NCBI GenBank assembly: GCA_042091575.1 | Contig: JBELHE010000001.1 | Location: forward strand, 1 to 41,002 | Source: Cryomorphaceae bacterium | GTDB taxonomy: Bacteria > Bacteroidota > Bacteroidia > Flavobacteriales > Flavobacteriaceae | Reading direction: 5' to 3' | Length of the DNA: 41,002 bases | Part shown: one piece after another, positions 1-41,002 of the stretch | Position numbering within the stretch: the stretch's first letter is position 1 | Layout of the letters: every line of letters begins with the position of its first letter | Notes under the pieces: model-generated | Told to the model about the DNA's origin: nothing | The model's input: only the letters and a program-made list of their open reading frames with translations | Databases searched by the model: none | Position numbers and translations under genes: made by a program

Positions 1-39
1 TCCGTTTTTTGAACTACCAACTCCTTTTTTGTGTGCCAT
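1..39 (-). CDS. rpmA: 50S ribosomal protein L27, first 13 codons only (gene runs off the left edge)
   Basis: The reverse complement of 1..39 reads ATG GCA CAC AAA AAA GGA GTT GGT AGT TCA AAA AAC GGA = MAHKKGVGSSKNG, the conserved L27 N-terminus. It starts 6 nt after the rplU stop, in the canonical rplU-rpmA order. Confidence 0.85.
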   Translation of the reverse strand, partial: MAHKKGVGSSKNG

Positions 40-45
40 AACTAA

Positions 46-486
46 TTACTTTTTTACAGTTGTTGATTTTTTTACAGTTGTTGATTTTTTTGCAGCTGGT
101 GCTTTCTTTGCAGATGGCGCTTTCTTTGCAGCTGGTGCTTTATCGGAAGAAACCTCTTTCTTAGGAGTAACTTTTTTCTCACCAATACCTTGAATTATAA
201 TTTCAGTAATTGGCTGTCTATGACCATTCTTAACTTTATACCCTTTTCTTCTTTTCTTTTTAAAGACAATTACTTTATCATCTTTTTTATGAGCAATAAT
301 TTTAGCCTCAACTGATGTGCCAGATAAATTTGGCTTACCAACTTGCACTTTCTTTCCGTCATCTAAGAGTAATACGTTATCAAAAGAAATTTTTGATCCT
401 TCTTTTGCATCAATTCTATTTACAAAAAGTTTTTGGTCTTTTTCAACCTTAAACTGACTGCCTTGTATTTCAACTACTGCGTACAT
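46..486 (-). CDS. rplU: 50S ribosomal protein L21 with a Lys/Ala/Pro-rich C-terminal extension
   Basis: The first ~100 aa (MYAVVEIQGSQFKV...KVIVFKKKRRKGYKVKNGHRQPITEI) match bacterial L21 and resemble the Bacteroidota type as I recall it. The last ~45 aa are KAPAAKKAPSAKKAPAAKKSTTVKKSTTVKK-like repeats. Confidence 0.95.
   Translation of the reverse strand: MYAVVEIQGSQFKVEKDQKLFVNRIDAKEGSKISFDNVLLLDDGKKVQVGKPNLSGTSVEAKIIAHKKDDKVIVFKKKRRKGYKVKNGHRQPITEIIIQGIGEKKVTPKKEVSSDKAPAAKKAPSAKKAPAAKKSTTVKKSTTVKK
56..141 (-). repeat. In-frame tandem 18-nt repeats encoding the hexapeptide repeats of the L21 tail
   Basis: 56..73 and 74..91 are identical (acagttgttgattttttt). 92..109 (gcagctggtgctttcttt) recurs at 110..127 with 2 mismatches and partially at 128..141. 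On the minus strand these encode KKSTTV x2 and AKKAP(A/S) x~3. Confidence 0.9.
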
Positions 487-503
487 TATTAATTTTTGAA
501 TTG

Positions 504-534
504 CAAAATTAAACTATTTATTAAAATATACAAG
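504..534 (-). promoter_or_regulatory. Candidate Bacteroidota-type sigma-A promoter for rplU-rpmA
   Basis: The minus strand reads cTTG (531..534), a 19-nt spacer, then TAATTTTG (504..511), which fits the TAnnTTTG -7 consensus. The -7 box ends 17 nt upstream of the rplU ATG. The motif is AT-rich, so a chance match is possible. Confidence 0.35.
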
Positions 535-559
535 AGATATTTGGGTTTATAAAGATATG

Positions 560-1270
560 TTATCTGGAAAAAATATTGTATTTCAGAATACAGTAAATAG
601 CCCTTACTCCATCTTTCCACCCTATTTTTTTACCCTCTTCATATGTTCTACCATAATATGAAATTCCAACTTCATATATTCTAATTTTATTAACTCTAGA
701 AATCTTGGCTGTTACTTCAGGTTCAAATCCAAAACGATTTTCCTTTAAGTCAATATTTTTTAAAATTTTTGCATCAAACATCTTATAACATGTTTCCATA
801 TCTGTTAAATTAAGGTCAGTAAAGATATTAGAGAGGAAAGTCAAAAAATTATTCCCAATGGTATGCCAAAAAAATAAAACTCTGTGGGGATTACCTCCCA
901 TAAATCTACTTCCATAAACTACATCTGCAAAATTATCTAAAATTGGTTTTAAAAGAATGTTATATTCATTTGGGTCATATTCCAAGTCTGCATCCTGAAC
1001 TACTATAAAATCACCTTTTGCTTTAGATATAGCTTTTCTAATAGCAGCTCCTTTACCTCTGTTTTTATCAAAAGAATAATATTGTATATTTTTTTCTTTA
1101 GTGTTTGAAATAAAGTTAATTATTATAGATTCTGAAGAGTCGGTTGAGCAGTCATTTACAATAACAATTTCTTTTTTTAGATCATTGATTAGATTAATAC
1201 TTTGCACTTTATTAAGGACATCAACTATTGTTCTCTCTTCATTATAAACTGGTATTAGAATTGATAGCAT
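560..1270 (-). CDS. Family 2 glycosyltransferase, polyprenyl-phosphate sugar synthase type (DPM1/GtrB/ArnC-like)
   Basis: 236 aa. 'LSILIPVYNEERTI' and the DxD-containing 'VVQDADLEYDP' are GT-A/GT2 hallmarks. The size and layout match the GtrB/ArnC class. Confidence 0.85.
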   Translation of the reverse strand: MLSILIPVYNEERTIVDVLNKVQSINLINDLKKEIVIVNDCSTDSSESIIINFISNTKEKNIQYYSFDKNRGKGAAIRKAISKAKGDFIVVQDADLEYDPNEYNILLKPILDNFADVVYGSRFMGGNPHRVLFFWHTIGNNFLTFLSNIFTDLNLTDMETCYKMFDAKILKNIDLKENRFGFEPEVTAKISRVNKIRIYEVGISYYGRTYEEGKKIGWKDGVRAIYCILKYNIFSR

Positions 1271-1278
1271 ATTATGAA

Positions 1279-2124
1279 TTATAAAGACATTATGTATTTG
1301 TAAAGTTTATCTGATGGATTAAAATTTAATTTATCCATTGAAAGAGTATTCTTTCTTAATGTTTCCCTATAATTACCTGGTTGATCATCTATATATTTTA
1401 ATTTTGTATTAAATCTTTCTACAAACATTGAGGCAACCTCATTTATAGAATAATTTAATCCTGTTCCTAATTCCCAGGCATCTTCATTATTTTCATTAGA
1501 AGTTATTAAAGATTCTAGTGCTTGTGTTATGTCATCAACGTGGGTAAAGTCACGTTTTTGCTCACCATTGCCAACAATAGTTAATGGATTACATTCTTTT
1601 ATTTGATTTCTCCATATTCCTATTACTGCAGCCCATTTACCCTTAGTAATTTCATAAGGCCCATAAACATTATAAAAACGTGTGATTTGAATATTTAATT
1701 TATAAACTCTTTTATACATTTTACATACTTCTTCACCTAAAAATTTATATGTAGCATAGGGAGATTGATAATGATCATAGTGTCTAGAGGATGAACCTGA
1801 ATAAATGATTTTTGTATTATTTTTTCGACACCATTCTATTACTGAAACGACTCCAGTCGTATTTGATTTAAATGTATCAGAAGGATTGTCAAATGAAGGA
1901 TAAATTCGTGAAAGTCCAGCTAAATGGAAGCATACATCGAAGTCATTCTCAAGTACACTTTCAATATCATTTATATCAGATTCTATGTAGTTAACGCCGT
2001 TTATATGGTTTTCTTTAGAACCAATCGAATAATTGTCTAGTGAATACACATCATATTTATCAACAAGCTTTCTGCATAAGTTTGTTCCAATAAATCCAGC
2101 TCCACCAGTAATTAAAATTTTCAT
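1279..2124 (-). CDS. Short extended-SDR NAD-dependent sugar epimerase/dehydratase (paralog of 5083..5943)
   Basis: 281 aa. It has the 'KILITGGAGFIGTNL' Rossmann motif and the 'SPYATYKFLGE' YxxxK motif. It aligns end to end with 5083..5943, with roughly half the positions identical by eye. Confidence 0.85.
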   Translation of the reverse strand: MKILITGGAGFIGTNLCRKLVDKYDVYSLDNYSIGSKENHINGVNYIESDINDIESVLENDFDVCFHLAGLSRIYPSFDNPSDTFKSNTTGVVSVIEWCRKNNTKIIYSGSSSRHYDHYQSPYATYKFLGEEVCKMYKRVYKLNIQITRFYNVYGPYEITKGKWAAVIGIWRNQIKECNPLTIVGNGEQKRDFTHVDDITQALESLITSNENNEDAWELGTGLNYSINEVASMFVERFNTKLKYIDDQPGNYRETLRKNTLSMDKLNFNPSDKLYKYIMSL

Positions 2125-2258
2125 TTTTTTTAATCCATCTAAAATACTAATAATATTAAGACTGAATTATTTAATTCAATAAATTAATTACTTATTTTGT
2201 CATCTAAATAAAAAAAAATATTAAGAAAACGATAAATCAATTTATAAAGTATTCAACT

Positions 2259-2603
2259 GTGGGTGTTATTTCAATATCTATTGATTTTATTGTTTATAAT
2301 ATATCTCAATTTATTTTTGGAATCTCCATGTCAACTTCAAAAATCCTTTCATTTATATGCGGAGCAATTAATAGCTTTATAATGAACAAAAAGATTACGT
2401 TTAAATCTAAAAATAATGGGTTTAGTGAACCATTAAAGTTTATAATTCTTTATATTATATCATTATATTTTAACTCAACTACTCATGATTATTTTTTAAG
2501 ATACGATGTAAATTACTTACCATTTATTTCAGCAACAATTGTCTCTATAATTATTAATTTTTCAGGACAAAAGTTTTGGGTATTTAAAAAAGGGAGCTTT
2601 TAA
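2259..2603 (+). CDS. gtrA: GtrA-family small membrane protein (putative polyprenyl-P-sugar translocase); true start may lie upstream of the GTG
   Basis: Four hydrophobic helices, 'NSFIMNKKITFKS' (N-x-x-x-TF motif) and a C-terminal 'QKFWVFKK' are typical of the Pfam GtrA family. The frame is open from 2208, and upstream codons encode 'NQFIKYSTVG', which looks like the conserved GtrA N-terminal motif. Confidence 0.7.
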   Translation: MGVISISIDFIVYNISQFIFGISMSTSKILSFICGAINSFIMNKKITFKSKNNGFSEPLKFIILYIISLYFNSTTHDYFLRYDVNYLPFISATIVSIIINFSGQKFWVFKKGSF

Positions 2604-4084
2604 TTATCAAATATGCTTTTTCTATACGTGAGGAATGCAATCATGTATGGAATAGTGACAATAAACCATATAAAAAATGTGAGTTGATATGCAGTGACAT
2701 ATGAGTGTCCTTTGGCAAGTAAAAACCAACTTACAGGAGGTAATATTATAAAAAAGTTGAATAACTGATATCTTTTTTCACTCTTTAAAGTTTTTATAAC
2801 ATATATCATGAAAAGGAGAATAAAAAGTATAGGTGACAAAATAAAATTAATAATAACAGAAGTAACCTGAAAAATATTAAATTCTCTGAAATTATTAAGA
2901 TAATATTTTAATGTATAATCCCCTTTTTTTAGAAAGGATAATTTAGGATCATAATAAATCTCTTTTAAGTCAGACTCTTGCTTCTCTGTTAGTTTTATTT
3001 CAAAAGATCCAAAAAATGGTAAAACATGTCTTGCAATAAAATATTTTCCTAATACTTCAATTCTACTAACAGATAGAGATTCAACAAGGGATTCAATACA
3101 TTCCTTGTTATTTGGATTATTTAGGTCAAATGAACCATCCTCATTAGAAAATAGTTGATAACATGTCTCATATGCTGTTGATTGCGGGTCAGAAGATGAA
3201 AGTCTCTTTGCACCAACATAATATATCCATTCAAGTGGATTTTTTTCGCTTTTTAAGCTATTAGCATGAATTAAAATTGCTGTAAAAAAACTAAAAAAAG
3301 AAACAATTAAAATTAATGCTAGATTCTTCAAAAGTTTTATCAAAGACAATCTATATTTCAATGCATAGAAAACTATAGGTATCATGGACATAAGAACAAT
3401 AGTTGAAAGGTAATCATAGCCAATTAAAGATTTTATTAAAAAAATAAAATATAGAACAATTAACATTTTAATAAGCTGACTCCTTTTAGTGTTGATTCTT
3501 TTGACAAATAGTAAAGTCACTAGAAATGGAATGAAATATATAAATAAAAGAAAGTAACTATTTCTTGCAATTGGTGTAATCCAGGGATTAAAAACCACTG
3601 ATAAAATAAAAATTAGAGAAAACTGAAATGAAATTACTCTTGTCAGTATAAAAAAGATCAAGCCTAAAATTAAGCTAAGAACTAAAGAAGCAATGGTTTG
3701 AACTAATCTTAAGTTCCCATTAAAAAAATCGAAAATAAATAATTGCAGTCCAAAATGTGACTTATACTCCCAGAAATTTCCCTCAATAAAATTATTAAAA
3801 TACCACTGTCTTGGCTTATATTTTTCCCCTTCATTGAACATATCAATTGAGGGTCTTGTGAAATGTCCTAGTTTAAGGTCTGTTTCATTTAATTTATAAT
3901 TTAAATATCCATCAAGTACAAACTGTTCAGATTCAACTTGAAAGTAATTAAATCTTTCATCAGAGACTACACTAAATGAATTATAATTGAAATTTAAAAA
4001 AGAAAAAATTATAATTAATAAAGCAGTATAAAGATCCTTATTCTTAATTAGGCTTATAACCATTCTTGATTTCTTATATACCAA
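2600..4084 (-). CDS. Polytopic membrane protein, candidate GT-C-type (polyprenyl-P-sugar dependent) glycosyltransferase
   Basis: 494 aa with more than 10 hydrophobic helices. There are two hydrophilic segments at about residues 38-112 and 274-405. It sits next to GtrA and a GtrB-like GT2. I recognise no family motif, so the function is inferred from context. Confidence 0.45.
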   Translation of the reverse strand: MVYKKSRMVISLIKNKDLYTALLIIIFSFLNFNYNSFSVVSDERFNYFQVESEQFVLDGYLNYKLNETDLKLGHFTRPSIDMFNEGEKYKPRQWYFNNFIEGNFWEYKSHFGLQLFIFDFFNGNLRLVQTIASLVLSLILGLIFFILTRVISFQFSLIFILSVVFNPWITPIARNSYFLLFIYFIPFLVTLLFVKRINTKRSQLIKMLIVLYFIFLIKSLIGYDYLSTIVLMSMIPIVFYALKYRLSLIKLLKNLALILIVSFFSFFTAILIHANSLKSEKNPLEWIYYVGAKRLSSSDPQSTAYETCYQLFSNEDGSFDLNNPNNKECIESLVESLSVSRIEVLGKYFIARHVLPFFGSFEIKLTEKQESDLKEIYYDPKLSFLKKGDYTLKYYLNNFREFNIFQVTSVIINFILSPILFILLFMIYVIKTLKSEKRYQLFNFFIILPPVSWFLLAKGHSYVTAYQLTFFIWFIVTIPYMIAFLTYRKSIFDN

Positions 4085-5082
4085 CCAACAACTTGATTAA
4101 TTCTTTCTGATAATTTAATTGATGGAGTCCAACCAAGATTTTTCATTTTTTCTCCTGATAAAGAATATCTTAAATCATGACCTGGCCTTGAAGAGTGGAA
4201 GTCAACCATTTTAAAATTTAAGTCTTTATTTTGACTTTTAGCAATTAGCTTTGCTAGCTCAAGATTATCAATTTCTTCAGAGCCTACAATATTAAATTTT
4301 GGACATTTAGCCCCTCCCCAGTCAGGCAAATGATCTATTTTATTGGTTATTAAAAATAATATTGCTTCTGAAACATCTTCAGCATGAATATAATGTCTAG
4401 ACCCAGGGATTTTTTTTGTGCTATCAGAATGAATGGTTATTTCTTCATTATCTCTTATCTTTCTCACACACATTGGTATAAATTTTTCAGGGTGTTGTCT
4501 TTCCCCAAAAACATTCATAGTGTGAGTAATATATACAGGTAAGTTATAAGTGTTTTCAAATGCTACTGCTAGTTCTTCACCACCAGCTTTAGTTGCACTA
4601 TAAGGGTTTGTAGAATTATATCTATCATTTTCTTTATAGTCAATTCCTTTAGCAGCAGGACCAAAAACTTCATCTGTGCTAAAATATATAAACCTTTCTA
4701 ATATTTTTTTTTCATTTATTTTTCTTGCGAATTCTAAAATATTTCCAGTGCCAACAACGTTATCATAAATAAAGTCCATTGGATTTAGGATACTTCGATC
4801 AACGTGAGATCCAGCTGCAAGGTGAAAAATATAATTAACATCTCCTATGTCTTTAGCGATCCATGGATTTATCTCAGATTTCAAGTCATGGAAAACTATC
4901 TTTAATCTTGATTTATCTTCCTTATTTAAGGACAATAGAATGTTATTTAATCTGTTAAGGTTACCACTATAGTCTAATCTATCAAGGCTTATTATCTCAT
5001 ATTCTGTTTTTTTTAATAAATAAAAGATTAAATGATGAGCTATAAAACCTGCTCCTCCAGTAATTAAAACTCTTTTTCTCAT
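4054..5082 (-). CDS. rfbB: dTDP/UDP-glucose 4,6-dehydratase (RmlB family)
   Basis: 342 aa. It carries 'VLITGGAGFIAHHL', 'FSTDEVFG', 'NPYSATKAGGEELAVAF' (YxxxK), 'SRPGHDLRYSL' and a C-terminal 'WY..NQEW'. All are RmlB hallmarks; the YSATKAG form resembles the eukaryote/archaeal-like subgroup. Confidence 0.85.
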   Translation of the reverse strand: MRKRVLITGGAGFIAHHLIFYLLKKTEYEIISLDRLDYSGNLNRLNNILLSLNKEDKSRLKIVFHDLKSEINPWIAKDIGDVNYIFHLAAGSHVDRSILNPMDFIYDNVVGTGNILEFARKINEKKILERFIYFSTDEVFGPAAKGIDYKENDRYNSTNPYSATKAGGEELAVAFENTYNLPVYITHTMNVFGERQHPEKFIPMCVRKIRDNEEITIHSDSTKKIPGSRHYIHAEDVSEAILFLITNKIDHLPDWGGAKCPKFNIVGSEEIDNLELAKLIAKSQNKDLNFKMVDFHSSRPGHDLRYSLSGEKMKNLGWTPSIKLSERINQVVGWYIRNQEWL

Positions 5083-5943
5083 CTATGACAAATTTTTAAT
5101 ATGTTTTTCCAGCCTATCTTTAGGGCTCCAACCTAAAAGATTGATTAAATCATCATTTTTTCTTAATGTTTTTTTGTAATTCCCTGGTTGATCTGGTAAA
5201 TTAATTGAGCTTACATTAAATCTCTGATTAAACATTTCAAATAATTCATTTACACTGTAGTTATTCCCAGTTCCTAGTTCCCAACCATCATCCTGGGAAA
5301 TATCAGAGAATCCAATTTTTACTAATCCATCAACGATATCATTTACATGAGTAAAATCTCTTCTTTGCATTCCATCACCAACAATGGGAAGAGAGTCTCC
5401 TTTAAGTGCTTTTGTTGTCCATATCCCAATTACATTTCCAAATTTCTCATCCCTATTCTCTCTAGGTCCATATACATTATAGAATCTAGCAATTTCCGTT
5501 TTTAAATCATAGCTAGTCTTATAAAGTTTACAAACTTGTTCTCCAAGATATTTATACATAGCATATGGAGAGTCTTCAGGGTTAAAGTGTTTTGATGAGG
5601 AGCCCGCATAAACCACTTTAACATTTCTTTTTTTTGCCCACTCCATTACCTTCATTGTTCCCTTTACATTTACTCTAAAATAATCAACTGGATCTTCAAA
5701 TGATGGTTGAACTCTTGCCTTAGCAGCTAAATGGTAACATATGTCAATTTCATCCTCTATTAATGAAATTTTTTCAATATCATCATTTATATATTTTACA
5801 TTATCAATTTCGTTGTCTTTTTTACCAAAAGAATAGTCATCTATGCATATTACATTATGCCCGTCATTTATAAGTCTCTCAGCTAAATTTGAACCTATAA
5901 AACCAACACCACCAGTTATTAATATATTTTTAGTATCACTCAT
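5083..5943 (-). CDS. Short extended-SDR NAD-dependent sugar epimerase/dehydratase (paralog of 1279..2124)
   Basis: 286 aa with 'ILITGGVGFIGSNL' and 'SPYAMYKYLGE' (YxxxK). It shares blocks with 1279..2124 such as RFYNVYGP, RRDFTHV, WELGTG and DQPGNY..TLRKN. Confidence 0.85.
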   Translation of the reverse strand: MSDTKNILITGGVGFIGSNLAERLINDGHNVICIDDYSFGKKDNEIDNVKYINDDIEKISLIEDEIDICYHLAAKARVQPSFEDPVDYFRVNVKGTMKVMEWAKKRNVKVVYAGSSSKHFNPEDSPYAMYKYLGEQVCKLYKTSYDLKTEIARFYNVYGPRENRDEKFGNVIGIWTTKALKGDSLPIVGDGMQRRDFTHVNDIVDGLVKIGFSDISQDDGWELGTGNNYSVNELFEMFNQRFNVSSINLPDQPGNYKKTLRKNDDLINLLGWSPKDRLEKHIKNLS

Positions 5944-7129
5944 AAATTATTTCTAAAATTTGTTTTTTTCTAATATCAGAATTATATTTTTTTTGATAAA
6001 AATTTCTAGCATTTTTACCAATTTCATTAAGCTCAAGCTCTGATTGATTTGCAAAATTATTTATTTTTTTTGCTAATTCTAAAAAATCATAATTTTCCTC
6101 AACAAGTCCTGATTTTGATTCCTTAATTATATTAGCCCCCTCACCATTTATAACACCAATTATTGGTTTACCTAAGGCCATATAAGTTTGAAGTTTAGCA
6201 GGTACTGTCATTGAAAAGATCTCTTCGTTTTTTAAAGATAAAAATAATGCGCTTGCCTTGTCAACTATTATAGGTATTTTATCGATTTCAACTTGATCTA
6301 CAAAGGTTGTCCTATTGGTTAATGAATGTTTTTGTAATAAATATTTAAATTTTTCTTTAAACCTTCCATCTCCAACAAAAGTCCAATGTATATTCTTATC
6401 TACAAGCTTAATAGTCTTAATTAAATTATCAAATCCTTGAGCTTTTCCTATATTGCCAGTATAAACTATATTAAATTTATTTGGATTTAATTGTAAACTA
6501 AAGTTTACATCTTTCTTGTTTTTCTCAATTTGGACATCTGCCCAATTTGGATAATAAATTATCTTTCCATCATAACGTTTTGAAATTAAACTTTTAATAG
6601 TTTTTGAACCAACAAGAATTAATTGGTATTTAGAATATATCCAACGCACAATAAGTTTCACAAATAAAATCATAATATTTGATCTAATTGCATCTACTGC
6701 TTTTAGTGACTCAGGCCATATATCAAGGTCCCAAAGTATTTTTTTAGAATTATGGAAAATTGAATAAATCAATGGGTGTATTGCTAAAAAGAACGGGCTA
6801 GTGTGGTGAACGAATATTAAATCATACTTTTTTTTAAATATTGCTAAGTATAATGAAAAGAAGAAGCAAGAAATAAAATATGTAGTGTAATTAATTATAA
6901 GACGAAAATTAGAACCATTTCCTCTAGGAATTAAGAACAACCTATTAATGATTACATTATCTTTAAATATATTCAAATAACCTTTAATTATTTTTCCAGA
7001 TGGATAATTAGGGATTCCTGTAATAACCCTTATATGACTATTTTCAGAAGAAATCCATTGAACTATCTCATTAATTTTAAAGTGCTCAGGGTAAAAGTGA
7101 TTAGTATAAATTAAGATTCTTTTTGCCAA
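5936..7129 (-). CDS. wbuB: GT4 glycosyltransferase, WbuB-like (L-FucNAc transferase type)
   Basis: 397 aa. The N-terminus 'KRILIYTNHFYPEHFKINEI' is typical of WbuB-type GT4 enzymes. It sits immediately downstream of fnlA-fnlB-fnlC, as in known L-FucNAc loci. Confidence 0.7.
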   Translation of the reverse strand: MAKRILIYTNHFYPEHFKINEIVQWISSENSHIRVITGIPNYPSGKIIKGYLNIFKDNVIINRLFLIPRGNGSNFRLIINYTTYFISCFFFSLYLAIFKKKYDLIFVHHTSPFFLAIHPLIYSIFHNSKKILWDLDIWPESLKAVDAIRSNIMILFVKLIVRWIYSKYQLILVGSKTIKSLISKRYDGKIIYYPNWADVQIEKNKKDVNFSLQLNPNKFNIVYTGNIGKAQGFDNLIKTIKLVDKNIHWTFVGDGRFKEKFKYLLQKHSLTNRTTFVDQVEIDKIPIIVDKASALFLSLKNEEIFSMTVPAKLQTYMALGKPIIGVINGEGANIIKESKSGLVEENYDFLELAKKINNFANQSELELNEIGKNARNFYQKKYNSDIRKKQILEIIYE

Positions 7130-8250
7130 ACGACTCTATTTACATAATTAATATAAGAGATTATTATTCTCTCTATTTTGATAGATATATTTGGAACTTT
7201 ATAATCTGGGACTTCTAAAATATTTCTTTCATTTGTTATTTCTTGACTTTTAAGAGATTCTAAAGCTTGCAGGATTCTCTCAATATCAAGTCCTGTCATA
7301 ATTACAGAAGACTCCTCCATAGCCTCATGTCTTTCATGAGTCTCTCTAATATTCAGAGCACGAAAATTTAAAATAGATGATTCTTCTGATATGGTTCCAC
7401 TATCAGATAAAACAACAAATGAATTCATCTGAAGTTTATTATAGTCAATAAAGCCCAGTGGGTCTATTAATTTAATTAAAGTATTAAGCCTTAAATTGTT
7501 ATTTGATAATTTTTTTTTAGTCCTTGGATGAATTGGAAAAATTAGAGGCATATTATAAAGCTCACAAATTTTGTTCAACGATTGTATTAGCTTTTTAAAA
7601 TTATCCTTTTCATCTACATTTTCCTCTCTATGACACGAAATGACAATATACTTACCATGTTTTAAATTTAAGTCATTTAGAATTTTTGATTGCTTTATTT
7701 TCTGTGAACTAGATTTAAGAACTTCATACATTGGTGATCCAACTTTTATAATCCTGTCTGCTGGAATCCCTTCGTTTAATAGGTTTCTTGAAGCATTATC
7801 ACTATAAGTTAAATTAATATCAGAAAGATGATCCACTAATCTCCTATTTGATTCTTCTGGAACTCTGAAATCAAAACATCTATTACCTGCTTCATAGTGA
7901 AAAATCGGTATTTTTTTCTTTTTTGCAACAATCGCAGACAAGCAACTATTAGTATCACCTAAAATCAAAAATGCATCTGGAGAGATTTTTGATAAAATTG
8001 GATCAATTCTGATTAATATTTCTCCGATTGTTAAACTTGGATTTTCTTTCGCCGAGTCAAGGTAAAAGTCAGGTTTATTAATTGATAAGTCATCAAAAAA
8101 AATATCATTTAAATTTTTATCATAGTTTTGGCCAGTGTGAATAAGAGTATGTTCAATAAAGGCAGAGTCATTAAGTCTATTAATTATTGAGGATAATCTA
8201 ATTATTTCAGGTCTTGTCCCAACAACTGTTACAACTTTGAGCTTTTTCAT
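7111..8250 (-). CDS. fnlC: UDP-N-acetylglucosamine 2-epimerase family, FnlC/Cap5G/WbjD type
   Basis: 379 aa. 'VVGTRPEIIRLS', 'HTGQNYD', 'ILGDTNS', 'FHYEAGNRCFDFRVPEESNRR' and 'GSPMYEVL' match the FnlC-type epimerase. It lies in fnlA-fnlB-fnlC order. Confidence 0.85.
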   Translation of the reverse strand: MKKLKVVTVVGTRPEIIRLSSIINRLNDSAFIEHTLIHTGQNYDKNLNDIFFDDLSINKPDFYLDSAKENPSLTIGEILIRIDPILSKISPDAFLILGDTNSCLSAIVAKKKKIPIFHYEAGNRCFDFRVPEESNRRLVDHLSDINLTYSDNASRNLLNEGIPADRIIKVGSPMYEVLKSSSQKIKQSKILNDLNLKHGKYIVISCHREENVDEKDNFKKLIQSLNKICELYNMPLIFPIHPRTKKKLSNNNLRLNTLIKLIDPLGFIDYNKLQMNSFVVLSDSGTISEESSILNFRALNIRETHERHEAMEESSVIMTGLDIERILQALESLKSQEITNERNILEVPDYKVPNISIKIERIIISYINYVNRVVWQKES

Positions 8251-8259
8251 ACTGTAAAA

Positions 8260-9372
8260 TTAAACTTTTTCAAAGAATGTGTCCGAATCATTCTCATTAT
8301 AAAACTCATTTATCCAAAACATACTAATAAGTGTTGAAGACCCTATATTCTCAATACTGTGTGTATACCAGACCTTCATATCTACATAACTTGGATTTTT
8401 TCCATTCAGTTTATATGTATTTATTTTGTTTGAACCAATTTTTCTAGTTCTAATCAAAGCTTCACCTTGAATTACAGTAAATCTCTCTATTTTTCTTGTA
8501 TGAAAATGATTACCTCTAGTTTTTTTTGGCTTAGTTAGTGAATATGAAACCTGGCCTGATGATTCAAATCTAATTACTTCGGAGAAAGATCCTCTAGTAT
8601 CTGATATTAAATTATGATTTTTAGGAAAGTGTTTTTCACTATTAATGTAGCTATGAAAAGTAGTAAAAAGATTCATCTTAAAATTACTGTCTAAATTTGG
8701 AATGTTTCCATCGAGAAAATATTTTTTATTGTAATCTTCAATTATTTTTTTTACATCTTCAACTTTGATTTTAATATCCTCTTTAATTAAAAAATCAGTA
8801 CTTATATCAGTTTGAAACTTTTCAATAATTATATCAACTAAATTATCTATGTAAATTAAAGAGACCTGATTATTTCCTTCAACGTTGTTAGGAATCCCAT
8901 TTATTTCATTATGACAGAATGTCGCAATAAATGAGTTATAGTTTGGCTTACAGAATGGACCAAATACATTTGGAATTATTAGATTAATAAAAGTAAAATT
9001 ATTATTTTTTGATGCTTTAAAAAATTTTTCTGTTGACAACTTCTTTGAGTTACCATATGGGTTATTATCACTATGCTGAGTTGATGATGCAAAAATTAAT
9101 TTTCCACTAAAATTAATTCTGGATAATGAGTTTATTAATTTATCAGTTATTATTAGATTTTTTTTTAAAACATAACTTTCATTTTGAGCTCTGTTAACTC
9201 CAGCAAGGTGAATAATTATATCAACCCTCGAGAGAGTTTTATCAAGATCGTTTTGAGTTTGAAATAATTTTTTTTCGAAGTTAATAATTTCAATATCTGG
9301 TAGACTAAATTTAATAGTATTATACAGGTGATAACCTATAAATCCTTCTTGGCCTGTAATTAATATCTTCAA
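8260..9372 (-). CDS. fnlB: FnlB/CapF/WbjC-type bifunctional reductase (N-terminal SDR plus C-terminal cupin)
   Basis: 370 aa. The N-terminal 'KILITGQEGFIGYHL' marks a Rossmann domain. The C-terminal ~110 aa carry cupin-like 'GNHFHTRKIERFTVIQGEALI' and 'WYTHSIENIG'. This two-domain layout is characteristic of CapF. Confidence 0.8.
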   Translation of the reverse strand: MKILITGQEGFIGYHLYNTIKFSLPDIEIINFEKKLFQTQNDLDKTLSRVDIIIHLAGVNRAQNESYVLKKNLIITDKLINSLSRINFSGKLIFASSTQHSDNNPYGNSKKLSTEKFFKASKNNNFTFINLIIPNVFGPFCKPNYNSFIATFCHNEINGIPNNVEGNNQVSLIYIDNLVDIIIEKFQTDISTDFLIKEDIKIKVEDVKKIIEDYNKKYFLDGNIPNLDSNFKMNLFTTFHSYINSEKHFPKNHNLISDTRGSFSEVIRFESSGQVSYSLTKPKKTRGNHFHTRKIERFTVIQGEALIRTRKIGSNKINTYKLNGKNPSYVDMKVWYTHSIENIGSSTLISMFWINEFYNENDSDTFFEKV

Positions 9373-9378
9373 ATTAAG

Positions 9379-10383
9379 TTAGTTTAGTTCAGACTTAACT
9401 GCAGGTAATTTCAGAAGAATCTGGATTAATTTTTCCTTACTTAGTAGTTCTGTGTTACTTGAATTATATTCAAATGTGTTTTTAATTTTGGTATTACCAT
9501 CCGAAAAATATTTATTATAGTTTAGGTCTCTACTGTCGCTGTTTATTCTATAGTGATTACCCAGATCATCAGACTTTAACATTTCCTCTTTAGTTACTAA
9601 AGTTTCATGAAATTTTTCACCATGTCTAATACCAATTGTTTTAATTTTTGACTTAGAGTTAAAAATTTCAATTAGAGCATCTGCAAGAACTTTAACTGTT
9701 GCAGCTGGAGCTTTTTTAACAAAAATATCACCCTGATTAGCATTTTCAAAAGCAAAATCTACTAAGTCTATTGCATCTTTAAGTGACATCATAAATCTAG
9801 TCATATTAGGATCTGTGATTGTTAAATCCATATTACTCTTGATTTGAGAAATAAATAGTGGAATAACAGATCCTCTGGACCCCATAACATTTCCATATCT
9901 TGTTCCACAAAAAATATGATTACCATCAAGCATTCTTGATTTAGCTATCATTACTTTTTCCATTAATGCCTTTGACATTCCCATTGCATTAATCGGATAA
10001 GCTGCTTTATCAGTACTTAGTATAACAACTTTTTTAACAGAATTAAACTCTGCAGAATTTAATATATTTTCGGTACCTAATATGTTTGTCTTAACAGCCT
10101 CGATAGGAAAGAATTCGCAAGATGGGACTTGTTTTAATGCAGCTGCATGAAAAATATAGTCAACATTTTTAACAACTTGGTTGACCGAATCGATATCTCT
10201 AACATCACCTATAAAGAATTTGACTTTTTCATTATTTAATTTTCTTCTCAAATCATCTTGCTTCTTTTCATCCCTACTCATAATGAAAATTTCAGAAAAC
10301 TTTTTCAAGTGAAGTGCTCTTTCGAGATATGCGCTTCCAAAAGAGCCTGTACCACCAGTTATTAATAGTTTATTTTTTTTCAT
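9379..10383 (-). CDS. fnlA: UDP-GlcNAc 4,6-dehydratase/5-epimerase, FnlA/CapE/WbjB type
   Basis: 334 aa with 'LLITGGTGSFG'. In 'STDKAAYPINAMGMSKALMEK', Met occupies the usual SDR Tyr position (MxxxK), the CapE/FnlA signature that separates it from PseB (YxxxK). Confidence 0.85.
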   Translation of the reverse strand: MKKNKLLITGGTGSFGSAYLERALHLKKFSEIFIMSRDEKKQDDLRRKLNNEKVKFFIGDVRDIDSVNQVVKNVDYIFHAAALKQVPSCEFFPIEAVKTNILGTENILNSAEFNSVKKVVILSTDKAAYPINAMGMSKALMEKVMIAKSRMLDGNHIFCGTRYGNVMGSRGSVIPLFISQIKSNMDLTITDPNMTRFMMSLKDAIDLVDFAFENANQGDIFVKKAPAATVKVLADALIEIFNSKSKIKTIGIRHGEKFHETLVTKEEMLKSDDLGNHYRINSDSRDLNYNKYFSDGNTKIKNTFEYNSSNTELLSKEKLIQILLKLPAVKSELN

Positions 10384-11485
10384 TACTAAGCTTTTTTATT
10401 TCGTTAGCTAATTTATTTAAGGATATAGAATCAGAAAACATTTTTTCTGCCAATTTATGGCCATTTTTTGATAAACTTTTCCTCAAGTTAACATCATTTA
10501 TTGTTTTTTCAATAGTCTTTTCTAGAATTAATTTATTTTTTGGCTCAATTAATAACCCGTTTAAATTGTGCTTTATGTAGTCAGGTATTATTCCAACATT
10601 TGAAGAAATTGACGGTAATCCAGATGCCAATGCTTCTATTAAAGAATTCGGCATACCCTCGTGCCAGGAGGGTAAAACAAAGACATCAGATGATTTAAGA
10701 TTTGCGAGAATTTCACTATTTGATAACCATCCTGAAATAAAAACCCTGTCTTCAATATTTTTTTCAGCACAATATTTGTCTATTTTATCTCTTAAACTAC
10801 CGTCACCAATAAATTTAATTTTTAAATCATAGCTTTTGGTAAGATTGTAGAAACTTTCCAATAGTTCTATAATCCCTTTTTGTTTTTCAAGCCAGCCAAC
10901 ATATATAATAGTGAGATTATCTTTTTTATCTTTAATAATCCGCTTTTTTCCAACTTCTAATAGTCCTTTAGTTGCAGTCCAATTATTTACAATAGATGTT
11001 TTTTTTGAATTAATTTTTAAATCATTGATTGCAAAATTGCTCCATGTAGGACCTTGTGCAAGGAAAATATCAGCTTTTGAAAAAAGAAATTTAATTAAAC
11101 CTCTAAATAGTTGACTATCCTTTGTTTGATTAATAAGATTTCCAGCCCTAGGAAAAATTAAAGTCTTAACAGATAGCAAATTGGAGATCAATATCATTAA
11201 ACCCTTCTCAAGTGCACTTGGTCCAGATGAACAAAAAATTAATATTACATCTGGTTTTTTATAAGTAATTGTAAATAAAAATCGAATAATTCTTAAAATC
11301 GATAAAAAAAATCTTACTATAAAAACTGGTGGAGGATTTGATATTTGAGATGAATCAAAGGGTATAATATCAAAATATTTAAATGGCTCTGAATCAATAA
11401 GAATTTTTGATGACTTAACAACTCCACCGAAAATTTTATTTTTTTTCTTTGGAAAGGCTCCAACAATCATGAGTTTTGCTTTCAT
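10370..11485 (-). CDS. GT4 (GT-B fold) glycosyltransferase
   Basis: 371 aa. 'VFVLPSWHEGMPNSLIEALASGLPSISSNVG' contains the E-x7-E motif of retaining GT4 enzymes. Confidence 0.85.
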   Translation of the reverse strand: MKAKLMIVGAFPKKKNKIFGGVVKSSKILIDSEPFKYFDIIPFDSSQISNPPPVFIVRFFLSILRIIRFLFTITYKKPDVILIFCSSGPSALEKGLMILISNLLSVKTLIFPRAGNLINQTKDSQLFRGLIKFLFSKADIFLAQGPTWSNFAINDLKINSKKTSIVNNWTATKGLLEVGKKRIIKDKKDNLTIIYVGWLEKQKGIIELLESFYNLTKSYDLKIKFIGDGSLRDKIDKYCAEKNIEDRVFISGWLSNSEILANLKSSDVFVLPSWHEGMPNSLIEALASGLPSISSNVGIIPDYIKHNLNGLLIEPKNKLILEKTIEKTINDVNLRKSLSKNGHKLAEKMFSDSISLNKLANEIKKLSNEKK

Positions 11486-11490
11486 AGAGA

Positions 11491-12666
11491 TTAATTGTTC
11501 AATATTTGTTTATAATTATTAATCATTTTTAATGAAAGTAACTTCTCAGAAAATTTTGAGTTACAATATTTTTTAATTTTAACCGGATCATAATTAAGGT
11601 AGTCTTCATAGATAGTAACCATTGCATTTGAAAAGTCATCTGTAGTCTTTTTATTCACTATAATCCCACAAAAATCTGGAATAATTTCATTAGAGCTCCC
11701 ACAGTTTAATGAGACTATTGGCCTACCTAGCGACATCGACTCAACAAATATTACCCCAAATGTTTCAAAAGAACTAGCATAAACAAAAGCGTTACAAGAA
11801 TTGAATTCCTGAACAATATTACCTCTCGAGATTTCGCCTAAAAAGAATACATTGTTTTGTAAATCGTTTTCATTAACAATAGTATTTAAATTTTTAAATT
11901 CTGATCCTATGCCAATAATTTGGAGTTTTGAATTTGGATATTTTTTATTAAATATTTTAAAAGATCTAATTATTAAATCAATGTTTTTTATTTTATGCAG
12001 CCTGGAAACACACAGAAAGGTAAAGTTTGATTTATCTGTACTTTTAAGTTTGGTTTTTAGAAAATGATCATTTACTATATTATGATGAAAATCCCATTTT
12101 TTATTTATTTTAAATTCTGAGTCAAGATATTTTGAATAATTTTCAGATACAGCGTAACATTTTTTTGATTTGTTAAGAACTCTTTTAACACTATTATAAA
12201 ATCGTTTGAATCCTTGATTATTGTAATAAAAACCGCTGTTATGCTCAGTAACTATGAATGGAATATCATGTGTATCGTAGATATATTCTCCTAAAAACCC
12301 CGCGTTAAAAACTGATTGGCAATGAATTAAATCTGGCATACCATTTTGTTTTATGTACTTTATAAACAAATAGTAACCAATATATTTGAAAGCTAATATT
12401 TGTAAAAACTTAGATTTAATAAACCAGTTACTCCATCGAAGTTTTATAATCTTTAGTCCTTCATCATCATAATATTGTACCTGAGGGAATACCCTAATGT
12501 CGAATGTATTTCGCAATGATTTTAACTCTGGATAAATAATACCAACATTACAGCCATTCTTTTTAATTCCAATTGCTTGTTCTCTAAAAAAACTACCCAT
12601 GTAATGACCGTTATGCTCTGGATACCATGAAGGAATAATAAGGATATGTAATTTTTTGTTTATCAT
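11491..12666 (-). CDS. GT4 (GT-B fold) glycosyltransferase
   Basis: 391 aa. 'FVYASSFETFGVIFVESMSLGRPIVS' contains the E-x7-E motif, and the N-terminus 'LHILIIPSWYPE' is typical of GT4. Confidence 0.85.
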   Translation of the reverse strand: MINKKLHILIIPSWYPEHNGHYMGSFFREQAIGIKKNGCNVGIIYPELKSLRNTFDIRVFPQVQYYDDEGLKIIKLRWSNWFIKSKFLQILAFKYIGYYLFIKYIKQNGMPDLIHCQSVFNAGFLGEYIYDTHDIPFIVTEHNSGFYYNNQGFKRFYNSVKRVLNKSKKCYAVSENYSKYLDSEFKINKKWDFHHNIVNDHFLKTKLKSTDKSNFTFLCVSRLHKIKNIDLIIRSFKIFNKKYPNSKLQIIGIGSEFKNLNTIVNENDLQNNVFFLGEISRGNIVQEFNSCNAFVYASSFETFGVIFVESMSLGRPIVSLNCGSSNEIIPDFCGIIVNKKTTDDFSNAMVTIYEDYLNYDPVKIKKYCNSKFSEKLLSLKMINNYKQILNN

Positions 12667-12672
12667 TATTTT

Positions 12673-13644
12673 TTAATATAATTGGATAAATTTATATTCT
12701 GACCCCAAGGATTCAGTGTAAACTGACAATGAAGATTGTGGGCCGATAATAATTTTTTTCTCATACATCATTTCTATCTCTAACATTACAGTTGAATCAC
12801 ATAGTTCTATTTTTTTTGAATTTAAATCATTAAAAATATCTGTAAATTCTTTAAATACTTCATTAGACGAAGTATAAGAAGGATGAGGCTTAATTAAAGA
12901 GTTAGTTGGTAAATGATCGATAAGTTTTTTAAGCATTTTTATCATATTCTCTTTTTTTGGCACTCTACTAGCTGAACATGTTAAACCAATTATTTTTTTG
13001 CCTAAAATTTTTGGCTCATAATATTTTTTAACTTCTTTAAAGTCTTTAAGTATATATCTTTTTGAACTTGGCATTAATGAAAATGATCTTTCGTCAATGC
13101 CTATGTAAGCTTCAGCGTCATCTCTAAAGGCTAAGCCTGTTCCCTCAAGATGAGGAATATGGGCAGTCGGCACAATTCGATTTGAAATATTCATTCTAAT
13201 CCTTTCAAATAAATCCAATTTATCAAATTTATATTCAGTATAACTAGCATATGCACTTTGTCCCTCTTCAACATGAATATGTCCTTTGCAGTTGTGTTTA
13301 GTTATTAACCAATTTACCTCTCGATATGCCCACCCAGAGAATAATAAGAAGTTCTTATGTGTTGAATTTATCTTTCTCAGTACTCTTCTTCCAGATGGTG
13401 AGTCAAAAAAAATCTTTTCTAAATATTTATCATATTTTTTCCTCTGAATTATTAGATAATTATGATCAAAAATTTCTAAAGATGTATCTCTTAGAGAGAC
13501 AATTAGGATGTTTTCTTTTTTTAAATTATAATTATCAATTATTATTCTTGTAATAATAGCTAAAATTGGATTAGGCACTAAGAAAACGTTCAACCAATTA
13601 TTATTAATTGATTTTTCAATAATTTCTGGTTTAGATAGTTTCAT
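12673..13644 (-). CDS. Hypothetical protein, candidate GT52-like CMP-ulosonic acid (sialyl-type) transferase
   Basis: 323 aa. It has an N-terminal 'NVFLVPNPILAIITRIII' block, an acidic 'HVEEGQS' at residues 125-130 and 'IKPHPS' at residues 251-256. This is the order and spacing of the D/E-D/E-G and HP motifs described for bacterial sialyltransferases. The motif match is by eye only. Confidence 0.35.
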   Translation of the reverse strand: MKLSKPEIIEKSINNNWLNVFLVPNPILAIITRIIIDNYNLKKENILIVSLRDTSLEIFDHNYLIIQRKKYDKYLEKIFFDSPSGRRVLRKINSTHKNFLLFSGWAYREVNWLITKHNCKGHIHVEEGQSAYASYTEYKFDKLDLFERIRMNISNRIVPTAHIPHLEGTGLAFRDDAEAYIGIDERSFSLMPSSKRYILKDFKEVKKYYEPKILGKKIIGLTCSASRVPKKENMIKMLKKLIDHLPTNSLIKPHPSYTSSNEVFKEFTDIFNDLNSKKIELCDSTVMLEIEMMYEKKIIIGPQSSLSVYTESLGSEYKFIQLY

Positions 13645-15014
13645 TAATATATTAAATCGATTTTTTTTAGCTTTTTATAGTAATCAAGAGATTCAGAGTA
13701 AGAAATATTACAAAGGTTTGATATTTCTTCTATAGTATTTCTACCATCACAATATGATATAAAGTTCATAAAGTTTTTAAATTGTTTTTTTTCCTGTTTT
13801 TTTGAAATATTTGGGTAAAGCCCTCTTTTACCTAGCTGTGGCTCACATAATACATTTATTTCTGGAAATATCTTATCACTTGAATACTTGTCTTTTTCTT
13901 TAATTTTTTTTGAGTGTATTTCTTGATTGACTCGACTGTTTTTTTCTTCTCTAGAAAATTTTTTGTTTTCAAAAACTTCAACACATTTTAAATATATATC
14001 CAGACTTTGATTTAAACCTTTTTCTGTTACTAAATCAAAATTATCAAGTGAGGTATGGTATTCAGGATAATTTCCATATTTTGATCTAGTGATTGATGAT
14101 ATTGGTAGATCTACGCCAGGTGAACAATATTGTCTTTCGTCACTACCTCTATCTAACCATGTATATTTTATAAATTCTGGATAGCACGAAGACAATACTT
14201 GCTCTGCAATTTTATCTGATTGGTTATTTCCATATCTGGATGGTACAAGCCCCCAGGATCTTTCATCTCCAACACATGTAATATTATAGCCACCTACAAC
14301 ATTTTTTTTCAAAATTTTAAAATTTTGACTAATGTACATGATTGAGCCAATTGTTTCAGGTATAAGGACAAACCTGTAAGAGTAGTAATTGTCAATCTGA
14401 CTGAGATGTTTAGCAATTCCAGTTAATACACTAGGACCTGAAAGTTCATTATTTACCATTTGTGGATGACAGATATAAGATGAGAATAAAATTTCTTTTT
14501 CTACTTTACCTTTAATAATATATTCTCCGTAAGCTAAATAACCATTTTCAATAAATTCTGAATCAATTAGAACTTTGTACCTTGATGCTTTATCTAATTT
14601 TTTAAAATCATTATAAGACATACAGAATCCCCAATTTTTTTCATAATACGATGTTACATATGGAATAGCATCAGGCTGATCTTTTATAAAATGAATGTTT
14701 TTAACTAATTCGCTAAATGAAATTTCTTTATTTATTGGGTAAGAGTAACCAACAACATGAAGATTATGATTTTTAAAATCAATTACTTTTTTATTTGTCT
14801 TAATGTCAATTACATAAGCATCATTTATATTCCATTCAGGAGGTACAACCCAATCAAAAACTTTACTACCTGAATTGACTTTTTTAATTTCAAAAGGGAT
14901 AATTTTTTTAATATAATTTAGAGTTTGAATAACACCTTTTCCAGATAAACTCCGAGGCACTTCATATAAATCCTTGCAAAAATTTAAAAGGTTCATTTTA
15001 TTTTTCATAGGCAA
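13644..15014 (-). CDS. Aminopeptidase-like (M28-like, DUF4910/DUF2172-type) protein with C-terminal winged-helix domain
   Basis: 456 aa. 'FVLIPETIGSI' and a C-terminal 'ISYCDGRNTIEEISNLCNISYSESLDYYKKLKKIDLI' resemble the DUF4910 plus HTH_47 architecture that I recall from polysaccharide loci. This is a recall-based call. Confidence 0.45.
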   Translation of the reverse strand: MPMKNKMNLLNFCKDLYEVPRSLSGKGVIQTLNYIKKIIPFEIKKVNSGSKVFDWVVPPEWNINDAYVIDIKTNKKVIDFKNHNLHVVGYSYPINKEISFSELVKNIHFIKDQPDAIPYVTSYYEKNWGFCMSYNDFKKLDKASRYKVLIDSEFIENGYLAYGEYIIKGKVEKEILFSSYICHPQMVNNELSGPSVLTGIAKHLSQIDNYYSYRFVLIPETIGSIMYISQNFKILKKNVVGGYNITCVGDERSWGLVPSRYGNNQSDKIAEQVLSSCYPEFIKYTWLDRGSDERQYCSPGVDLPISSITRSKYGNYPEYHTSLDNFDLVTEKGLNQSLDIYLKCVEVFENKKFSREEKNSRVNQEIHSKKIKEKDKYSSDKIFPEINVLCEPQLGKRGLYPNISKKQEKKQFKNFMNFISYCDGRNTIEEISNLCNISYSESLDYYKKLKKIDLIY

Positions 15015-16150
15015 TTTAACTCCTCTATATTTATTATTGTTTCAGGATTGACACCCATTTTGACAAGATTATTATATATATCCTCAAAATAATGTGGTCT
15101 ACAAATAATTAATTTATCAACTTTATTTTTAACCAAGTTCTTTGGAGGTTCTATTCTTGGTAGCCCGCTTAGCCATTTCATTCCAACCTTATATTCATCC
15201 CCATCGAAATATCTTATATTTTTGAAATTTTTATAATTATAACCATATTCTTCTCCACCTGCATAAAAACCAATAGATTCTCCTTTATTAATCATTTCAT
15301 CTAATTTCATTTTAATATTATTTTGTTTAATATTTAATCCATTTCCATATTTTTTTAGATTATTTAATTCTTCTTTTTGGATTTCCAATGGCCATTTATA
15401 GGTAGTTTTCTCATCCAAAAATCCCCATATCATCAACTCGTTTTTGTTTTTTGTAAGACTGATAGATGAATTAATAAATCCCTGAGAATGAAATAATTTA
15501 ACTCCATTTCTTGGAGTAAAATAATTTATATGTTGATGAATAAGGTGATCTAAGTTGAACTCTAGAAATGAAAGCTCTGAGTTAGGCACTAAATGAAAAA
15601 ATAGTCCATTATTTTTCAAACAAGCTCTACTTTGTTCAAAAAATGATCCTAAATCATCAATATGTTCAAGACATCCATATGAAAAAATACAATCAAATTT
15701 TTCGCTTATTATTTCCTTTGATAAAATCTCTTTATGAATTTCTAATCCATATTTCTCAATTGCGACATTAGCTTGAGGACCTATTTCAATTCCTTTAACA
15801 ATAGCTTCCTTTTTTTTCAGTTCATTTAAAAGAGTTCCATTTCCACAACCTATTTCTAAAAGTTTTTTCCCTGAAACATCTCCACCCATAACAGAAATTA
15901 ATTTATCAGAAAATTGATTCATTCTTAAAGTAGATAAGTCACTCTCACCAAGTGGTGTAGATACGAAACTGCCTATTTCATATAGTTTCTCTAGAGCTAT
16001 TTTTATTTCATCGTTTAATATCAGGCGAGGTATGGAGTACTCTGGGTGAATACCCATTTTAAAGGGTAAAGATAGTGGTAAAGTTTTAAAATCTTCTCTT
16101 ATGGCTCCAGCATAAAACGGGTGGTCAGAAATATGAATTATAGCTTTCAT
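15005..16150 (-). CDS. Class I SAM-dependent methyltransferase with an extra C-terminal domain
   Basis: 381 aa. 'KLLEIGCGNGTLLNEL' is SAM motif I and 'FDCIFSYGCLEHIDD' follows it. About 150 further C-terminal residues resemble the sugar C-/O-methyltransferase C-terminal domain layout. Confidence 0.8.
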   Translation of the reverse strand: MKAIIHISDHPFYAGAIREDFKTLPLSLPFKMGIHPEYSIPRLILNDEIKIALEKLYEIGSFVSTPLGESDLSTLRMNQFSDKLISVMGGDVSGKKLLEIGCGNGTLLNELKKKEAIVKGIEIGPQANVAIEKYGLEIHKEILSKEIISEKFDCIFSYGCLEHIDDLGSFFEQSRACLKNNGLFFHLVPNSELSFLEFNLDHLIHQHINYFTPRNGVKLFHSQGFINSSISLTKNKNELMIWGFLDEKTTYKWPLEIQKEELNNLKKYGNGLNIKQNNIKMKLDEMINKGESIGFYAGGEEYGYNYKNFKNIRYFDGDEYKVGMKWLSGLPRIEPPKNLVKNKVDKLIICRPHYFEDIYNNLVKMGVNPETIINIEELNCL

Positions 16151-16190
16151 TATATTTTAGATTTAAAATTATAGATCATTAATTTTTTTA

Positions 16191-17039
16191 TTATTCAAAA
16201 TCATTTAATTCAAACCCTCTTCCTAATGCGTCAATCTTTTTTCTTACCCATTTTTTTGATTCTTTAGCTAAAAAATAATATGGATCTTCGTTTAGTCTAT
16301 TTGTCCAATAATCACATACTTTTCTAACTGAAAATAGAGTTATATAATTCACATCTGTAAATATTTTATATTCATAAAGTAAATTTTCATTTAACAAGTC
16401 TAAATGAATCTTTTTCCAATCGTATTTAATTCTTTTTTTTAAAGGTGAGACTTGATAGTCTAGGATAACATTTGTCTCTAAACTATTATTTTTTACTATA
16501 CCATAAAACTTTTTTGAATACCTATATAAATCTTTTTTTGTAATATTCTCCACATAGTGTAATATTGATGTAAGACTAATATCTGAACCATAGTGACAGT
16601 AAACTGATTTGTTTTCATATAAATAATGAAACTCTGAACCAAAGGAAAATGGATTTATAACTTGTCCTGATTTAATATTCTCAATCGGATATTTTCCCAT
16701 TCCAGAAAAATTAAATACTGGAGTTGTTGTTCTCCAGTGACAAAATTTTCTAAAATAATTATTTAAATGACCTACTTGACATATATCCTCATTTACATTA
16801 TATAAACCTGTTTTTGTAAAATCATAATTAAAAGTTGGCATCCAAATATTAAATTCTGAAAAAATATTATTAATGTTATTCATGTGTTTTTCTAATAAGT
16901 CTATTTTCGACTTAAACTTAAAGAGAAAAAGATTTTTGATATCTGAGTGAATCAAAACATGTTCACCGCCTAGTTTTCTGGAAACTGATTTCACTTTTTT
17001 ATTTATTTTCAAAAATGTACTAGAATCTATATACTGCAT
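16191..17039 (-). CDS. AAC(3)-fold (Antibiotic_NAT-like) acyltransferase candidate
   Basis: 282 aa. 'LGGEHVLIHSDIKNL', 'NIWMPTFNYDF' and 'QVGHLNNYFRKFCHWRTTTPVFNFSGMG' follow the order of the conserved blocks of aminoglycoside 3-N-acetyltransferase-family proteins (..vHsS.., ..mPtft.., ..G.l.e.fr...R..hP..Sf...G). Confidence 0.5.
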   Translation of the reverse strand: MQYIDSSTFLKINKKVKSVSRKLGGEHVLIHSDIKNLFLFKFKSKIDLLEKHMNNINNIFSEFNIWMPTFNYDFTKTGLYNVNEDICQVGHLNNYFRKFCHWRTTTPVFNFSGMGKYPIENIKSGQVINPFSFGSEFHYLYENKSVYCHYGSDISLTSILHYVENITKKDLYRYSKKFYGIVKNNSLETNVILDYQVSPLKKRIKYDWKKIHLDLLNENLLYEYKIFTDVNYITLFSVRKVCDYWTNRLNEDPYYFLAKESKKWVRKKIDALGRGFELNDFE

Positions 17040-17062
17040 TTTAAGTTATTGTTAATTTTAAA

Positions 17063-17302
17063 TCATAATTTAGATTCAATTGATAAAATTATCTCTCCAA
17101 TATTTTTCCAATTATTTATCTCTCTAGAATTAAATTTTATTTTAAATTTTTTTTCTATTTCAACAATTAAAATAATATGATTAAGAGAATCCCATCCTTC
17201 AATATCCATTGCAGAGTTTTCTTCACTTATCTGTATTTCTTCCTCTAAAACATCTATAAAAACTTCATTTAAAGTTTTTAATATTTCTGTTCTTTTCATC
17301 AT
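17063..17302 (-). CDS. Acyl carrier protein
   Basis: 79 aa and acidic. 'IEGWDSLNHIILIVEIE' contains the DSL phosphopantetheine-attachment serine motif at the usual position. The 5' end overlaps the FkbH-like gene by 38 nt. Confidence 0.8.
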   Translation of the reverse strand: MMKRTEILKTLNEVFIDVLEEEIQISEENSAMDIEGWDSLNHIILIVEIEKKFKIKFNSREINNWKNIGEIILSIESKL

Positions 17303-19013
17303 ATATTTTAATTTTTGTTTCTAATCTTTTTTTCATAGATGTCTTTAATGAATACTTATCCCTGTTTTTTTTAAATCCTAATTTTGAGTATAGATCTTTA
17401 ACAATTGTATTTTTTGATGTTCTCTTGTATTCTGAGTTAATTTGATTTATTTTTTTTCTCACACAAAAATCTTCAACGTTATTAAGTATGAAATTTTCCA
17501 TTCCTCTTCCAAATACTCTACAACTCATCGCCCAATTTTCAATAAAAACTTTATTTGATGACATCATTGTTAAAATGACATAACTAATAATTCCATAATC
17601 CCCAAACTTATCTTTTAAATGAAACACTAACCCATATTTATTATCTGATCTCATTATTTCAAATAAATCTTCTTCTGAATAACGAACAGTTCTTAAATTA
17701 AATTGATTTGATCTTTGAGATAATTGAGAGACTCTTGGGATATTAAATTCAGTTAGATAATCTATTTTGGATTCCATTTCAAGATTAATCATATAGTCTG
17801 ATAAATCCGTGAATTTGCTTTTTGATTTTTCTCTTTCATACTCAGTCTGATATAGTTTAGTCCTATCCTTATCTAAATTAGAAATATTGTTAGTCTCAAA
17901 TAGATTTTCATCATAAAGAAATTGTAAATAGTTTGATGGATCCTCTGGCATTTCAGGAACAGTTATGTCTGGTATATTATCCCTTACTAAATTTCTCTCG
18001 TAAGGATTATCATCAATAAATACAATTGAATCAAATCCAATATTTAAAACCTTCTGTATATTTTTTATATTATCAACTTTAGAATTCCAATTTGCAACAA
18101 AAACAGAGATGTCATCCAAAGATAGAACCATATCTGGGTGGTTAATAAAAACATTCTTTGCCGCGCTCTCATTATTTTTAGAACAAATACAGATTATTAT
18201 TCCTCTTTGTTTGAGCTTTTTAACCCAATATTGAAAATCAACAAAAGCTTTACCAACACCTAAATTACCTAACTGAATGTTCTCTATTCCATCATCCCCT
18301 ATAATCCCTCCCCATAATGTATCGTCTAAATCTAGGATCAAGCATTTTTTAAAAATTGAGTTTTGTGATAATAATATGTCAATAATATTTTTTGAAATAT
18401 GTGGAAGTGTGTCAAGATGAAAGATCATGCCATAATTTACATACATAGATAAATCAACCATATTTTTGGAACCAATTCTATTTTGTAGAGTAGATATATC
18501 AAGAATACATATTCGATTTTCGTTCAAAGAAAATTCACTAATTAAAAAATTTAATTTTCTCAAATGATATATAAAAGAAGTCCTGCTTTTTGATGAAAAA
18601 TTTCCATAAAGTTGATCATTTAATTCATAAAAATTAAATAGTATTACTTTAGATTTATTAGACTTTTGTATTCTCTCAACTAATTTTTTAATTCTATCAA
18701 ATTGTTTTTGAGAAAAATCCTCAGAGCTAGAATTTGAATTATATTTTTTTAATAGTGAATGAGTAGATTCAAAAATAATAGTTGTATCAAAATTCTTATT
18801 ATTATATGAAGATTCGGGGTTAAGTATTTCATTGTCAATTTGATTGATGGGAGCTTCCCATATAGATAGATTAAATAATTTTTTTAAACCATATCCGTAG
18901 ATAGTTTTTTTAAGAAATTGAGTAGTTTGATCTGATAATATAGCTATACTATTCTTTTTAAAGCTTGAGACATCTTTCTTTTTTATTTGTAATAATTCCC
19001 TAAATGAATACAT
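17265..19013 (-). CDS. FkbH-like protein (HAD subfamily IIIC phosphatase domain plus acyl-S-Cys/GNAT-like domain)
   Basis: 582 aa. 'CLILDLDDTLWGGIIGDDG' is HAD motif I (DxDxT) as in FkbH. 'IVFIDDNPYER' is HAD motif IV. The C-terminal 'ENWAMSCRVFGRGMENF' matches the conserved SCRV.GRG block that carries the catalytic Cys. Confidence 0.8.
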   Translation of the reverse strand: MYSFRELLQIKKKDVSSFKKNSIAILSDQTTQFLKKTIYGYGLKKLFNLSIWEAPINQIDNEILNPESSYNNKNFDTTIIFESTHSLLKKYNSNSSSEDFSQKQFDRIKKLVERIQKSNKSKVILFNFYELNDQLYGNFSSKSRTSFIYHLRKLNFLISEFSLNENRICILDISTLQNRIGSKNMVDLSMYVNYGMIFHLDTLPHISKNIIDILLSQNSIFKKCLILDLDDTLWGGIIGDDGIENIQLGNLGVGKAFVDFQYWVKKLKQRGIIICICSKNNESAAKNVFINHPDMVLSLDDISVFVANWNSKVDNIKNIQKVLNIGFDSIVFIDDNPYERNLVRDNIPDITVPEMPEDPSNYLQFLYDENLFETNNISNLDKDRTKLYQTEYEREKSKSKFTDLSDYMINLEMESKIDYLTEFNIPRVSQLSQRSNQFNLRTVRYSEEDLFEIMRSDNKYGLVFHLKDKFGDYGIISYVILTMMSSNKVFIENWAMSCRVFGRGMENFILNNVEDFCVRKKINQINSEYKRTSKNTIVKDLYSKLGFKKNRDKYSLKTSMKKRLETKIKIYDEKNRNIKNFK

Positions 19014-19069
19014 CTTATTTGTAATAATATTTTTTTAAATCAGTATAGATCTTACTTTGATCATAATCA

Positions 19070-20449
19070 TTAAATTGAAAAATTTAAATTTTTAATCTGA
19101 ATACTATCTTTAGTGGACATTTCAATAAACGAGGTGTTTGACCCAAAAAGACTTCCAGTTTTAATAGTCTTCCATTTTGTTGCAATAATTGAACCATTAA
19201 ATCTATATAGTTTTTCTTTATCAAATGAAAGGTTTCTAAATCTACCTGGATTAATTAAATCAAGCCCCAACTTACCATAATTGAACATAGGCTCTCTTTC
19301 TTCTTGGACCGAAACAACAGAATCTGAACCAGATACCAATAAATTATTAATGGCTTTGTCAATATGTATTCTTCTTCTATTTATTGCATGTAAACTAAGG
19401 TACATAACTATATCAGGAAAAATTCCAGTCTCTTTAGCATAATGTTCACCAGCAGAAAACATAAAATCTCTTATAGGAATATTATTAGTTTCATTGTCTT
19501 GAGTCCTTAATAATCTTATATGGTTTGGAACTTTATTTTTATTCTCTAATTCCTCAGAAAAATCTAAAACACTTTGACTCTTAGAATAGACAATAAGATC
19601 ATCAATTTCGTTTGACTTTAAAGCATTATTAATAGCAATCTCTAATAGTGATTTGCCTCTAATTTTTTTATATGGAACATTTTTTAAACTAGGATAAGAC
19701 TCTTTAATTGGAATTAAAGCTACTATTTTTAAATTATTTTCTCCAATAGTCTTTTTTCTAATCTCATGAAGAATTTTTGCTCTTGCTTTCAATAATCTAG
19801 AATTATCTTTACTTAGAGATTTATCATGTTGCCTGTAGTAAAATAAAGGTAAATCAATGCTTACAGCTCCTATTTTTTTATAAAGTTTATACCAAAGATC
19901 CCAACCATCTTGGGCATCTACTCCCTCAGAATATCCTCCTGCTATTCTTAGTGACTGTGTTTCAAACATTGTACATGCACCATGAGGAGGTAGTTGACCT
20001 GTTAAATCTTCATCTCCTAGCTTATGTCTTGTTTCAACACCAATAATCTTTCCACTATAATTAGTATAAAAGTAATTACCATAGGCAATACCTGCCTTTG
20101 AATTCTTTTCAAGCTTTTCAACCATTATGAATAACGCAATTTCATTCAACCAATCATCAGCGTCAAGTCTTATCATGTATTTACCATTTGCTTTTTCTAA
20201 AACTTCATTAGCTACTTTTTGAAGGCCTTTTGGTGTTTTATTTTTAATAAAAAATATTCTTGATGGATATTTTTCTTTATATTTTTTAGCAACCAATTCT
20301 GTATTATCATCAGAGCCTTCATCAATTATAAATAGTTCCCAGTTTATATATATCTGATCAACAATACTTTGGATAGACTGATCGAGAAACCTTCCATAAT
20401 TTCTGGACGGAATATAAATTGTAACTAGTGGTGAAGTTTTCATAATCAT
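19070..20449 (-). CDS. Fusion protein: N-terminal GT2 glycosyltransferase plus C-terminal cytidylyltransferase-like (CTP_transf_3-like) domain
   Basis: 459 aa. Residues ~8-215 carry 'VTIYIPSRNYGRFLDQSIQSIVDQ', 'IIDEGSDDNT' and 'RLDADDW' (GT2). Residues ~240-459 carry 'IVALIPIKESYPSLKNVPYKKIRGKSLLEIAINNALKS', which resembles the NeuA/KdsB N-terminus. The usual PAR-GS-K loop is replaced by PIKESYPSLK. Confidence 0.7.
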   Translation of the reverse strand: MIMKTSPLVTIYIPSRNYGRFLDQSIQSIVDQIYINWELFIIDEGSDDNTELVAKKYKEKYPSRIFFIKNKTPKGLQKVANEVLEKANGKYMIRLDADDWLNEIALFIMVEKLEKNSKAGIAYGNYFYTNYSGKIIGVETRHKLGDEDLTGQLPPHGACTMFETQSLRIAGGYSEGVDAQDGWDLWYKLYKKIGAVSIDLPLFYYRQHDKSLSKDNSRLLKARAKILHEIRKKTIGENNLKIVALIPIKESYPSLKNVPYKKIRGKSLLEIAINNALKSNEIDDLIVYSKSQSVLDFSEELENKNKVPNHIRLLRTQDNETNNIPIRDFMFSAGEHYAKETGIFPDIVMYLSLHAINRRRIHIDKAINNLLVSGSDSVVSVQEEREPMFNYGKLGLDLINPGRFRNLSFDKEKLYRFNGSIIATKWKTIKTGSLFGSNTSFIEMSTKDSIQIKNLNFSI

Positions 20450-21507
20450 TTTTTATAATCTATGTCCTTAAAAACTGCCTTTAATGGTTCGATATCTTTT
20501 AGAGCTTTTGACCCTTCCATCTGAGAGAAAAATCTAGCATCTGTTCCAGCTAAAGGTCTCAAACAAATCATATCCTGTTTTTTTATTATTTCTCCCTTTT
20601 TTAAAGGTTTATTTAAATATATAGCACGTCTAAAAGATTTGTGATGATTGTTATCAATCTCCGTTTGTAACAGTTTTTTCTCTGAATTACCTCTAATCTC
20701 ACTAACCAAGTTTATATGATCCTTTAACTCATCAACCTCTTTTTTGGTTAGCGAAACTTTATGATCTCTGAATTTTTTATTTTTTCTATCATCTGTAAAG
20801 TGAAACTCTAAGACATTGGCCCCCATAGTAGCTGCAATTTTGAGTGCATCAATTCCCTCAGTGTGATCTGAATAGCCAACAGACAGTTTAGTAATTTTTT
20901 TGTAATCCAACATAACATCTAAGTGAACATCAGATTCTACTATTGGATACATAGAAGTACATTGAAGTAGACAGATCATTTCTTTGTTTTTATAATTACT
21001 ATCAAGATTTTGAATGAACCCTATCGTTTCAATTACCTCTTCTTTGGTAGACAAGCCTGTTGACAAAATGATAGGTTTTCTTAGTTTTACTATTTCCTTA
21101 ATTACAGGAAAAGCTGTTAAATCACCCGAGCCAATTTTATAAAATTCTACGTATGGATTTATCCAACTTAAATCCTCTGAACTCCATATTGAAGATGTAT
21201 AAAGTTTTCCATTAGAAATACATTTTTTAGCAAGAGCAATATGTTGGCTCTTGGATAATTCAAATTTTTGAAAGTGTTTATGTCTTTTTGGATTCTCAAT
21301 TTTACTTACTAGAGAGTCAGCATTATAAATTTGAAATTTAATTACATCTGCTGCTGAATCTATTGCTAAATCAACTAGTAAATTAGCTTTTTCATAATCT
21401 CCTTCATGATTTCCTCCAATTTCAGCAATTAGTAATGGTCTGTTTAGGCCATTCCAGGGTGAGCTAAATTTACTTTTTAAACTATTATCTAAATATCTAT
21501 TTTTCAA
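20446..21507 (-). CDS. NeuB-family nonulosonic acid synthase (NeuB/PseI/LegI/SpsE type) with C-terminal SAF-like domain
   Basis: 353 aa. 'PLLIAEIGGNHEGDYEKANLLVDLAIDSAADVIKFQ' is the NeuB N-terminal signature. The C-terminal 'LKKGEIIKKQDMICLRP' looks like a SAF domain. Confidence 0.85.
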   Translation of the reverse strand: MKNRYLDNSLKSKFSSPWNGLNRPLLIAEIGGNHEGDYEKANLLVDLAIDSAADVIKFQIYNADSLVSKIENPKRHKHFQKFELSKSQHIALAKKCISNGKLYTSSIWSSEDLSWINPYVEFYKIGSGDLTAFPVIKEIVKLRKPIILSTGLSTKEEVIETIGFIQNLDSNYKNKEMICLLQCTSMYPIVESDVHLDVMLDYKKITKLSVGYSDHTEGIDALKIAATMGANVLEFHFTDDRKNKKFRDHKVSLTKKEVDELKDHINLVSEIRGNSEKKLLQTEIDNNHHKSFRRAIYLNKPLKKGEIIKKQDMICLRPLAGTDARFFSQMEGSKALKDIEPLKAVFKDIDYKK

Positions 21508-21509
21508 TT

Positions 21510-23279
21510 TTATCTACTTTTAGAAATTAAATAATCACCTATCAATAAATGATGTAGTCCACATCTAATAAAAGTTGAGATAGCATCATCAGGGCTTCCT
21601 ACAATTGGCTCACCATGAATATTAAATGAAGTATTCATCAAAGCTCCAACTCCTGTTAAATTTTCAAAAGCCTTAATCAAAGAGTGGTATGAAGGGTTGT
21701 CTTCCTTAAAGACAATTTGGGGTCTTGCAGTTCTATCAAATGGATGTAACCCTGCGGGAATATCCTTTTCAGCTAAACTTGTTGTGTCAAATCCAACTGC
21801 CATAAAACGTGAGTCTATGGATTTTGAATTCTTTATATAGTCGTGTTCTCTCTCGGAAATAATACTTGGTGCAAAAGGCATCCAGAAATCTCTCATTTTT
21901 ACTAATTTGTTTATATGATGTATAACCTCAGGTTTTCTTGGATCAGCAAGAATAGATCTGCTCCCAAGAGCTCTTGCTCCAAACTCCATCCCTTCATTAC
22001 CAAAACGCGCAACAACATCCCCTTTTGCTAATAATTTTGCTATCATATCGTTGTCTGCTTGTTTAACAGAATAATCATTTGATAGATTTTTTTCAAGAGA
22101 TTTTTTAATTTCGATGTTTGAAAAAGATGGGCCCAAATAGCCATTTGCTGGAGCTATAATTTCACTAACACTTTTTTTCTCAAGTAAAGCTAAGTAAGCA
22201 GCTCCAATTGATATTGATTCATCACCTGGACCAGGAGGAACAAAAAGATAGTTTAAACCATCTAACTCTGTTATTAATTTATTTGCTTTTATATTTTGTG
22301 CAACCCCACCAGATAGGACTATATTCTTAATACCCGTTTCATTTATTCCATTTGAAATCCAATTCACCAGAAGCTCTTCGCATCTTTTTTGTATTCCATA
22401 AGCAATTGCATCAAACCTTTGTCCCTCTAACTTTTCTTTGAAGTAAAAAAAATGATCTTTTATTTCTTTTTTATACTTGAAGCCGAGTCCATCATTTTGC
22501 AATGTTTCAGCATATACATTATACGCTTCATTTCCATACTTCTCAGAATTATAGGCTGCAAGACCCATTAATTTATATTCATGCTCAGCTGGTCTCATCC
22601 CTAAGAGCAAAGTAGCATACCTATAAAGTCTACCAATATTACAATTTGAAGATCTAGAAATTTCATTTAAAAGTTGTCCAGGACTTCCTTTTGAAACTGT
22701 TCCATTAGCATTATCTCCAAAGCCATCCATAGTATAAACTAGTAGGTCCTTGTCTTTTAATGGACACATCATATAAGAATAATAGGCATGACACTTATGG
22801 TGATTGTAATAAGAAATTTTTTGTTCACTAATGTTAAGAAAATCTGCCATATGTTTTACTCTTGCGTTCCACATTCCATCTGAATCTGACTCATTATTTA
22901 TTAAACTTTCGTCATATGGAAAATTTTTCTTTTCAACTCTGTGAGATAAAACATCTAAATATTTTGGGTTTTTATTTTCAATTAACTTTGGATACCAATA
23001 TTCTTTTTGCTCTTTCCAATAGTCTAATACAGTTAAATTCGCATTTCTACCTGTGTAAAAATAGCCTGGAGAAAGAGTATTTGACGACATAGCAACTTTA
23101 TCAATTTGAGTTGATTTAATTCCACCCTTTTTTAATACACATTTAATTGCTTTTTCAGGAAAACCATAGTGATTTTTTTGTCTTGACAGCCTTTCTTCTG
23201 CAACAGCACATTCTAATTTTCCATCAATTATTAAAGCTGCGCTTGCGTTATGTCCGTCATGTATTCCAAGAATTATCAT
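21510..23279 (-). CDS. Carbamoyltransferase, NodU/CmcH family
   Basis: 589 aa. 'MIILGIHDGHNASAALIIDGKLECAVAEERLSRQKNHYGFPEKAI' and the overall length match NodU/CmcH O-carbamoyltransferases. Confidence 0.9.
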   Translation of the reverse strand: MIILGIHDGHNASAALIIDGKLECAVAEERLSRQKNHYGFPEKAIKCVLKKGGIKSTQIDKVAMSSNTLSPGYFYTGRNANLTVLDYWKEQKEYWYPKLIENKNPKYLDVLSHRVEKKNFPYDESLINNESDSDGMWNARVKHMADFLNISEQKISYYNHHKCHAYYSYMMCPLKDKDLLVYTMDGFGDNANGTVSKGSPGQLLNEISRSSNCNIGRLYRYATLLLGMRPAEHEYKLMGLAAYNSEKYGNEAYNVYAETLQNDGLGFKYKKEIKDHFFYFKEKLEGQRFDAIAYGIQKRCEELLVNWISNGINETGIKNIVLSGGVAQNIKANKLITELDGLNYLFVPPGPGDESISIGAAYLALLEKKSVSEIIAPANGYLGPSFSNIEIKKSLEKNLSNDYSVKQADNDMIAKLLAKGDVVARFGNEGMEFGARALGSRSILADPRKPEVIHHINKLVKMRDFWMPFAPSIISEREHDYIKNSKSIDSRFMAVGFDTTSLAEKDIPAGLHPFDRTARPQIVFKEDNPSYHSLIKAFENLTGVGALMNTSFNIHGEPIVGSPDDAISTFIRCGLHHLLIGDYLISKSR

Positions 23280-23290
23280 TTTTTCTATTT

Positions 23291-24016
23291 TTAATTATTA
23301 TTAATATTTGTTGAGAAATTAAGCTCCCATTTATTAGCTATATCTATAATTGACTTTGAGCTTAAATGGATTTTTTGTTCTTTGTGTTTTTCTATAATCC
23401 ACCCTATCTTTCTTAAGTCGTCTTCATTATCTAGAACTAATCTAGTTGAAATATTTTTTAAAAAAATATTTTTATGGTTTACTAAATTAATTTTAAAATT
23501 ATTGTGGTTGTCATAGAAAAACTTTGTGATATGTTCTTTGTCAGAGTTATTTATTATTAAATCATTTACTGAATCTAAAGATTTTACATTGATTATTTCT
23601 GCTGATAAACCAAATGGAACTGATCTAGGGAAAATATTTGTTGTTATATCTGCATCAGAAGTTTTATGGCTAGATAAAAGCTCATCATATATTTTTGAAT
23701 TAATGAAAGGCCTATCTCCACATATCCTTGCAAAATATTTATAACCAAATTTTTTTGATGCCTGAAGAGCTCTATCAATCACATCTTCCTCGCTACCTCT
23801 AAAAACATCTATTCCAAGATCATTTGCAAAGGCTTCAATTTTATCATCTTCATGACTTAATGAAGTAGCAATACATAAATGGTTGATATTTTTTATCTTT
23901 TTAGATGCATCAATTACTCTTTGGAGTAATGTTATTCCATCAATCATTTTTAATGCCTTACCTGGCAGTCTGGTTGAATTCATTCTAGTAAATATGATAC
24001 CTCCAATTATATTCAT
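23291..24016 (-). CDS. Cytidylyltransferase, SpsF-like (CTP_transf_3 family)
   Basis: 241 aa. 'GGIIFTRMNSTRLPGKALKMIDGITLLQRVIDA' matches the SpsF-type 'QARmgStRLPgK' N-terminus. Confidence 0.8.
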   Translation of the reverse strand: MNIIGGIIFTRMNSTRLPGKALKMIDGITLLQRVIDASKKIKNINHLCIATSLSHEDDKIEAFANDLGIDVFRGSEEDVIDRALQASKKFGYKYFARICGDRPFINSKIYDELLSSHKTSDADITTNIFPRSVPFGLSAEIINVKSLDSVNDLIINNSDKEHITKFFYDNHNNFKINLVNHKNIFLKNISTRLVLDNEDDLRKIGWIIEKHKEQKIHLSSKSIIDIANKWELNFSTNINNN

Positions 24017-25509
24017 ACTCGTTTAGAATTAAAATAGCCTTTAAATAATTCATAGATACCTTTAAATTGTATATCATAAAAATCCTCATTTAGAAATTTT
24101 TCAAACCTTAAAGAACTTCTTGAATTTAATAGCCCTATTAAGCTTTCATCTTTAAGCTTGTCCTTTAAAAAATTAGAGATGTGTGTTTTATTAAATATTT
24201 TTTTTGATAATAATACATTGTATTTTAAATCATCTGACCAGTTAAAAGTGTTTGGGCACCCTGAAAACCAACTTTCGCCAAAGATTATAGACTTTTTTTG
24301 TAAAATAGCAGATTCAATGCCTAAGGTCCCTGTAATAGTTGCTGTAAAAACAGATGCCTTTATTAAGTCTAAAGTTTTATAATTAGGACCAAGAATTTCA
24401 ATATTATTTATGTTTTTAAGAAGTCTATAGAATAATGGACTTCGGCCTCTAAAACCATACAATGAGTCATAAAACATTGATGGATGCTCTTTAACATATA
24501 TCTTAATGTTTCTTGGCACAAATTCTCTTAATTTAAGTATTGCTAAAAATTGATCATGAAAAACACCTCCATCTGGTAAAGTTGTTCTTTCTGGTTCATA
24601 GTGAAGCCCAAAATAAACAAACTTATCTGCAAGATTAACATCTGTTGAAACTGAATTATTAATCGCTTTTAATAGGTTAGTCTTTCTAGTCTTAAGTATT
24701 TTTAATTTTCTTATAGCATTAAATTTAAATGGATTTAAAGGGTTATATTCCTTACTTTCATAATAATGATTTTTTGATTTATACTTTCTTAAAATGTCTT
24801 TAACGAATTTAGTTATCTGCTCAATTTTCCAAGAAGTTTTTTTAGATGCTATTCTTTCAATTTCAGTATGAGGTGTTTTATACATTTCATCACTTCCAGA
24901 TATATTATTTACGTAATTATCTATTTCTTTAGATAATTTTTGAATATTCTTCTCATCTAATTTATTATTAATATTTATAGGTTTATGAGTTATTGCATTC
25001 CTAAGTGAAAGGAGTGGTAGTGGCGTCCATGCATTAAATTTTACAGCCTCTATATTTAAAAAATCACATATCTGTAAAATAGTATAGTGAATATGTGTGT
25101 GTGGATTTTCGACTGAAATGAGAACATCAGGAAGGGATTTTTCAAATTTTCCAAGTACCCAAATAACAGTCATATTAAAAATTGACTCTCTATCTAACCT
25201 ACTCATAACTGCCAAGTCATCTATTCTATCCATCATTTTTAATGCTCTATCTTTAGCAATTAAATAGTTTTTTGAAGTAAAAAAATCATTAAATTTTCCG
25301 TGATATTCTTGTTTTAAAATTTTATGAGATTTCCATTTAAAAAAATCAAAATCTTTTACAACATGCGATCCAAATAATTCTTTAGCACGATTAAGATGAT
25401 TATGGTCACCCATCCATAATATTGGCTCAGCTATTTTATCTTCTCTCAACTTGACAGCTAAATCAAACCAGTGATTATTATTAGTCATGAAGTAAACGTA
25501 TTTTTTCAT
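24013..25509 (-). CDS. Hypothetical protein, candidate Capsule_synth (KpsS/KpsC-like) CMP-ulosonate transferase
   Basis: 498 aa. 'FVYFGLHYEPERTTLPDGG....IKIYVKEHPSMF' resembles the conserved core (..lq.epE... then ..vKeHP) of capsule polysaccharide biosynthesis/KpsS-like proteins. It lies between an oxidoreductase pair and the SpsF-like cytidylyltransferase. The match is by eye only. Confidence 0.35.
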   Translation of the reverse strand: MKKYVYFMTNNNHWFDLAVKLREDKIAEPILWMGDHNHLNRAKELFGSHVVKDFDFFKWKSHKILKQEYHGKFNDFFTSKNYLIAKDRALKMMDRIDDLAVMSRLDRESIFNMTVIWVLGKFEKSLPDVLISVENPHTHIHYTILQICDFLNIEAVKFNAWTPLPLLSLRNAITHKPININNKLDEKNIQKLSKEIDNYVNNISGSDEMYKTPHTEIERIASKKTSWKIEQITKFVKDILRKYKSKNHYYESKEYNPLNPFKFNAIRKLKILKTRKTNLLKAINNSVSTDVNLADKFVYFGLHYEPERTTLPDGGVFHDQFLAILKLREFVPRNIKIYVKEHPSMFYDSLYGFRGRSPLFYRLLKNINNIEILGPNYKTLDLIKASVFTATITGTLGIESAILQKKSIIFGESWFSGCPNTFNWSDDLKYNVLLSKKIFNKTHISNFLKDKLKDESLIGLLNSRSSLRFEKFLNEDFYDIQFKGIYELFKGYFNSKRV

Positions 25510-25541
25510 ATTATTTTATCTAGATAATTATAAGCTGGTGT

Positions 25542-26654
25542 TTATTGTTCATTAAAATATTGAATTTTAATGTGTGAAGAATTAAAGTCACCTTTAATAT
25601 CCTTTACTAGTACAGGCTCGTCATATTCTTCATAAGTTCCATCATACCTATGTATAACCTTTGAATTTAATGCATAGACTCTACCAGTGATTATTTTGTT
25701 TAAAGAATCAAAGTTTTGAAGCATTTGTTTTGATGTAATTAAGTCCTTTTCTACATAACCACTACTTCCAATTAATAAGCTATCTTGGGCAAAATGGGTA
25801 AATTCATACCTATGGATTATCTCAGGGAGGTAGTTTTCACTTTTATAGTTCGTATTATTAAAACCTGAAAAAAGAATCAATTTACCCTTTGGTTTTAATA
25901 ACCTAGTACACTCCTCAAATCCTGATGAGCTTGAACATGCCATAACAGTGATGTCAAATTGGTCTCTTACAGAATTATCTAAAATATTTATGTTTGGAAA
26001 TTCTTTAAATATGTCTTTTAAGATTTCCCTCTTCCCATCTGAAGACTCAATAATAAAAATTTTATTTTTATTATTAATTTGATGTAAGTAAAGTGCATGA
26101 AGGCATCCTATTGGACCTCCACCTAATATACCAATAGAAAAATTATTATTTACAATATCTGCTTTTGAAAGGTTCCATGACCTAATTACACATGATAAAG
26201 GCTCTAAAAAAGAGGATAGTTCAAGTTTTATATCAGACACATCATATAGTTGACTCCTACTCACAAACATCATATCACTGAATCCACTTGGCTCGTTATT
26301 ATCTAGACCTGCATGCCTCATTTTTGTACATAAATTTTCAATTTGATTTTCACACGAGATACATTTTTGTATATCATTTCTAGTCAGGCAATTAGAATGT
26401 GGTAAAAGTGCATATTTTTTTTTAGGATAGCTTTCATCGCTTATATACCCTACAGCTTCATGGCCTCCAATAAAAGGTTTGTCATCAGCAGCTGACTTAG
26501 TGAGATTATATCTTCTTCTCTCTGAATTACAAACAGATGAAACTGCCCAGTCAACTTTGATGTCAGACTTATTTTTTTTAGATATTAAAATATCTTTAAA
26601 AAATACTTTTTTTAGTGGCTCAATGACCAATGCATTAACTTTTAATTTATTCAC
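25542..26654 (-). CDS. Zinc-type medium-chain alcohol/sugar dehydrogenase (MDR family)
   Basis: 370 aa. It has 'FIGGHEAVGYI' (GHE motif), a Cys cluster 'CISCENQIENLC' at the structural-Zn lobe position, and 'ILGGGPIGCLHALYL' (Rossmann). Confidence 0.75.
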   Translation of the reverse strand: MNKLKVNALVIEPLKKVFFKDILISKKNKSDIKVDWAVSSVCNSERRRYNLTKSAADDKPFIGGHEAVGYISDESYPKKKYALLPHSNCLTRNDIQKCISCENQIENLCTKMRHAGLDNNEPSGFSDMMFVSRSQLYDVSDIKLELSSFLEPLSCVIRSWNLSKADIVNNNFSIGILGGGPIGCLHALYLHQINNKNKIFIIESSDGKREILKDIFKEFPNINILDNSVRDQFDITVMACSSSSGFEECTRLLKPKGKLILFSGFNNTNYKSENYLPEIIHRYEFTHFAQDSLLIGSSGYVEKDLITSKQMLQNFDSLNKIITGRVYALNSKVIHRYDGTYEEYDEPVLVKDIKGDFNSSHIKIQYFNEQ

Positions 26655-27711
26655 TTTTGATATTATCTATTATAGTTTGAGTATAATTACCATCACTAAA
26701 TTTGGCAATCTTTATACTTGAAAAATCCTTATCAGAAATTTCTTTGACAAAATGGTATAAACAATCAACATGTGCCCTTAACCATCCCGACGTTACCTTG
26801 GGTGGCGGAAAGTCTGATGCGGATTCTTTATCAAAAAAAGCAGGTAATTTTTTAAAGCCTTTTTCTGGAGATTTTACATTATAGTATTCGTAAAAATTAA
26901 GGTTTTCTAAATTCCATTTTACAGCACCTAAAGAACCATGTATTTCAAGTCTAAGTTCGTCAATTGTCCCTGTTGATATTCTTGAGACCTCAATGAAACC
27001 ATCCACATTATCCTTATCTGTTTCACAAAAAATCCAAGAAAAATCATCAACACTTCTGTCTTTAATTTTAGTTTTTAATTTTTTACTTGTAATTCTGAAG
27101 TTTCCAAATAGAAAATATGCTAAATCAAAAACATGAGGACCCAGATCAATTAATGCTCCTCCTGTATTTTGTTTAAGTCTCCAAGTTATTGGTCTATTCT
27201 CTATATAACTCCCATGTAAATATGAAATTCTAAATTTAAAAATTTTTCCAAGTATTCCATCTGAAATCATTTCTTTGATTTTTGATATTGCAGGTATAAA
27301 CCTATATTGAAAAACTACATTAGAAATATATCTTTTGTTTTTATTGGCAATTTGTAGCATTTTTTCAGATTCAGATTTATTTAAACCAATAGGTTTGTCG
27401 CAAAGCACATGTTTTTTTGATTCAATAGCTAACCTGTAATGTTTGTAATGCAAATCATTTGGTGTGCCAATATATACAGCATCAATAGATTCATCATTTA
27501 AAATATCGTTAATATCTATAGTCACATTTTCAATATTGTATCTATTTTTAATTCTTTTTATATCATCCAGAGATTTTTTATCAGATAACAACAAACTTTT
27601 TACTACAACCCCAGGTATATCTGGATAAAAGTCATTCAATACTTTCGATGCGTGTAAATATGTCTTACCCATAAAACCAAAACCAAAAACTGCTATGTTA
27701 AGTTTTTTCAT
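26647..27711 (-). CDS. Gfo/Idh/MocA-family NAD(P)-dependent oxidoreductase
   Basis: 354 aa with 'LNIAVFGFGFMGKTYLHA', 'DAVYIGTPNDLHY' and 'HVLCDKPIG' (the EKP-like motif). Confidence 0.85.
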   Translation of the reverse strand: MKKLNIAVFGFGFMGKTYLHASKVLNDFYPDIPGVVVKSLLLSDKKSLDDIKRIKNRYNIENVTIDINDILNDESIDAVYIGTPNDLHYKHYRLAIESKKHVLCDKPIGLNKSESEKMLQIANKNKRYISNVVFQYRFIPAISKIKEMISDGILGKIFKFRISYLHGSYIENRPITWRLKQNTGGALIDLGPHVFDLAYFLFGNFRITSKKLKTKIKDRSVDDFSWIFCETDKDNVDGFIEVSRISTGTIDELRLEIHGSLGAVKWNLENLNFYEYYNVKSPEKGFKKLPAFFDKESASDFPPPKVTSGWLRAHVDCLYHFVKEISDKDFSSIKIAKFSDGNYTQTIIDNIKSE

Positions 27712-27713
27712 AA

Positions 27714-28604
27714 TTATCTTCCTTTTGTTCTAGATAAAGTTTTTAATTCAAAATCATAAATTTTTTTATTTCCATCTCCAAGTGCAAGCTCAAAATCTTT
27801 AATAGAGTTAATCATAATTTGCATCCCTCTCGGTTCCAATGACATTGCTTGATCTGTACCCCACATGGCTCTATCTAAGGTTACATGGACTTCAGTAATA
27901 TTAGAACCATAAGCAACTGACATTGCCGTTATTAAAGGAGATGTGTGATGAGATGAAAATCCAACAGGTAATTTAAACCGAGATTTTAACTCTTTAATTA
28001 CTTTCAAATTAAGTTTATCACTTGGGCATGGGTATATACTTGTACATTGCATCAATGCAATCTTTGAATCTTTTAAATTTTTTAATATTTCAGAAATTTT
28101 ATTTAAATCTGTTCCACCTGTTGATATAATCAATGGAATTTTAACTTTCTTCAAATATTGGATGAAATTTTCATCAGAACATTTATCAGAAGGCACTTTT
28201 AAAAAAGGAATATTATAGTTAGTAAGAAAATCTATTGACTCTATATCCCATGCAGAAGCAGACCAATCAATTTTAAGTTTTTTGCAATAATCATCAATCT
28301 CATCATAATCAGATTTAGACAATTCAATCCTTTTTTTATAATCAAAATATGTCATTTCACCCCAAGGTGTCATTCTTAAATTATTTCTTTTATTTTCTGG
28401 AACACATAACTCTGGAACTCTTTTTTGAAATTTAACACAATCAAAACCAATTTCACTACTTATCATGATAAGTTCTTTTGCAAGCTTTATGTCACCATTG
28501 TGATTAATGCCAATTTCAGCAATATTATATGACTTTTCATTACCTGCTTGAAAAATGTTATTGAAACTAAATTGATCTCTGTTTTTTTTATTTATGTAAC
28601 TCAT
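27714..28604 (-). CDS. NeuB-family ulosonate synthase, short form without SAF domain
   Basis: 296 aa. It has the 'YNIAEIGINHNGDIKLAKELIMISSEIGFDCVKFQKR' NeuB signature. The protein ends about 50 aa earlier than 20446..21507 and has no SAF-like tail. Confidence 0.85.
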   Translation of the reverse strand: MSYINKKNRDQFSFNNIFQAGNEKSYNIAEIGINHNGDIKLAKELIMISSEIGFDCVKFQKRVPELCVPENKRNNLRMTPWGEMTYFDYKKRIELSKSDYDEIDDYCKKLKIDWSASAWDIESIDFLTNYNIPFLKVPSDKCSDENFIQYLKKVKIPLIISTGGTDLNKISEILKNLKDSKIALMQCTSIYPCPSDKLNLKVIKELKSRFKLPVGFSSHHTSPLITAMSVAYGSNITEVHVTLDRAMWGTDQAMSLEPRGMQIMINSIKDFELALGDGNKKIYDFELKTLSRTKGR

Positions 28605-28614
28605 AACTTATATT

Positions 28615-29310
28615 TTATTGTATTTTAAACTTTGATTCTGCAATTCTCCAGTCTTCGTCAGAATCAATGTCTACTACCTCATTATTTTTCAAAATTAGAG
28701 GAATTATTTTTTTTCCTGATACTGAGCCAGACATTACAGTTTCTCTTCTAATAATTTCTAAGTCTCCTGCAGAGTAGAAAGTTTCTGGTAATTTTTGTCT
28801 AGGTATATTGTAGGGTTCTAGAATATTTTTTTCATAACCTTGAATATAGTCTCCCTTTGGTTCCCAGTGCCTGTAGGGGTGTTGTTCTGACACTGAAACC
28901 GCTTTTAATGAAGAGGCATTAGAATCATTTTGAATCATTTCCAACCCTTTTTCAATCAAATTAGAAGGTCTTAAAGGAGAAGTAGGTCTTAACAAAATAA
29001 TAATGTGAAATTTCAAGTCATATAATTTTTCACAATTAATTAGAGCATGATAAATAAAATCATAATCTTGTGAAATATCTTGTGAAATATCTTTAGGTCT
29101 GAGAAAGGGTACCTCCCCACCATACTTCTTGGCGATTGCTGCATATCGTCTTGAATCTGTAGATATTACAGTTTTTGTAATTAACTTACATGATTTAGCA
29201 TACTCAATTGTATGGGCAATAAGAGGTCGATCAACAAAGATCTTAATATTTTTATCTTTAATTTCTTTACTACCTGACCTTGCTGGAATTACACATAAGA
29301 TATTTTCCAT
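28615..29310 (-). CDS. neuA: Acylneuraminate cytidylyltransferase (CMP-ulosonate synthetase, NeuA type)
   Basis: 'MENILCVIPARSGSKEIKDKNIKIFVDRPLIAHTIEYA' is the canonical NeuA N-terminus. I start it at the ATG at 29310 (Met15 of the track ORF). That leaves a 10-nt gap to the upstream gene, whereas the track start at 29352 gives a 32-nt overlap. Confidence 0.85.
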   Translation of the reverse strand: MENILCVIPARSGSKEIKDKNIKIFVDRPLIAHTIEYAKSCKLITKTVISTDSRRYAAIAKKYGGEVPFLRPKDISQDISQDYDFIYHALINCEKLYDLKFHIIILLRPTSPLRPSNLIEKGLEMIQNDSNASSLKAVSVSEQHPYRHWEPKGDYIQGYEKNILEPYNIPRQKLPETFYSAGDLEIIRRETVMSGSVSGKKIIPLILKNNEVVDIDSDEDWRIAESKFKIQ

Positions 29311-29320
29311 ATTTGAATAA

Positions 29321-29608
29321 TTATATTTCTTCAATTCTTTTGGTTTTATCACAAATTAAAAGATCGTAAGGGGGCTTTTCTCCAACCGATAGATGGTGAA
29401 ATTCACATCCCCATAATTTTAACTGATTAAAAGTTAACTGATAATAATCTTTTTTTGATACTGACCCTCTAGCAGTCCAATAGGTTATCCTATTATTTTT
29501 ATAAAGAGTGTTTATTTTCATAATATTTTCTTTTATGGGCACTGAATTTTCATAATCGAGGCCTTTAGTTATACATATAGTATTATCTATATCCACATAA
29601 ATGTTCAT
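29321..29608 (-). CDS. Minimal capless HAD-superfamily phosphatase (capsule-biosynthesis phosphatase-like)
   Basis: 95 aa. All four HAD motifs can be placed: 'YVDIDNTI' (DxDxT), 'YWTARG' (Thr), 'GEKPPYD' (Lys) and 'LLICDK' (acidic). The layout resembles small sugar-phosphate phosphatases found in capsule loci. Confidence 0.55.
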   Translation of the reverse strand: MNIYVDIDNTICITKGLDYENSVPIKENIMKINTLYKNNRITYWTARGSVSKKDYYQLTFNQLKLWGCEFHHLSVGEKPPYDLLICDKTKRIEEI

Positions 29609-31404
29609 AAACTTTGGATTTGAGTTAGTCTTTTAAAAGTTGATCTTGATCTTGATTTTAATTCATTAAATGTTCCTGAATCAAGGATTTTTCCTTCATC
29701 TATTAGATAAATCTTATCAACATTTCTGATGGTAGAAAGTCTGTGCGCTATAATGATAAGAGTTGTTCTCCCTTGTAGCTCATTAATGCTCTGTTGAATT
29801 TTATTTTCAGATTCTGAATCTAATGAGCTAGTAGCCTCGTCTAAAATTAACACACTTGGATTTCTGTAAAGTTCTCTTGCGATGAATATTCTCTGCTTTT
29901 GACCACCTGAAAGTAAGACTCCTCTATCTCCAATTTTTGTTTCTAAACCTTCAGGTAGGGAGTCAATAAAATCTATAATGTTAGCTTTAATTGCAGCTTT
30001 TCTTATCTTGTCTAATGATTCTTTCTTATTATTTCCTTGCCACATTGAGATATTATTCGCTATGGTATCATCAAAGATTATATTGTCCTGTGAAACATAC
30101 CCGATTTGATCTCTCCAGGTTGAAATTTTTATATTAGAAAGTGATACTCCGTCTATTAATAATGTTCCTTTAGTGGGTTGTATTACATATGAAAGTAAAT
30201 CAACAATTGTTGTTTTTCCTGAGCCTGATTTGCCAATTAAAGCAATTGATTTTTTATATGGAATTTCTAGATTAATAGAGTCTAAAATAATTTTTGATTC
30301 TTCATTATAACTGAATGTAACATTTTTAAATATGATTTTATTTTTAAAGCCATGTAAAGATTTATTTCCATCATTGAATTGATTTTTTTCCTGATTTTGA
30401 AATTCTTTATCTACCAATTCCATACTTCCTATTGTATCAAAAGTTGCTTGAAATGCAGCTTGAAATGCCAAAGTTGAATTTAAAGCTCTATAAAATAATG
30501 CAATTGAAACAAAAATAGGTTCGAGATTTAAGCTAAACACAACTAACTGAACATATACAATTAACATAATTAAAACTACTGCAATAGGCTCTCTTAATGA
30601 TGTTGTAAAGGCACTTGCTATTCCAGATTTAATTTGATTATTTGTCAAAATGGATATAGAATTATTAATATTAAAATCGAACTTACTAATTTGATTTGTC
30701 GCGGATAAGTATTTAAAACCATAGAGAAATTGAATCAACGATTTTGTGAGAGATCCATTTTCTTTTGCAGTTTCCCTTGACAAGTTTTGGACAAAAGAAT
30801 TTAATCTCATAAATAACAATACTAATATGACACCAACAATTAGTGACATTATTCCAAATGAGAATGCCATTGTAAAAGCTAAAGTTATAAGAACTGTAGT
30901 ATTGATTAGATGTGATCCTAAATTTGTTAACTGCATAAAAGCCAAAAGTGATCTTGTTGGCTGTTCATTTATTACATTAATAAATTCTCCTGTATTCTTT
31001 GATGTATAGTACTTATAAGTCATGGAAGAATATAAATTATATATTTTCACTTTAATCTCTTTTAGAAGTTGACCCAAAAGATTTGCCTTATATCCAAGTG
31101 CAAAAAAAGTCATTAAACCTTTTAAAATAAACGCACAGCTAATTAGCAATAAAATAGAAGTAATTGATTCAGATAAGCCAATGAAACTTAGAATCCTTGA
31201 TAATATATCATTAATGAAATGACTCTCTTGTTGAACCCCTGAACTATCTAGGGACTCTAAGAGTGGTAATAGCATTAAAATTCCAATACCCTCAAAAACT
31301 GAAGCAATTATCCCAAGTATGAAAACTATATAAATTCTCATACCTAAATATTTTTCAAATATTTTTAGGTAATCAACTATATCATATAGAGGTTTAAACA
31401 TCAT
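29605..31404 (-). CDS. Fused TMD-NBD ABC exporter (MsbA/PglK-like half transporter)
   Basis: 599 aa. The N-terminal half has six hydrophobic segments. The NBD carries Walker A 'GKSGSGKTT', signature 'LSGGQKQR', Walker B 'LILDEATSSLD' and H-loop 'IIIAHRLST'. Confidence 0.9.
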   Translation of the reverse strand: MMFKPLYDIVDYLKIFEKYLGMRIYIVFILGIIASVFEGIGILMLLPLLESLDSSGVQQESHFINDILSRILSFIGLSESITSILLLISCAFILKGLMTFFALGYKANLLGQLLKEIKVKIYNLYSSMTYKYYTSKNTGEFINVINEQPTRSLLAFMQLTNLGSHLINTTVLITLAFTMAFSFGIMSLIVGVILVLLFMRLNSFVQNLSRETAKENGSLTKSLIQFLYGFKYLSATNQISKFDFNINNSISILTNNQIKSGIASAFTTSLREPIAVVLIMLIVYVQLVVFSLNLEPIFVSIALFYRALNSTLAFQAAFQATFDTIGSMELVDKEFQNQEKNQFNDGNKSLHGFKNKIIFKNVTFSYNEESKIILDSINLEIPYKKSIALIGKSGSGKTTIVDLLSYVIQPTKGTLLIDGVSLSNIKISTWRDQIGYVSQDNIIFDDTIANNISMWQGNNKKESLDKIRKAAIKANIIDFIDSLPEGLETKIGDRGVLLSGGQKQRIFIARELYRNPSVLILDEATSSLDSESENKIQQSINELQGRTTLIIIAHRLSTIRNVDKIYLIDEGKILDSGTFNELKSRSRSTFKRLTQIQSL

Positions 31405-32663
31405 AATCTTTTTGTAACTATTTTTTTATCAAGAACCCCTTTTAAGTCATACACTATATTAAAAGTTTTTGATTTTAATTTATCAAAATCAATGTTAACG
31501 AAGCAATCATGAGCTACAGCTATTATAATTATATTATATTCTTTAGCCGGTAAAGTTGTGTGAATCTCTACATCAAATTCATTTTTAAAGGATTCTTTAT
31601 CAATCCATGGATCATATATATCTGAATCAATATCATTATTATTAAGAGTATTAAAAATATCTAACACTTTAGTATTCCTAAAATCTGGACAATTCTCTTT
31701 AAAAGTAACTCCTAATATCAATGCATTTTTAATTTTTTCAGGGCAATTACTTATTAATTCCAAAATTTGATTAGAAACAAATATTCCCATATCATCATTA
31801 ACTTTTCTTCCTGCCAAAATTATTTCAGGATGATATCCAACTTCCTTTGCTTTGCTAGCAAGATAATATGGATCAACCCCAATACAATGACCTCCAACTA
31901 AGCCTGGTCTGAAATTTAAAAAATTCCATTTTGTAGAAGCTGCATCTAGAACTTCATTAGTATCAATTTCCATTCTGCTAAAAATTCTAGCAAGCTCATT
32001 AATAAATGCAATATTAATATCTCTTTGAGTATTTTCAATTACTTTAGCAGCCTCCGCAACTTTTATTGATGGAGCCATGTATGTTCCAGCTGAGATTACA
32101 GATGAATATAATTTGTCTATAATCTTTGAGGTTGACTTATCTGAACCTGATGTTACTTTAACTATTTTATCAATAGTGTGTTCTCTGTCTCCCGGGTTAA
32201 CTCTTTCTGGTGAATAACCACAATGAAAATCAATATTGTATTTTAATTTACTTTCCTTTTCAAGAATTGGGACACATACTTCTTCTGTACATCCAGGGAA
32301 AACAGTACTTTCAAAAACTATAATATTTTCCTTTGAAATTAAACCCCCAACCAATTTAGTTGCATTTTTAAGTATCGTCAGATCAGGATTCTTATTACTA
32401 TCTATAGGAGTTGGAACTGTAATTATATAAATATCTGCATGCTTAATTAACTTTAGGTCACTAGTAATAATTAGATTCTCATTTAAACATTTCTCAAGCA
32501 TTTTAGATTCTATCTCATTAGTTTTATCTATAAAGTTATTTAATTGAGTTACTCTATCGATATTATTATCATAACCGATTACTTTATATTTTTTTGAGAA
32601 TACAACTGATAGTGGAAGCCCAACATATCCAAGACCAATAATAGAGATTGTAGGATTTTTCAT
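31401..32663 (-). CDS. Nucleotide-sugar 6-dehydrogenase, UDP-N-acetylhexosamine type (TviB/WbpO/WecC-like)
   Basis: 420 aa with 'ISIIGLGYVGLPLSVVF' and the catalytic Cys block 'GLVGGHCIGVDPYYL'. The size and motifs fit the UDP-GlcNAc/GalNAc/ManNAc dehydrogenase group. Confidence 0.8.
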   Translation of the reverse strand: MKNPTISIIGLGYVGLPLSVVFSKKYKVIGYDNNIDRVTQLNNFIDKTNEIESKMLEKCLNENLIITSDLKLIKHADIYIITVPTPIDSNKNPDLTILKNATKLVGGLISKENIIVFESTVFPGCTEEVCVPILEKESKLKYNIDFHCGYSPERVNPGDREHTIDKIVKVTSGSDKSTSKIIDKLYSSVISAGTYMAPSIKVAEAAKVIENTQRDINIAFINELARIFSRMEIDTNEVLDAASTKWNFLNFRPGLVGGHCIGVDPYYLASKAKEVGYHPEIILAGRKVNDDMGIFVSNQILELISNCPEKIKNALILGVTFKENCPDFRNTKVLDIFNTLNNNDIDSDIYDPWIDKESFKNEFDVEIHTTLPAKEYNIIIIAVAHDCFVNIDFDKLKSKTFNIVYDLKGVLDKKIVTKRL

Positions 32664-34081
32664 GATTTTCCTATTATAAAAGTTTTAAACCCTAGTTTTA
32701 ATAACTGATCATTATCAATAATATTTCTTCCATCAAAAATCCAAGAAGGGTTTTTCATAGAAGCATATATTTGAGTCCAATTTAATGTCTTAAACTCATC
32801 CCATTCAGTACAAATAATTATAGCCGAAGAATTTAAAGAAGCATCATATGCTGAACTAAACACATTTAAATTAGAAGACTTTTTATTAATTTTTAAATTA
32901 TTTGAATCCGAATTATTAAATAAATTTTCAATGTCAGTGAAAATTTTATTTTTATTTACCATTGGATCGTACACATTAACTTGAACTCCTATCTGAAGTA
33001 ACTGCTTTGTCAAATATATTGAAGCTGATTCTCTAGAATCATTTGTATTTTTTTTAAAAGCCCATCCAAGAATGCATATTGATCTCTTTATTTTTGATCT
33101 AAGATTTAAAGCATCACAAACTTTATCAAATATTCTGTTAGTTTGATAATTATTTAGATCAATAACCTGTTGCCAATAATTTGCTACCATTTTTAGACCA
33201 TAATACTCAGAAATATATACCAGATTCAAAATATCCTTTTTGAAACAACTGCCACCAAAACCTATTGATGATGTTAAAAATTTATTTCCTATTCTAGAGT
33301 CCATTCCAACAGCTTTTGATACCTCCTCAATATCAGCACCTGTTTTTTCACATATTGCAGAGATAGAGTTAATGGAGGATATTCTTTGCGCTAAAAATGC
33401 ATTTGATACCAGCTTTGATAATTCTGAAGACCATATATTAGTAGTTAGAATCTTTTCTTTTGGAATCCATTTTTTATAAAGTTCAACTAATAGTTGTGTG
33501 GCCTCCTTTCCACTCTCTGAATTATCACCTCCAATTAACACTCTATCAGGTTTAAGCAGATCATTTATTGCAGTACCTTCAGCTAAAAACTCTGGATTTG
33601 ATAGAATCTCAAATTTTATCTCTTTGTCACTATTATGTGTATTTAATACTTCTTTAATTTTTTCTGCAGTTCTTACAGGTAATGTTGACTTTTCAACCAC
33701 AATTTTATTTTTATTTGCTACTTCACCAATCCTTTTCGCACAACTTTCTACAAACCTAAGATCAGCTGCCATTCCTTTACCTTCACCTTGAGTCTTAGTG
33801 GGAGTATTAACAGACATAAAAATCATTTCAGATTTTTTTATTGCTTCATCAATGTCTGTCGAAAAAAATAAATTTTTATTTCTTGTTTGGGCAATAATTT
33901 CTTTGAGTCCTGGCTCATACACTGGTAGTTTTTTTAGGTCATTATTATTCCAAGCATTAATTTTTTCCTCACTTATATCTACAACTATAAAATTTATATC
34001 AGGACATTTTAATGCAAAAACAGACATAGTAGGTCCACCGACATAACCCGCGCCAATACAACAAATGTTTTTTATTTTCAT
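32660..34081 (-). CDS. ugd: UDP-glucose 6-dehydrogenase, long eukaryote-like form
   Basis: 473 aa. 'ICCIGAGYVGGPTMSVFALKCPDINFIVVD', 'LPVYEPGL' and 'GFGGSCFKKDI' (catalytic Cys) closely follow the eukaryote-type UGDH pattern. Confidence 0.9.
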   Translation of the reverse strand: MKIKNICCIGAGYVGGPTMSVFALKCPDINFIVVDISEEKINAWNNNDLKKLPVYEPGLKEIIAQTRNKNLFFSTDIDEAIKKSEMIFMSVNTPTKTQGEGKGMAADLRFVESCAKRIGEVANKNKIVVEKSTLPVRTAEKIKEVLNTHNSDKEIKFEILSNPEFLAEGTAINDLLKPDRVLIGGDNSESGKEATQLLVELYKKWIPKEKILTTNIWSSELSKLVSNAFLAQRISSINSISAICEKTGADIEEVSKAVGMDSRIGNKFLTSSIGFGGSCFKKDILNLVYISEYYGLKMVANYWQQVIDLNNYQTNRIFDKVCDALNLRSKIKRSICILGWAFKKNTNDSRESASIYLTKQLLQIGVQVNVYDPMVNKNKIFTDIENLFNNSDSNNLKINKKSSNLNVFSSAYDASLNSSAIIICTEWDEFKTLNWTQIYASMKNPSWIFDGRNIIDNDQLLKLGFKTFIIGKS

Positions 34082-34085
34082 TACA

Positions 34086-34508
34086 TTATTTCTTTAGTAA
34101 CCAGGAAGATGATTGTATTTTGTTTCCAAGCTCATCGATTAGTTTAATTTTCAACTTATTACAAATTTCAAATTCTGGAATATTTATGTTGGTTTGATCC
34201 CCTCCATTTGCAAAAAAAAGATCATATTTTTTTGAATAATTATCAAATATCAGCTTTATTGAATTACAAACACTTGAATCTTTATCTATCGAGATAAATG
34301 CTTTATCGACAATCCTAAGTTCCTCTATAATAATCTTTCTTTCATCTTCAAGCATAAATTCTTTTGTTCCCTTTAATTTTCTTTGATAATCATTGTTAAT
34401 TATTACAAACAGATAGTCCCCCTTTTCTTTAGCCATATGAAAATATTCTATATGTCCTTTATGAAGAGGATTAAAATAACCTGAAACAATTATTACTTTT
34501 TTCTTCAT
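34086..34508 (-). CDS. Small cytidylyl/adenylyltransferase of the HxGH nucleotidyltransferase family (TagD/RfaE-domain-II-like)
   Basis: 140 aa with 'VIIVSGYFNPLHKGHIEYFHMAKEKGDYLFV' (HxGH motif) and a C-terminal 'KIQSSSWLL' (ISST-like motif). The substrate cannot be told from the sequence. Confidence 0.75.
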   Translation of the reverse strand: MKKKVIIVSGYFNPLHKGHIEYFHMAKEKGDYLFVIINNDYQRKLKGTKEFMLEDERKIIIEELRIVDKAFISIDKDSSVCNSIKLIFDNYSKKYDLFFANGGDQTNINIPEFEICNKLKIKLIDELGNKIQSSSWLLKK

Positions 34509-34865
34509 TTATTGTCGTTTATAATCATCCTCAATTCTTATTATATCATCTTCACCAAAGTAGGTCCCTCTCTGCACTTCAATAAATACTAATTTATTTT
34601 TACCAGTATTTTTAATTCTGTGCTTGGAACCTGTTTTAATTTGAATAGTATCGCCTTCTAAGCATAAAATATCTTTACCCTCTATTGTAACAACACTCTG
34701 TCCCTGAATAATTATCCAAGTTTCATGTCTATATTTGTGAAATTGATAAGACAAACGTTGTCCAATTTCAACCTCAATTCTTTTTATTTTATACTTTTCA
34801 TTTTCATCAAGTATAAAATATCTACCCCATGGCCTTTCTTCCATATTTATAATATTATTGCTCAT
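34509..34865 (-). CDS. Stand-alone cupin matching the type II phosphomannose isomerase domain of ManC
   Basis: 118 aa with 'ERPWGRYFIL', 'LSYQFHKYRHETWIIIQG', 'GSKHRIKNTG' and 'FIEVQRGTYFGEDDIIRIEDDYKR'. These follow the C-terminal PMI domain of bifunctional GMP/PMI enzymes. No GMP domain is present. Confidence 0.8.
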   Translation of the reverse strand: MSNNIINMEERPWGRYFILDENEKYKIKRIEVEIGQRLSYQFHKYRHETWIIIQGQSVVTIEGKDILCLEGDTIQIKTGSKHRIKNTGKNKLVFIEVQRGTYFGEDDIIRIEDDYKRQ

Positions 34866-35373
34866 TTTTATTAAATAGGATTATATGCTTTCTGTCAGAT
34901 AAAAATTTTGATGCCAAATAAAAACTAACTTTTCTTTTAATTAACTCTTCAATTTTTTCCTCTAGTTGAGATATATAATCAAAGTTGAGATCTTCTCCAA
35001 TTAATAGTATTTCAATATTTCCACTATCTACTCCTTTTGCATAATCCTCAATTAAAATTATTTGTTTTACATTCCCCATTCTCTCTATTACTTTTTCAAC
35101 GATATCTTCAAGACCTAAATGTTTATAGACAACTTTTTTTAGTGTCTCATACAATGGGTGATTAATATTAACCTGATATTCAACTTTATTGTCGTTTTTA
35201 ATTTTATTTATATAGCCAGCATCATATAAATGGTTAAGTTCTTTCCTTATTGAGTTTGTAGATTCACCCATCTCTAGAGCTAATCCATTAAGATATCCTT
35301 TATTAGCTTGTGATATAAAAAACTTAATTAAAAGCCTTAGTCTGGTTTTAGATGTGATTAATTGATTTAACAT
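34855..35373 (-). CDS. Winged-helix DNA-binding protein with a nucleotidyltransferase-like C-terminal half; first gene of the locus
   Basis: 172 aa. 'SKTRLRLLIKFFISQANKGYLNGLALEMGESTNSIRKELNHLYDAGYI' is ArsR/MarR-like wHTH. 'VKQIILIEDYAKGVDSGNIEILLIG' resembles a minimal NTase fold motif. Confidence 0.55.
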   Translation of the reverse strand: MLNQLITSKTRLRLLIKFFISQANKGYLNGLALEMGESTNSIRKELNHLYDAGYINKIKNDNKVEYQVNINHPLYETLKKVVYKHLGLEDIVEKVIERMGNVKQIILIEDYAKGVDSGNIEILLIGEDLNFDYISQLEEKIEELIKRKVSFYLASKFLSDRKHIILFNKNEQ

Positions 35374-35383
35374 AAAAATTTAA

Positions 35384-35423
35384 TCAAGTACCAAAAGTAC
35401 TTAATTATTAGCAATTTTGCAAC
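35384..35423 (-). promoter_or_regulatory. Candidate promoter/operator of the locus-head regulator gene
   Basis: An imperfect palindrome TCAAGTAC-caaaa-GTACTTAA lies at 35384..35404, 11 nt upstream of the ATG at 35373. On the minus strand it contains TACTTTTG (35392..35399), which fits TAnnTTTG. A gTTG sits 20 nt further upstream (35420..35423). The region is AT-rich, so this could be chance. Confidence 0.25.
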
Positions 35424-35435
35424 TTATTGTTAATT

Positions 35436-35468
35436 ATTGGTTTTTATAACTTTATGATGTTATTTTTG
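35436..35468 (+). promoter_or_regulatory. Candidate Bacteroidota-type promoter for the WecA-family gene
   Basis: TATTTTTG at 35461..35468 fits TAnnTTTG and ends 37 nt upstream of the ATG at 35506. An aTTG at 35436..35439 lies 21 nt upstream of the -7 box. Confidence 0.3.
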
Positions 35469-35505
35469 TTCGTCAAAGATTTATAGGAAATTATTTTATT
35501 AACTT

Positions 35506-36444
35506 ATGAATATGATTATACAGATTATAGCGGCATCATCATTATTATCTCTCGTTCTTACTTATCAAACTCAAAAATATTATTTGAAAAATAAAATTTT
35601 TGATGCTATTAATGAGAGATCCTCACATAATGTATTAGCAACTAGATCTGGAGGTATTGCAATCTTTCTTACTTTATTTTTATCAGCAATCTATTATTAT
35701 TTTTATGAAGTTGAAATTTTTGATTACTCATTAATAATACCACTTAGCCTTTTACTAGTTGTTGGACTTTATGATGATATTTATACTGTAGATTTTAAAC
35801 TAAAACTTTTATTTCAAATTATTACAGCAAAAATTTTAATTGATAATGGTTTTATCATAGATAATTTTCATGGTTTTCTTGGTATAGAAGATTTAAACAG
35901 AATTATTGCTCAACTCTTCTCTGTTTTTATAATTGTAGCAATAATAAATTCAATTAATTTTATTGATGGTATAGACGGGCTTGCCGCTCTTGTAGTATCT
36001 CTATTTATAGTTTCATATGAGTTTTTTTCTATGTACGATACGACTTATAATAACTTATCGTTAATTATAGTTGCTTCAATATTACCTTTTCTTTATTTTA
36101 ATATCTTTTCAAAGAATAAAGTTTTTTTAGGAGATTCTGGTTCACTTTTTTTAGGTGGTGTTGTAAGCATAATGGTTCTTAATATACTCTCAAATGATTA
36201 CGTCATAAAAGAGGAATATGATGTAAATAAAATACTTTATGTTATATCTATTTTAAGTTATCCAATTATTGATATTATCAGAGTGTTTTGTTTAAGAATA
36301 TTCAATGGAAAATCTCCGTTTCAAGCAGATAAGAATCATATACATCATATTCTTTTAGATAAATTTAAAAGTCACATTCGAACTTCTTTTTTTATAATAT
36401 CCGTTTCATTAATTATTACAATTCTATTTCAAATTTTATTATAA
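35506..36444 (+). CDS. wecA: Polyprenyl-phosphate N-acetylhexosamine-1-phosphate transferase (WecA/MraY family initiating enzyme)
   Basis: 312 aa and polytopic. It has 'NERSSH...ATRSGGIAIF', 'GLYDDIYTVDFKLK' (DDxxD region), 'INFIDGIDGLA' (NxxDGxDGLA) and 'DKNHIHHIL'. Confidence 0.85.
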   Translation: MNMIIQIIAASSLLSLVLTYQTQKYYLKNKIFDAINERSSHNVLATRSGGIAIFLTLFLSAIYYYFYEVEIFDYSLIIPLSLLLVVGLYDDIYTVDFKLKLLFQIITAKILIDNGFIIDNFHGFLGIEDLNRIIAQLFSVFIIVAIINSINFIDGIDGLAALVVSLFIVSYEFFSMYDTTYNNLSLIIVASILPFLYFNIFSKNKVFLGDSGSLFLGGVVSIMVLNILSNDYVIKEEYDVNKILYVISILSYPIIDIIRVFCLRIFNGKSPFQADKNHIHHILLDKFKSHIRTSFFIISVSLIITILFQILL

Positions 36445-36559
36445 TCTTATTTGTGAATCTATAATTATATTTATTTAATATAAAGTTTTACAAGCTTTCA
36501 AAGATTCAGGTTAACGAGCTCTTTATAAAATATTTTATTAGTTTTATAAAAATTTAAAA

Positions 36560-37057
36560 ATGAGATTTAAAATTTTTTTAGCATTAATTACTTTATATTC
36601 ATGTGGTAGTCCTGAGAATTGTGAAACAGAGATTATAGACGGTTTAGTTTATAAAAATGAAAAATTATATACAGGAAAATGCGCATTTTATGATGATAAC
36701 AATGGTAAAATGATAAGTTCCCATGAATATAATGATGGAAAGTTTCATGGAACATGGAAATTTTATTTTCCAAATGGTCAACTAGAAACAAAAGGGAAAT
36801 TCGATAATGGGGTTAGAGTTGGTGTATGGAATTATTATCATGAAAATGGTGAGAAGAGTCAGGTATCAAAATATCTAAATGGTGAAAAAAATGGTGTTTG
36901 GAAAGTATATGATGAAAATGGAAATCTTACTATAGAGCAGGAGTGGAATGAAGGAGTGGCAGTAATAGATACAACTAGATTAAACAATAATTATCAAGAG
37001 ATAAAAATTGATGGGTATGATGTAAAGCCTATTTTAATTGATCCTAATTCAGATTAA
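36560..37057 (+). CDS. Lipoprotein with MORN-variant (YwqK-like) repeats
   Basis: 165 aa. The signal peptide ends in the lipobox-like 'LITLYSC'. Repeated G-x-W-x-x-Y-x-x-NG units follow (HGTWKFYFPNGQ, VGVWNYYHENGE, NGVWKVYDENGN). Confidence 0.8.
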   Translation: MRFKIFLALITLYSCGSPENCETEIIDGLVYKNEKLYTGKCAFYDDNNGKMISSHEYNDGKFHGTWKFYFPNGQLETKGKFDNGVRVGVWNYYHENGEKSQVSKYLNGEKNGVWKVYDENGNLTIEQEWNEGVAVIDTTRLNNNYQEIKIDGYDVKPILIDPNSD

Positions 37058-38064
37058 TTACAAAAATTATTGTATGCTGAAATAGATCCACCTGCAAATC
37101 CTAGTTTACTTGATTTTAGTAAATAATCACACCCCTTAGATAGACTATCCAATTCAATAAGCAATATTCCTTTATAGAATTCTGATTTACCGTCATTAAT
37201 TTCAAACTCATCTATTACTTTAGAGAAATAATTGAGTGCATTTTCATATTTTTCTGCTAAATAATATGAAATAGCTGCATTTTCATAGTATGCATATTCA
37301 AATTCTGCTCTTTCTATTGCAAACTCATAATGATCCGCAGCTGTTAAATATTTCTCATCTTCAAAAAATTGATCAGCTAAATTTGCAAATGCTGATCCAA
37401 GAGATAAATCTTGCAAATCGGACTTAGAGATGACTCTAATTCCATCTAAAACTCTTTTATCAAAATTAGGGAATTGATTTTCAAAACGAGGAATTAGTTC
37501 AAGTATTTCTGGATCTTGAGGTCCTACTATTTGATATCTGGAATCTAAATATCCTAACCAATGACTACTATTTGTTGGATCTATTTCAAGTAATAATTCA
37601 AAGGACTCTTTTAATTCTAGAGTATCTTTTCTTTGAATCAAGGTTTTAAAAAATATATCCCTATGTACATTATTGTTAGGTATGCCACTAAAGGCATCCT
37701 TAGCATAGTAATATGCGCTATCAAATTCTTCAATATCAAAATATAAATACCCAAGCTGTGCCTGTGGTGATTTTATATATGGGTTATCTTTAATAGCATC
37801 GAAAAATAATCTTTTTGCAATATTTATTGAATCCTCATTTCTGTAATATCTGCCCACTAACATCTTTACAGGCTGTGTTGGACCAGAAAGCGTAGGAAAA
37901 TCAACATCAACTTTTATAGCATCAGATAATGAATACCTGTGCATCCCTTCATTAAGGTCTGCAATAAGATATGGCTGAATCTGTGAGGAGATAAAAGCCT
38001 TATAATTAATAAATAACATTAAAATAATGGTTATTGTAATAAATAAAATTTTTAAAACTCTCAT
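37054..38064 (-). CDS. Membrane-anchored TPR-repeat protein
   Basis: 336 aa with an N-terminal hydrophobic helix 'ILFITITIILMLFINY'. Several 34-aa A/Y/F-patterned helical repeats follow (for example 'YLTAADHYEFAIERAEFEYAYYENAAISYYLAEKYENALNYFSKVIDE'). Confidence 0.7.
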   Translation of the reverse strand: MRVLKILFITITIILMLFINYKAFISSQIQPYLIADLNEGMHRYSLSDAIKVDVDFPTLSGPTQPVKMLVGRYYRNEDSINIAKRLFFDAIKDNPYIKSPQAQLGYLYFDIEEFDSAYYYAKDAFSGIPNNNVHRDIFFKTLIQRKDTLELKESFELLLEIDPTNSSHWLGYLDSRYQIVGPQDPEILELIPRFENQFPNFDKRVLDGIRVISKSDLQDLSLGSAFANLADQFFEDEKYLTAADHYEFAIERAEFEYAYYENAAISYYLAEKYENALNYFSKVIDEFEINDGKSEFYKGILLIELDSLSKGCDYLLKSSKLGFAGGSISAYNNFCN

Positions 38065-39323
38065 TATTTGAAATTAGATTTAGAGGTTTGCAGTAAAGCC
38101 ACAAGAGTAAACAACAAAAAGATATGGTTTACAGGTCTTGCTATAGGAAAGTTTAGCATAGAATCAATAAAAATTGCAGATATAATTAATAAATATATCA
38201 AGTTTAAATTGTCTAAAACACTGTCTTTTAATTTTATTACTATACGATATATAGGAATAAGATAAATCATAAGATATGTTAATCCACCTATAATTCCTAT
38301 TTCTGCAAATATTTGTAAAAAATCATTGTGAACATGGTATGGGACTGTATATCCAACAACTGAGTCCCCAGCATATTGAATTGACTTAATCTTCCAGTTA
38401 CCAACACCTATTCCTAATATAGGATATTGCATTATACTTTTAACAGCATCAGAATAATAGCCTAAACGTTCATTAATGGAGTCATCCTCAGTGTTTAAGC
38501 TAATTGAGCTTATTCTAGAGGTGATTTCATCAGGATTTTCAGTATTAAAAGTTGAATTCACAAAAAAATAACCAATCGACATAACAGCTAATATTGGAAT
38601 AGAACTTTTAACAAATTTTTTAAAGTTAAAGAGCATCACAACTAAAGTTAATAAGCCCAAAGACAGAAAAGCTGATCTAGTTAATAAAATAAATAATGCT
38701 GAAAATGCAACGAACAATAGTACGTATGATAGATAGATTAACCTCTTTTCCTTATATGTATATATAATTAAATACACTACCATTATTTTTGATACTATAG
38801 AGTTAGCCGCAATATTTATATTACCAGTGAAGGTTCTCAGCAAAAAGTTGTTTCTCTCAAAAGTTTCACCATTAAATAAGACTCTATCTAAAGCATTATA
38901 TAATATTGATGAACTTTCAATAAAAAGAGCGGTTACAGAAAAAATTATAAAATACTTTAGAAAAATTTTACCAGTTAATTTGGCAATAGAGAAAATAAAT
39001 ATAAATGACAACAAATATGTAAAATATCGAGAAAAAGCAATAACTGATTCACTAAAGTTATTTGCAAAAAATACCGAGAACAAACATATTAAAATGAAAA
39101 AAGAATAACATTTAGCAATTTTGTCTTTTAAAGCACAGTCAACACTTATCAAGAGTAAATTATTTCTTAATAAATATATAAATGATAAAGTATTTAATAT
39201 ACTTAGAAATAGAAATTGAGGAACTATTCTGTCCCACGATAAGTATAAATTAAATGTTGCTTCCGAAATTAAAAAAACGAAGAAATATAGACTTAGTATA
39301 ACTGCGTGGAAAACATTTTTCAT
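38064..39323 (-). CDS. O-antigen ligase/polymerase family membrane protein (Wzy_C domain)
   Basis: 419 aa with about 10-12 TM helices. A periplasmic-loop block 'GVGNWKIKS...YHVHNDFLQIFAEIGIIGG' matches the Wzy_C/WaaL signature (G.G......H.HN.yL....e.GiiG). Confidence 0.75.
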   Translation of the reverse strand: MKNVFHAVILSLYFFVFLISEATFNLYLSWDRIVPQFLFLSILNTLSFIYLLRNNLLLISVDCALKDKIAKCYSFFILICLFSVFFANNFSESVIAFSRYFTYLLSFIFIFSIAKLTGKIFLKYFIIFSVTALFIESSSILYNALDRVLFNGETFERNNFLLRTFTGNINIAANSIVSKIMVVYLIIYTYKEKRLIYLSYVLLFVAFSALFILLTRSAFLSLGLLTLVVMLFNFKKFVKSSIPILAVMSIGYFFVNSTFNTENPDEITSRISSISLNTEDDSINERLGYYSDAVKSIMQYPILGIGVGNWKIKSIQYAGDSVVGYTVPYHVHNDFLQIFAEIGIIGGLTYLMIYLIPIYRIVIKLKDSVLDNLNLIYLLIISAIFIDSMLNFPIARPVNHIFLLFTLVALLQTSKSNFK

Positions 39324-39340
39324 TTTTTAGTATATAAGTA

Positions 39341-39374
39341 TAAAAATAAAAAAACCCTCCATAAAGGAGGGTTT
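39341..39374 (-). terminator. Rho-independent terminator downstream of the Thr/Ala-rich protein gene
   Basis: The minus strand reads AAACCCTCC-tttat-GGAGGGTTT, a 9-bp stem with arms at 39366..39374 and 39352..39360. It is followed directly by TTTTATTTTTA. The element begins 25 nt after the stop codon at 39400..39402. Confidence 0.8.
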
Positions 39375-39399
39375 AATTTATACAAAGTTATTAGTTAAA

Positions 39400-41002
39400 T
39401 TATCCTAACCAAGTAACTCTATTAAATAATGTCTGTGCTACAGCATTTGAAGTAGCAGCAGCAGTTGCAGACTCTTTCTGTCTAACATCAGTTATTGGCT
39501 CTTGAGCACCTGTTGTAAGTGATCCATTAGCCCATGCTGTGTTAGTTGTTTTAGTAGTAGACATTGCAATTGCAGCCATCGAAGCAGCAGCTGAAACAGC
39601 AGTTGTAACTGTAGGAACAGCAACTTGAGCGTCATTAGCTGTTAAAGTAAGTATAGTTGAAACACCATCATCAACAGTAGTGTTGTTAGATGTAATATTA
39701 CTTGCTCCAATAGTCCAGTCAATGTTTGCACCTGAAGTAGCTGTTACAGTACCAGCAGTTACTGAAACTGATATAGTTTGTCCATAACCTCCACTATCTT
39801 CTTGGTTCATTGTCCATGCAAGCGCTTGAGCAACAGCAACAGCACCAATAGTTGGAGATGTCATTGTAGCAATCGCAGCAGCTGAAGCAGTACCAGATGA
39901 GTGATACTTAGCAGCCCACGCTGTATATATAGCAGAACCTAAAAGAGTTGCTGAAACAGCAGTAGCAGTTACTGAGTTTGAACCAATAGTTATGGTAACA
40001 TAATCATCTGTACCTAAACCGAAGTTAGTACTTGTAGAACCAGCTGCAGCAGCAGTAGCAGTTATATATCTTTCACCAATTACAGCACCAGCTGCACCAT
40101 TACCATGCTCTCTAAGAGTTATAGCAGCAGAAGAGTTAGCTCCTCTTTTTGCATCCATAGTAACACCCGCAGATGTTGCTCTTGATAAGTTAATTGTAGA
40201 CTTAATAGCTTCAATATCAGTATCTTGGTTTCCACTTAATGCAAGTGCAGTACCATTTCCTGTTAATGTAGTATCAAATAAATTAACACCATTTGTTGTA
40301 ACCTGTAATGTACCAGCAGTACCAGCCTCAGTTGAAGCTTGCGTTGCAGGAGTAATGATCATACCATAGATTTGAGCAATAGCAGAATTAGCACCGGCAG
40401 CAGTATTAGCTGTAGCTTCAATCATTTCAAGAACAGTTGAATCGTTTGCTGCTGTTGTACCAGCAGTATAACTTGTAGGTCCTAGGACGCTTAAAGTTGT
40501 TGATACTGTAGCAGTAGCAGAAGCATCCGTGTTATCAAAAGTTGAAACAGTATCAAATCCAGCATATCCATCAGCATCAGCTTCAGCAGCCATTGCAGTT
40601 AAATATATTTTCATTGTATCCATACCTGAAGTTCCATCATCCCATGAACCTGCATCAGCAGTTCCACCATCTGCACCAGTGGTAGCAGTAGCAGTTTCAC
40701 CATCATAAGTGTCACTACCTTTAGTAGCAGTTAAATCATTATCATACAGTGAAAACGAAGGCTCAGTAGTAGTACCAAAGTCTTTAAGACCAGTCATATC
40801 TAACTCAGTTAAAGCATCATTACCAGTAACTAAGAATGCATCAACGTGGTCACCTGTAGTGTGTAGTTTAGTTAAACCTAAGTTATCTGTAACTGCAAAG
40901 TCAACACCAGTTTCAACACTAGTAGAAGTACCAGCGGTTGTACCAGTAACTTTACCATCTAAGTTTGTAGTATGGTCAAAGTTCGCAACTGTTAAGTTAT
41001 CA
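39400..41002 (-). CDS. C-terminal part (534 codons or more) of a large Cys-free, acidic Thr/Ala/Gly/Ser-rich secreted/surface-type protein; N-terminus lies outside the window
   Basis: The ORF track starts it at Met (40797). I translated the same frame by hand from 40798 to 41002 and found no stop (...DNLTVANFDHTTNLDGKVTGTTAGTSTSVETGVDFAVTDNLGLTKLHTTGDHVDAFLVTGNDALTELD-MTGLK...). The composition stays the same across that stretch, so the gene continues past the right edge. I recognise no family. Confidence 0.75.
   Translation of the reverse strand, partial: DNLTVANFDHTTNLDGKVTGTTAGTSTSVETGVDFAVTDNLGLTKLHTTGDHVDAFLVTGNDALTELDMTGLKDFGTTTEPSFSLYDNDLTATKGSDTYDGETATATTGADGGTADAGSWDDGTSGMDTMKIYLTAMAAEADADGYAGFDTVSTFDNTDASATATVSTTLSVLGPTSYTAGTTAANDSTVLEMIEATANTAAGANSAIAQIYGMIITPATQASTEAGTAGTLQVTTNGVNLFDTTLTGNGTALALSGNQDTDIEAIKSTINLSRATSAGVTMDAKRGANSSAAITLREHGNGAAGAVIGERYITATAAAAGSTSTNFGLGTDDYVTITIGSNSVTATAVSATLLGSAIYTAWAAKYHSSGTASAAAIATMTSPTIGAVAVAQALAWTMNQEDSGGYGQTISVSVTAGTVTATSGANIDWTIGASNITSNNTTVDDGVSTILTLTANDAQVAVPTVTTAVSAAASMAAIAMSTTKTTNTAWANGSLTTGAQEPITDVRQKESATAAATSNAVAQTLFNRVTWLG

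Follow-up and report, generated by a model that had tools for sequence, protein, structure and literature searches.

A five-gene cassette in a Cryomorphaceae glycan locus predicted to place a carrier-bound glyceroyl unit on an amino sugar

The window analyzed here, a 41,002-nt stretch from a Cryomorphaceae bacterium (GCA_042091575.1, JBELHE010000001.1:1-41002), is a surface-sugar (glycan) locus that contains a cassette of five packed and overlapping minus-strand genes (Table 1). A sequence-only reading of the same DNA had described this cassette, and all of its ORFs were found where that reading had placed them, with their domains confirmed. The setting is of the LPS/capsule type, with a Wzy_C protein, an ABC exporter and L-FucNAc genes, and annotation indicates that the locus makes a TviB-type uronic amino sugar in addition to L-FucNAc. 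Pfam annotation of all 38 window ORFs of at least 100 aa detected no ketosynthase, acyltransferase domain or FkbI/FkbK-type dehydrogenase, and no PKS or FAS gene was found across the 41-kb glycan locus, in agreement with the earlier claim that the cassette has no such partner. The window annotation also contains no FkbG-type O-methyltransferase gene, no MBOAT, Acyl_transf_3 or other acyltransferase besides the AAC(3)-like protein, and no pse genes, maf genes or flagellin. No aminotransferase is encoded in the window either, which leaves N-acetylated amines as the only sugar amines it has.

Table 1. Cassette genes and adjoining ORFs, numbered from the first nucleotide of the window
Feature	Position	Strand	Basis or remark
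FkbH-type HAD-IIIC loader, 582 aa	17265..19013	-	FkbH_N, TIGR01686, TIGR01681
Dedicated acyl carrier protein (ACP), 79 aa	17063..17302	-	PP-binding, DSL motif
AAC(3)/Antibiotic_NAT-fold acyltransferase, 282 aa	16191..17039	-	Pfam, Foldseek
Class I SAM methyltransferase	15005..16150	-	Methyltransf_23
DUF4910/DUF2172/wHTH protein, Cj1295 / CA_C2195 family	13644..15014	-	Pfam, PDB 3K9T
323-aa ORF without family match	12673..13644	-	start overlaps DUF4910 stop by 1 nt
GT2 + CTP_transf_3 fusion, NeuB-family synthase, NodU-type carbamoyltransferase, cytidylyltransferase	19070..24016	-	upstream, co-directional

The co-directional upstream genes may together supply a CMP-ulosonic acid as acceptor. Both NeuB paralogues of the window score under the NeuB and PseI cut-offs, and a NulO is a plausible acceptor sugar. 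The 323-aa ORF on the other side has no Pfam, NCBIfam or PDB match and is not kept beside the AAC3/DUF4910 module in related loci; it may encode a glycosyltransferase that handles the modified sugar, and its membership in the cassette is uncertain.

The FkbH-like protein matches Pfam FkbH_N (3.3e-47), NCBIfam TIGR01686 FkbH (299.7 bits, cut-off 146.65) and TIGR01681 HAD-IIIC (60.1 bits), and its residues 1-378 match PDB 3SLR, B. fragilis BF1531 (2.3e-117). The motif 'LDLDDTLWGG' lies from D228 and 'SCRVFGRG' from S497. When the protein was aligned with four cassette-linked homologues from other phyla, the DxDxT motif (D228/D230/T232) was invariant, as were the SKN motif (S278, N280), K312, DD334-335 and SCR497-499. 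The Asp and Cys (C498) motifs noted from the sequence are intact. The enzyme is predicted from its family to convert 1,3-bisphosphoglycerate to glyceryl-S-ACP via a Cys498 thioester. The ACP (PP-binding, 25.4 bits, cut-off 20.8) carries its DSL motif at residues 37-39, with Ser38. The start of its gene and the stop of the FkbH gene share 38 nt, as previously noted. Of six independent marine metagenome contigs, five have an identical 38-nt overlap and one has 35 nt, its ACP being called a codon shorter. Among 80 related FkbH loci, roughly 62 had an ACP-like ORF, mostly directly after FkbH. The window shares with the FkbH and OzmB loaders of methoxymalonyl-ACP and tetronate pathways an FkbH domain score above cut-off, the HAD DxDxT motif, the C-terminal Cys and a dedicated downstream ACP. 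However, it lacks the FkbI/K dehydrogenase, FkbG-type O-methyltransferase and KS partner of those pathways, and its outlet is a predicted sugar acyltransferase and not a PKS.

Pfam assigned that outlet protein to Antibiotic_NAT with a score of only 30.1 bits (cut-off 25), and it had no significant PDB sequence match. Its AlphaFold model (pLDDT 85.7) gave a Foldseek top 50 made up entirely of Antibiotic_NAT-fold proteins, among them AAC(3)-IVa (1.4e-10), YokD, FrbF and BA2930 (TM 0.58-0.65), at 10-16% identity to the solved members, which bears out the AAC(3) fold suggested earlier. The sequence S158-x-L-H161-Y-V-E164 fits the TxΦHΦAE catalytic motif of the family, and this acyl-transfer motif is complete in 97-100% of 144 AAC3-like family representatives. 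Fold and His/Glu motif are common to the window protein and the Antibiotic_NAT enzymes (AAC(3)s, YokD/BA2930, FrbF). However, characterized Antibiotic_NAT enzymes all use acetyl-CoA, whereas the window subfamily associates with ACP genes and, in one genome, forms a fusion with FkbH. The substrate that FrbF N-acylates is not an antibiotic but a CMP-linked biosynthetic amine (cf. PDB 3SMA title). In butirosin biosynthesis, BtrI/BtrH likewise carry an acyl group from the dedicated ACP on which it is built to a sugar amine; BtrH, however, has a papain-like fold unlike that of AAC(3), and BtrI/BtrH are not known to have a deacetylase partner. The AAC(3)-fold protein is predicted to move the acyl group from the ACP to a sugar amine. 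As the earlier reading had suspected, no biochemical description of an AAC(3)-fold enzyme that passes an acyl group from ACP to a sugar was found in the literature searched.

The methyltransferase belongs to Methyltransf_23 (Pfam, 2.7e-18) and has a C-terminal extension of about 150 aa. Its best PDB matches are generic methyltransferases and its match to a sugar C-methyltransferase is weak. It is collinear, at 23% identity including the C-terminal domain, with a methyltransferase located between FkbH and AAC3 in a related locus (L014). Its candidate role is O-methylation of the glyceroyl unit.

The DUF4910 protein matches DUF4910 (8.6e-92), DUF2172 (2.6e-31) and HTH_47 (1.3e-16) in Pfam; metagenome copies of its gene are called from the ATG at 15008. 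It also matches CA_C2195 of C. acetobutylicum (PDB 3K9T, 3.3e-98). H183 and H320 are conserved, but at the acidic metal ligand, Asp195 in CA_C2195, the window protein has Asn, followed one position later by Glu190 in its place. It is predicted to be a sugar de-N-acetylase with a single-metal M28-like site that probably supplies the free amine to its AAC(3)-like partner. Two observations count against a deacetylase: CA_C2195-type proteins lack the M28 catalytic Asp/Glu, and the Asp ligand is Asn in the window protein. For CA_C2195-type proteins, Das et al. (2014) noted that an amidase role would need 'distinctive' residues.

Forty-nine related genome loci were fetched, 21 from closer relatives and 28 from Chloroflexi (most about 20 kb). 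In nearly every one that extends past the AAC3 match, DUF4910 lies directly downstream of the AAC3-like gene. This order spans Bacteroidota, Actinomycetota, Deltaproteobacteria, Ignavibacteria, Erysipelotrichia, Helicobacter, Psychrobacter and Chloroflexi; in Methanoregula the two genes are on opposite strands about 3 kb apart. No other gene accompanies the AAC(3)-like gene as constantly in the fetched loci as DUF4910, which is not the peripheral 'M28-like protein' of the sequence-only reading. NeuB and CMP-transferase genes are near the AAC3/DUF4910 pair in eight related loci, and in Agrobacterium pDG3-1a a complete pseBCFGHI set lies between an AAC(3)-family gene and a DUF4910 gene. An ACP-like ORF lies within 3 kb of the AAC3-like gene on the same strand in 14 of the 21 loci from closer relatives; all 16 ACP matches fall within that distance, and Pfam PP-binding confirms five of these ACPs. 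No ACP match was found in the 28 Chloroflexi loci with AAC3-like/DUF4910 pairs, which suggests that the wider family does not depend on an ACP throughout; in these loci, pairing a deacetylase with a transferase that uses acetyl-CoA would seem to serve no purpose.

The loader for these ACPs varies. It is FkbH in L007, L013, L014 and L015, an AMP-ligase plus SDR in L004, an AMP-ligase in L020 and KAS III in L005. L002 and L006 have same-sized ORFs at the place of the L004 loader and were taken as AMP-ligase plus SDR by size and place, and L008 has an ORF read by eye as KAS III-like. A common acyl-ACP outlet in the form of the AAC3-like protein would predict such variation. In a Maritalea myrionectae plasmid protein (WP_162889379.1), Antibiotic_NAT (2e-25) is fused to FkbH, and the fusion gene is followed by genes for a MaoC-KR-ACP protein, DUF4910 and NeuB. 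A Helicobacter MAG locus (L019) encodes a 926-aa AMP-binding::DUF4910 ORF.

The same components occur in C. jejuni NCTC 11168, where the Cj1295-Cj1302 locus includes the FkbH-domain gene cj1302, the ACP Cj1299 and the N-acetyltransferase Cj1296/7. We take Cj1296/7 to be of the AAC(3) type, and Cj1300 is presumably a SAM methyltransferase; by annotation, the component list then equals that of the window. Genetics in C. jejuni 11168 showed that Cj1295 (DUF2172/M28-like) is required for 7-acetamido-5-(2,3-di-O-methylglyceroyl)amino-Pse. This product is an amide, detected as a CMP-sugar, and as an N-linked, O-methylated glyceroyl on a nonulosonic acid it matches the earlier prediction. Because the acyl group is on N5 and that nitrogen comes acetylated from GlcNAc, a deacetylase is logically needed. 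The window differs from C. jejuni in its LPS/capsule-type setting without pse, maf or flagellin, and in having one methyltransferase and no fabH2 or second ACP. In C. acetobutylicum, unlike in the window, CA_C2195-CA_C2199 belong to a Maf-containing island for flagellar glycosylation. As neighbors of CA_C2195, Das et al. (2014) gave an 'aminosugar N-acetyltransferase', an ACP, an 'N-acetyltransferase + HAD phosphatase', a NeuB-type synthase and a nucleotidyltransferase, and they proposed a role in modified-carbohydrate synthesis. The novelty of the cassette as a gene set was therefore overstated; it had already been linked genetically to flagellar sugar decoration in Campylobacter, and the window adds a further member.

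Taken together, the five genes probably direct the assembly of a glyceric-acid unit on a carrier protein and its attachment to an amino sugar. Domains, motifs, fold, neighborhood statistics and fusions incline us, at somewhat better than even confidence, to reading the cassette as an ACP-dependent module that performs an 'N-acyl swap' on a nucleotide-activated amino sugar or nonulosonic acid. As family membership suggests, 1,3-bisphosphoglycerate would be dephosphorylated at the FkbH HAD site (D228/D230) and the glycerate passed via Cys498 to the phosphopantetheine arm of the ACP. The methyltransferase may O-methylate the glyceroyl, on the ACP or after transfer, which is the weakest step. The single-metal site of DUF4910 would strip the N-acetyl derived from UDP-GlcNAc to leave a free amine, as context and the hypothesis of Hitchen (2010) suggest. 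Fold, motif, neighborhood and fusion point to a His161/Glu164 dyad of the AAC(3)-fold protein that would activate this amine for attack on the glyceroyl-S-ACP thioester, yielding an N-glyceroyl or N-(O-methylglyceroyl) sugar that neighboring transferases would build into a surface polysaccharide. The mechanism read from the sequence had already included glyceroyl transfer from ACP to sugar by the AAC(3)-fold enzyme, and this part fits the comparative evidence of the neighborhoods, the Maritalea fusion and the C. jejuni product; the role of DUF4910 was missed.

On a different view, which we think unlikely, the AAC(3)-fold protein would be a sugar N-acetyltransferase of the ordinary acyl-CoA (acetyl-CoA) kind, adjacent to the ACP only through a shared pathway, and another, unrecognized transferase (such as the 323-aa ORF or a glycosyltransferase) would use glyceroyl-ACP. 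Acetyl-CoA use by every characterized family member, the distant Chloroflexi pairs without a nearby ACP, and the preponderance of MBOAT or Acyl_transf_3 outlets in FkbH-ACP loci (among non-PKS loci, MBOAT in 25 of 39 and AAC3-like in 2 of 39) all speak for it, and the last two also weigh against the swap model. However, the window has no such alternative acyltransferase, ACP genes track AAC3-like genes regardless of loader, and an AAC3-like::FkbH fusion exists. Alternatively, DUF4910 could itself be a glutaminyl-cyclase-like single-zinc transacylase, taking acyl from ACP or exchanging amides on the sugar, with the AAC(3)-fold protein in separate N-acylation or an accessory role. Transacylation was proposed by Das et al. 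(2014), only Cj1295 has been genetically shown to be needed, and the AMP-ligase::DUF4910 fusion ties DUF4910 to ACP loading; DUF4910 could thus act on the acyl-ACP side, which counts against the swap model. This, too, appears quite unlikely, as DUF4910 and AAC3-like genes also occur without an ACP, the AAC3-like catalytic motif is almost always complete, and the partner fused to FkbH is the AAC3-like protein.

Transfer of the acyl group to a hydroxyl, or to a lipid-linked or polymerized glycan instead of a nucleotide-sugar amine, was allowed for in the sequence-only reading, and related FkbH-ACP loci with MBOAT/DltD-like genes imply O-acylation outside the cytoplasm. We regard this as improbable here, given that the Antibiotic_NAT mechanism is amine deprotonation, the C. 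jejuni product is a CMP-linked amide, and the five proteins match only soluble-enzyme families in Pfam. FkbH and its ACP are hallmarks of methoxymalonyl-ACP and tetronate polyketide pathways, and the Pfam name of PF02522 recalls antibiotic resistance. That the cassette is a remnant or part of such a polyketide pathway, or that the AAC(3)-like gene confers aminoglycoside resistance, is nevertheless barely credible: the 41 kb contain no KS, AT, FkbI, FkbK or FkbG-type gene, the nearest structures include the non-resistance members YokD, BA2930 and FrbF, and every related locus inspected is a glycan locus.

The five-gene cassette adds a case from a marine, non-flagellar polysaccharide locus to a module that is known genetically from Campylobacter and has been noted by comparative genomics. 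Its gene set and implied chemistry are prior art, given two earlier studies. In C. jejuni 11168, Cj1295 is needed for di-O-methylglyceroyl pseudaminic acid; the product was CMP-7-acetamido-5-(2,3-di-O-methylglyceroyl)amino-Pse, and cleavage of the N5 acetamido group by Cj1295 was proposed (Hitchen et al. 2010). Cj1295 is a DUF2172/M28-like protein whose neighbours include the N-acetyltransferase Cj1296/7, the ACP Cj1299 and the FkbH-domain gene cj1302. Das et al. (2014) reported the structure of CA_C2195, a C. acetobutylicum DUF4910 protein, along with its neighbours (a NeuB-type synthase, a nucleotidyltransferase, Maf, an aminosugar N-acetyltransferase, an ACP and an 'N-acetyltransferase + HAD phosphatase'), and suggested amino-sugar transacylation or deacylation. 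The window has all five component kinds of the C. jejuni module (DUF4910, an AAC(3)-type N-acyltransferase, an ACP, FkbH and a methyltransferase), the C. jejuni side of this comparison being taken from the literature and general background. However, the C. jejuni module is linked to pse, maf and flagellin genes, whereas no pseB/C/H/G, maf or flagellin genes are in the window. Literature searches found no enzymology for Cj1296-Cj1302, DUF4910 or any cassette component, and no ACP-dependent Antibiotic_NAT enzyme, so ACP-to-sugar transfer by an AAC(3)-fold enzyme is, within the reach of these searches, undescribed, as had been stated. What this survey adds is a constant pairing of the AAC(3)-fold protein and its relatives (AAC3-like) with DUF4910, interchangeable ACP loaders and two fusions, and these make the idea of an ACP-dependent AAC(3)-fold transferase directly testable.

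The five packed ORFs reported previously are present and intact, with overlaps of 4 to 38 nt or gaps of 23-40 nt between them. HMM searches agreed with the FkbH-like call (TIGR01686, 299.7 bits against a cut-off of 146.65; TIGR01681 HAD-IIIC, 60.1 bits against 35.75), and Pfam found FkbH_N in the 582-aa protein at 161.4 bits (3.3e-47). Residues 1-378 correspond to a B. fragilis BF1531 fragment of known structure (PDB 3SLR, 2.3e-117). When the window protein was aligned with four homologues that adjoin AAC3-like/DUF4910 genes in other phyla, the catalytic Asp and Cys were found within invariant motifs, HAD motif I DxDxT (D228, D230, T232) and Ser497-Cys498-Arg499, and the HAD-motif residues S278, N280, K312, D334 and D335 were invariant as well. 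The 79-aa ORF clears the PP-binding threshold and carries the DSL serine expected of an ACP, and the methyltransferase and M28-like (DUF4910) assignments were both unambiguous by Pfam.

Features of the window and of related loci, with coordinates where available
Sequence	Coordinates	Strand	Feature	Remarks
Window	46-486		Ribosomal L21 gene	Left end
Window	12673-13644	-	323-aa ORF	1-nt overlap with DUF4910; translationally coupled
Window	13644-15014	-	DUF4910 protein	Cassette
Window	15005-16150	-	SAM methyltransferase	Cassette
Window	16191-17039	-	AAC(3)-fold protein	Cassette
Window	17063-17302	-	ACP	Cassette
Window	17265-19013	-	FkbH-type loader	Cassette
Window	19070-20449	-	GT2 fused to weak C-terminal CTP_transf_3 (cytidylyltransferase)	Directly between NeuB gene and FkbH gene
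Window	20446-21507 and 27714-28604	-	NeuB-family synthases (n=2)	One with SAF domain, one without
Window	21510-23279	-	NodU/CmcH-type carbamoyltransferase	Between NeuB and cytidylyltransferase genes
Window	24013-25509	-	498-aa ORF	Faint Capsule_synth (KpsS/KpsC-like) match, E 0.032
Window			L-FucNAc genes: FnlA-like, WbcJ-like, WecB-type
Window			TviB-like dehydrogenase and Ugd
Window			Three cytidylyltransferase domains, glycosyltransferases, ABC exporter, Wzy_C protein
L136, Maritalea myrionectae plasmid pHL2708Y3 (NZ_CP021332.1)	4937-8915		WP_162889379.1, 819 aa, Antibiotic_NAT::FkbH, followed by MaoC-KR-ACP protein	Fusion annotated only as 'HAD-IIIC family phosphatase'
L019, uncultured Helicobacter MAG	6204-8984		AMP-ligase::DUF4910/DUF2172/HTH_47	Single 926-aa ORF
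L062, FkbH locus	7986-13416		FkbH-ACP-MBOAT set
L083, FkbH locus	8001-12416		FkbH-ACP-MBOAT set

The 282-aa ORF had been assigned Antibiotic_NAT similarity, and this was upheld by a narrow margin in Pfam (30.1 bits against a cut-off of 25). Against the PDB, single-sequence phmmer gave only noise and a 17-sequence AAC3-like profile gave nothing beyond a marginal YokD match (E 0.049). Because these sequence searches failed, the fold was assigned by structure comparison, using an AlphaFold model built from the 17-sequence alignment (pLDDT 85.7). The top 50 Foldseek matches were all Antibiotic_NAT-fold proteins (AAC(3)-IVa, YokD, FrbF and BA2930; probability 1.00, TM 0.58-0.65), in line with the family fold, which has a three-stranded parallel sheet core. 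The family's catalytic motif is TxΦHΦAE with a His/Glu dyad, and the window version reads S158-I-L-H161-Y-V-E164. In the AAC3-like subfamily, which has ~1,400 clusters at 50% identity scoring 1e-10 or better, the Thr is conserved in 93%, the His in 97% and the Glu in 100% of 144 representatives with mutual identity of at most 50%.

The DUF4910 protein has the three-domain architecture of its family, DUF4910 (8.6e-92) with an inserted DUF2172 (2.6e-31) and a C-terminal HTH_47 (1.3e-16), and matches PDB 3K9T (CA_C2195) at 3.3e-98. The CA_C2195-type site holds a single Zn at His189, Asp195 and His324, and the M28 catalytic Asp/Glu are replaced (Das et al. 2014). The window protein keeps both His ligands (H183 and H320) and retains a Pro where the M28 catalytic Glu formerly stood, and it has Asn at the Asp position with Glu at +1. 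This arrangement also occurs in 24 of the 25 other aligned DUF4910 proteins, which read HP[SQ]M.NNE whereas CA_C2195 reads HPSMCND; only the protein from Methanoregula (L017) keeps the CA_C2195-type form. At 90% identity the family falls into 8,000 clusters or more, and the homologue search returned, among the matches listed, close marine relatives only. Relative to 421-aa homologues and 3K9T, a Lys-rich insertion of ~30 aa is found at residues 353-382 (window about 13869-13958), between the metallopeptidase-like and wHTH domains. The neighbouring 323-aa ORF had no match in any library searched, its PDB sequence search gave noise, and its single-sequence AlphaFold model reached a pLDDT of 35. 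Picked out by eye, its 'HVEEGQ' and 'KPHPS' are reminiscent of two bacterial sialyltransferase motifs, D/E-D/E-G and HP.

Genomes scanned with the AAC3-like alignment yielded 49 loci (21 from closer relatives and 28 from Chloroflexi), which included Helicobacter and no Campylobacter, and partner genes in them were sought by tblastn with the window proteins. DUF4910 lies directly downstream of AAC3-like in nearly all loci that extend that far, and the pair spans Bacteroidota, Actinomycetota, Deltaproteobacteria, Ignavibacteria, Erysipelotrichia, Helicobacter, Psychrobacter and Chloroflexi; the Methanoregula copies are on opposite strands, ~3 kb apart. NeuB and CMP-transferase genes are near the pair in eight loci. 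The small ORFs adjoining AAC3-like are ACPs, five of them confirmed by Pfam. By ACP profile, 14 of the 21 closer relatives' loci have at least one ACP no more than 3 kb away on the same strand. None turned up at a greater distance, and none at all in the 28 Chloroflexi loci, which are mostly ~20 kb long. The putative loader is FkbH in L007, L013, L014 and L015. Pfam identified an AMP-ligase with an SDR in L004 (equal-sized ORFs in L002 and L006 occupy this position too and are probably alike), an AMP-ligase in H. valdiviensis (L020) and a KAS III in L005, with a KAS III-like ORF recognized by eye in L008. A transferase that uses acyl-ACP would be expected to leave just such a pattern, an AAC3-like/DUF4910 pair that stays constant beside ACP modules that vary.

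Two fusions were also found. At its N terminus the Maritalea protein has a full Antibiotic_NAT domain (2e-25), and the FkbH part behind it is 30% identical to the window FkbH (7e-68). Next comes a gene for a tri-domain protein, MaoC-KR ending in an ACP, whose annotation is simply 'SDR family oxidoreductase'; beyond it lie DUF4910, a NeuB-family synthase gene and a GT2, and pseB is upstream. The Helicobacter fusion may be an assembly artefact; AMP-ligase and DUF4910 are separate adjacent genes in H. valdiviensis. Additionally, an 'AAC(3) family N-acetyltransferase' and DUF4910 on Agrobacterium salinitolerans pDG3-1a, with an IS3 element between them, lie next to pseB, C, F, G, I and pseH. The Chloroflexi/Anaerolineae loci (L022-L049) carry a distant AAC3-like gene (23-28% identity), again followed by DUF4910, with no ACP gene in the sequence covered (~20 kb for most); a CoA thioester may serve as acyl donor in them.

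In metagenomes, a scan based on the FkbH alignment picked up 80 loci. An ACP-like ORF was detected in about 62 of these, immediately after FkbH in most, and AAC3-like genes are limited to the closest relatives (L056 and L059-L061, 65-70% identity). Downstream flank of 4 kb or more is available for 39 loci, of which 25 have an MBOAT (five of them a DltD-like gene as well), two have Acyl_transf_3, two have AAC3 with DUF4910, and no acyltransferase was detected in 11. Some loci have a MaoC dehydratase and an SDR inserted after the ACP, as in L056 (FkbH-ACP-MaoC-SDR-AAC3), which would convert the glyceryl to a lactyl-type unit. The window lacks MaoC and SDR, so glyceroyl is the expected acyl group. 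In L062, L083, L063, L068, L070, L072 and others, FkbH-ACP is followed by MBOAT, sometimes with a DltD-like (DUF1574) gene and often after MaoC and SDR. To judge by gene content, this looks like Dlt-style O-acylation of an extracytoplasmic polymer with glyceroyl or lactyl, of which we know of no characterised example.

The N5 of nonulosonic acids derives from the C2 of a hexosamine and arrives already acetylated, so placing another acyl group there needs de-N-acetylation. No aminotransferase is encoded in the window, so any acceptor here likewise needs this step. It is for these two reasons that the cassette is read, with moderate confidence, as carrying out an N-acyl swap. FkbH and the ACP would form glyceroyl-S-ACP, with glycerate predicted to come from 1,3-bisphosphoglycerate, and the methyltransferase may O-methylate the glyceroyl unit. 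DUF4910 would deacetylate the nucleotide sugar, and the AAC(3)-fold enzyme, via His161/Glu164, would acylate the amine so exposed, with the ACP thioester as donor. Weak points of this scheme include the unorthodox DUF4910 active site and the Chloroflexi AAC3-like/DUF4910 pairs that lack an ACP.

The second weak point bears on the rival in which the AAC3-like protein uses acetyl-CoA. ACP adjacency, the FkbH fusion and the glycan loci argue for a donor and an acceptor other than acetyl-CoA and an aminoglycoside 3-amine, and an aminoglycoside-resistance role is rejected on context. A polyketide role would suit an FkbH-ACP pair. However, KS, AT and FkbI/K-type domains are absent from all 38 window ORFs, as the sequence-only reading had it, and the window differs from the methoxymalonyl-ACP pathway in lacking the FkbI/FkbK dehydrogenases, the FkbG O-methyltransferase and a PKS acceptor. 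The polyketide reading is therefore rejected, and no PKS-like cluster was seen among the FkbH loci inspected. Another rival makes DUF4910 itself the transacylase, in line with one of the two activities suggested by Das et al. (2014); set beside it is the conserved His/Glu dyad of the AAC3-like partner. A further rival is O-acylation in place of N-acylation, which would resemble the putative chemistry of the MBOAT loci.

A broader proposal is held more tentatively, with doubt somewhat outweighing confidence. The AAC3-like proteins could be the first N-acyltransferases with the Antibiotic_NAT fold that depend on acyl-ACP, and with DUF4910 as a single-metal sugar de-N-acetylase they would form a two-enzyme 'N-acyl editing' module, widespread in bacteria and present in at least one archaeon. 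It would swap the GlcNAc-derived acetyl of nonulosonic acids or hexosamines for acyls from plug-in ACP modules (FkbH glyceroyl/lactyl, AMP-ligase, KAS III). Which N-acyl group pseudaminic, legionaminic and related acids carry affects serotype and recognition by phages and the immune system. The enzymes adding non-acetyl acyl groups are largely unknown, which a Tannerella paper called 'a major challenge', and the cassette and its comparative pattern offer a concrete, testable enzyme set for such N-acylation. If the proposal is true, the DUF4910 family gains a function, acyl-ACP becomes a new donor class for a fold that antibiotic resistance and FrbF alone have so far represented, and glycan N-acyl chemistry becomes predictable from genomes, including those of abundant uncultured marine bacteria.

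The window as a whole is one long surface-glycan locus of ~28% GC, in which no hydrolysing NeuC-type epimerase and no tRNA genes were found. Neither NeuB-family synthase reaches the NCBIfam cut-off for NeuB or that for PseI. Beside the second are genes for a GFO/IDH/MocA oxidoreductase and a zinc-ADH-like protein, neighbours that suggest an unusual ulosonic acid, and the position of the carbamoyltransferase implies that the glycan served by the cassette would also carry a carbamoylated sugar. GC climbs to 34-39% at the right end (39001-41002), which, taken with the L21 gene at the left, suggests that core genome flanks the glycan island on either side. The L21 protein shares 90% identity with one from a 'Candidatus Neomarinimicrobiota' MAG, its single named match and only a weak pointer to the organism. 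The contig's arrangement was found again in several marine metagenomes, and L004 has a stretch similar to the 498-aa ORF, close to the NeuB and CMP-transferase genes of that locus.

Follow-up and report, generated by a model that had tools for sequence, protein, structure and literature searches.

We analyzed a 41-kb contig from an uncultured marine Bacteroidota. The window is this whole contig, so the record contains nothing beyond these 41 kb, and the rest of the genome lies outside our view. All features named in the original prediction were present where it had placed them, on the minus strand. Region 19070-29608 comprises two separable cassettes, modules A and B, within a locus that also encodes WecA-type initiation, GT1/GT2 transferases, functions for a FnlABC sugar and uronic acids, an MsbA/PglK-like ABC exporter, and a Wzy_C ligase.

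Module A (25542-29608, minus strand):
25542..26654, minus strand: divergent MDR/Zn-ADH-like dehydrogenase (weak ADH_N and Glu_dehyd_C matches)
26647..27711, minus strand: Gfo/Idh/MocA oxidoreductase (Pfam GFO_IDH_MocA N- and C-terminal domains), candidate for a tailoring or precursor redox step
27714..28604, minus strand: NeuB2, 296 aa, SAF-less, predicted ulosonate-9-phosphate (Kdn-9-P-type) synthase (Pfam NeuB 215.7 bits, E 8.4e-64)
28615..29310, minus strand: predicted NeuA/PseF-like CMP-ulosonate synthetase (Pfam CTP_transf_3 77.6 bits)
29321..29608, minus strand: HAD95, small HAD-like protein of 95 aa, candidate ulosonate-9-phosphate phosphatase

Module B (19070-25509, minus strand):
19070..20449, minus strand: GT2-CT, a GT2 glycosyltransferase (N-terminal Glycos_transf_2, 87.4 bits) fused to a degenerate CTP_transf_3-like cytidylyltransferase domain
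20446..21507, minus strand: NeuB1, a synthase with NeuB and SAF domains that belongs to a clade of its own (Pfam NeuB 198.6 bits, E 1.5e-58)
21510..23279, minus strand: NodU/CmcH-type carbamoyltransferase (Carbam_trans_N 121.9 bits, Carbam_trans_C 190.7 bits)
23291..24016, minus strand: SpsF-like CTP_transf_3 cytidylyltransferase (Pfam 88 bits)
24013..25509, minus strand: unk498, GT-B fold, candidate CMP-ulosonate glycosyltransferase related to the KpsC/WbbB beta-Kdo transferases

Outside both cassettes:
7111..10383, minus strand: fnlA/fnlB/fnlC-like set for 2-acetamido-2,6-dideoxy-L-hexose (context)
12673..13644, minus strand: unk323, no family assignment
13644..19013, minus strand: accessory cassette between GT2-CT and unk323, made up of the next five genes
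13644-15014, minus strand: DUF4910 protein (307 bits)
15005-16150, minus strand: methyltransferase
16191-17039, minus strand: AAC(3)-like acyltransferase (Antibiotic_NAT 30.1 bits, GA 25)
17063-17302, minus strand: ACP (PP-binding 25.4 bits)
17265-19013, minus strand: FkbH (FkbH_N 161 bits, TIGR01686 300 bits)
34509..34865, minus strand: stand-alone mannose-6-phosphate isomerase (PMI) cupin domain (MannoseP_isomer 112.8 bits), a possible Man-6-P supply (context)

Modules A and B occur apart in other genomes

Modules A and B are separate, swappable cassettes. In Marinimicrobia MAGs, NeuA-NeuB2-GFO-MDR appear in the window's order at 59-74% identity (62%, 59%, and 63% for the syntenic NeuA-like, Gfo/Idh/MocA, and MDR genes), without module B. 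Conversely, the genome of Ca. Tenderia electrophaga has unk498-SpsF-CarbT-NeuB1-GT2-CT-unk323, again in the window's order, at 33-65% identity (37% for unk498, 65% for the carbamoyltransferase, 57% for GT2-CT), without module A. On the TARA contig L098, synteny with the window runs from HTH172 to GT1a, with module B present and module A absent, and on L097 a different HAD/short-NeuB/CT cassette occupies the module A slot. In Marivirga, unrelated genes flank the NeuB1 cassette, which forms a self-contained island. The separate occurrence of A and B supports the suggestion that the locus may make two different ulosonic acids.

The unk323 protein, which has no Pfam or NCBIfam match, accompanies the unk498 version of module B, its homologs coming after GT2-CT in Tenderia, L097, L098, L106, and others. 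An AAC(3)-family acyltransferase fold lies just outside 19070-29608, adjoining the ACP and FkbH genes, and had been overlooked. The accessory cassette to which these genes belong is missing from the syntenic L098 and partial in L097 and L109; ACP-delivered acylation, one of two decorations originally proposed, is plausible from synteny only.

Searches for amino-sugar genes

The locus had been said to lack any PLP-dependent aminotransferase, hexapeptide or GNAT acetyltransferase, and hydrolyzing NeuC-type epimerase. No DegT/aminotransferase, hexapeptide, or GNAT domain turned up when every ORF of at least 80 aa in the 41 kb was scanned with Pfam, nor when the ORFs lacking Pfam matches were rescanned permissively. 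The sole Epimerase_2 protein (7111-8250) scored 253 bits against TIGR00236 (cutoff 210) and 89 bits against the NeuC model (cutoff 236), and we rejected it as a NeuC-type enzyme in favor of a WecB-type, non-hydrolyzing one. The PseB-like enzyme was likewise rejected as PseB: it scored higher on the FnlA model (465 versus 325 bits) and contains AMGMSK, the MxxxK signature of FnlA that had been noted. Together with a WbcJ-type reductase (226 bits), these two proteins make up the fnl set. Each of the reported absences thus held up.

The two synthases

Pfam recognized NeuB domains in both synthases, one with a SAF-like tail and one without, as described. No SAF domain was found in NeuB2; that of NeuB1 matched weakly (20.0 bits against a GA of 21), and most of its relatives have PF08666. 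Both proteins fell below the equivalog cutoffs, NeuB1 and NeuB2 scoring 240 and 222 bits on the NeuB model (TIGR03569, cutoff 400) and 178 and 167 bits on the PseI model (TIGR03586, cutoff 340). We placed both in a neighbor-joining tree built with few references, BT1714, human NANS, and LegI not being among them. The NeuB1 family was monophyletic in 100/100 bootstraps, joining NmNeuB in only 15/100, and the NeuB2 family formed one clade with the Kdn-9-P synthetase of P. parvum in 91/100.

The P. parvum enzyme is biochemically characterized, SAF-less, 312 aa long, and strictly specific for Man-6-P. Although NeuB2 is only 32% identical to it, and family HMM scores do not separate the algal protein from PseI, the two have in common the motifs KFQKR, KV[PG]S, GFS[SG]HH, and W.G-[TS]D[QH]..SLEP, signatures that are missing from NmNeuB, CjPseI, and NeuB1. 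Among 80 named-genome loci with NeuB2 relatives, a CTP_transf_3-HAD fusion lies directly upstream of the short NeuB in 62, and DegT is found within 6 kb in one. The HAD half of this fusion has matches among KdsC-family phosphatases and shares 34% identity with BT1713, the Kdn-9-P phosphatase of B. thetaiotaomicron. A CT-HAD fusion paired with a short NeuB is also present in Streptomyces, whose walls bear Kdn polymers. Given the clade, the motifs, the upstream HAD gene, and the coupling of cytidylyltransferase to phosphatase, the absence of an aminotransferase, an acetyltransferase, and NeuC is expected for NeuB2 and no anomaly. These comparisons suggest that the route is of the Kdn type and passes through an ulosonate-9-phosphate, probably with redox tailoring.

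NeuB1 differs. The original prediction of non-aminated or otherwise atypical sugars fits NeuB2, and calling NeuB1 atypical within the NeuB family is right as judged from its scores and clade, but "Kdn-like" is not supported for NeuB1, which keeps the classical non-phosphate motifs. Its SAF arginine aligns with Arg314 of NmNeuB, a substrate contact there, so an N-acetylated aldose coming from elsewhere remains compatible with it.

That compatibility is one argument for supposing that either synthase, or both, is an ordinary Leg/Pse/Neu5Ac-type enzyme whose amino-sugar substrate is supplied by DegT-type, acetyltransferase, and hydrolase genes elsewhere in the genome. We consider this unlikely. 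A single 41-kb contig leaves room for such genes, for both synthases the NeuB/NnaB model gives a higher score than the PseI model does, and DegT is close by in a few relatives. However, the scores are far under the cutoffs, NeuB1 forms a clade of its own, and DegT, PseB/LegB-type dehydratases, and NeuC-type epimerases are almost never linked across the 48 NeuB1 and 80 NeuB2-type independent loci; for NeuB1, DegT and FnlA lie within 6 kb in 2/48 and 3/48 loci, and an FnlC-type epimerase occurs in 3/48 counted over the whole locus length. The Marivirga island is also self-contained, and phosphatase coupling already accounts for the missing genes in the case of NeuB2.

Predicted route of module A

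In HAD95, residues 6-10 read DIDNT, the DxDxT of HAD motif I; the protein has a weak match to the capsule biosynthesis phosphatase model TIGR01689 and a sole PDB match, 9iqw, "Capsule biosynthesis protein" (E 4e-5). Its homologs adjoin NeuB/CTP_transf_3 cassettes on L097 (74%) and L011 (56%), and comparison with BT1713 showed no similarity. The protein is unusually small, and its database matches are weak. The NeuA-like ORF as listed begins at a GTG at 29352; an ATG at 29310 suits the PseF alignment, which starts at residue 19. This protein scored 145.6 bits on the PseF model TIGR03584, under the cutoff of 205.7, and is 29% identical to the characterized CMP-Kdn synthetase of P. parvum. For the Gfo/Idh/MocA protein, the top matches were 6a3f in the PDB ("Putative dehydrogenase", 129 bits) and levoglucosan dehydrogenase in NCBIfam (161 bits); the MDR protein matched YahK and galactitol-1-P 5-dehydrogenase in the PDB at ~33 bits.

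From these genes we infer the following order of steps. NeuB2 would join PEP to a hexose-6-phosphate, most likely Man-6-P, yielding an ulosonate-9-phosphate; HAD95 would take off the phosphate; the NeuA-like enzyme would form the CMP-sugar; and the two dehydrogenases, which are conserved with the cassette, would oxidize and reduce a hydroxyl. The product is therefore probably an epimer or keto derivative and not plain Kdn, though the pair could equally make the aldose-phosphate substrate. Such a route would need no aminotransferase, N-acetyltransferase, or NeuC. The cupin domain, which hits the GMP_PMI model at its C-terminus (113 bits), is not specific to module A, since L098 also has it without module A.

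Module A might instead make Neu5Ac or another N-acyl neuraminic acid from ManNAc-6-P, as animals do. A phospho-sugar route is common to Neu5Ac-9-P and Kdn-9-P synthases, human NANS uses both Man-6-P and ManNAc-6-P (Table 2, PMC6200933), and the motifs in common with the Kdn-9-P synthetase may reflect phosphate binding and not the C2 substituent. The best PDB matches of the NeuA-like enzyme are, moreover, CMP-Neu5Ac synthetases (6ifd, 84 bits; 1eyr, 61 bits). We nonetheless regard this as improbable: Pfam scans found no NanE, GNE, or ManNAc kinase domain in the contig, the locus encodes a PMI domain making Man-6-P (albeit not a module A-specific one), and the characterized members of the branch that can be compared or linked are all Kdn enzymes: P. 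parvum directly, Streptomyces by glycan chemistry, and B. thetaiotaomicron by its phosphatase.

Predicted route of module B

Module B is a widespread, uncharacterized cassette whose SpsF/NeuB1/GT2-CT trio recurs in 47/48 metagenomic loci. Not counting fused forms, SpsF precedes NeuB1 in 35/48, many members of the NeuB1 family being SpsF-NeuB fusions of ~570 aa; GT2-CT is directly downstream in 47/48. In an alignment, the SpsF-like enzyme retains the catalytic Arg, Ser, and Lys. The C-terminal half of GT2-CT reached only 20.7 bits for CTP_transf_3 (GA 22.6), but in a profile-profile comparison it matched true CTP_transf_3 proteins with 98% probability (hhalign, E 2.4e-13, 201 columns), making the cytidylyltransferase fold assignment right. 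The GT2-CT family replaces Ser14 and Lys20 (numbering of the window's NeuA), which do not vary among the nine true enzymes in the alignment. Of the three cytidylyltransferases originally proposed, then, all have the fold, clearly by Pfam for two and by hhalign for the divergent third, and that third is probably not a working enzyme.

Modifier genes alternate among the 48 loci, with an O-acetyltransferase in 30, a carbamoyltransferase in 10 (most of them without a hexapeptide O-acetyltransferase), and a methyltransferase in 8. Since the carbamoyltransferase slot is held by WbbJ/MAT-type O-acetyltransferases in other versions of the cassette, the other decoration proposed, O-carbamoylation of the module B sugar, is plausible.

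The unk498 protein had no Pfam match above threshold (Capsule_synth at E 0.032 in the permissive rescan), but PF05159 occurs in about a quarter of its relatives, and several relatives are ~850-aa fusions with NeuB. Searches with its AF2 model (pLDDT 86.9) returned KpsC, WbbB, KrKA, and also UDP-GlcNAc 2-epimerases, with low TM-scores (0.16-0.39); the family profile matched only KpsC and WbbB in the PDB, spanning the EHP motif. The GT-B fold is common to NeuC, LegG, and PseG, the best Foldseek E-values (3e-6) went to the epimerases, and NeuB fusions would suit consecutive pathway steps, yet it is very doubtful that unk498 is a divergent NDP-sugar hydrolase or 2-epimerase giving NeuB1 its free aldose and not a glycosyltransferase, as TM-scores reach only 0.16-0.22 for epimerases against 0.25-0.39 for KpsC/WbbB, the profile matches no epimerase, no relative has PF02350, Marivirga has a BFO_1060-family glycosyltransferase in the equivalent position, and a gene present in only 10/48 NeuB1 loci is not a general aldose source.

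In the proposed route, NeuB1 would join PEP to an unphosphorylated aldose, the SpsF-like enzyme would CMP-activate the product, and the NodU-type enzyme would add an O-carbamoyl group where other versions of the cassette O-acetylate or O-methylate. The KpsC/WbbB-like protein may then transfer the residue, and GT2-CT may act on or next to it, its degenerate domain serving as a recognition module.

Comparison with known systems

We propose that the locus holds two independent cassettes, each synthesizing and activating its own ulosonic acid, both for one surface glycan, and we put the probability of this reading at roughly 0.6. Module A is similar to a known phosphate-dependent route, that of the Kdn/eukaryote type, which needs no aminotransferase.

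The locus and the genes it lacks

The window is the complete contig of its source record, has a G+C content of ~28% and carries its gene array nearly all on the minus strand; no tRNA genes were found in its 41,002 bases. A related contig encodes ribosomal protein L27 beside the same genes, and the 90%-identity cluster of this L27 bears names of marine Bacteroidota MAGs; we therefore take the host to be an uncultured marine bacterium of the Bacteroidota. The terminal ORF of the window has no record elsewhere, and the related contigs at the rplU end are short. We scanned all window ORFs of at least 80 aa against Pfam and NCBIfam, with permissive thresholds for ORFs without matches. The matches describe a surface-glycan locus with a WecA-type initiating transferase and several GT1/GT2 transferases, an FnlA/FnlB/WecB-type set, TviB-like and TuaD-like nucleotide-sugar dehydrogenases, an MsbA/PglK/HepA-like ABC exporter and a Wzy_C ligase.

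Aminotransferase, GNAT and hexapeptide domains were found in none of the window ORFs, permissive rescan included, which bears out the original prediction that the window has no PLP aminotransferase and no hexapeptide/GNAT acetyltransferase. The companion claim, that it has no NeuC-type hydrolyzing epimerase, also held: no window protein reaches the NeuC cutoff (TIGR03568, 235.9 bits), and the sole Epimerase_2 protein, at 89.3 bits, is of the WecB type (252.8 bits with the WecB model). The PseB-like enzyme had been credited with the signature of FnlA, and it does contain AMGMSK (MxxxK instead of YxxxK). It scores higher with the FnlA model (TIGR04130, 464.9 bits, under the cutoff of 730) than with the PseB model (TIGR03589, 325 bits, under 407.75) and has FnlB-like and WecB-like genes adjacent; it appears to be FnlA-like.

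Two synthases in two exchangeable cassettes

Both NeuB-family ORFs that had been called from the sequence were recovered, the second without a SAF domain as claimed. They fall into two gene groups, here called modules A and B.

Genes of modules A and B (GA, gathering score)
Module A
29321-29608, minus strand: HAD95, a 95-aa HAD-like protein
28615-29310, minus strand: NeuA-like cytidylyltransferase
27714-28604, minus strand: NeuB2, Pfam NeuB at 215.7 bits (GA 22.1), 296 aa, no SAF
26647-27711, minus strand: GFO, a Gfo/Idh/MocA dehydrogenase
25542-26654, minus strand: MDR, a second dehydrogenase
Module B
24013-25509, minus strand: unk498, a protein without a Pfam match
23291-24016, minus strand: SpsF-like cytidylyltransferase
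21510-23279, minus strand: carbamoyltransferase
20446-21507, minus strand: NeuB1, Pfam NeuB at 198.6 bits (GA 22.1), weak SAF tail
19070-20449, minus strand: GT2-CT, a GT2 domain fused to a CTP_transf_3-like domain

We counted a NeuB protein as competent when its domain reached the gathering score and the metal-binding His and catalytic Glu/Lys were present. The alignment of both synthases contains EIG.NH.G, K.Q, SDHT/SSHH and E.H, and judged by these motifs both are predicted to be catalytically competent members of the NeuB superfamily (PF03102). Both score under the equivalog cutoffs for NeuB/NnaB (TIGR03569, 399.65 bits; NeuB1 239.8, NeuB2 221.7) and for PseI (TIGR03586, 340.25 bits; NeuB1 177.9, NeuB2 166.7), and neither groups with CjPseI in a neighbor-joining (NJ) tree.

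We divided the region by BLAST of window proteins against the ORFs of related loci, together with gene contexts. Marinimicrobia MAGs carry NeuA-like, NeuB2, GFO and MDR genes arranged as in the window (59-74% identity) but have no module B. Ca. Tenderia electrophaga has unk498, SpsF, carbamoyltransferase, NeuB1 and GT2-CT, then a homolog of unk323 (window 12673-13644), in the same order at 33-65% identity and without module A. From the HTH gene through GT1a, contig L098 (TARA) shows synteny with the window, and it lacks both module A and the FkbH accessory cassette; its unk498 gene directly follows the ABC gene. The slot between ABC exporter and unk498 differs among close relatives (window junctions 29605/25509; L097:4133-5985; L098:5573): in contig L097 it holds HAD95 (74% identity), another short NeuB (32% identity to NeuB2) and another CTP_transf_3 protein, and in L098 it is empty. 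Given this separate occurrence in Marinimicrobia and Tenderia and the differences between the L097 and L098 slots, we conclude that NeuB1 and NeuB2 are parts of independent, exchangeable units. The slot itself appears to be a preferred site of ulosonic-acid cassette exchange, and such exchange within otherwise syntenic loci bears on surface-glycan diversification in marine bacteria.

Module A and a probable phosphate-dependent synthase

The family around NeuB2 is large and consists of SAF-less proteins of ~290 aa, a branch whose genes are usually annotated as N-acetylneuraminate synthase. A large phylogenetic survey left whole environmental SAF-less branches, Streptomyces included, without an assigned function (PMC8208679). 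The Kdn-9-P synthetase of P. parvum is likewise SAF-less (312 aa) and strictly requires Man-6-P (PMC6200933); we took its sequence from the supplement of that paper. The NeuB2-family HMM does not discriminate (P. parvum enzyme 179, PseI 184, NmNeuB 133), and for placing the P. parvum enzyme we gave up family-HMM scoring and used motif inspection and a bootstrapped tree instead. The NeuB2 family and the P. parvum enzyme formed a clade in 91 of 100 NJ bootstraps, with few references in the tree and an identity to NeuB2 of only 32%. They have four signatures in common (KFQKR after strand 2, KV[PG]S, GFS[SG]HH and W.G-[TS]D[QH]..SLEP), all absent from NmNeuB, CjPseI and NeuB1 in the alignment. KFQKR falls in the alpha2-beta2 loop, to which phospho-substrate use by NanS has been tied (PMC8208679). 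The original prediction had allowed for two different ulosonic acids, which the separate occurrence of the two cassettes supports. By tree and motifs NeuB2 appears to group with a characterized ulosonate-9-phosphate synthase, and NeuB1, which forms a clade of its own, does not.

The Kdn route runs from Man-6-P and PEP through Kdn-9-P and Kdn to CMP-Kdn and needs neither an aminotransferase nor NeuC; in B. thetaiotaomicron it is carried out by the Kdn-9-P synthase BT1714, the Kdn-9-P phosphatase BT1713 and the CMP-Kdn synthetase BT1715 (PMC6200933). We scanned named genomes with the NeuB2-family alignment and labeled the neighboring ORFs. Of the 80 loci among the matches listed, 62 have a CTP_transf_3-HAD fusion immediately ahead of the short NeuB, 50 have an adjacent SDR, and 1 has a DegT-type gene within 6 kb. 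In this fusion the HAD part resembles KdsC-type phosphatases and has 34% identity to BT1713. Since SAF-less synthases thus come with their own phosphatase, the missing amino-sugar genes need not be a gap, and the SAF-less environmental "NeuB" branch is, on these alignments and contexts, more plausibly one of Kdn-type synthases that depend on phosphate. The lack of amino-sugar genes had been put down to precursors made elsewhere or to non-aminated, Kdn-like or otherwise atypical ulosonic acids. That observation is confirmed and its interpretation partly supported: a known kind of pathway explains the absence for one of the two synthases, NeuB2.

In the window the candidate phosphatase is HAD95, which has a DxDxT motif and lies directly upstream of the NeuA-like and NeuB2 genes; it is small, its database matches are weak, and of all parts of the model it is the least secure. 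Three cytidylyltransferase-type domains had been claimed, and two are clear, the SpsF-like protein of module B (CTP_transf_3, 88 bits) and the NeuA-like protein (77.6 bits). R11, S14 and K20 are invariant in the CTP_transf_3 alignment that holds both, and by score (PF02348, above GA) and these Arg, Ser and Lys residues both are predicted CMP-ulosonate synthetases. The NeuA-like protein scores under the PseF equivalog cutoff (TIGR03584, 145.6 versus 205.7 bits). As listed, its ORF opens with a GTG at 29352 and so shares 32 bases with the HAD95 ORF (29321-29608); translation more likely begins at the ATG at 29310, because the PseF alignment begins at residue 19.

The GFO and MDR dehydrogenases are kept with the marine version of module A. 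None of the panel dehydrogenases was found by phmmer at the Streptomyces loci, where ORF calling is ambiguous at high G+C. The nearest structural relatives of GFO and MDR, at low similarity, are sugar-oxidizing enzymes and polyol-phosphate dehydrogenases. From the retention of these two in marine cassettes and their not being seen in Streptomyces loci, we infer that the pair may tailor a sugar hydroxyl by oxidation and reduction, giving an epimer or a keto sugar, or make an unusual hexose-phosphate. With two conserved extra dehydrogenases, the end product of module A is probably not plain Kdn.

Three further observations concern module A and its relatives. At 34086-34865 on the minus strand, the window encodes a stand-alone 118-aa mannose-6-phosphate isomerase cupin, equivalent to the C-terminal part of GMP/PMI enzymes, beside a 140-aa CTP_transf_like protein of the glycerol-3-P cytidylyltransferase/RfaE domain II type. 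Both are kept in L098, which has the cupin without module A; we rejected the cupin as a dedicated Man-6-P source for the module. In a JGI contig with an 89%-identical NeuB2 (L011:3680-12902), small ORFs take the place of the upstream cytidylyltransferase and GFO is split into 181 and 113 aa, which suggests decay or sequencing errors. Downstream lie DegT, CTP_transf_3, Fe-ADH and a HAD95-like ORF of 101 aa; the DegT and Fe-ADH genes resemble the aminotransferase/Fe-ADH pair of 8-amino-Kdo biosynthesis. Finally, Chloroflexota (L008/L009 and many Anaerolineae loci, among them L017, L019, L022, L026, L029, L030 and L038) have a long conserved short-NeuB cassette in the order (GFO), SDR, CTP_transf_3-HAD fusion, short NeuB, unknown protein of 538 aa, second CTP_transf_3, 2-hydroxyacid dehydrogenase, SDR, MptE/Maf-like protein and GT2. 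Upstream there is often a NeuB+SAF/GT1/SpsF-like set of its own, which makes this a further recurrent combination of two NeuBs and three cytidylyltransferases with no DegT gene.

Module B and its clade

The classical catalytic motifs are intact in NeuB1, whose SAF Arg aligns with Arg314 of NmNeuB. Many members of its family are fused to an SpsF-type cytidylyltransferase (~570 aa; P0183, P0209, P0230 and others), and NeuB is also found fused to an unk498-type domain (~850 aa; P0337, P0343, P0355, P0368, P0374, P0390). We scanned metagenome contigs, labeled their ORFs and counted over the 48 loci that span 8 kb or more. GT2-CT directly follows NeuB1 in 47 of the 48, and 35 have an SpsF-like gene ahead of NeuB1, fused forms being additional. 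The modifiers alternate: a WbbJ/MAT-type hexapeptide O-acetyltransferase in 30 loci, a carbamoyltransferase in 10 and a methyltransferase in 8. Within 6 kb of NeuB1, DegT was present in 2 of 48 loci and FnlA in 3 of 48; an FnlC-type epimerase was present in 3 of 48 over the whole locus length.

These counts bear on a possible substrate from the same window, the 2-acetamido-2,6-dideoxy-L-hexose of an FnlA/B/C route, from which NeuB1 could make a fusaminic-acid-like 9-deoxy sugar without the help of an aminotransferase. Synteny of FnlA extends to Tenderia and to close relatives of the window; because it lies within 6 kb in so few loci, we rejected this substrate as the general logic of the cassette, though it may apply at this locus.

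The window's carbamoyltransferase has both Carbam_trans_N (121.9 bits) and Carbam_trans_C (190.7 bits) above GA, the domain pair of a predicted NodU/CmcH O-carbamoyltransferase. A full-text search of a limited literature collection returned no paper linking carbamoylation to nonulosonic acids.

In Marivirga the module B cassette is a self-contained island amid unrelated genes. Upstream of its Hexapep-SpsF-NeuB1-MT-GT2-CT array, Marivirga harenae (L013/L014:7354-8784) encodes a 476-aa glycosyltransferase of the BFO_1060 family (NF046086, 457 bits), named after a Tannerella forsythia gene, which stands where the window has unk498. The Ca. Tenderia electrophaga record (CP013099, L015:5124-8991) has no genes in its gene table over a stretch with intact unk498, SpsF and carbamoyltransferase ORFs; upstream are a CTP_transf_3-Aminotran_3 fusion (675 aa), a second NeuB+SAF and a sulfotransferase.

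The third cytidylyltransferase-type domain had been placed in the C-terminal half of GT2-CT (19070-20449), and here the fold stood and the activity probably did not. The half scores 20.7-21.1 bits, under the CTP_transf_3 GA of 22.6, and matches nine true CTP_transf_3 proteins by hhalign with 98% probability over 201 columns. In four aligned family members the equivalents of Ser14 and Lys20 are Tyr/Phe and Val/Leu, so that the residues expected of a CMP-ulosonate synthetase are not there, and the C-terminal D...D pair is unaligned in the hhalign comparison. The half therein resembles a CTP_transf_3 fold that is probably not a working cytidylyltransferase.

For unk498, PF05159 (KpsC/KpsS) scores 14.1 bits against a GA of 20, and about a quarter of its relatives carry that domain. 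Its AlphaFold model (pLDDT 86.9) has a GT-B fold and resembles, with low TM-scores, KpsC, WbbB and KrKA and also UDP-GlcNAc 2-epimerases, the last of which would fit a hidden hydrolase or epimerase. In the PDB the family profile finds only KpsC and WbbB; the matches span an invariant E-H-P motif, with an E value for KpsC of 5.6e-4 at best. Taking together the PF05159 relatives, the NeuB fusions, the GT-B model and the profile matches, we favor a CMP-ulosonate transferase for unk498 and regard the hydrolase/epimerase as a minor rival.

The boldest reading of module B as a whole is tentative, with a chance of roughly three in ten. The module would be an undescribed ulosonic-acid pathway in which a distinct NeuB clade joins PEP to an aldose of central metabolism with no amino-sugar tailoring, followed by CMP activation by the SpsF-like enzyme, O-carbamoylation, and handling by a new kind of transferase, a GT2 whose dead cytidylyltransferase fold reads the ulosonate.

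An FkbH cassette beside module B

Between GT2-CT and unk323 lies a five-gene cassette:
13644-19013, minus strand: FkbH, a 79-aa ACP, an AAC(3)-like acyltransferase, a SAM methyltransferase and a DUF4910/DUF2172/HTH_47 protein

The AAC(3)-family acyltransferase fold (16191-17039), which adjoins ACP and FkbH, was missing from the original prediction. The cassette has no counterpart in the syntenic L098 and is partial in contigs L097 and L109, again directly after GT2-CT. FkbH proteins put a glyceryl unit on an ACP, and this suggests that the cassette may supply an (O-methyl)glyceroyl-type acyl decoration.

Comparison with known systems

Nonulosonic acids shape how phages, grazers and immune systems see bacterial surfaces, and genome surveys usually read the identity of the sugar from the NeuB homolog and its aminotransferase or epimerase partners. 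The module B type, with SpsF, NeuB and GT2-CT and alternating acetyl, methyl and carbamoyl modifiers, occurs in several phyla with no characterized member, and offers a defined starting point for finding both a new acidic sugar and a transferase of new architecture. By its domains it resembles in outline the Bacillus subtilis SpsE/SpsF pair (spore-crust legionaminic-acid synthase and cytidylyltransferase) and NeuB/LegI/PseI: a NeuB+SAF with an SpsF-type CTP_transf_3, the catalytic motifs and the SAF Arg. NeuB1 scores only ~89 bits against SpsE (1vli) and ~105-123 bits against NmNeuB and PseI. Unlike SpsE/SpsF, module B is without SpsC/SpsD/SpsG-type partners and has an obligatory GT2-pseudo-cytidylyltransferase and a carbamoyltransferase.

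With KpsC/KpsS (GT107) and WbbB (GT99), retaining beta-Kdo transferases, unk498 appears to share a GT-B-type fold, an E-H-P motif that aligns with the "vHP" of KpsC, relatives that match PF05159, and a setting in a locus making CMP-ulosonates. It differs in that sequence similarity is marginal and the predicted donor is a nonulosonate, not Kdo.

Like the pathways of B. thetaiotaomicron and P. parvum, module A combines a NeuB-family synthase, here predicted to use a sugar-6-phosphate, with a HAD protein, here a candidate phosphatase, and a cytidylyltransferase of the NeuA family, and it has no aminotransferase, acetyltransferase or NeuC. The SAF-less state in this comparison is that of the P. 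parvum enzyme, BT1714 being compared by description only; with B. thetaiotaomicron the host phylum, Bacteroidota, is also the same. The phosphatase candidate, at 95 aa, belongs to a HAD subfamily other than the KdsC/BT1713 type, and module A adds the conserved Gfo/Idh/MocA and MDR dehydrogenases. The actinomycete and Chloroflexota loci with CTP_transf_3-HAD and short NeuB belong to the same family (39-49% identity), with the cytidylyltransferase preceding the synthase and no aminotransferases; in those loci phosphatase and cytidylyltransferase form one protein, whereas module A has a separate small HAD, and in place of the SDR that many of them carry (50 of 80) it has the GFO and MDR pair. Streptomyces loci have the CT-HAD and short-NeuB pair, and Streptomyces walls hold a Kdn-galactose teichulosonic acid (PMC11481543). 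On these comparisons, module A would be best filed as a variant of the B. thetaiotaomicron/P. parvum/Streptomyces Kdn route with another type of phosphatase and two added dehydrogenases.

Follow-up and report, generated by a model that had tools for sequence, protein, structure and literature searches.

A 95-residue HAD-type protein encoded beside NeuA and a SAF-less NeuB: a candidate phosphatase of a phosphorylated ulosonic-acid pathway

On the minus strand of the 41,002-nucleotide stretch of Cryomorphaceae bacterium DNA analyzed here (the window), an open reading frame of only 95 codons with HAD phosphatase motifs lies, in a surface-sugar locus of this marine bacterium, directly upstream of genes for a NeuA-type CMP-ulosonate synthetase and a NeuB-family synthase. 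This arrangement raises the question of whether so small a protein could serve as the phosphatase of a pathway in which the ulosonic acid is first made as a phosphate ester, as a sequence-only reading of the locus had proposed. The coordinates and lengths of the three open reading frames given in that reading match ours, confirming the trio. The genes relevant to the question are the following:

24013..25509, minus strand: KpsS/KpsC-like (Capsule_synth-like) protein of 498 aa, candidate ulosonate transferase
25542..26654, minus strand: Zn-ADH/MDR-like dehydrogenase (weak ADH_N match and NCBIfam idonate/threonine dehydrogenase matches)
26647..27711, minus strand: Gfo/Idh/MocA oxidoreductase (Pfam matches)
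27714..28604, minus strand: SAF-less NeuB-family PEP-condensing synthase of 296 aa (PF03102)
28615..29310, minus strand: NeuA-type CMP-ulosonate synthetase (CTP_transf_3, PF02348)
29321..29608, minus strand: small HAD of 95 aa, predicted AfhF/TIGR01689-related minimal C0-type HAD phosphatase
29605..31404, minus strand: ABC exporter with fused TMD-NBD (PF00005 and PF00664)
34086..34508, minus strand: TagD/RfaE-II-like nucleotidyltransferase of 140 aa, paired with the cupin (TIGR00125, rfaE_dom_II)
34509..34865, minus strand: stand-alone cupin of PMI type at the locus head (PF01050)

The junctions of the trio on the minus strand are tightly packed and operon-like. The stop codon of the ABC exporter overlaps the start of the small HAD as ATGA, and NeuA probably starts at ATG 29310, after a gap of 10 nt past the HAD stop, rather than at the listed GTG 29352. 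NeuA and NeuB are separated by 10 nt and NeuB and the next gene by 2 nt, while the MDR-like and Gfo genes overlap by 8 nt.

Examination of the 95-residue protein revealed the four HAD motifs described earlier, DIDNT (residues 6-10), T45-A-R47, K78 and C86-D87. Their columns are kept across 120 close and 150 distant homologues, with D6, D8, T10, T45, R47, K78, D82 and D87 showing no or almost no variation. The homologues fall into 1988 clusters of about 95-104 aa, with 899 family representatives at 50% identity. Comparison of the family profile with solved small HADs returned 9iqw (E 1.8e-25) and 1xpj (E 4e-14), profile matches that lie far beyond chance. The AF2 model (pLDDT 87) has a four-strand Rossmannoid core and a flap, with strands at residues 2-6, 40-45, 72-75 and 83-85, plus a hairpin. 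Its best Foldseek matches are nearly all HADs; the top ones are 9iqw (AfhF; E 9e-6, TM 0.77) and 1xpj, and GmhB and HisB-N are the next best. The frame is thus predicted with confidence to form a minimal HAD core, and its relatives are equally full-length with their catalytic residues kept, which argues both against a failure to fold as a HAD and against a remnant of a longer gene. On these sequence comparisons and this model, the small HADs are a genuine, widely conserved enzyme family, with solved relatives that are all longer (121-134 aa). In the close subfamily of the window HAD a cysteine stands where motif IV would have its first acidic residue; of the 120 close homologues 116 have C at position 86, and 101 of the 150 distant ones have D there.

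The expectation that this protein would prove to be a BT1713-type phosphatase was not borne out. No KdsC or KDN-9-P phosphatase model in NCBIfam (TIGR01670, NF058599) matched it at E <= 0.01, and Foldseek comparison with 3e81 and 4hgo gave E values of about 0.07-0.08 and TM scores of 0.41-0.43. Its closest relatives in sequence and fold are instead AfhF, V. cholerae 1xpj and the TIGR01689 'EcbF-BcbF' proteins (33% identity, TM 0.77). The AfhF-type HADs and the window HAD have a common motif layout, DxDxT...TAR...GKP...(D/C)D, but the latter is 30-40 residues shorter: an extension at the N terminus, an insert of roughly 7 residues behind motif II and the helix at the C terminus are all missing. 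The TIGR01689 score of 21.9 bits (cut-off 162) comes from the N-terminal 37 residues only, and by sequence the protein is a TIGR01689/AfhF relative, not a member by NCBI's rule. For its relation to the KdsC and KDN-9-P phosphatases we propose the wording 'works like' rather than 'member of'. AfhF, from phage HY126 (PDB 9iqw), is a D-arabinose-1,5-bisphosphate phosphatase that takes off the distal phosphate before nucleotide activation (PMC13326640). Unlike AfhF, the window HAD is found with NeuA and NeuB and not with a kinase and a uridylyltransferase.

The window NeuB matches PF03102 over residues 46-280 (8.4e-64, 215.7 bits), and a domain profile search returned no SAF match. It misses the equivalog cut-offs of both NeuB_NnaB/LegI and PseI, scoring 221.7 bits against TIGR03569 (NeuB_NnaB; cut-off 399.65), in an alignment that spans model positions 3-272 of 329 only, and 166.7 bits against TIGR03586 (PseI; cut-off 340.25). 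The metal- and PEP-binding residues E30, K58, K136, H219, E238, H240 and D251 are kept, and E134 of N. meningitidis NeuB is replaced by K141. PDB 6ncs, a SAF-less NeuB-family protein of 290 aa, has the same architecture and length and keeps the catalytic His, Lys and Glu, although pairwise similarity is only modest (E 3.5e-26). Across the SAF-less NeuB clades R62 and R245 are invariant and the β2-α2 loop (TPWG, R77, K/R90) is longer; judged by this conservation, the two arginines and the loop are leads as phosphate-binding candidates. The missing SAF domain, which the sequence-only reading lists among the features of the trio, does not mark a phosphorylated route. SAF-less NeuBs are very common (PMC8208679), as was also seen in our homologue search, and of six NeuBs found next to KDN-9-P phosphatase equivalogs that pass the cut-off, three have 344-345 aa and can be aligned over the full length of the 329-position NeuB_NnaB model. 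SAF loss is therefore not diagnostic.

In a maximum-likelihood NeuB tree (quick method, unrooted, with clade labels taken from genomic context rather than from assayed enzymes), the window NeuB falls in a 52-row clade of phosphatase-linked NeuBs (SH-aLRT 96). This clade is sister to, not inside, the clades of NeuBs that neighbor KDN-9-P phosphatase equivalogs, and the three clades are joined with an SH-aLRT of 90. The phosphatase-linked NeuBs are split (SH-aLRT 90) from the NeuC-linked NeuB/LegI-like and the PseI-like paralogues.

Elsewhere in the same MAG, the presumed phosphatase slot is filled by a different protein. The 12.5-kb contig C47 shares the locus head with the window and carries a SAF-less NeuB (47% identical), NeuA and a 154-aa KdsC-family HAD, for which the B. 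thetaiotaomicron KDN-9-P phosphatase NF058599 is the best-scoring model (3.5e-28); the small HAD was not found on this contig. At locus L113, a NeuB of 45% identity is immediately preceded by a CTP_transf_3-Hydrolase_3 fusion. Surveying 300 Bacteroidota genomes for NeuBs of the window clade (41-48% identity, 29 fetched loci) returned a KdsC-family gene within 1.5 kb of the NeuB in 20 of the 29 loci. The KDN-9-P phosphatase model is the best match for all ten KdsC-family genes tested, at 139-159 bits, which is below its cut-off of 180 bits. The KdsC-type neighbors of the nearest NeuB clade belong to an SDR / FA_hydroxylase cassette. Given these sub-threshold scores and this cassette, the sugar may not be Kdn. 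We rejected the possibility that the SAF-less NeuB and KdsC pair represents the housekeeping Kdo route, as KdsA has its own, separate KdsC beside it in all five genomes checked (four of them single-contig). Pairing of synthase and phosphatase apart from KdsA/KdsC is seen in the window, where the HAD is one gene from NeuB, on C47, at L113 and in the 20 Bacteroidota loci. These sequence data suggest that the small HAD is a non-orthologous displacement of a KdsC/KDN-9-P-phosphatase-type HAD. A GmhB-like HAD on contig C61, considered as a third NeuB-linked phosphatase type, was discarded because it sits with GmhA and HddA in an ordinary GDP-heptose set.

Small HADs are also fused to proteins of the kinds encoded around the trio: to CTP_transf_3 in either order (P0262, P0283, P0326 and P0287), to NeuB (P0371), to PMI-type cupins (P0336, directly preceded by a CTP_transf_3 gene, and P0345), to an SIS isomerase (L062, right after a SAF-less NeuB) and to TagD/RfaE-II-type nucleotidyltransferases. 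Of 85 loci anchored on the small HAD and drawn from many phyla, about 20 have a NeuB no more than five genes away; at L091 the order is NeuB-cupin-CTP3, with the small HAD four genes beyond. Three locus variants from the same population all have the small HAD amid ulosonate genes. The closest long-contig relative, a Marinimicrobia locus with a 74%-identical NeuB, has the order NeuA-NeuB-Gfo and no adjacent HAD.

The remaining genes of the locus bear on substrate and product. Beside the window NeuB there is no NeuC-type hydrolyzing epimerase and no free-aldose source of NeuC, LegG or PseG type, and the sole Epimerase_2 gene of the window is part of an FnlABC-like set. NeuA matches PF02348 (77.6 bits, 1.5e-21) and has PseF as its top NCBIfam model (145.6 bits, under the cut-off of 205.7); its N-terminal VIPARSGSK fits the P-loop-like IPARxGSK. 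The cupin matches PF01050, the PMI C-terminal domain, at 1.4e-32, and from this similarity could possibly isomerize Fru-6-P to Man-6-P; manA was not found in the 82%-complete MAG. The earlier suggestion that the cupin could supply mannose-6-P to the trio needs correction. Fusions link the cupin and small HAD families, but a PMI cupin heads every locus variant in the MAG, including C47 with no small HAD found, and so is not specific to the trio. The neighboring 140-aa nucleotidyltransferase matches TIGR00125 at 1.9e-13 and rfaE_dom_II at 6e-13, and its homologues occur as fusions with, or neighbors of, the small HAD at L100, P0330, L029, L042, L097 and L041. The Gfo/Idh/MocA gene recurs beside the window NeuB clade, in the Marinimicrobia locus and near NeuB at L113, and is a probable redox tailoring or epimerization partner. 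At the MDR position, L001-L003, L111 and contig C70 of the same MAG have a gene of 370-374 aa. The 498-aa KpsS/KpsC-like protein gave an E of 0.07 against PDB KpsC 6mgb and an Atlas feature score of 0.98 to Capsule_synth clusters; its homologues lie directly upstream of the small HAD in seven Flavobacteriaceae-type loci.

Together these data favor a Kdn-9-P-type ulosonic-acid pathway with the trio at its center, its phosphatase step being taken over from the usual KdsC-family enzyme by a minimal HAD; to this reading we assign a probability of slightly under 60%. The SAF-less NeuB would condense PEP with a sugar phosphate from central metabolism, the leading candidate being mannose-6-P, possibly supplied by the PMI-type cupin. 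The product would carry a terminal phosphate, to be removed by the 95-aa, presumably Mg-dependent HAD, and the free acid would be converted to a CMP-sugar by NeuA. The Gfo/Idh/MocA and MDR dehydrogenases may tailor the sugar, the KpsS/KpsC-like protein may transfer it to a glycan, and the ABC transporter may export that glycan. All substrates and the order of steps are what we infer from the observed gene content, conservation, fold, fusions, neighborhoods and phylogeny. Of the route as first proposed, the phosphorylated synthase-HAD-CMP core is supported by the fusions, the KdsC-type displacement and the phylogeny, all read from sequence; Kdn itself is not, and that the product is Kdn or a relative is unproven. 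A tentative and rather doubtful extension is that the 95-aa protein is a fully active ulosonate-phosphate phosphatase, smaller than all solved HADs matched in this analysis, that has repeatedly displaced KdsC types from Kdn-like pathways in abundant ocean lineages and the viruses of these lineages, with an undescribed tailored deamino-ulosonate as product. The lineages concerned are Flavobacteriaceae, Pelagibacteraceae, Prochlorococcus, SAR116 and marine archaeal MAGs labeled Methanobacteriota or Thermoplasmatales. Such a sugar might be redox-epimerized by Gfo/MDR or terminally aminated, a sister locus having DegT and Fe-ADH.

The small HAD might instead serve the cupin and the 140-aa nucleotidyltransferase in a GmhB/AfhF-like 1,omega-bisphosphate step before NDP-sugar formation, with NeuA and NeuB incidental or with both routes served. 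AfhF, the sole characterized relative, carries out exactly such a dephosphorylation (PMC13326640), and small HADs are equally at home in HldE-like NDP-sugar cassettes, contexts that sequence identity fails to split: the cassette HADs (54-61% identity) are as similar to the window HAD as the NeuB-adjacent ones are. At L029, L042 and L097 (hosts: Chlamydiales, Paceibacterota and a Methanobacteriota-labeled marine archaeal MAG), a cupin, an HldA-like kinase, a small HAD and a CTP_transf_like gene form four-gene cassettes. Their kinase is related to heptose-7-P kinase 4e84, and the small HAD takes the slot of GmhB in the GmhB/HldE ADP-heptose pathway. HAD-CTP_transf_like and HAD-Cupin_2 fusions also exist, one of them adjoining an HldE-like gene. 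However, a search of the window and of the MAG (82% complete) found no homologue of the cassette kinase, and the cupin-nucleotidyltransferase head is also present on C47, where the small HAD was not found. In all three variants the HAD lies amid NeuB, CTP_transf_3 and KpsS-like genes, at least 4.5 kb from the head, so that its neighbors, unlike those in the GmhB/HldE pathway, are ulosonate genes. We consider this alternative unlikely.

It is quite improbable, in our estimation, that the SAF-less NeuB acts on a non-phosphorylated sugar and that the HAD functions elsewhere, for example in trimming glycan phosphate with the KpsS/KpsC-like protein. Classical bacterial NeuB, LegI and PseI do use non-phosphorylated sugar substrates, and the H. 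influenzae type b capsule polymerase, with its phosphatase module, provides a model for phosphate trimming on a growing glycan. In the seven Flavobacteriaceae-type loci the KpsS/C-like gene of about 500 aa is the most constant neighbor of the HAD, and two of these loci (L023 and L026) are without an adjacent SAF-less NeuB. TIGR01689 is named 'capsule biosynthesis phosphatase', and some HAD-linked NeuBs have SAF and lie beside NeuC (L102). Such a division of labor nevertheless fails to explain why small HADs are fused to NeuB, CTP_transf_3 and sugar-phosphate isomerases, or why KdsC-type HADs replace them within the same NeuB clade, and it is at odds with the absence of a free-aldose source beside the window NeuB. 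That the 95-residue frame is a decayed or inactive remnant is scarcely credible: it is shorter than every solved relative and has Cys at the first acidic position of motif IV, yet catalytic columns are kept in about 2,000 clusters of full-length homologues, the Cys is itself conserved among close homologues and the fold prediction is confident.

The phosphorylated ulosonic-acid pathway that we favor has a characterized counterpart in B. thetaiotaomicron, in which the KDN-9-P synthase BT1714 and the KDN-9-P phosphatase BT1713 precede CMP activation (PMC6200933). In both, as we propose, a sugar 6-phosphate and PEP are the substrates of a NeuB-family synthase, which is followed by a dedicated C0-type HAD and a CTP_transf_3 protein, with no NeuC, and the sister locus C47 uses a BT1713-like HAD. 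The window differs in that its phosphatase is a 95-aa AfhF/TIGR01689-type protein and not a KdsC/YrbI-family member, its synthase is SAF-less and from a sister clade, and there are extra Gfo/MDR redox genes. Read in this way, the trio varies a pathway already known and does not amount to a system of a new kind.

If this reading is correct, the phosphorylated, eukaryote- or Bacteroides-like route to sialic-acid-type sugars would be far commoner in environmental microbes than the textbook NeuC/NeuB scheme suggests, and enzymes would have been recruited to its phosphatase step on at least two independent occasions. Enzymologists would also gain a minimal HAD scaffold from the small HAD, which would in addition provide an annotation handle for thousands of 'hypothetical' genes of 95-130 aa in marine bacterial, archaeal and phage glycan loci.

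The window, with a G+C content of ~28%, has a single long polysaccharide locus on its minus strand (roughly 560-35373), headed by a winged-helix protein, a phosphomannose isomerase (PMI)-type cupin, a ~140-aa nucleotidyltransferase and a UDP-glucose dehydrogenase (Ugd). The closest relatives of its genes come from uncultured marine Bacteroidota/Flavobacteriaceae.

Features of the window
34509-34865, minus strand: PMI-type cupin, 118 aa, corresponding to the C-terminal PMI domain of ManC-type enzymes
34086-34508, minus strand: head nucleotidyltransferase, 140 aa, TagD/RfaE-II-like
29321-29608, minus strand: small HAD protein, 95 aa
28615-29310, minus strand: NeuA, a CTP_transf_3 protein
27714-28604, minus strand: SAF-less NeuB, 296 aa
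20446-21507: second NeuB, 353 aa, very divergent, in a second module with a carbamoyltransferase and an SpsF-like cytidylyltransferase
KpsS/KpsC-like protein, 498 aa: KpsC 6mgb at E 0.07; Atlas feature score 0.98 to Capsule_synth clusters

The HAD, NeuA, NeuB and cupin ORFs are present as the sequence-only reading described them. The junctions of the trio are operon-like: the stop codon of the ABC gene overlaps the start codon of the HAD gene (ATGA), and 10-nt spacers precede NeuA (ATG 29310) and NeuB. By sequence, the 498-aa protein looks like a candidate ulosonate transferase of the KpsS/KpsC type. The only UDP-GlcNAc 2-epimerase in the window belongs to an FnlABC-like set. In a NeuB tree the second NeuB has a branch of 3.07 substitutions per site, by far the longest among the Bacteroidota NeuBs.

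A Pfam search of the 95-aa protein gave no match, and its NCBIfam match was weak and N-terminal: 21.9 bits to TIGR01689 ('capsule biosynthesis phosphatase'), whose cut-off is 162. A word-indexed search (E <= 1e-3) returned 1,988 homologue clusters, mostly from marine metagenomes and almost all of 95-104 aa, and an exhaustive HMMER search returned 899 representatives at 50% identity; on this conservation the ORF is judged a real, whole gene and not the remnant of a longer one. In alignments of 120 close and 150 distant homologues, little or no variation was found in the HAD catalytic columns (D6, D8, T10, T45, K78, D87) or in R47, G48 and D82; position 86 is Cys in 116 of the close homologues and Asp in 101 of the distant ones. 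An AlphaFold2 model (72-row alignment, pLDDT 87) forms a four-strand Rossmannoid core with a flap hairpin. The best profile and structural match was AfhF, a phage HY126 phosphatase (9iqw; profile E 1.8e-25, 33% identity, TM 0.77); the other top match was V. cholerae 1xpj, followed by HisB-N, GmhB and T4 Pnkp. None of the solved matches returned is as short as the window protein (nearest 121-134 aa). With KdsC and with BT1713, the KDN-9-P phosphatase of B. thetaiotaomicron, it has no more than the general fold in common (E about 0.07-0.08, TM 0.41-0.43). AfhF is reported to be Mg-dependent and to take the distal phosphate off arabinofuranose-1,5-bisphosphate ahead of UDP activation (PMC13326640).

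The window NeuB ends after a complete PF03102 domain, confirming the absence of SAF. Such SAF-less NeuBs are ordinary: the domain is missing from about 30% of the NulO synthases in UniProt (PMC8208679). Conserved residues include the metal ligands H219 and H240, the PEP-binding lysines K58 and K136, and E30, E238 and D251; K141 and W119 stand in the places of N. meningitidis E134 and F112. In the SAF-less clades R62 and R245 are invariant and the beta2-alpha2 loop (TPWG, R77, K/R90) is longer, features absent from SAF-bearing paralogues, and these are candidate phosphate or closure elements on the alignment.

A quick maximum-likelihood tree of 77 NeuB-domain sequences (LG+C20+F+G4, SH-aLRT; with a few long branches) placed the window NeuB in a 52-row clade (support 96) with C47, L113 and KdsC-adjacent Bacteroidota genes and with small-HAD-adjacent genes of Prochlorococcus, Pelagibacteraceae and Thermoplasmatales. 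In two neighbouring clades, partners of KDN-9-P phosphatase equivalogs are interleaved with more small-HAD-adjacent NeuBs. The three clades jointly (support 90) lie apart from NeuC-adjacent NeuB/LegI-like genes (contig C4, 343 aa, 389.8 bits on TIGR03569) and PseI-like paralogues (C84, C100), so the window NeuB falls outside LegI/PseI in this tree, which is unrooted and labelled by gene context rather than by assayed enzymes. The window's Gfo/Idh/MocA and MDR pair was found again with a NeuB of this clade in Marinimicrobia. Contig C61 (L110, 889-6122) carries a 628-aa NeuB with a ~290-aa C-terminal extension, near GmhA, a CBS-HddA kinase, a GmhB-like HAD and a sugar-phosphate epimerase-like TIM-barrel protein.

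Elsewhere, KdsC-type phosphatases probably take the place of the small HAD. Contig C47 of the same MAG shares the locus head and encodes NeuA, a SAF-less NeuB with 47% identity to that of the window, and a 154-aa KdsC-family HAD. This HAD gene is the sole KdsC-family gene found in the MAG, and its product scores best against NF058599, the KDN-9-P phosphatase of B. thetaiotaomicron (3.5e-28, 98.8 bits; TIGR01670, 94 bits). At locus L113, with a Gfo gene nearby, a 408-aa CTP_transf_3-Hydrolase_3 fusion precedes a SAF-less NeuB 45% identical to the window's, a type present on many contigs. Of 300 Bacteroidota genomes surveyed, more than 100 encode a NeuB with 41-48% identity to that of the window, and a KdsC-family gene lies within 1.5 kb in 20 of the 29 loci fetched. 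For all ten of these KdsC-family genes that were tested, the KDN-9-P phosphatase model was the best match; their scores of 139-159 bits exceed the cut-off for the KdsC subfamily but fall short of the 180 bits set for the equivalog. A separate KdsC stands beside KdsA in all five genomes checked (four single-contig); the NeuB-linked copy is therefore a second, dedicated phosphatase. Matches above the equivalog cut-off occur in six genomes, each adjoined by NeuB; three of these NeuBs, 344-345 aa long, match the 329-position NeuB_NnaB model over its whole length, and two adjoin CTP_transf_3-KdsC fusions. Sequence comparison leads us to read the AfhF-like and KdsC-type HADs at NeuB loci as a probable non-orthologous displacement.

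Other Bacteroidota hold a conserved four-gene cassette of SDR, KdsC-like HAD, SAF-less NeuB and membrane FA_hydroxylase (L117, L118, L122, L136 and ~20 similar loci). It, or its NeuB, occurs in 57 of 63 genomes of one family besides the normal KdsA/KdsC pair; we found no description of its product.

The best-supported reading of the trio is a route of the Kdn-9-P type, with a minimal, AfhF-like HAD in the place of KdsC/BT1713. A sugar phosphate and PEP would give an ulosonate phosphate, which would be dephosphorylated to the free ulosonate and then converted to a CMP-sugar. Of the route as originally proposed, the phosphorylated intermediate is reasonably supported (probability about 0.6), and Kdn is a candidate for the sugar.

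The source MAG (1.44 Mb, 105 contigs, 82% complete) holds at least three versions of the locus head, on C1 (the window), C4 and C47 (loci L012, L109), further head fragments on three short contigs (C83, C85, C87) and eight NeuB-family genes. The bin thus represents a population in which this glycan locus is hypervariable; the multiple versions point to strain heterogeneity binned together and make per-cell copy numbers uncertain. As no manA was found in this incomplete MAG, the PMI-type cupins are its sole PMI candidates. Like the window HAD, flanked by NeuA and NeuB genes, those of two other locus variants from the same population are embedded among ulosonate genes.

Locus variants with a small HAD
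C4: KpsS/C-like protein (511 aa), HAD (96 aa), NeuB (290 aa)
C70 (L013, 3506-6675) and L111 (9135-12304): NeuB, Gfo, MDR, DegT, CTP_transf_3, Fe-ADH, a second small HAD (101 aa), 583-aa protein

The Fe-ADH and aminotransferase pair of the latter follows the KdnB/KdnA logic of Kdo8N, so by analogy this variant may make a terminally aminated ulosonate after dephosphorylation.

A survey of 85 HAD-anchored loci found two recurrent contexts. In type A the small HAD accompanies ulosonate genes: Flavobacteriaceae loci run from a KpsS/C-like gene (~500 aa) through HAD to SAF-less NeuB, a Thermoplasmatales locus has NeuB, cupin and CTP_transf_3 with the HAD four genes beyond, and comparable gene sets turn up in Melainabacteria, Spirochaetaceae, Pacearchaeota, Pelagibacteraceae, Acholeplasmataceae and marine archaeal MAGs. 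Type B is a four-gene cassette of PMI-like cupin, HldA-like kinase (relative of 4e84), small HAD and TagD/RfaE-II-like CTP_transf_like nucleotidyltransferase in Chlamydiales, Paceibacterota and a Methanobacteriota-labelled marine archaeal MAG (L029, 2311-4257; L042, 4085-6730; L097, 4856-6644). It looks like an NDP-sugar pathway with the cupin replacing GmhA and the small HAD replacing GmhB.

The cupin and nucleotidyltransferase at the window's locus head resemble part of type B, and the main rival reading has the HAD perform a GmhB/AfhF-like step for that nucleotidyltransferase. We regard this as unlikely: a search of the MAG turned up no type-B kinase homologue, and the head also stands on C47, a 12.5-kb contig on which no small HAD was found.

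A set related to type B on L104/L105 (4545-7696) places a HAD-Cupin_2 fusion near an HldE-like PfkB + CTP_transf_like gene. The contig, which looks like part of a giant virus, also bears DUF5899, DUF1796 and HtrL_YibB genes, typical of such viruses. At L041 (6001-6683), labelled as a Prochlorococcus single-cell assembly, a small HAD precedes a 131-aa nucleotidyltransferase in a phage-like run of many small ORFs.

Fusions join the small HAD to CTP_transf_3 at either end (proteins P0262, P0283, P0326, P0287), NeuB (P0371), PMI-type cupin (P0336, P0345), Cupin_2 (P0250, P0269), TagD/RfaE-II-like CTP_transf_like (P0330, L100) and, directly after a 282-aa SAF-less NeuB in Prochlorococcus (L062), a GmhA-like SIS domain; it also forms the C-terminus (residues 609-696) of a 710-aa transketolase (P0315). 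Since it recurs in both type A and type B contexts, the small HAD family looks like a general enzyme for removing the distal sugar phosphate before nucleotide activation.
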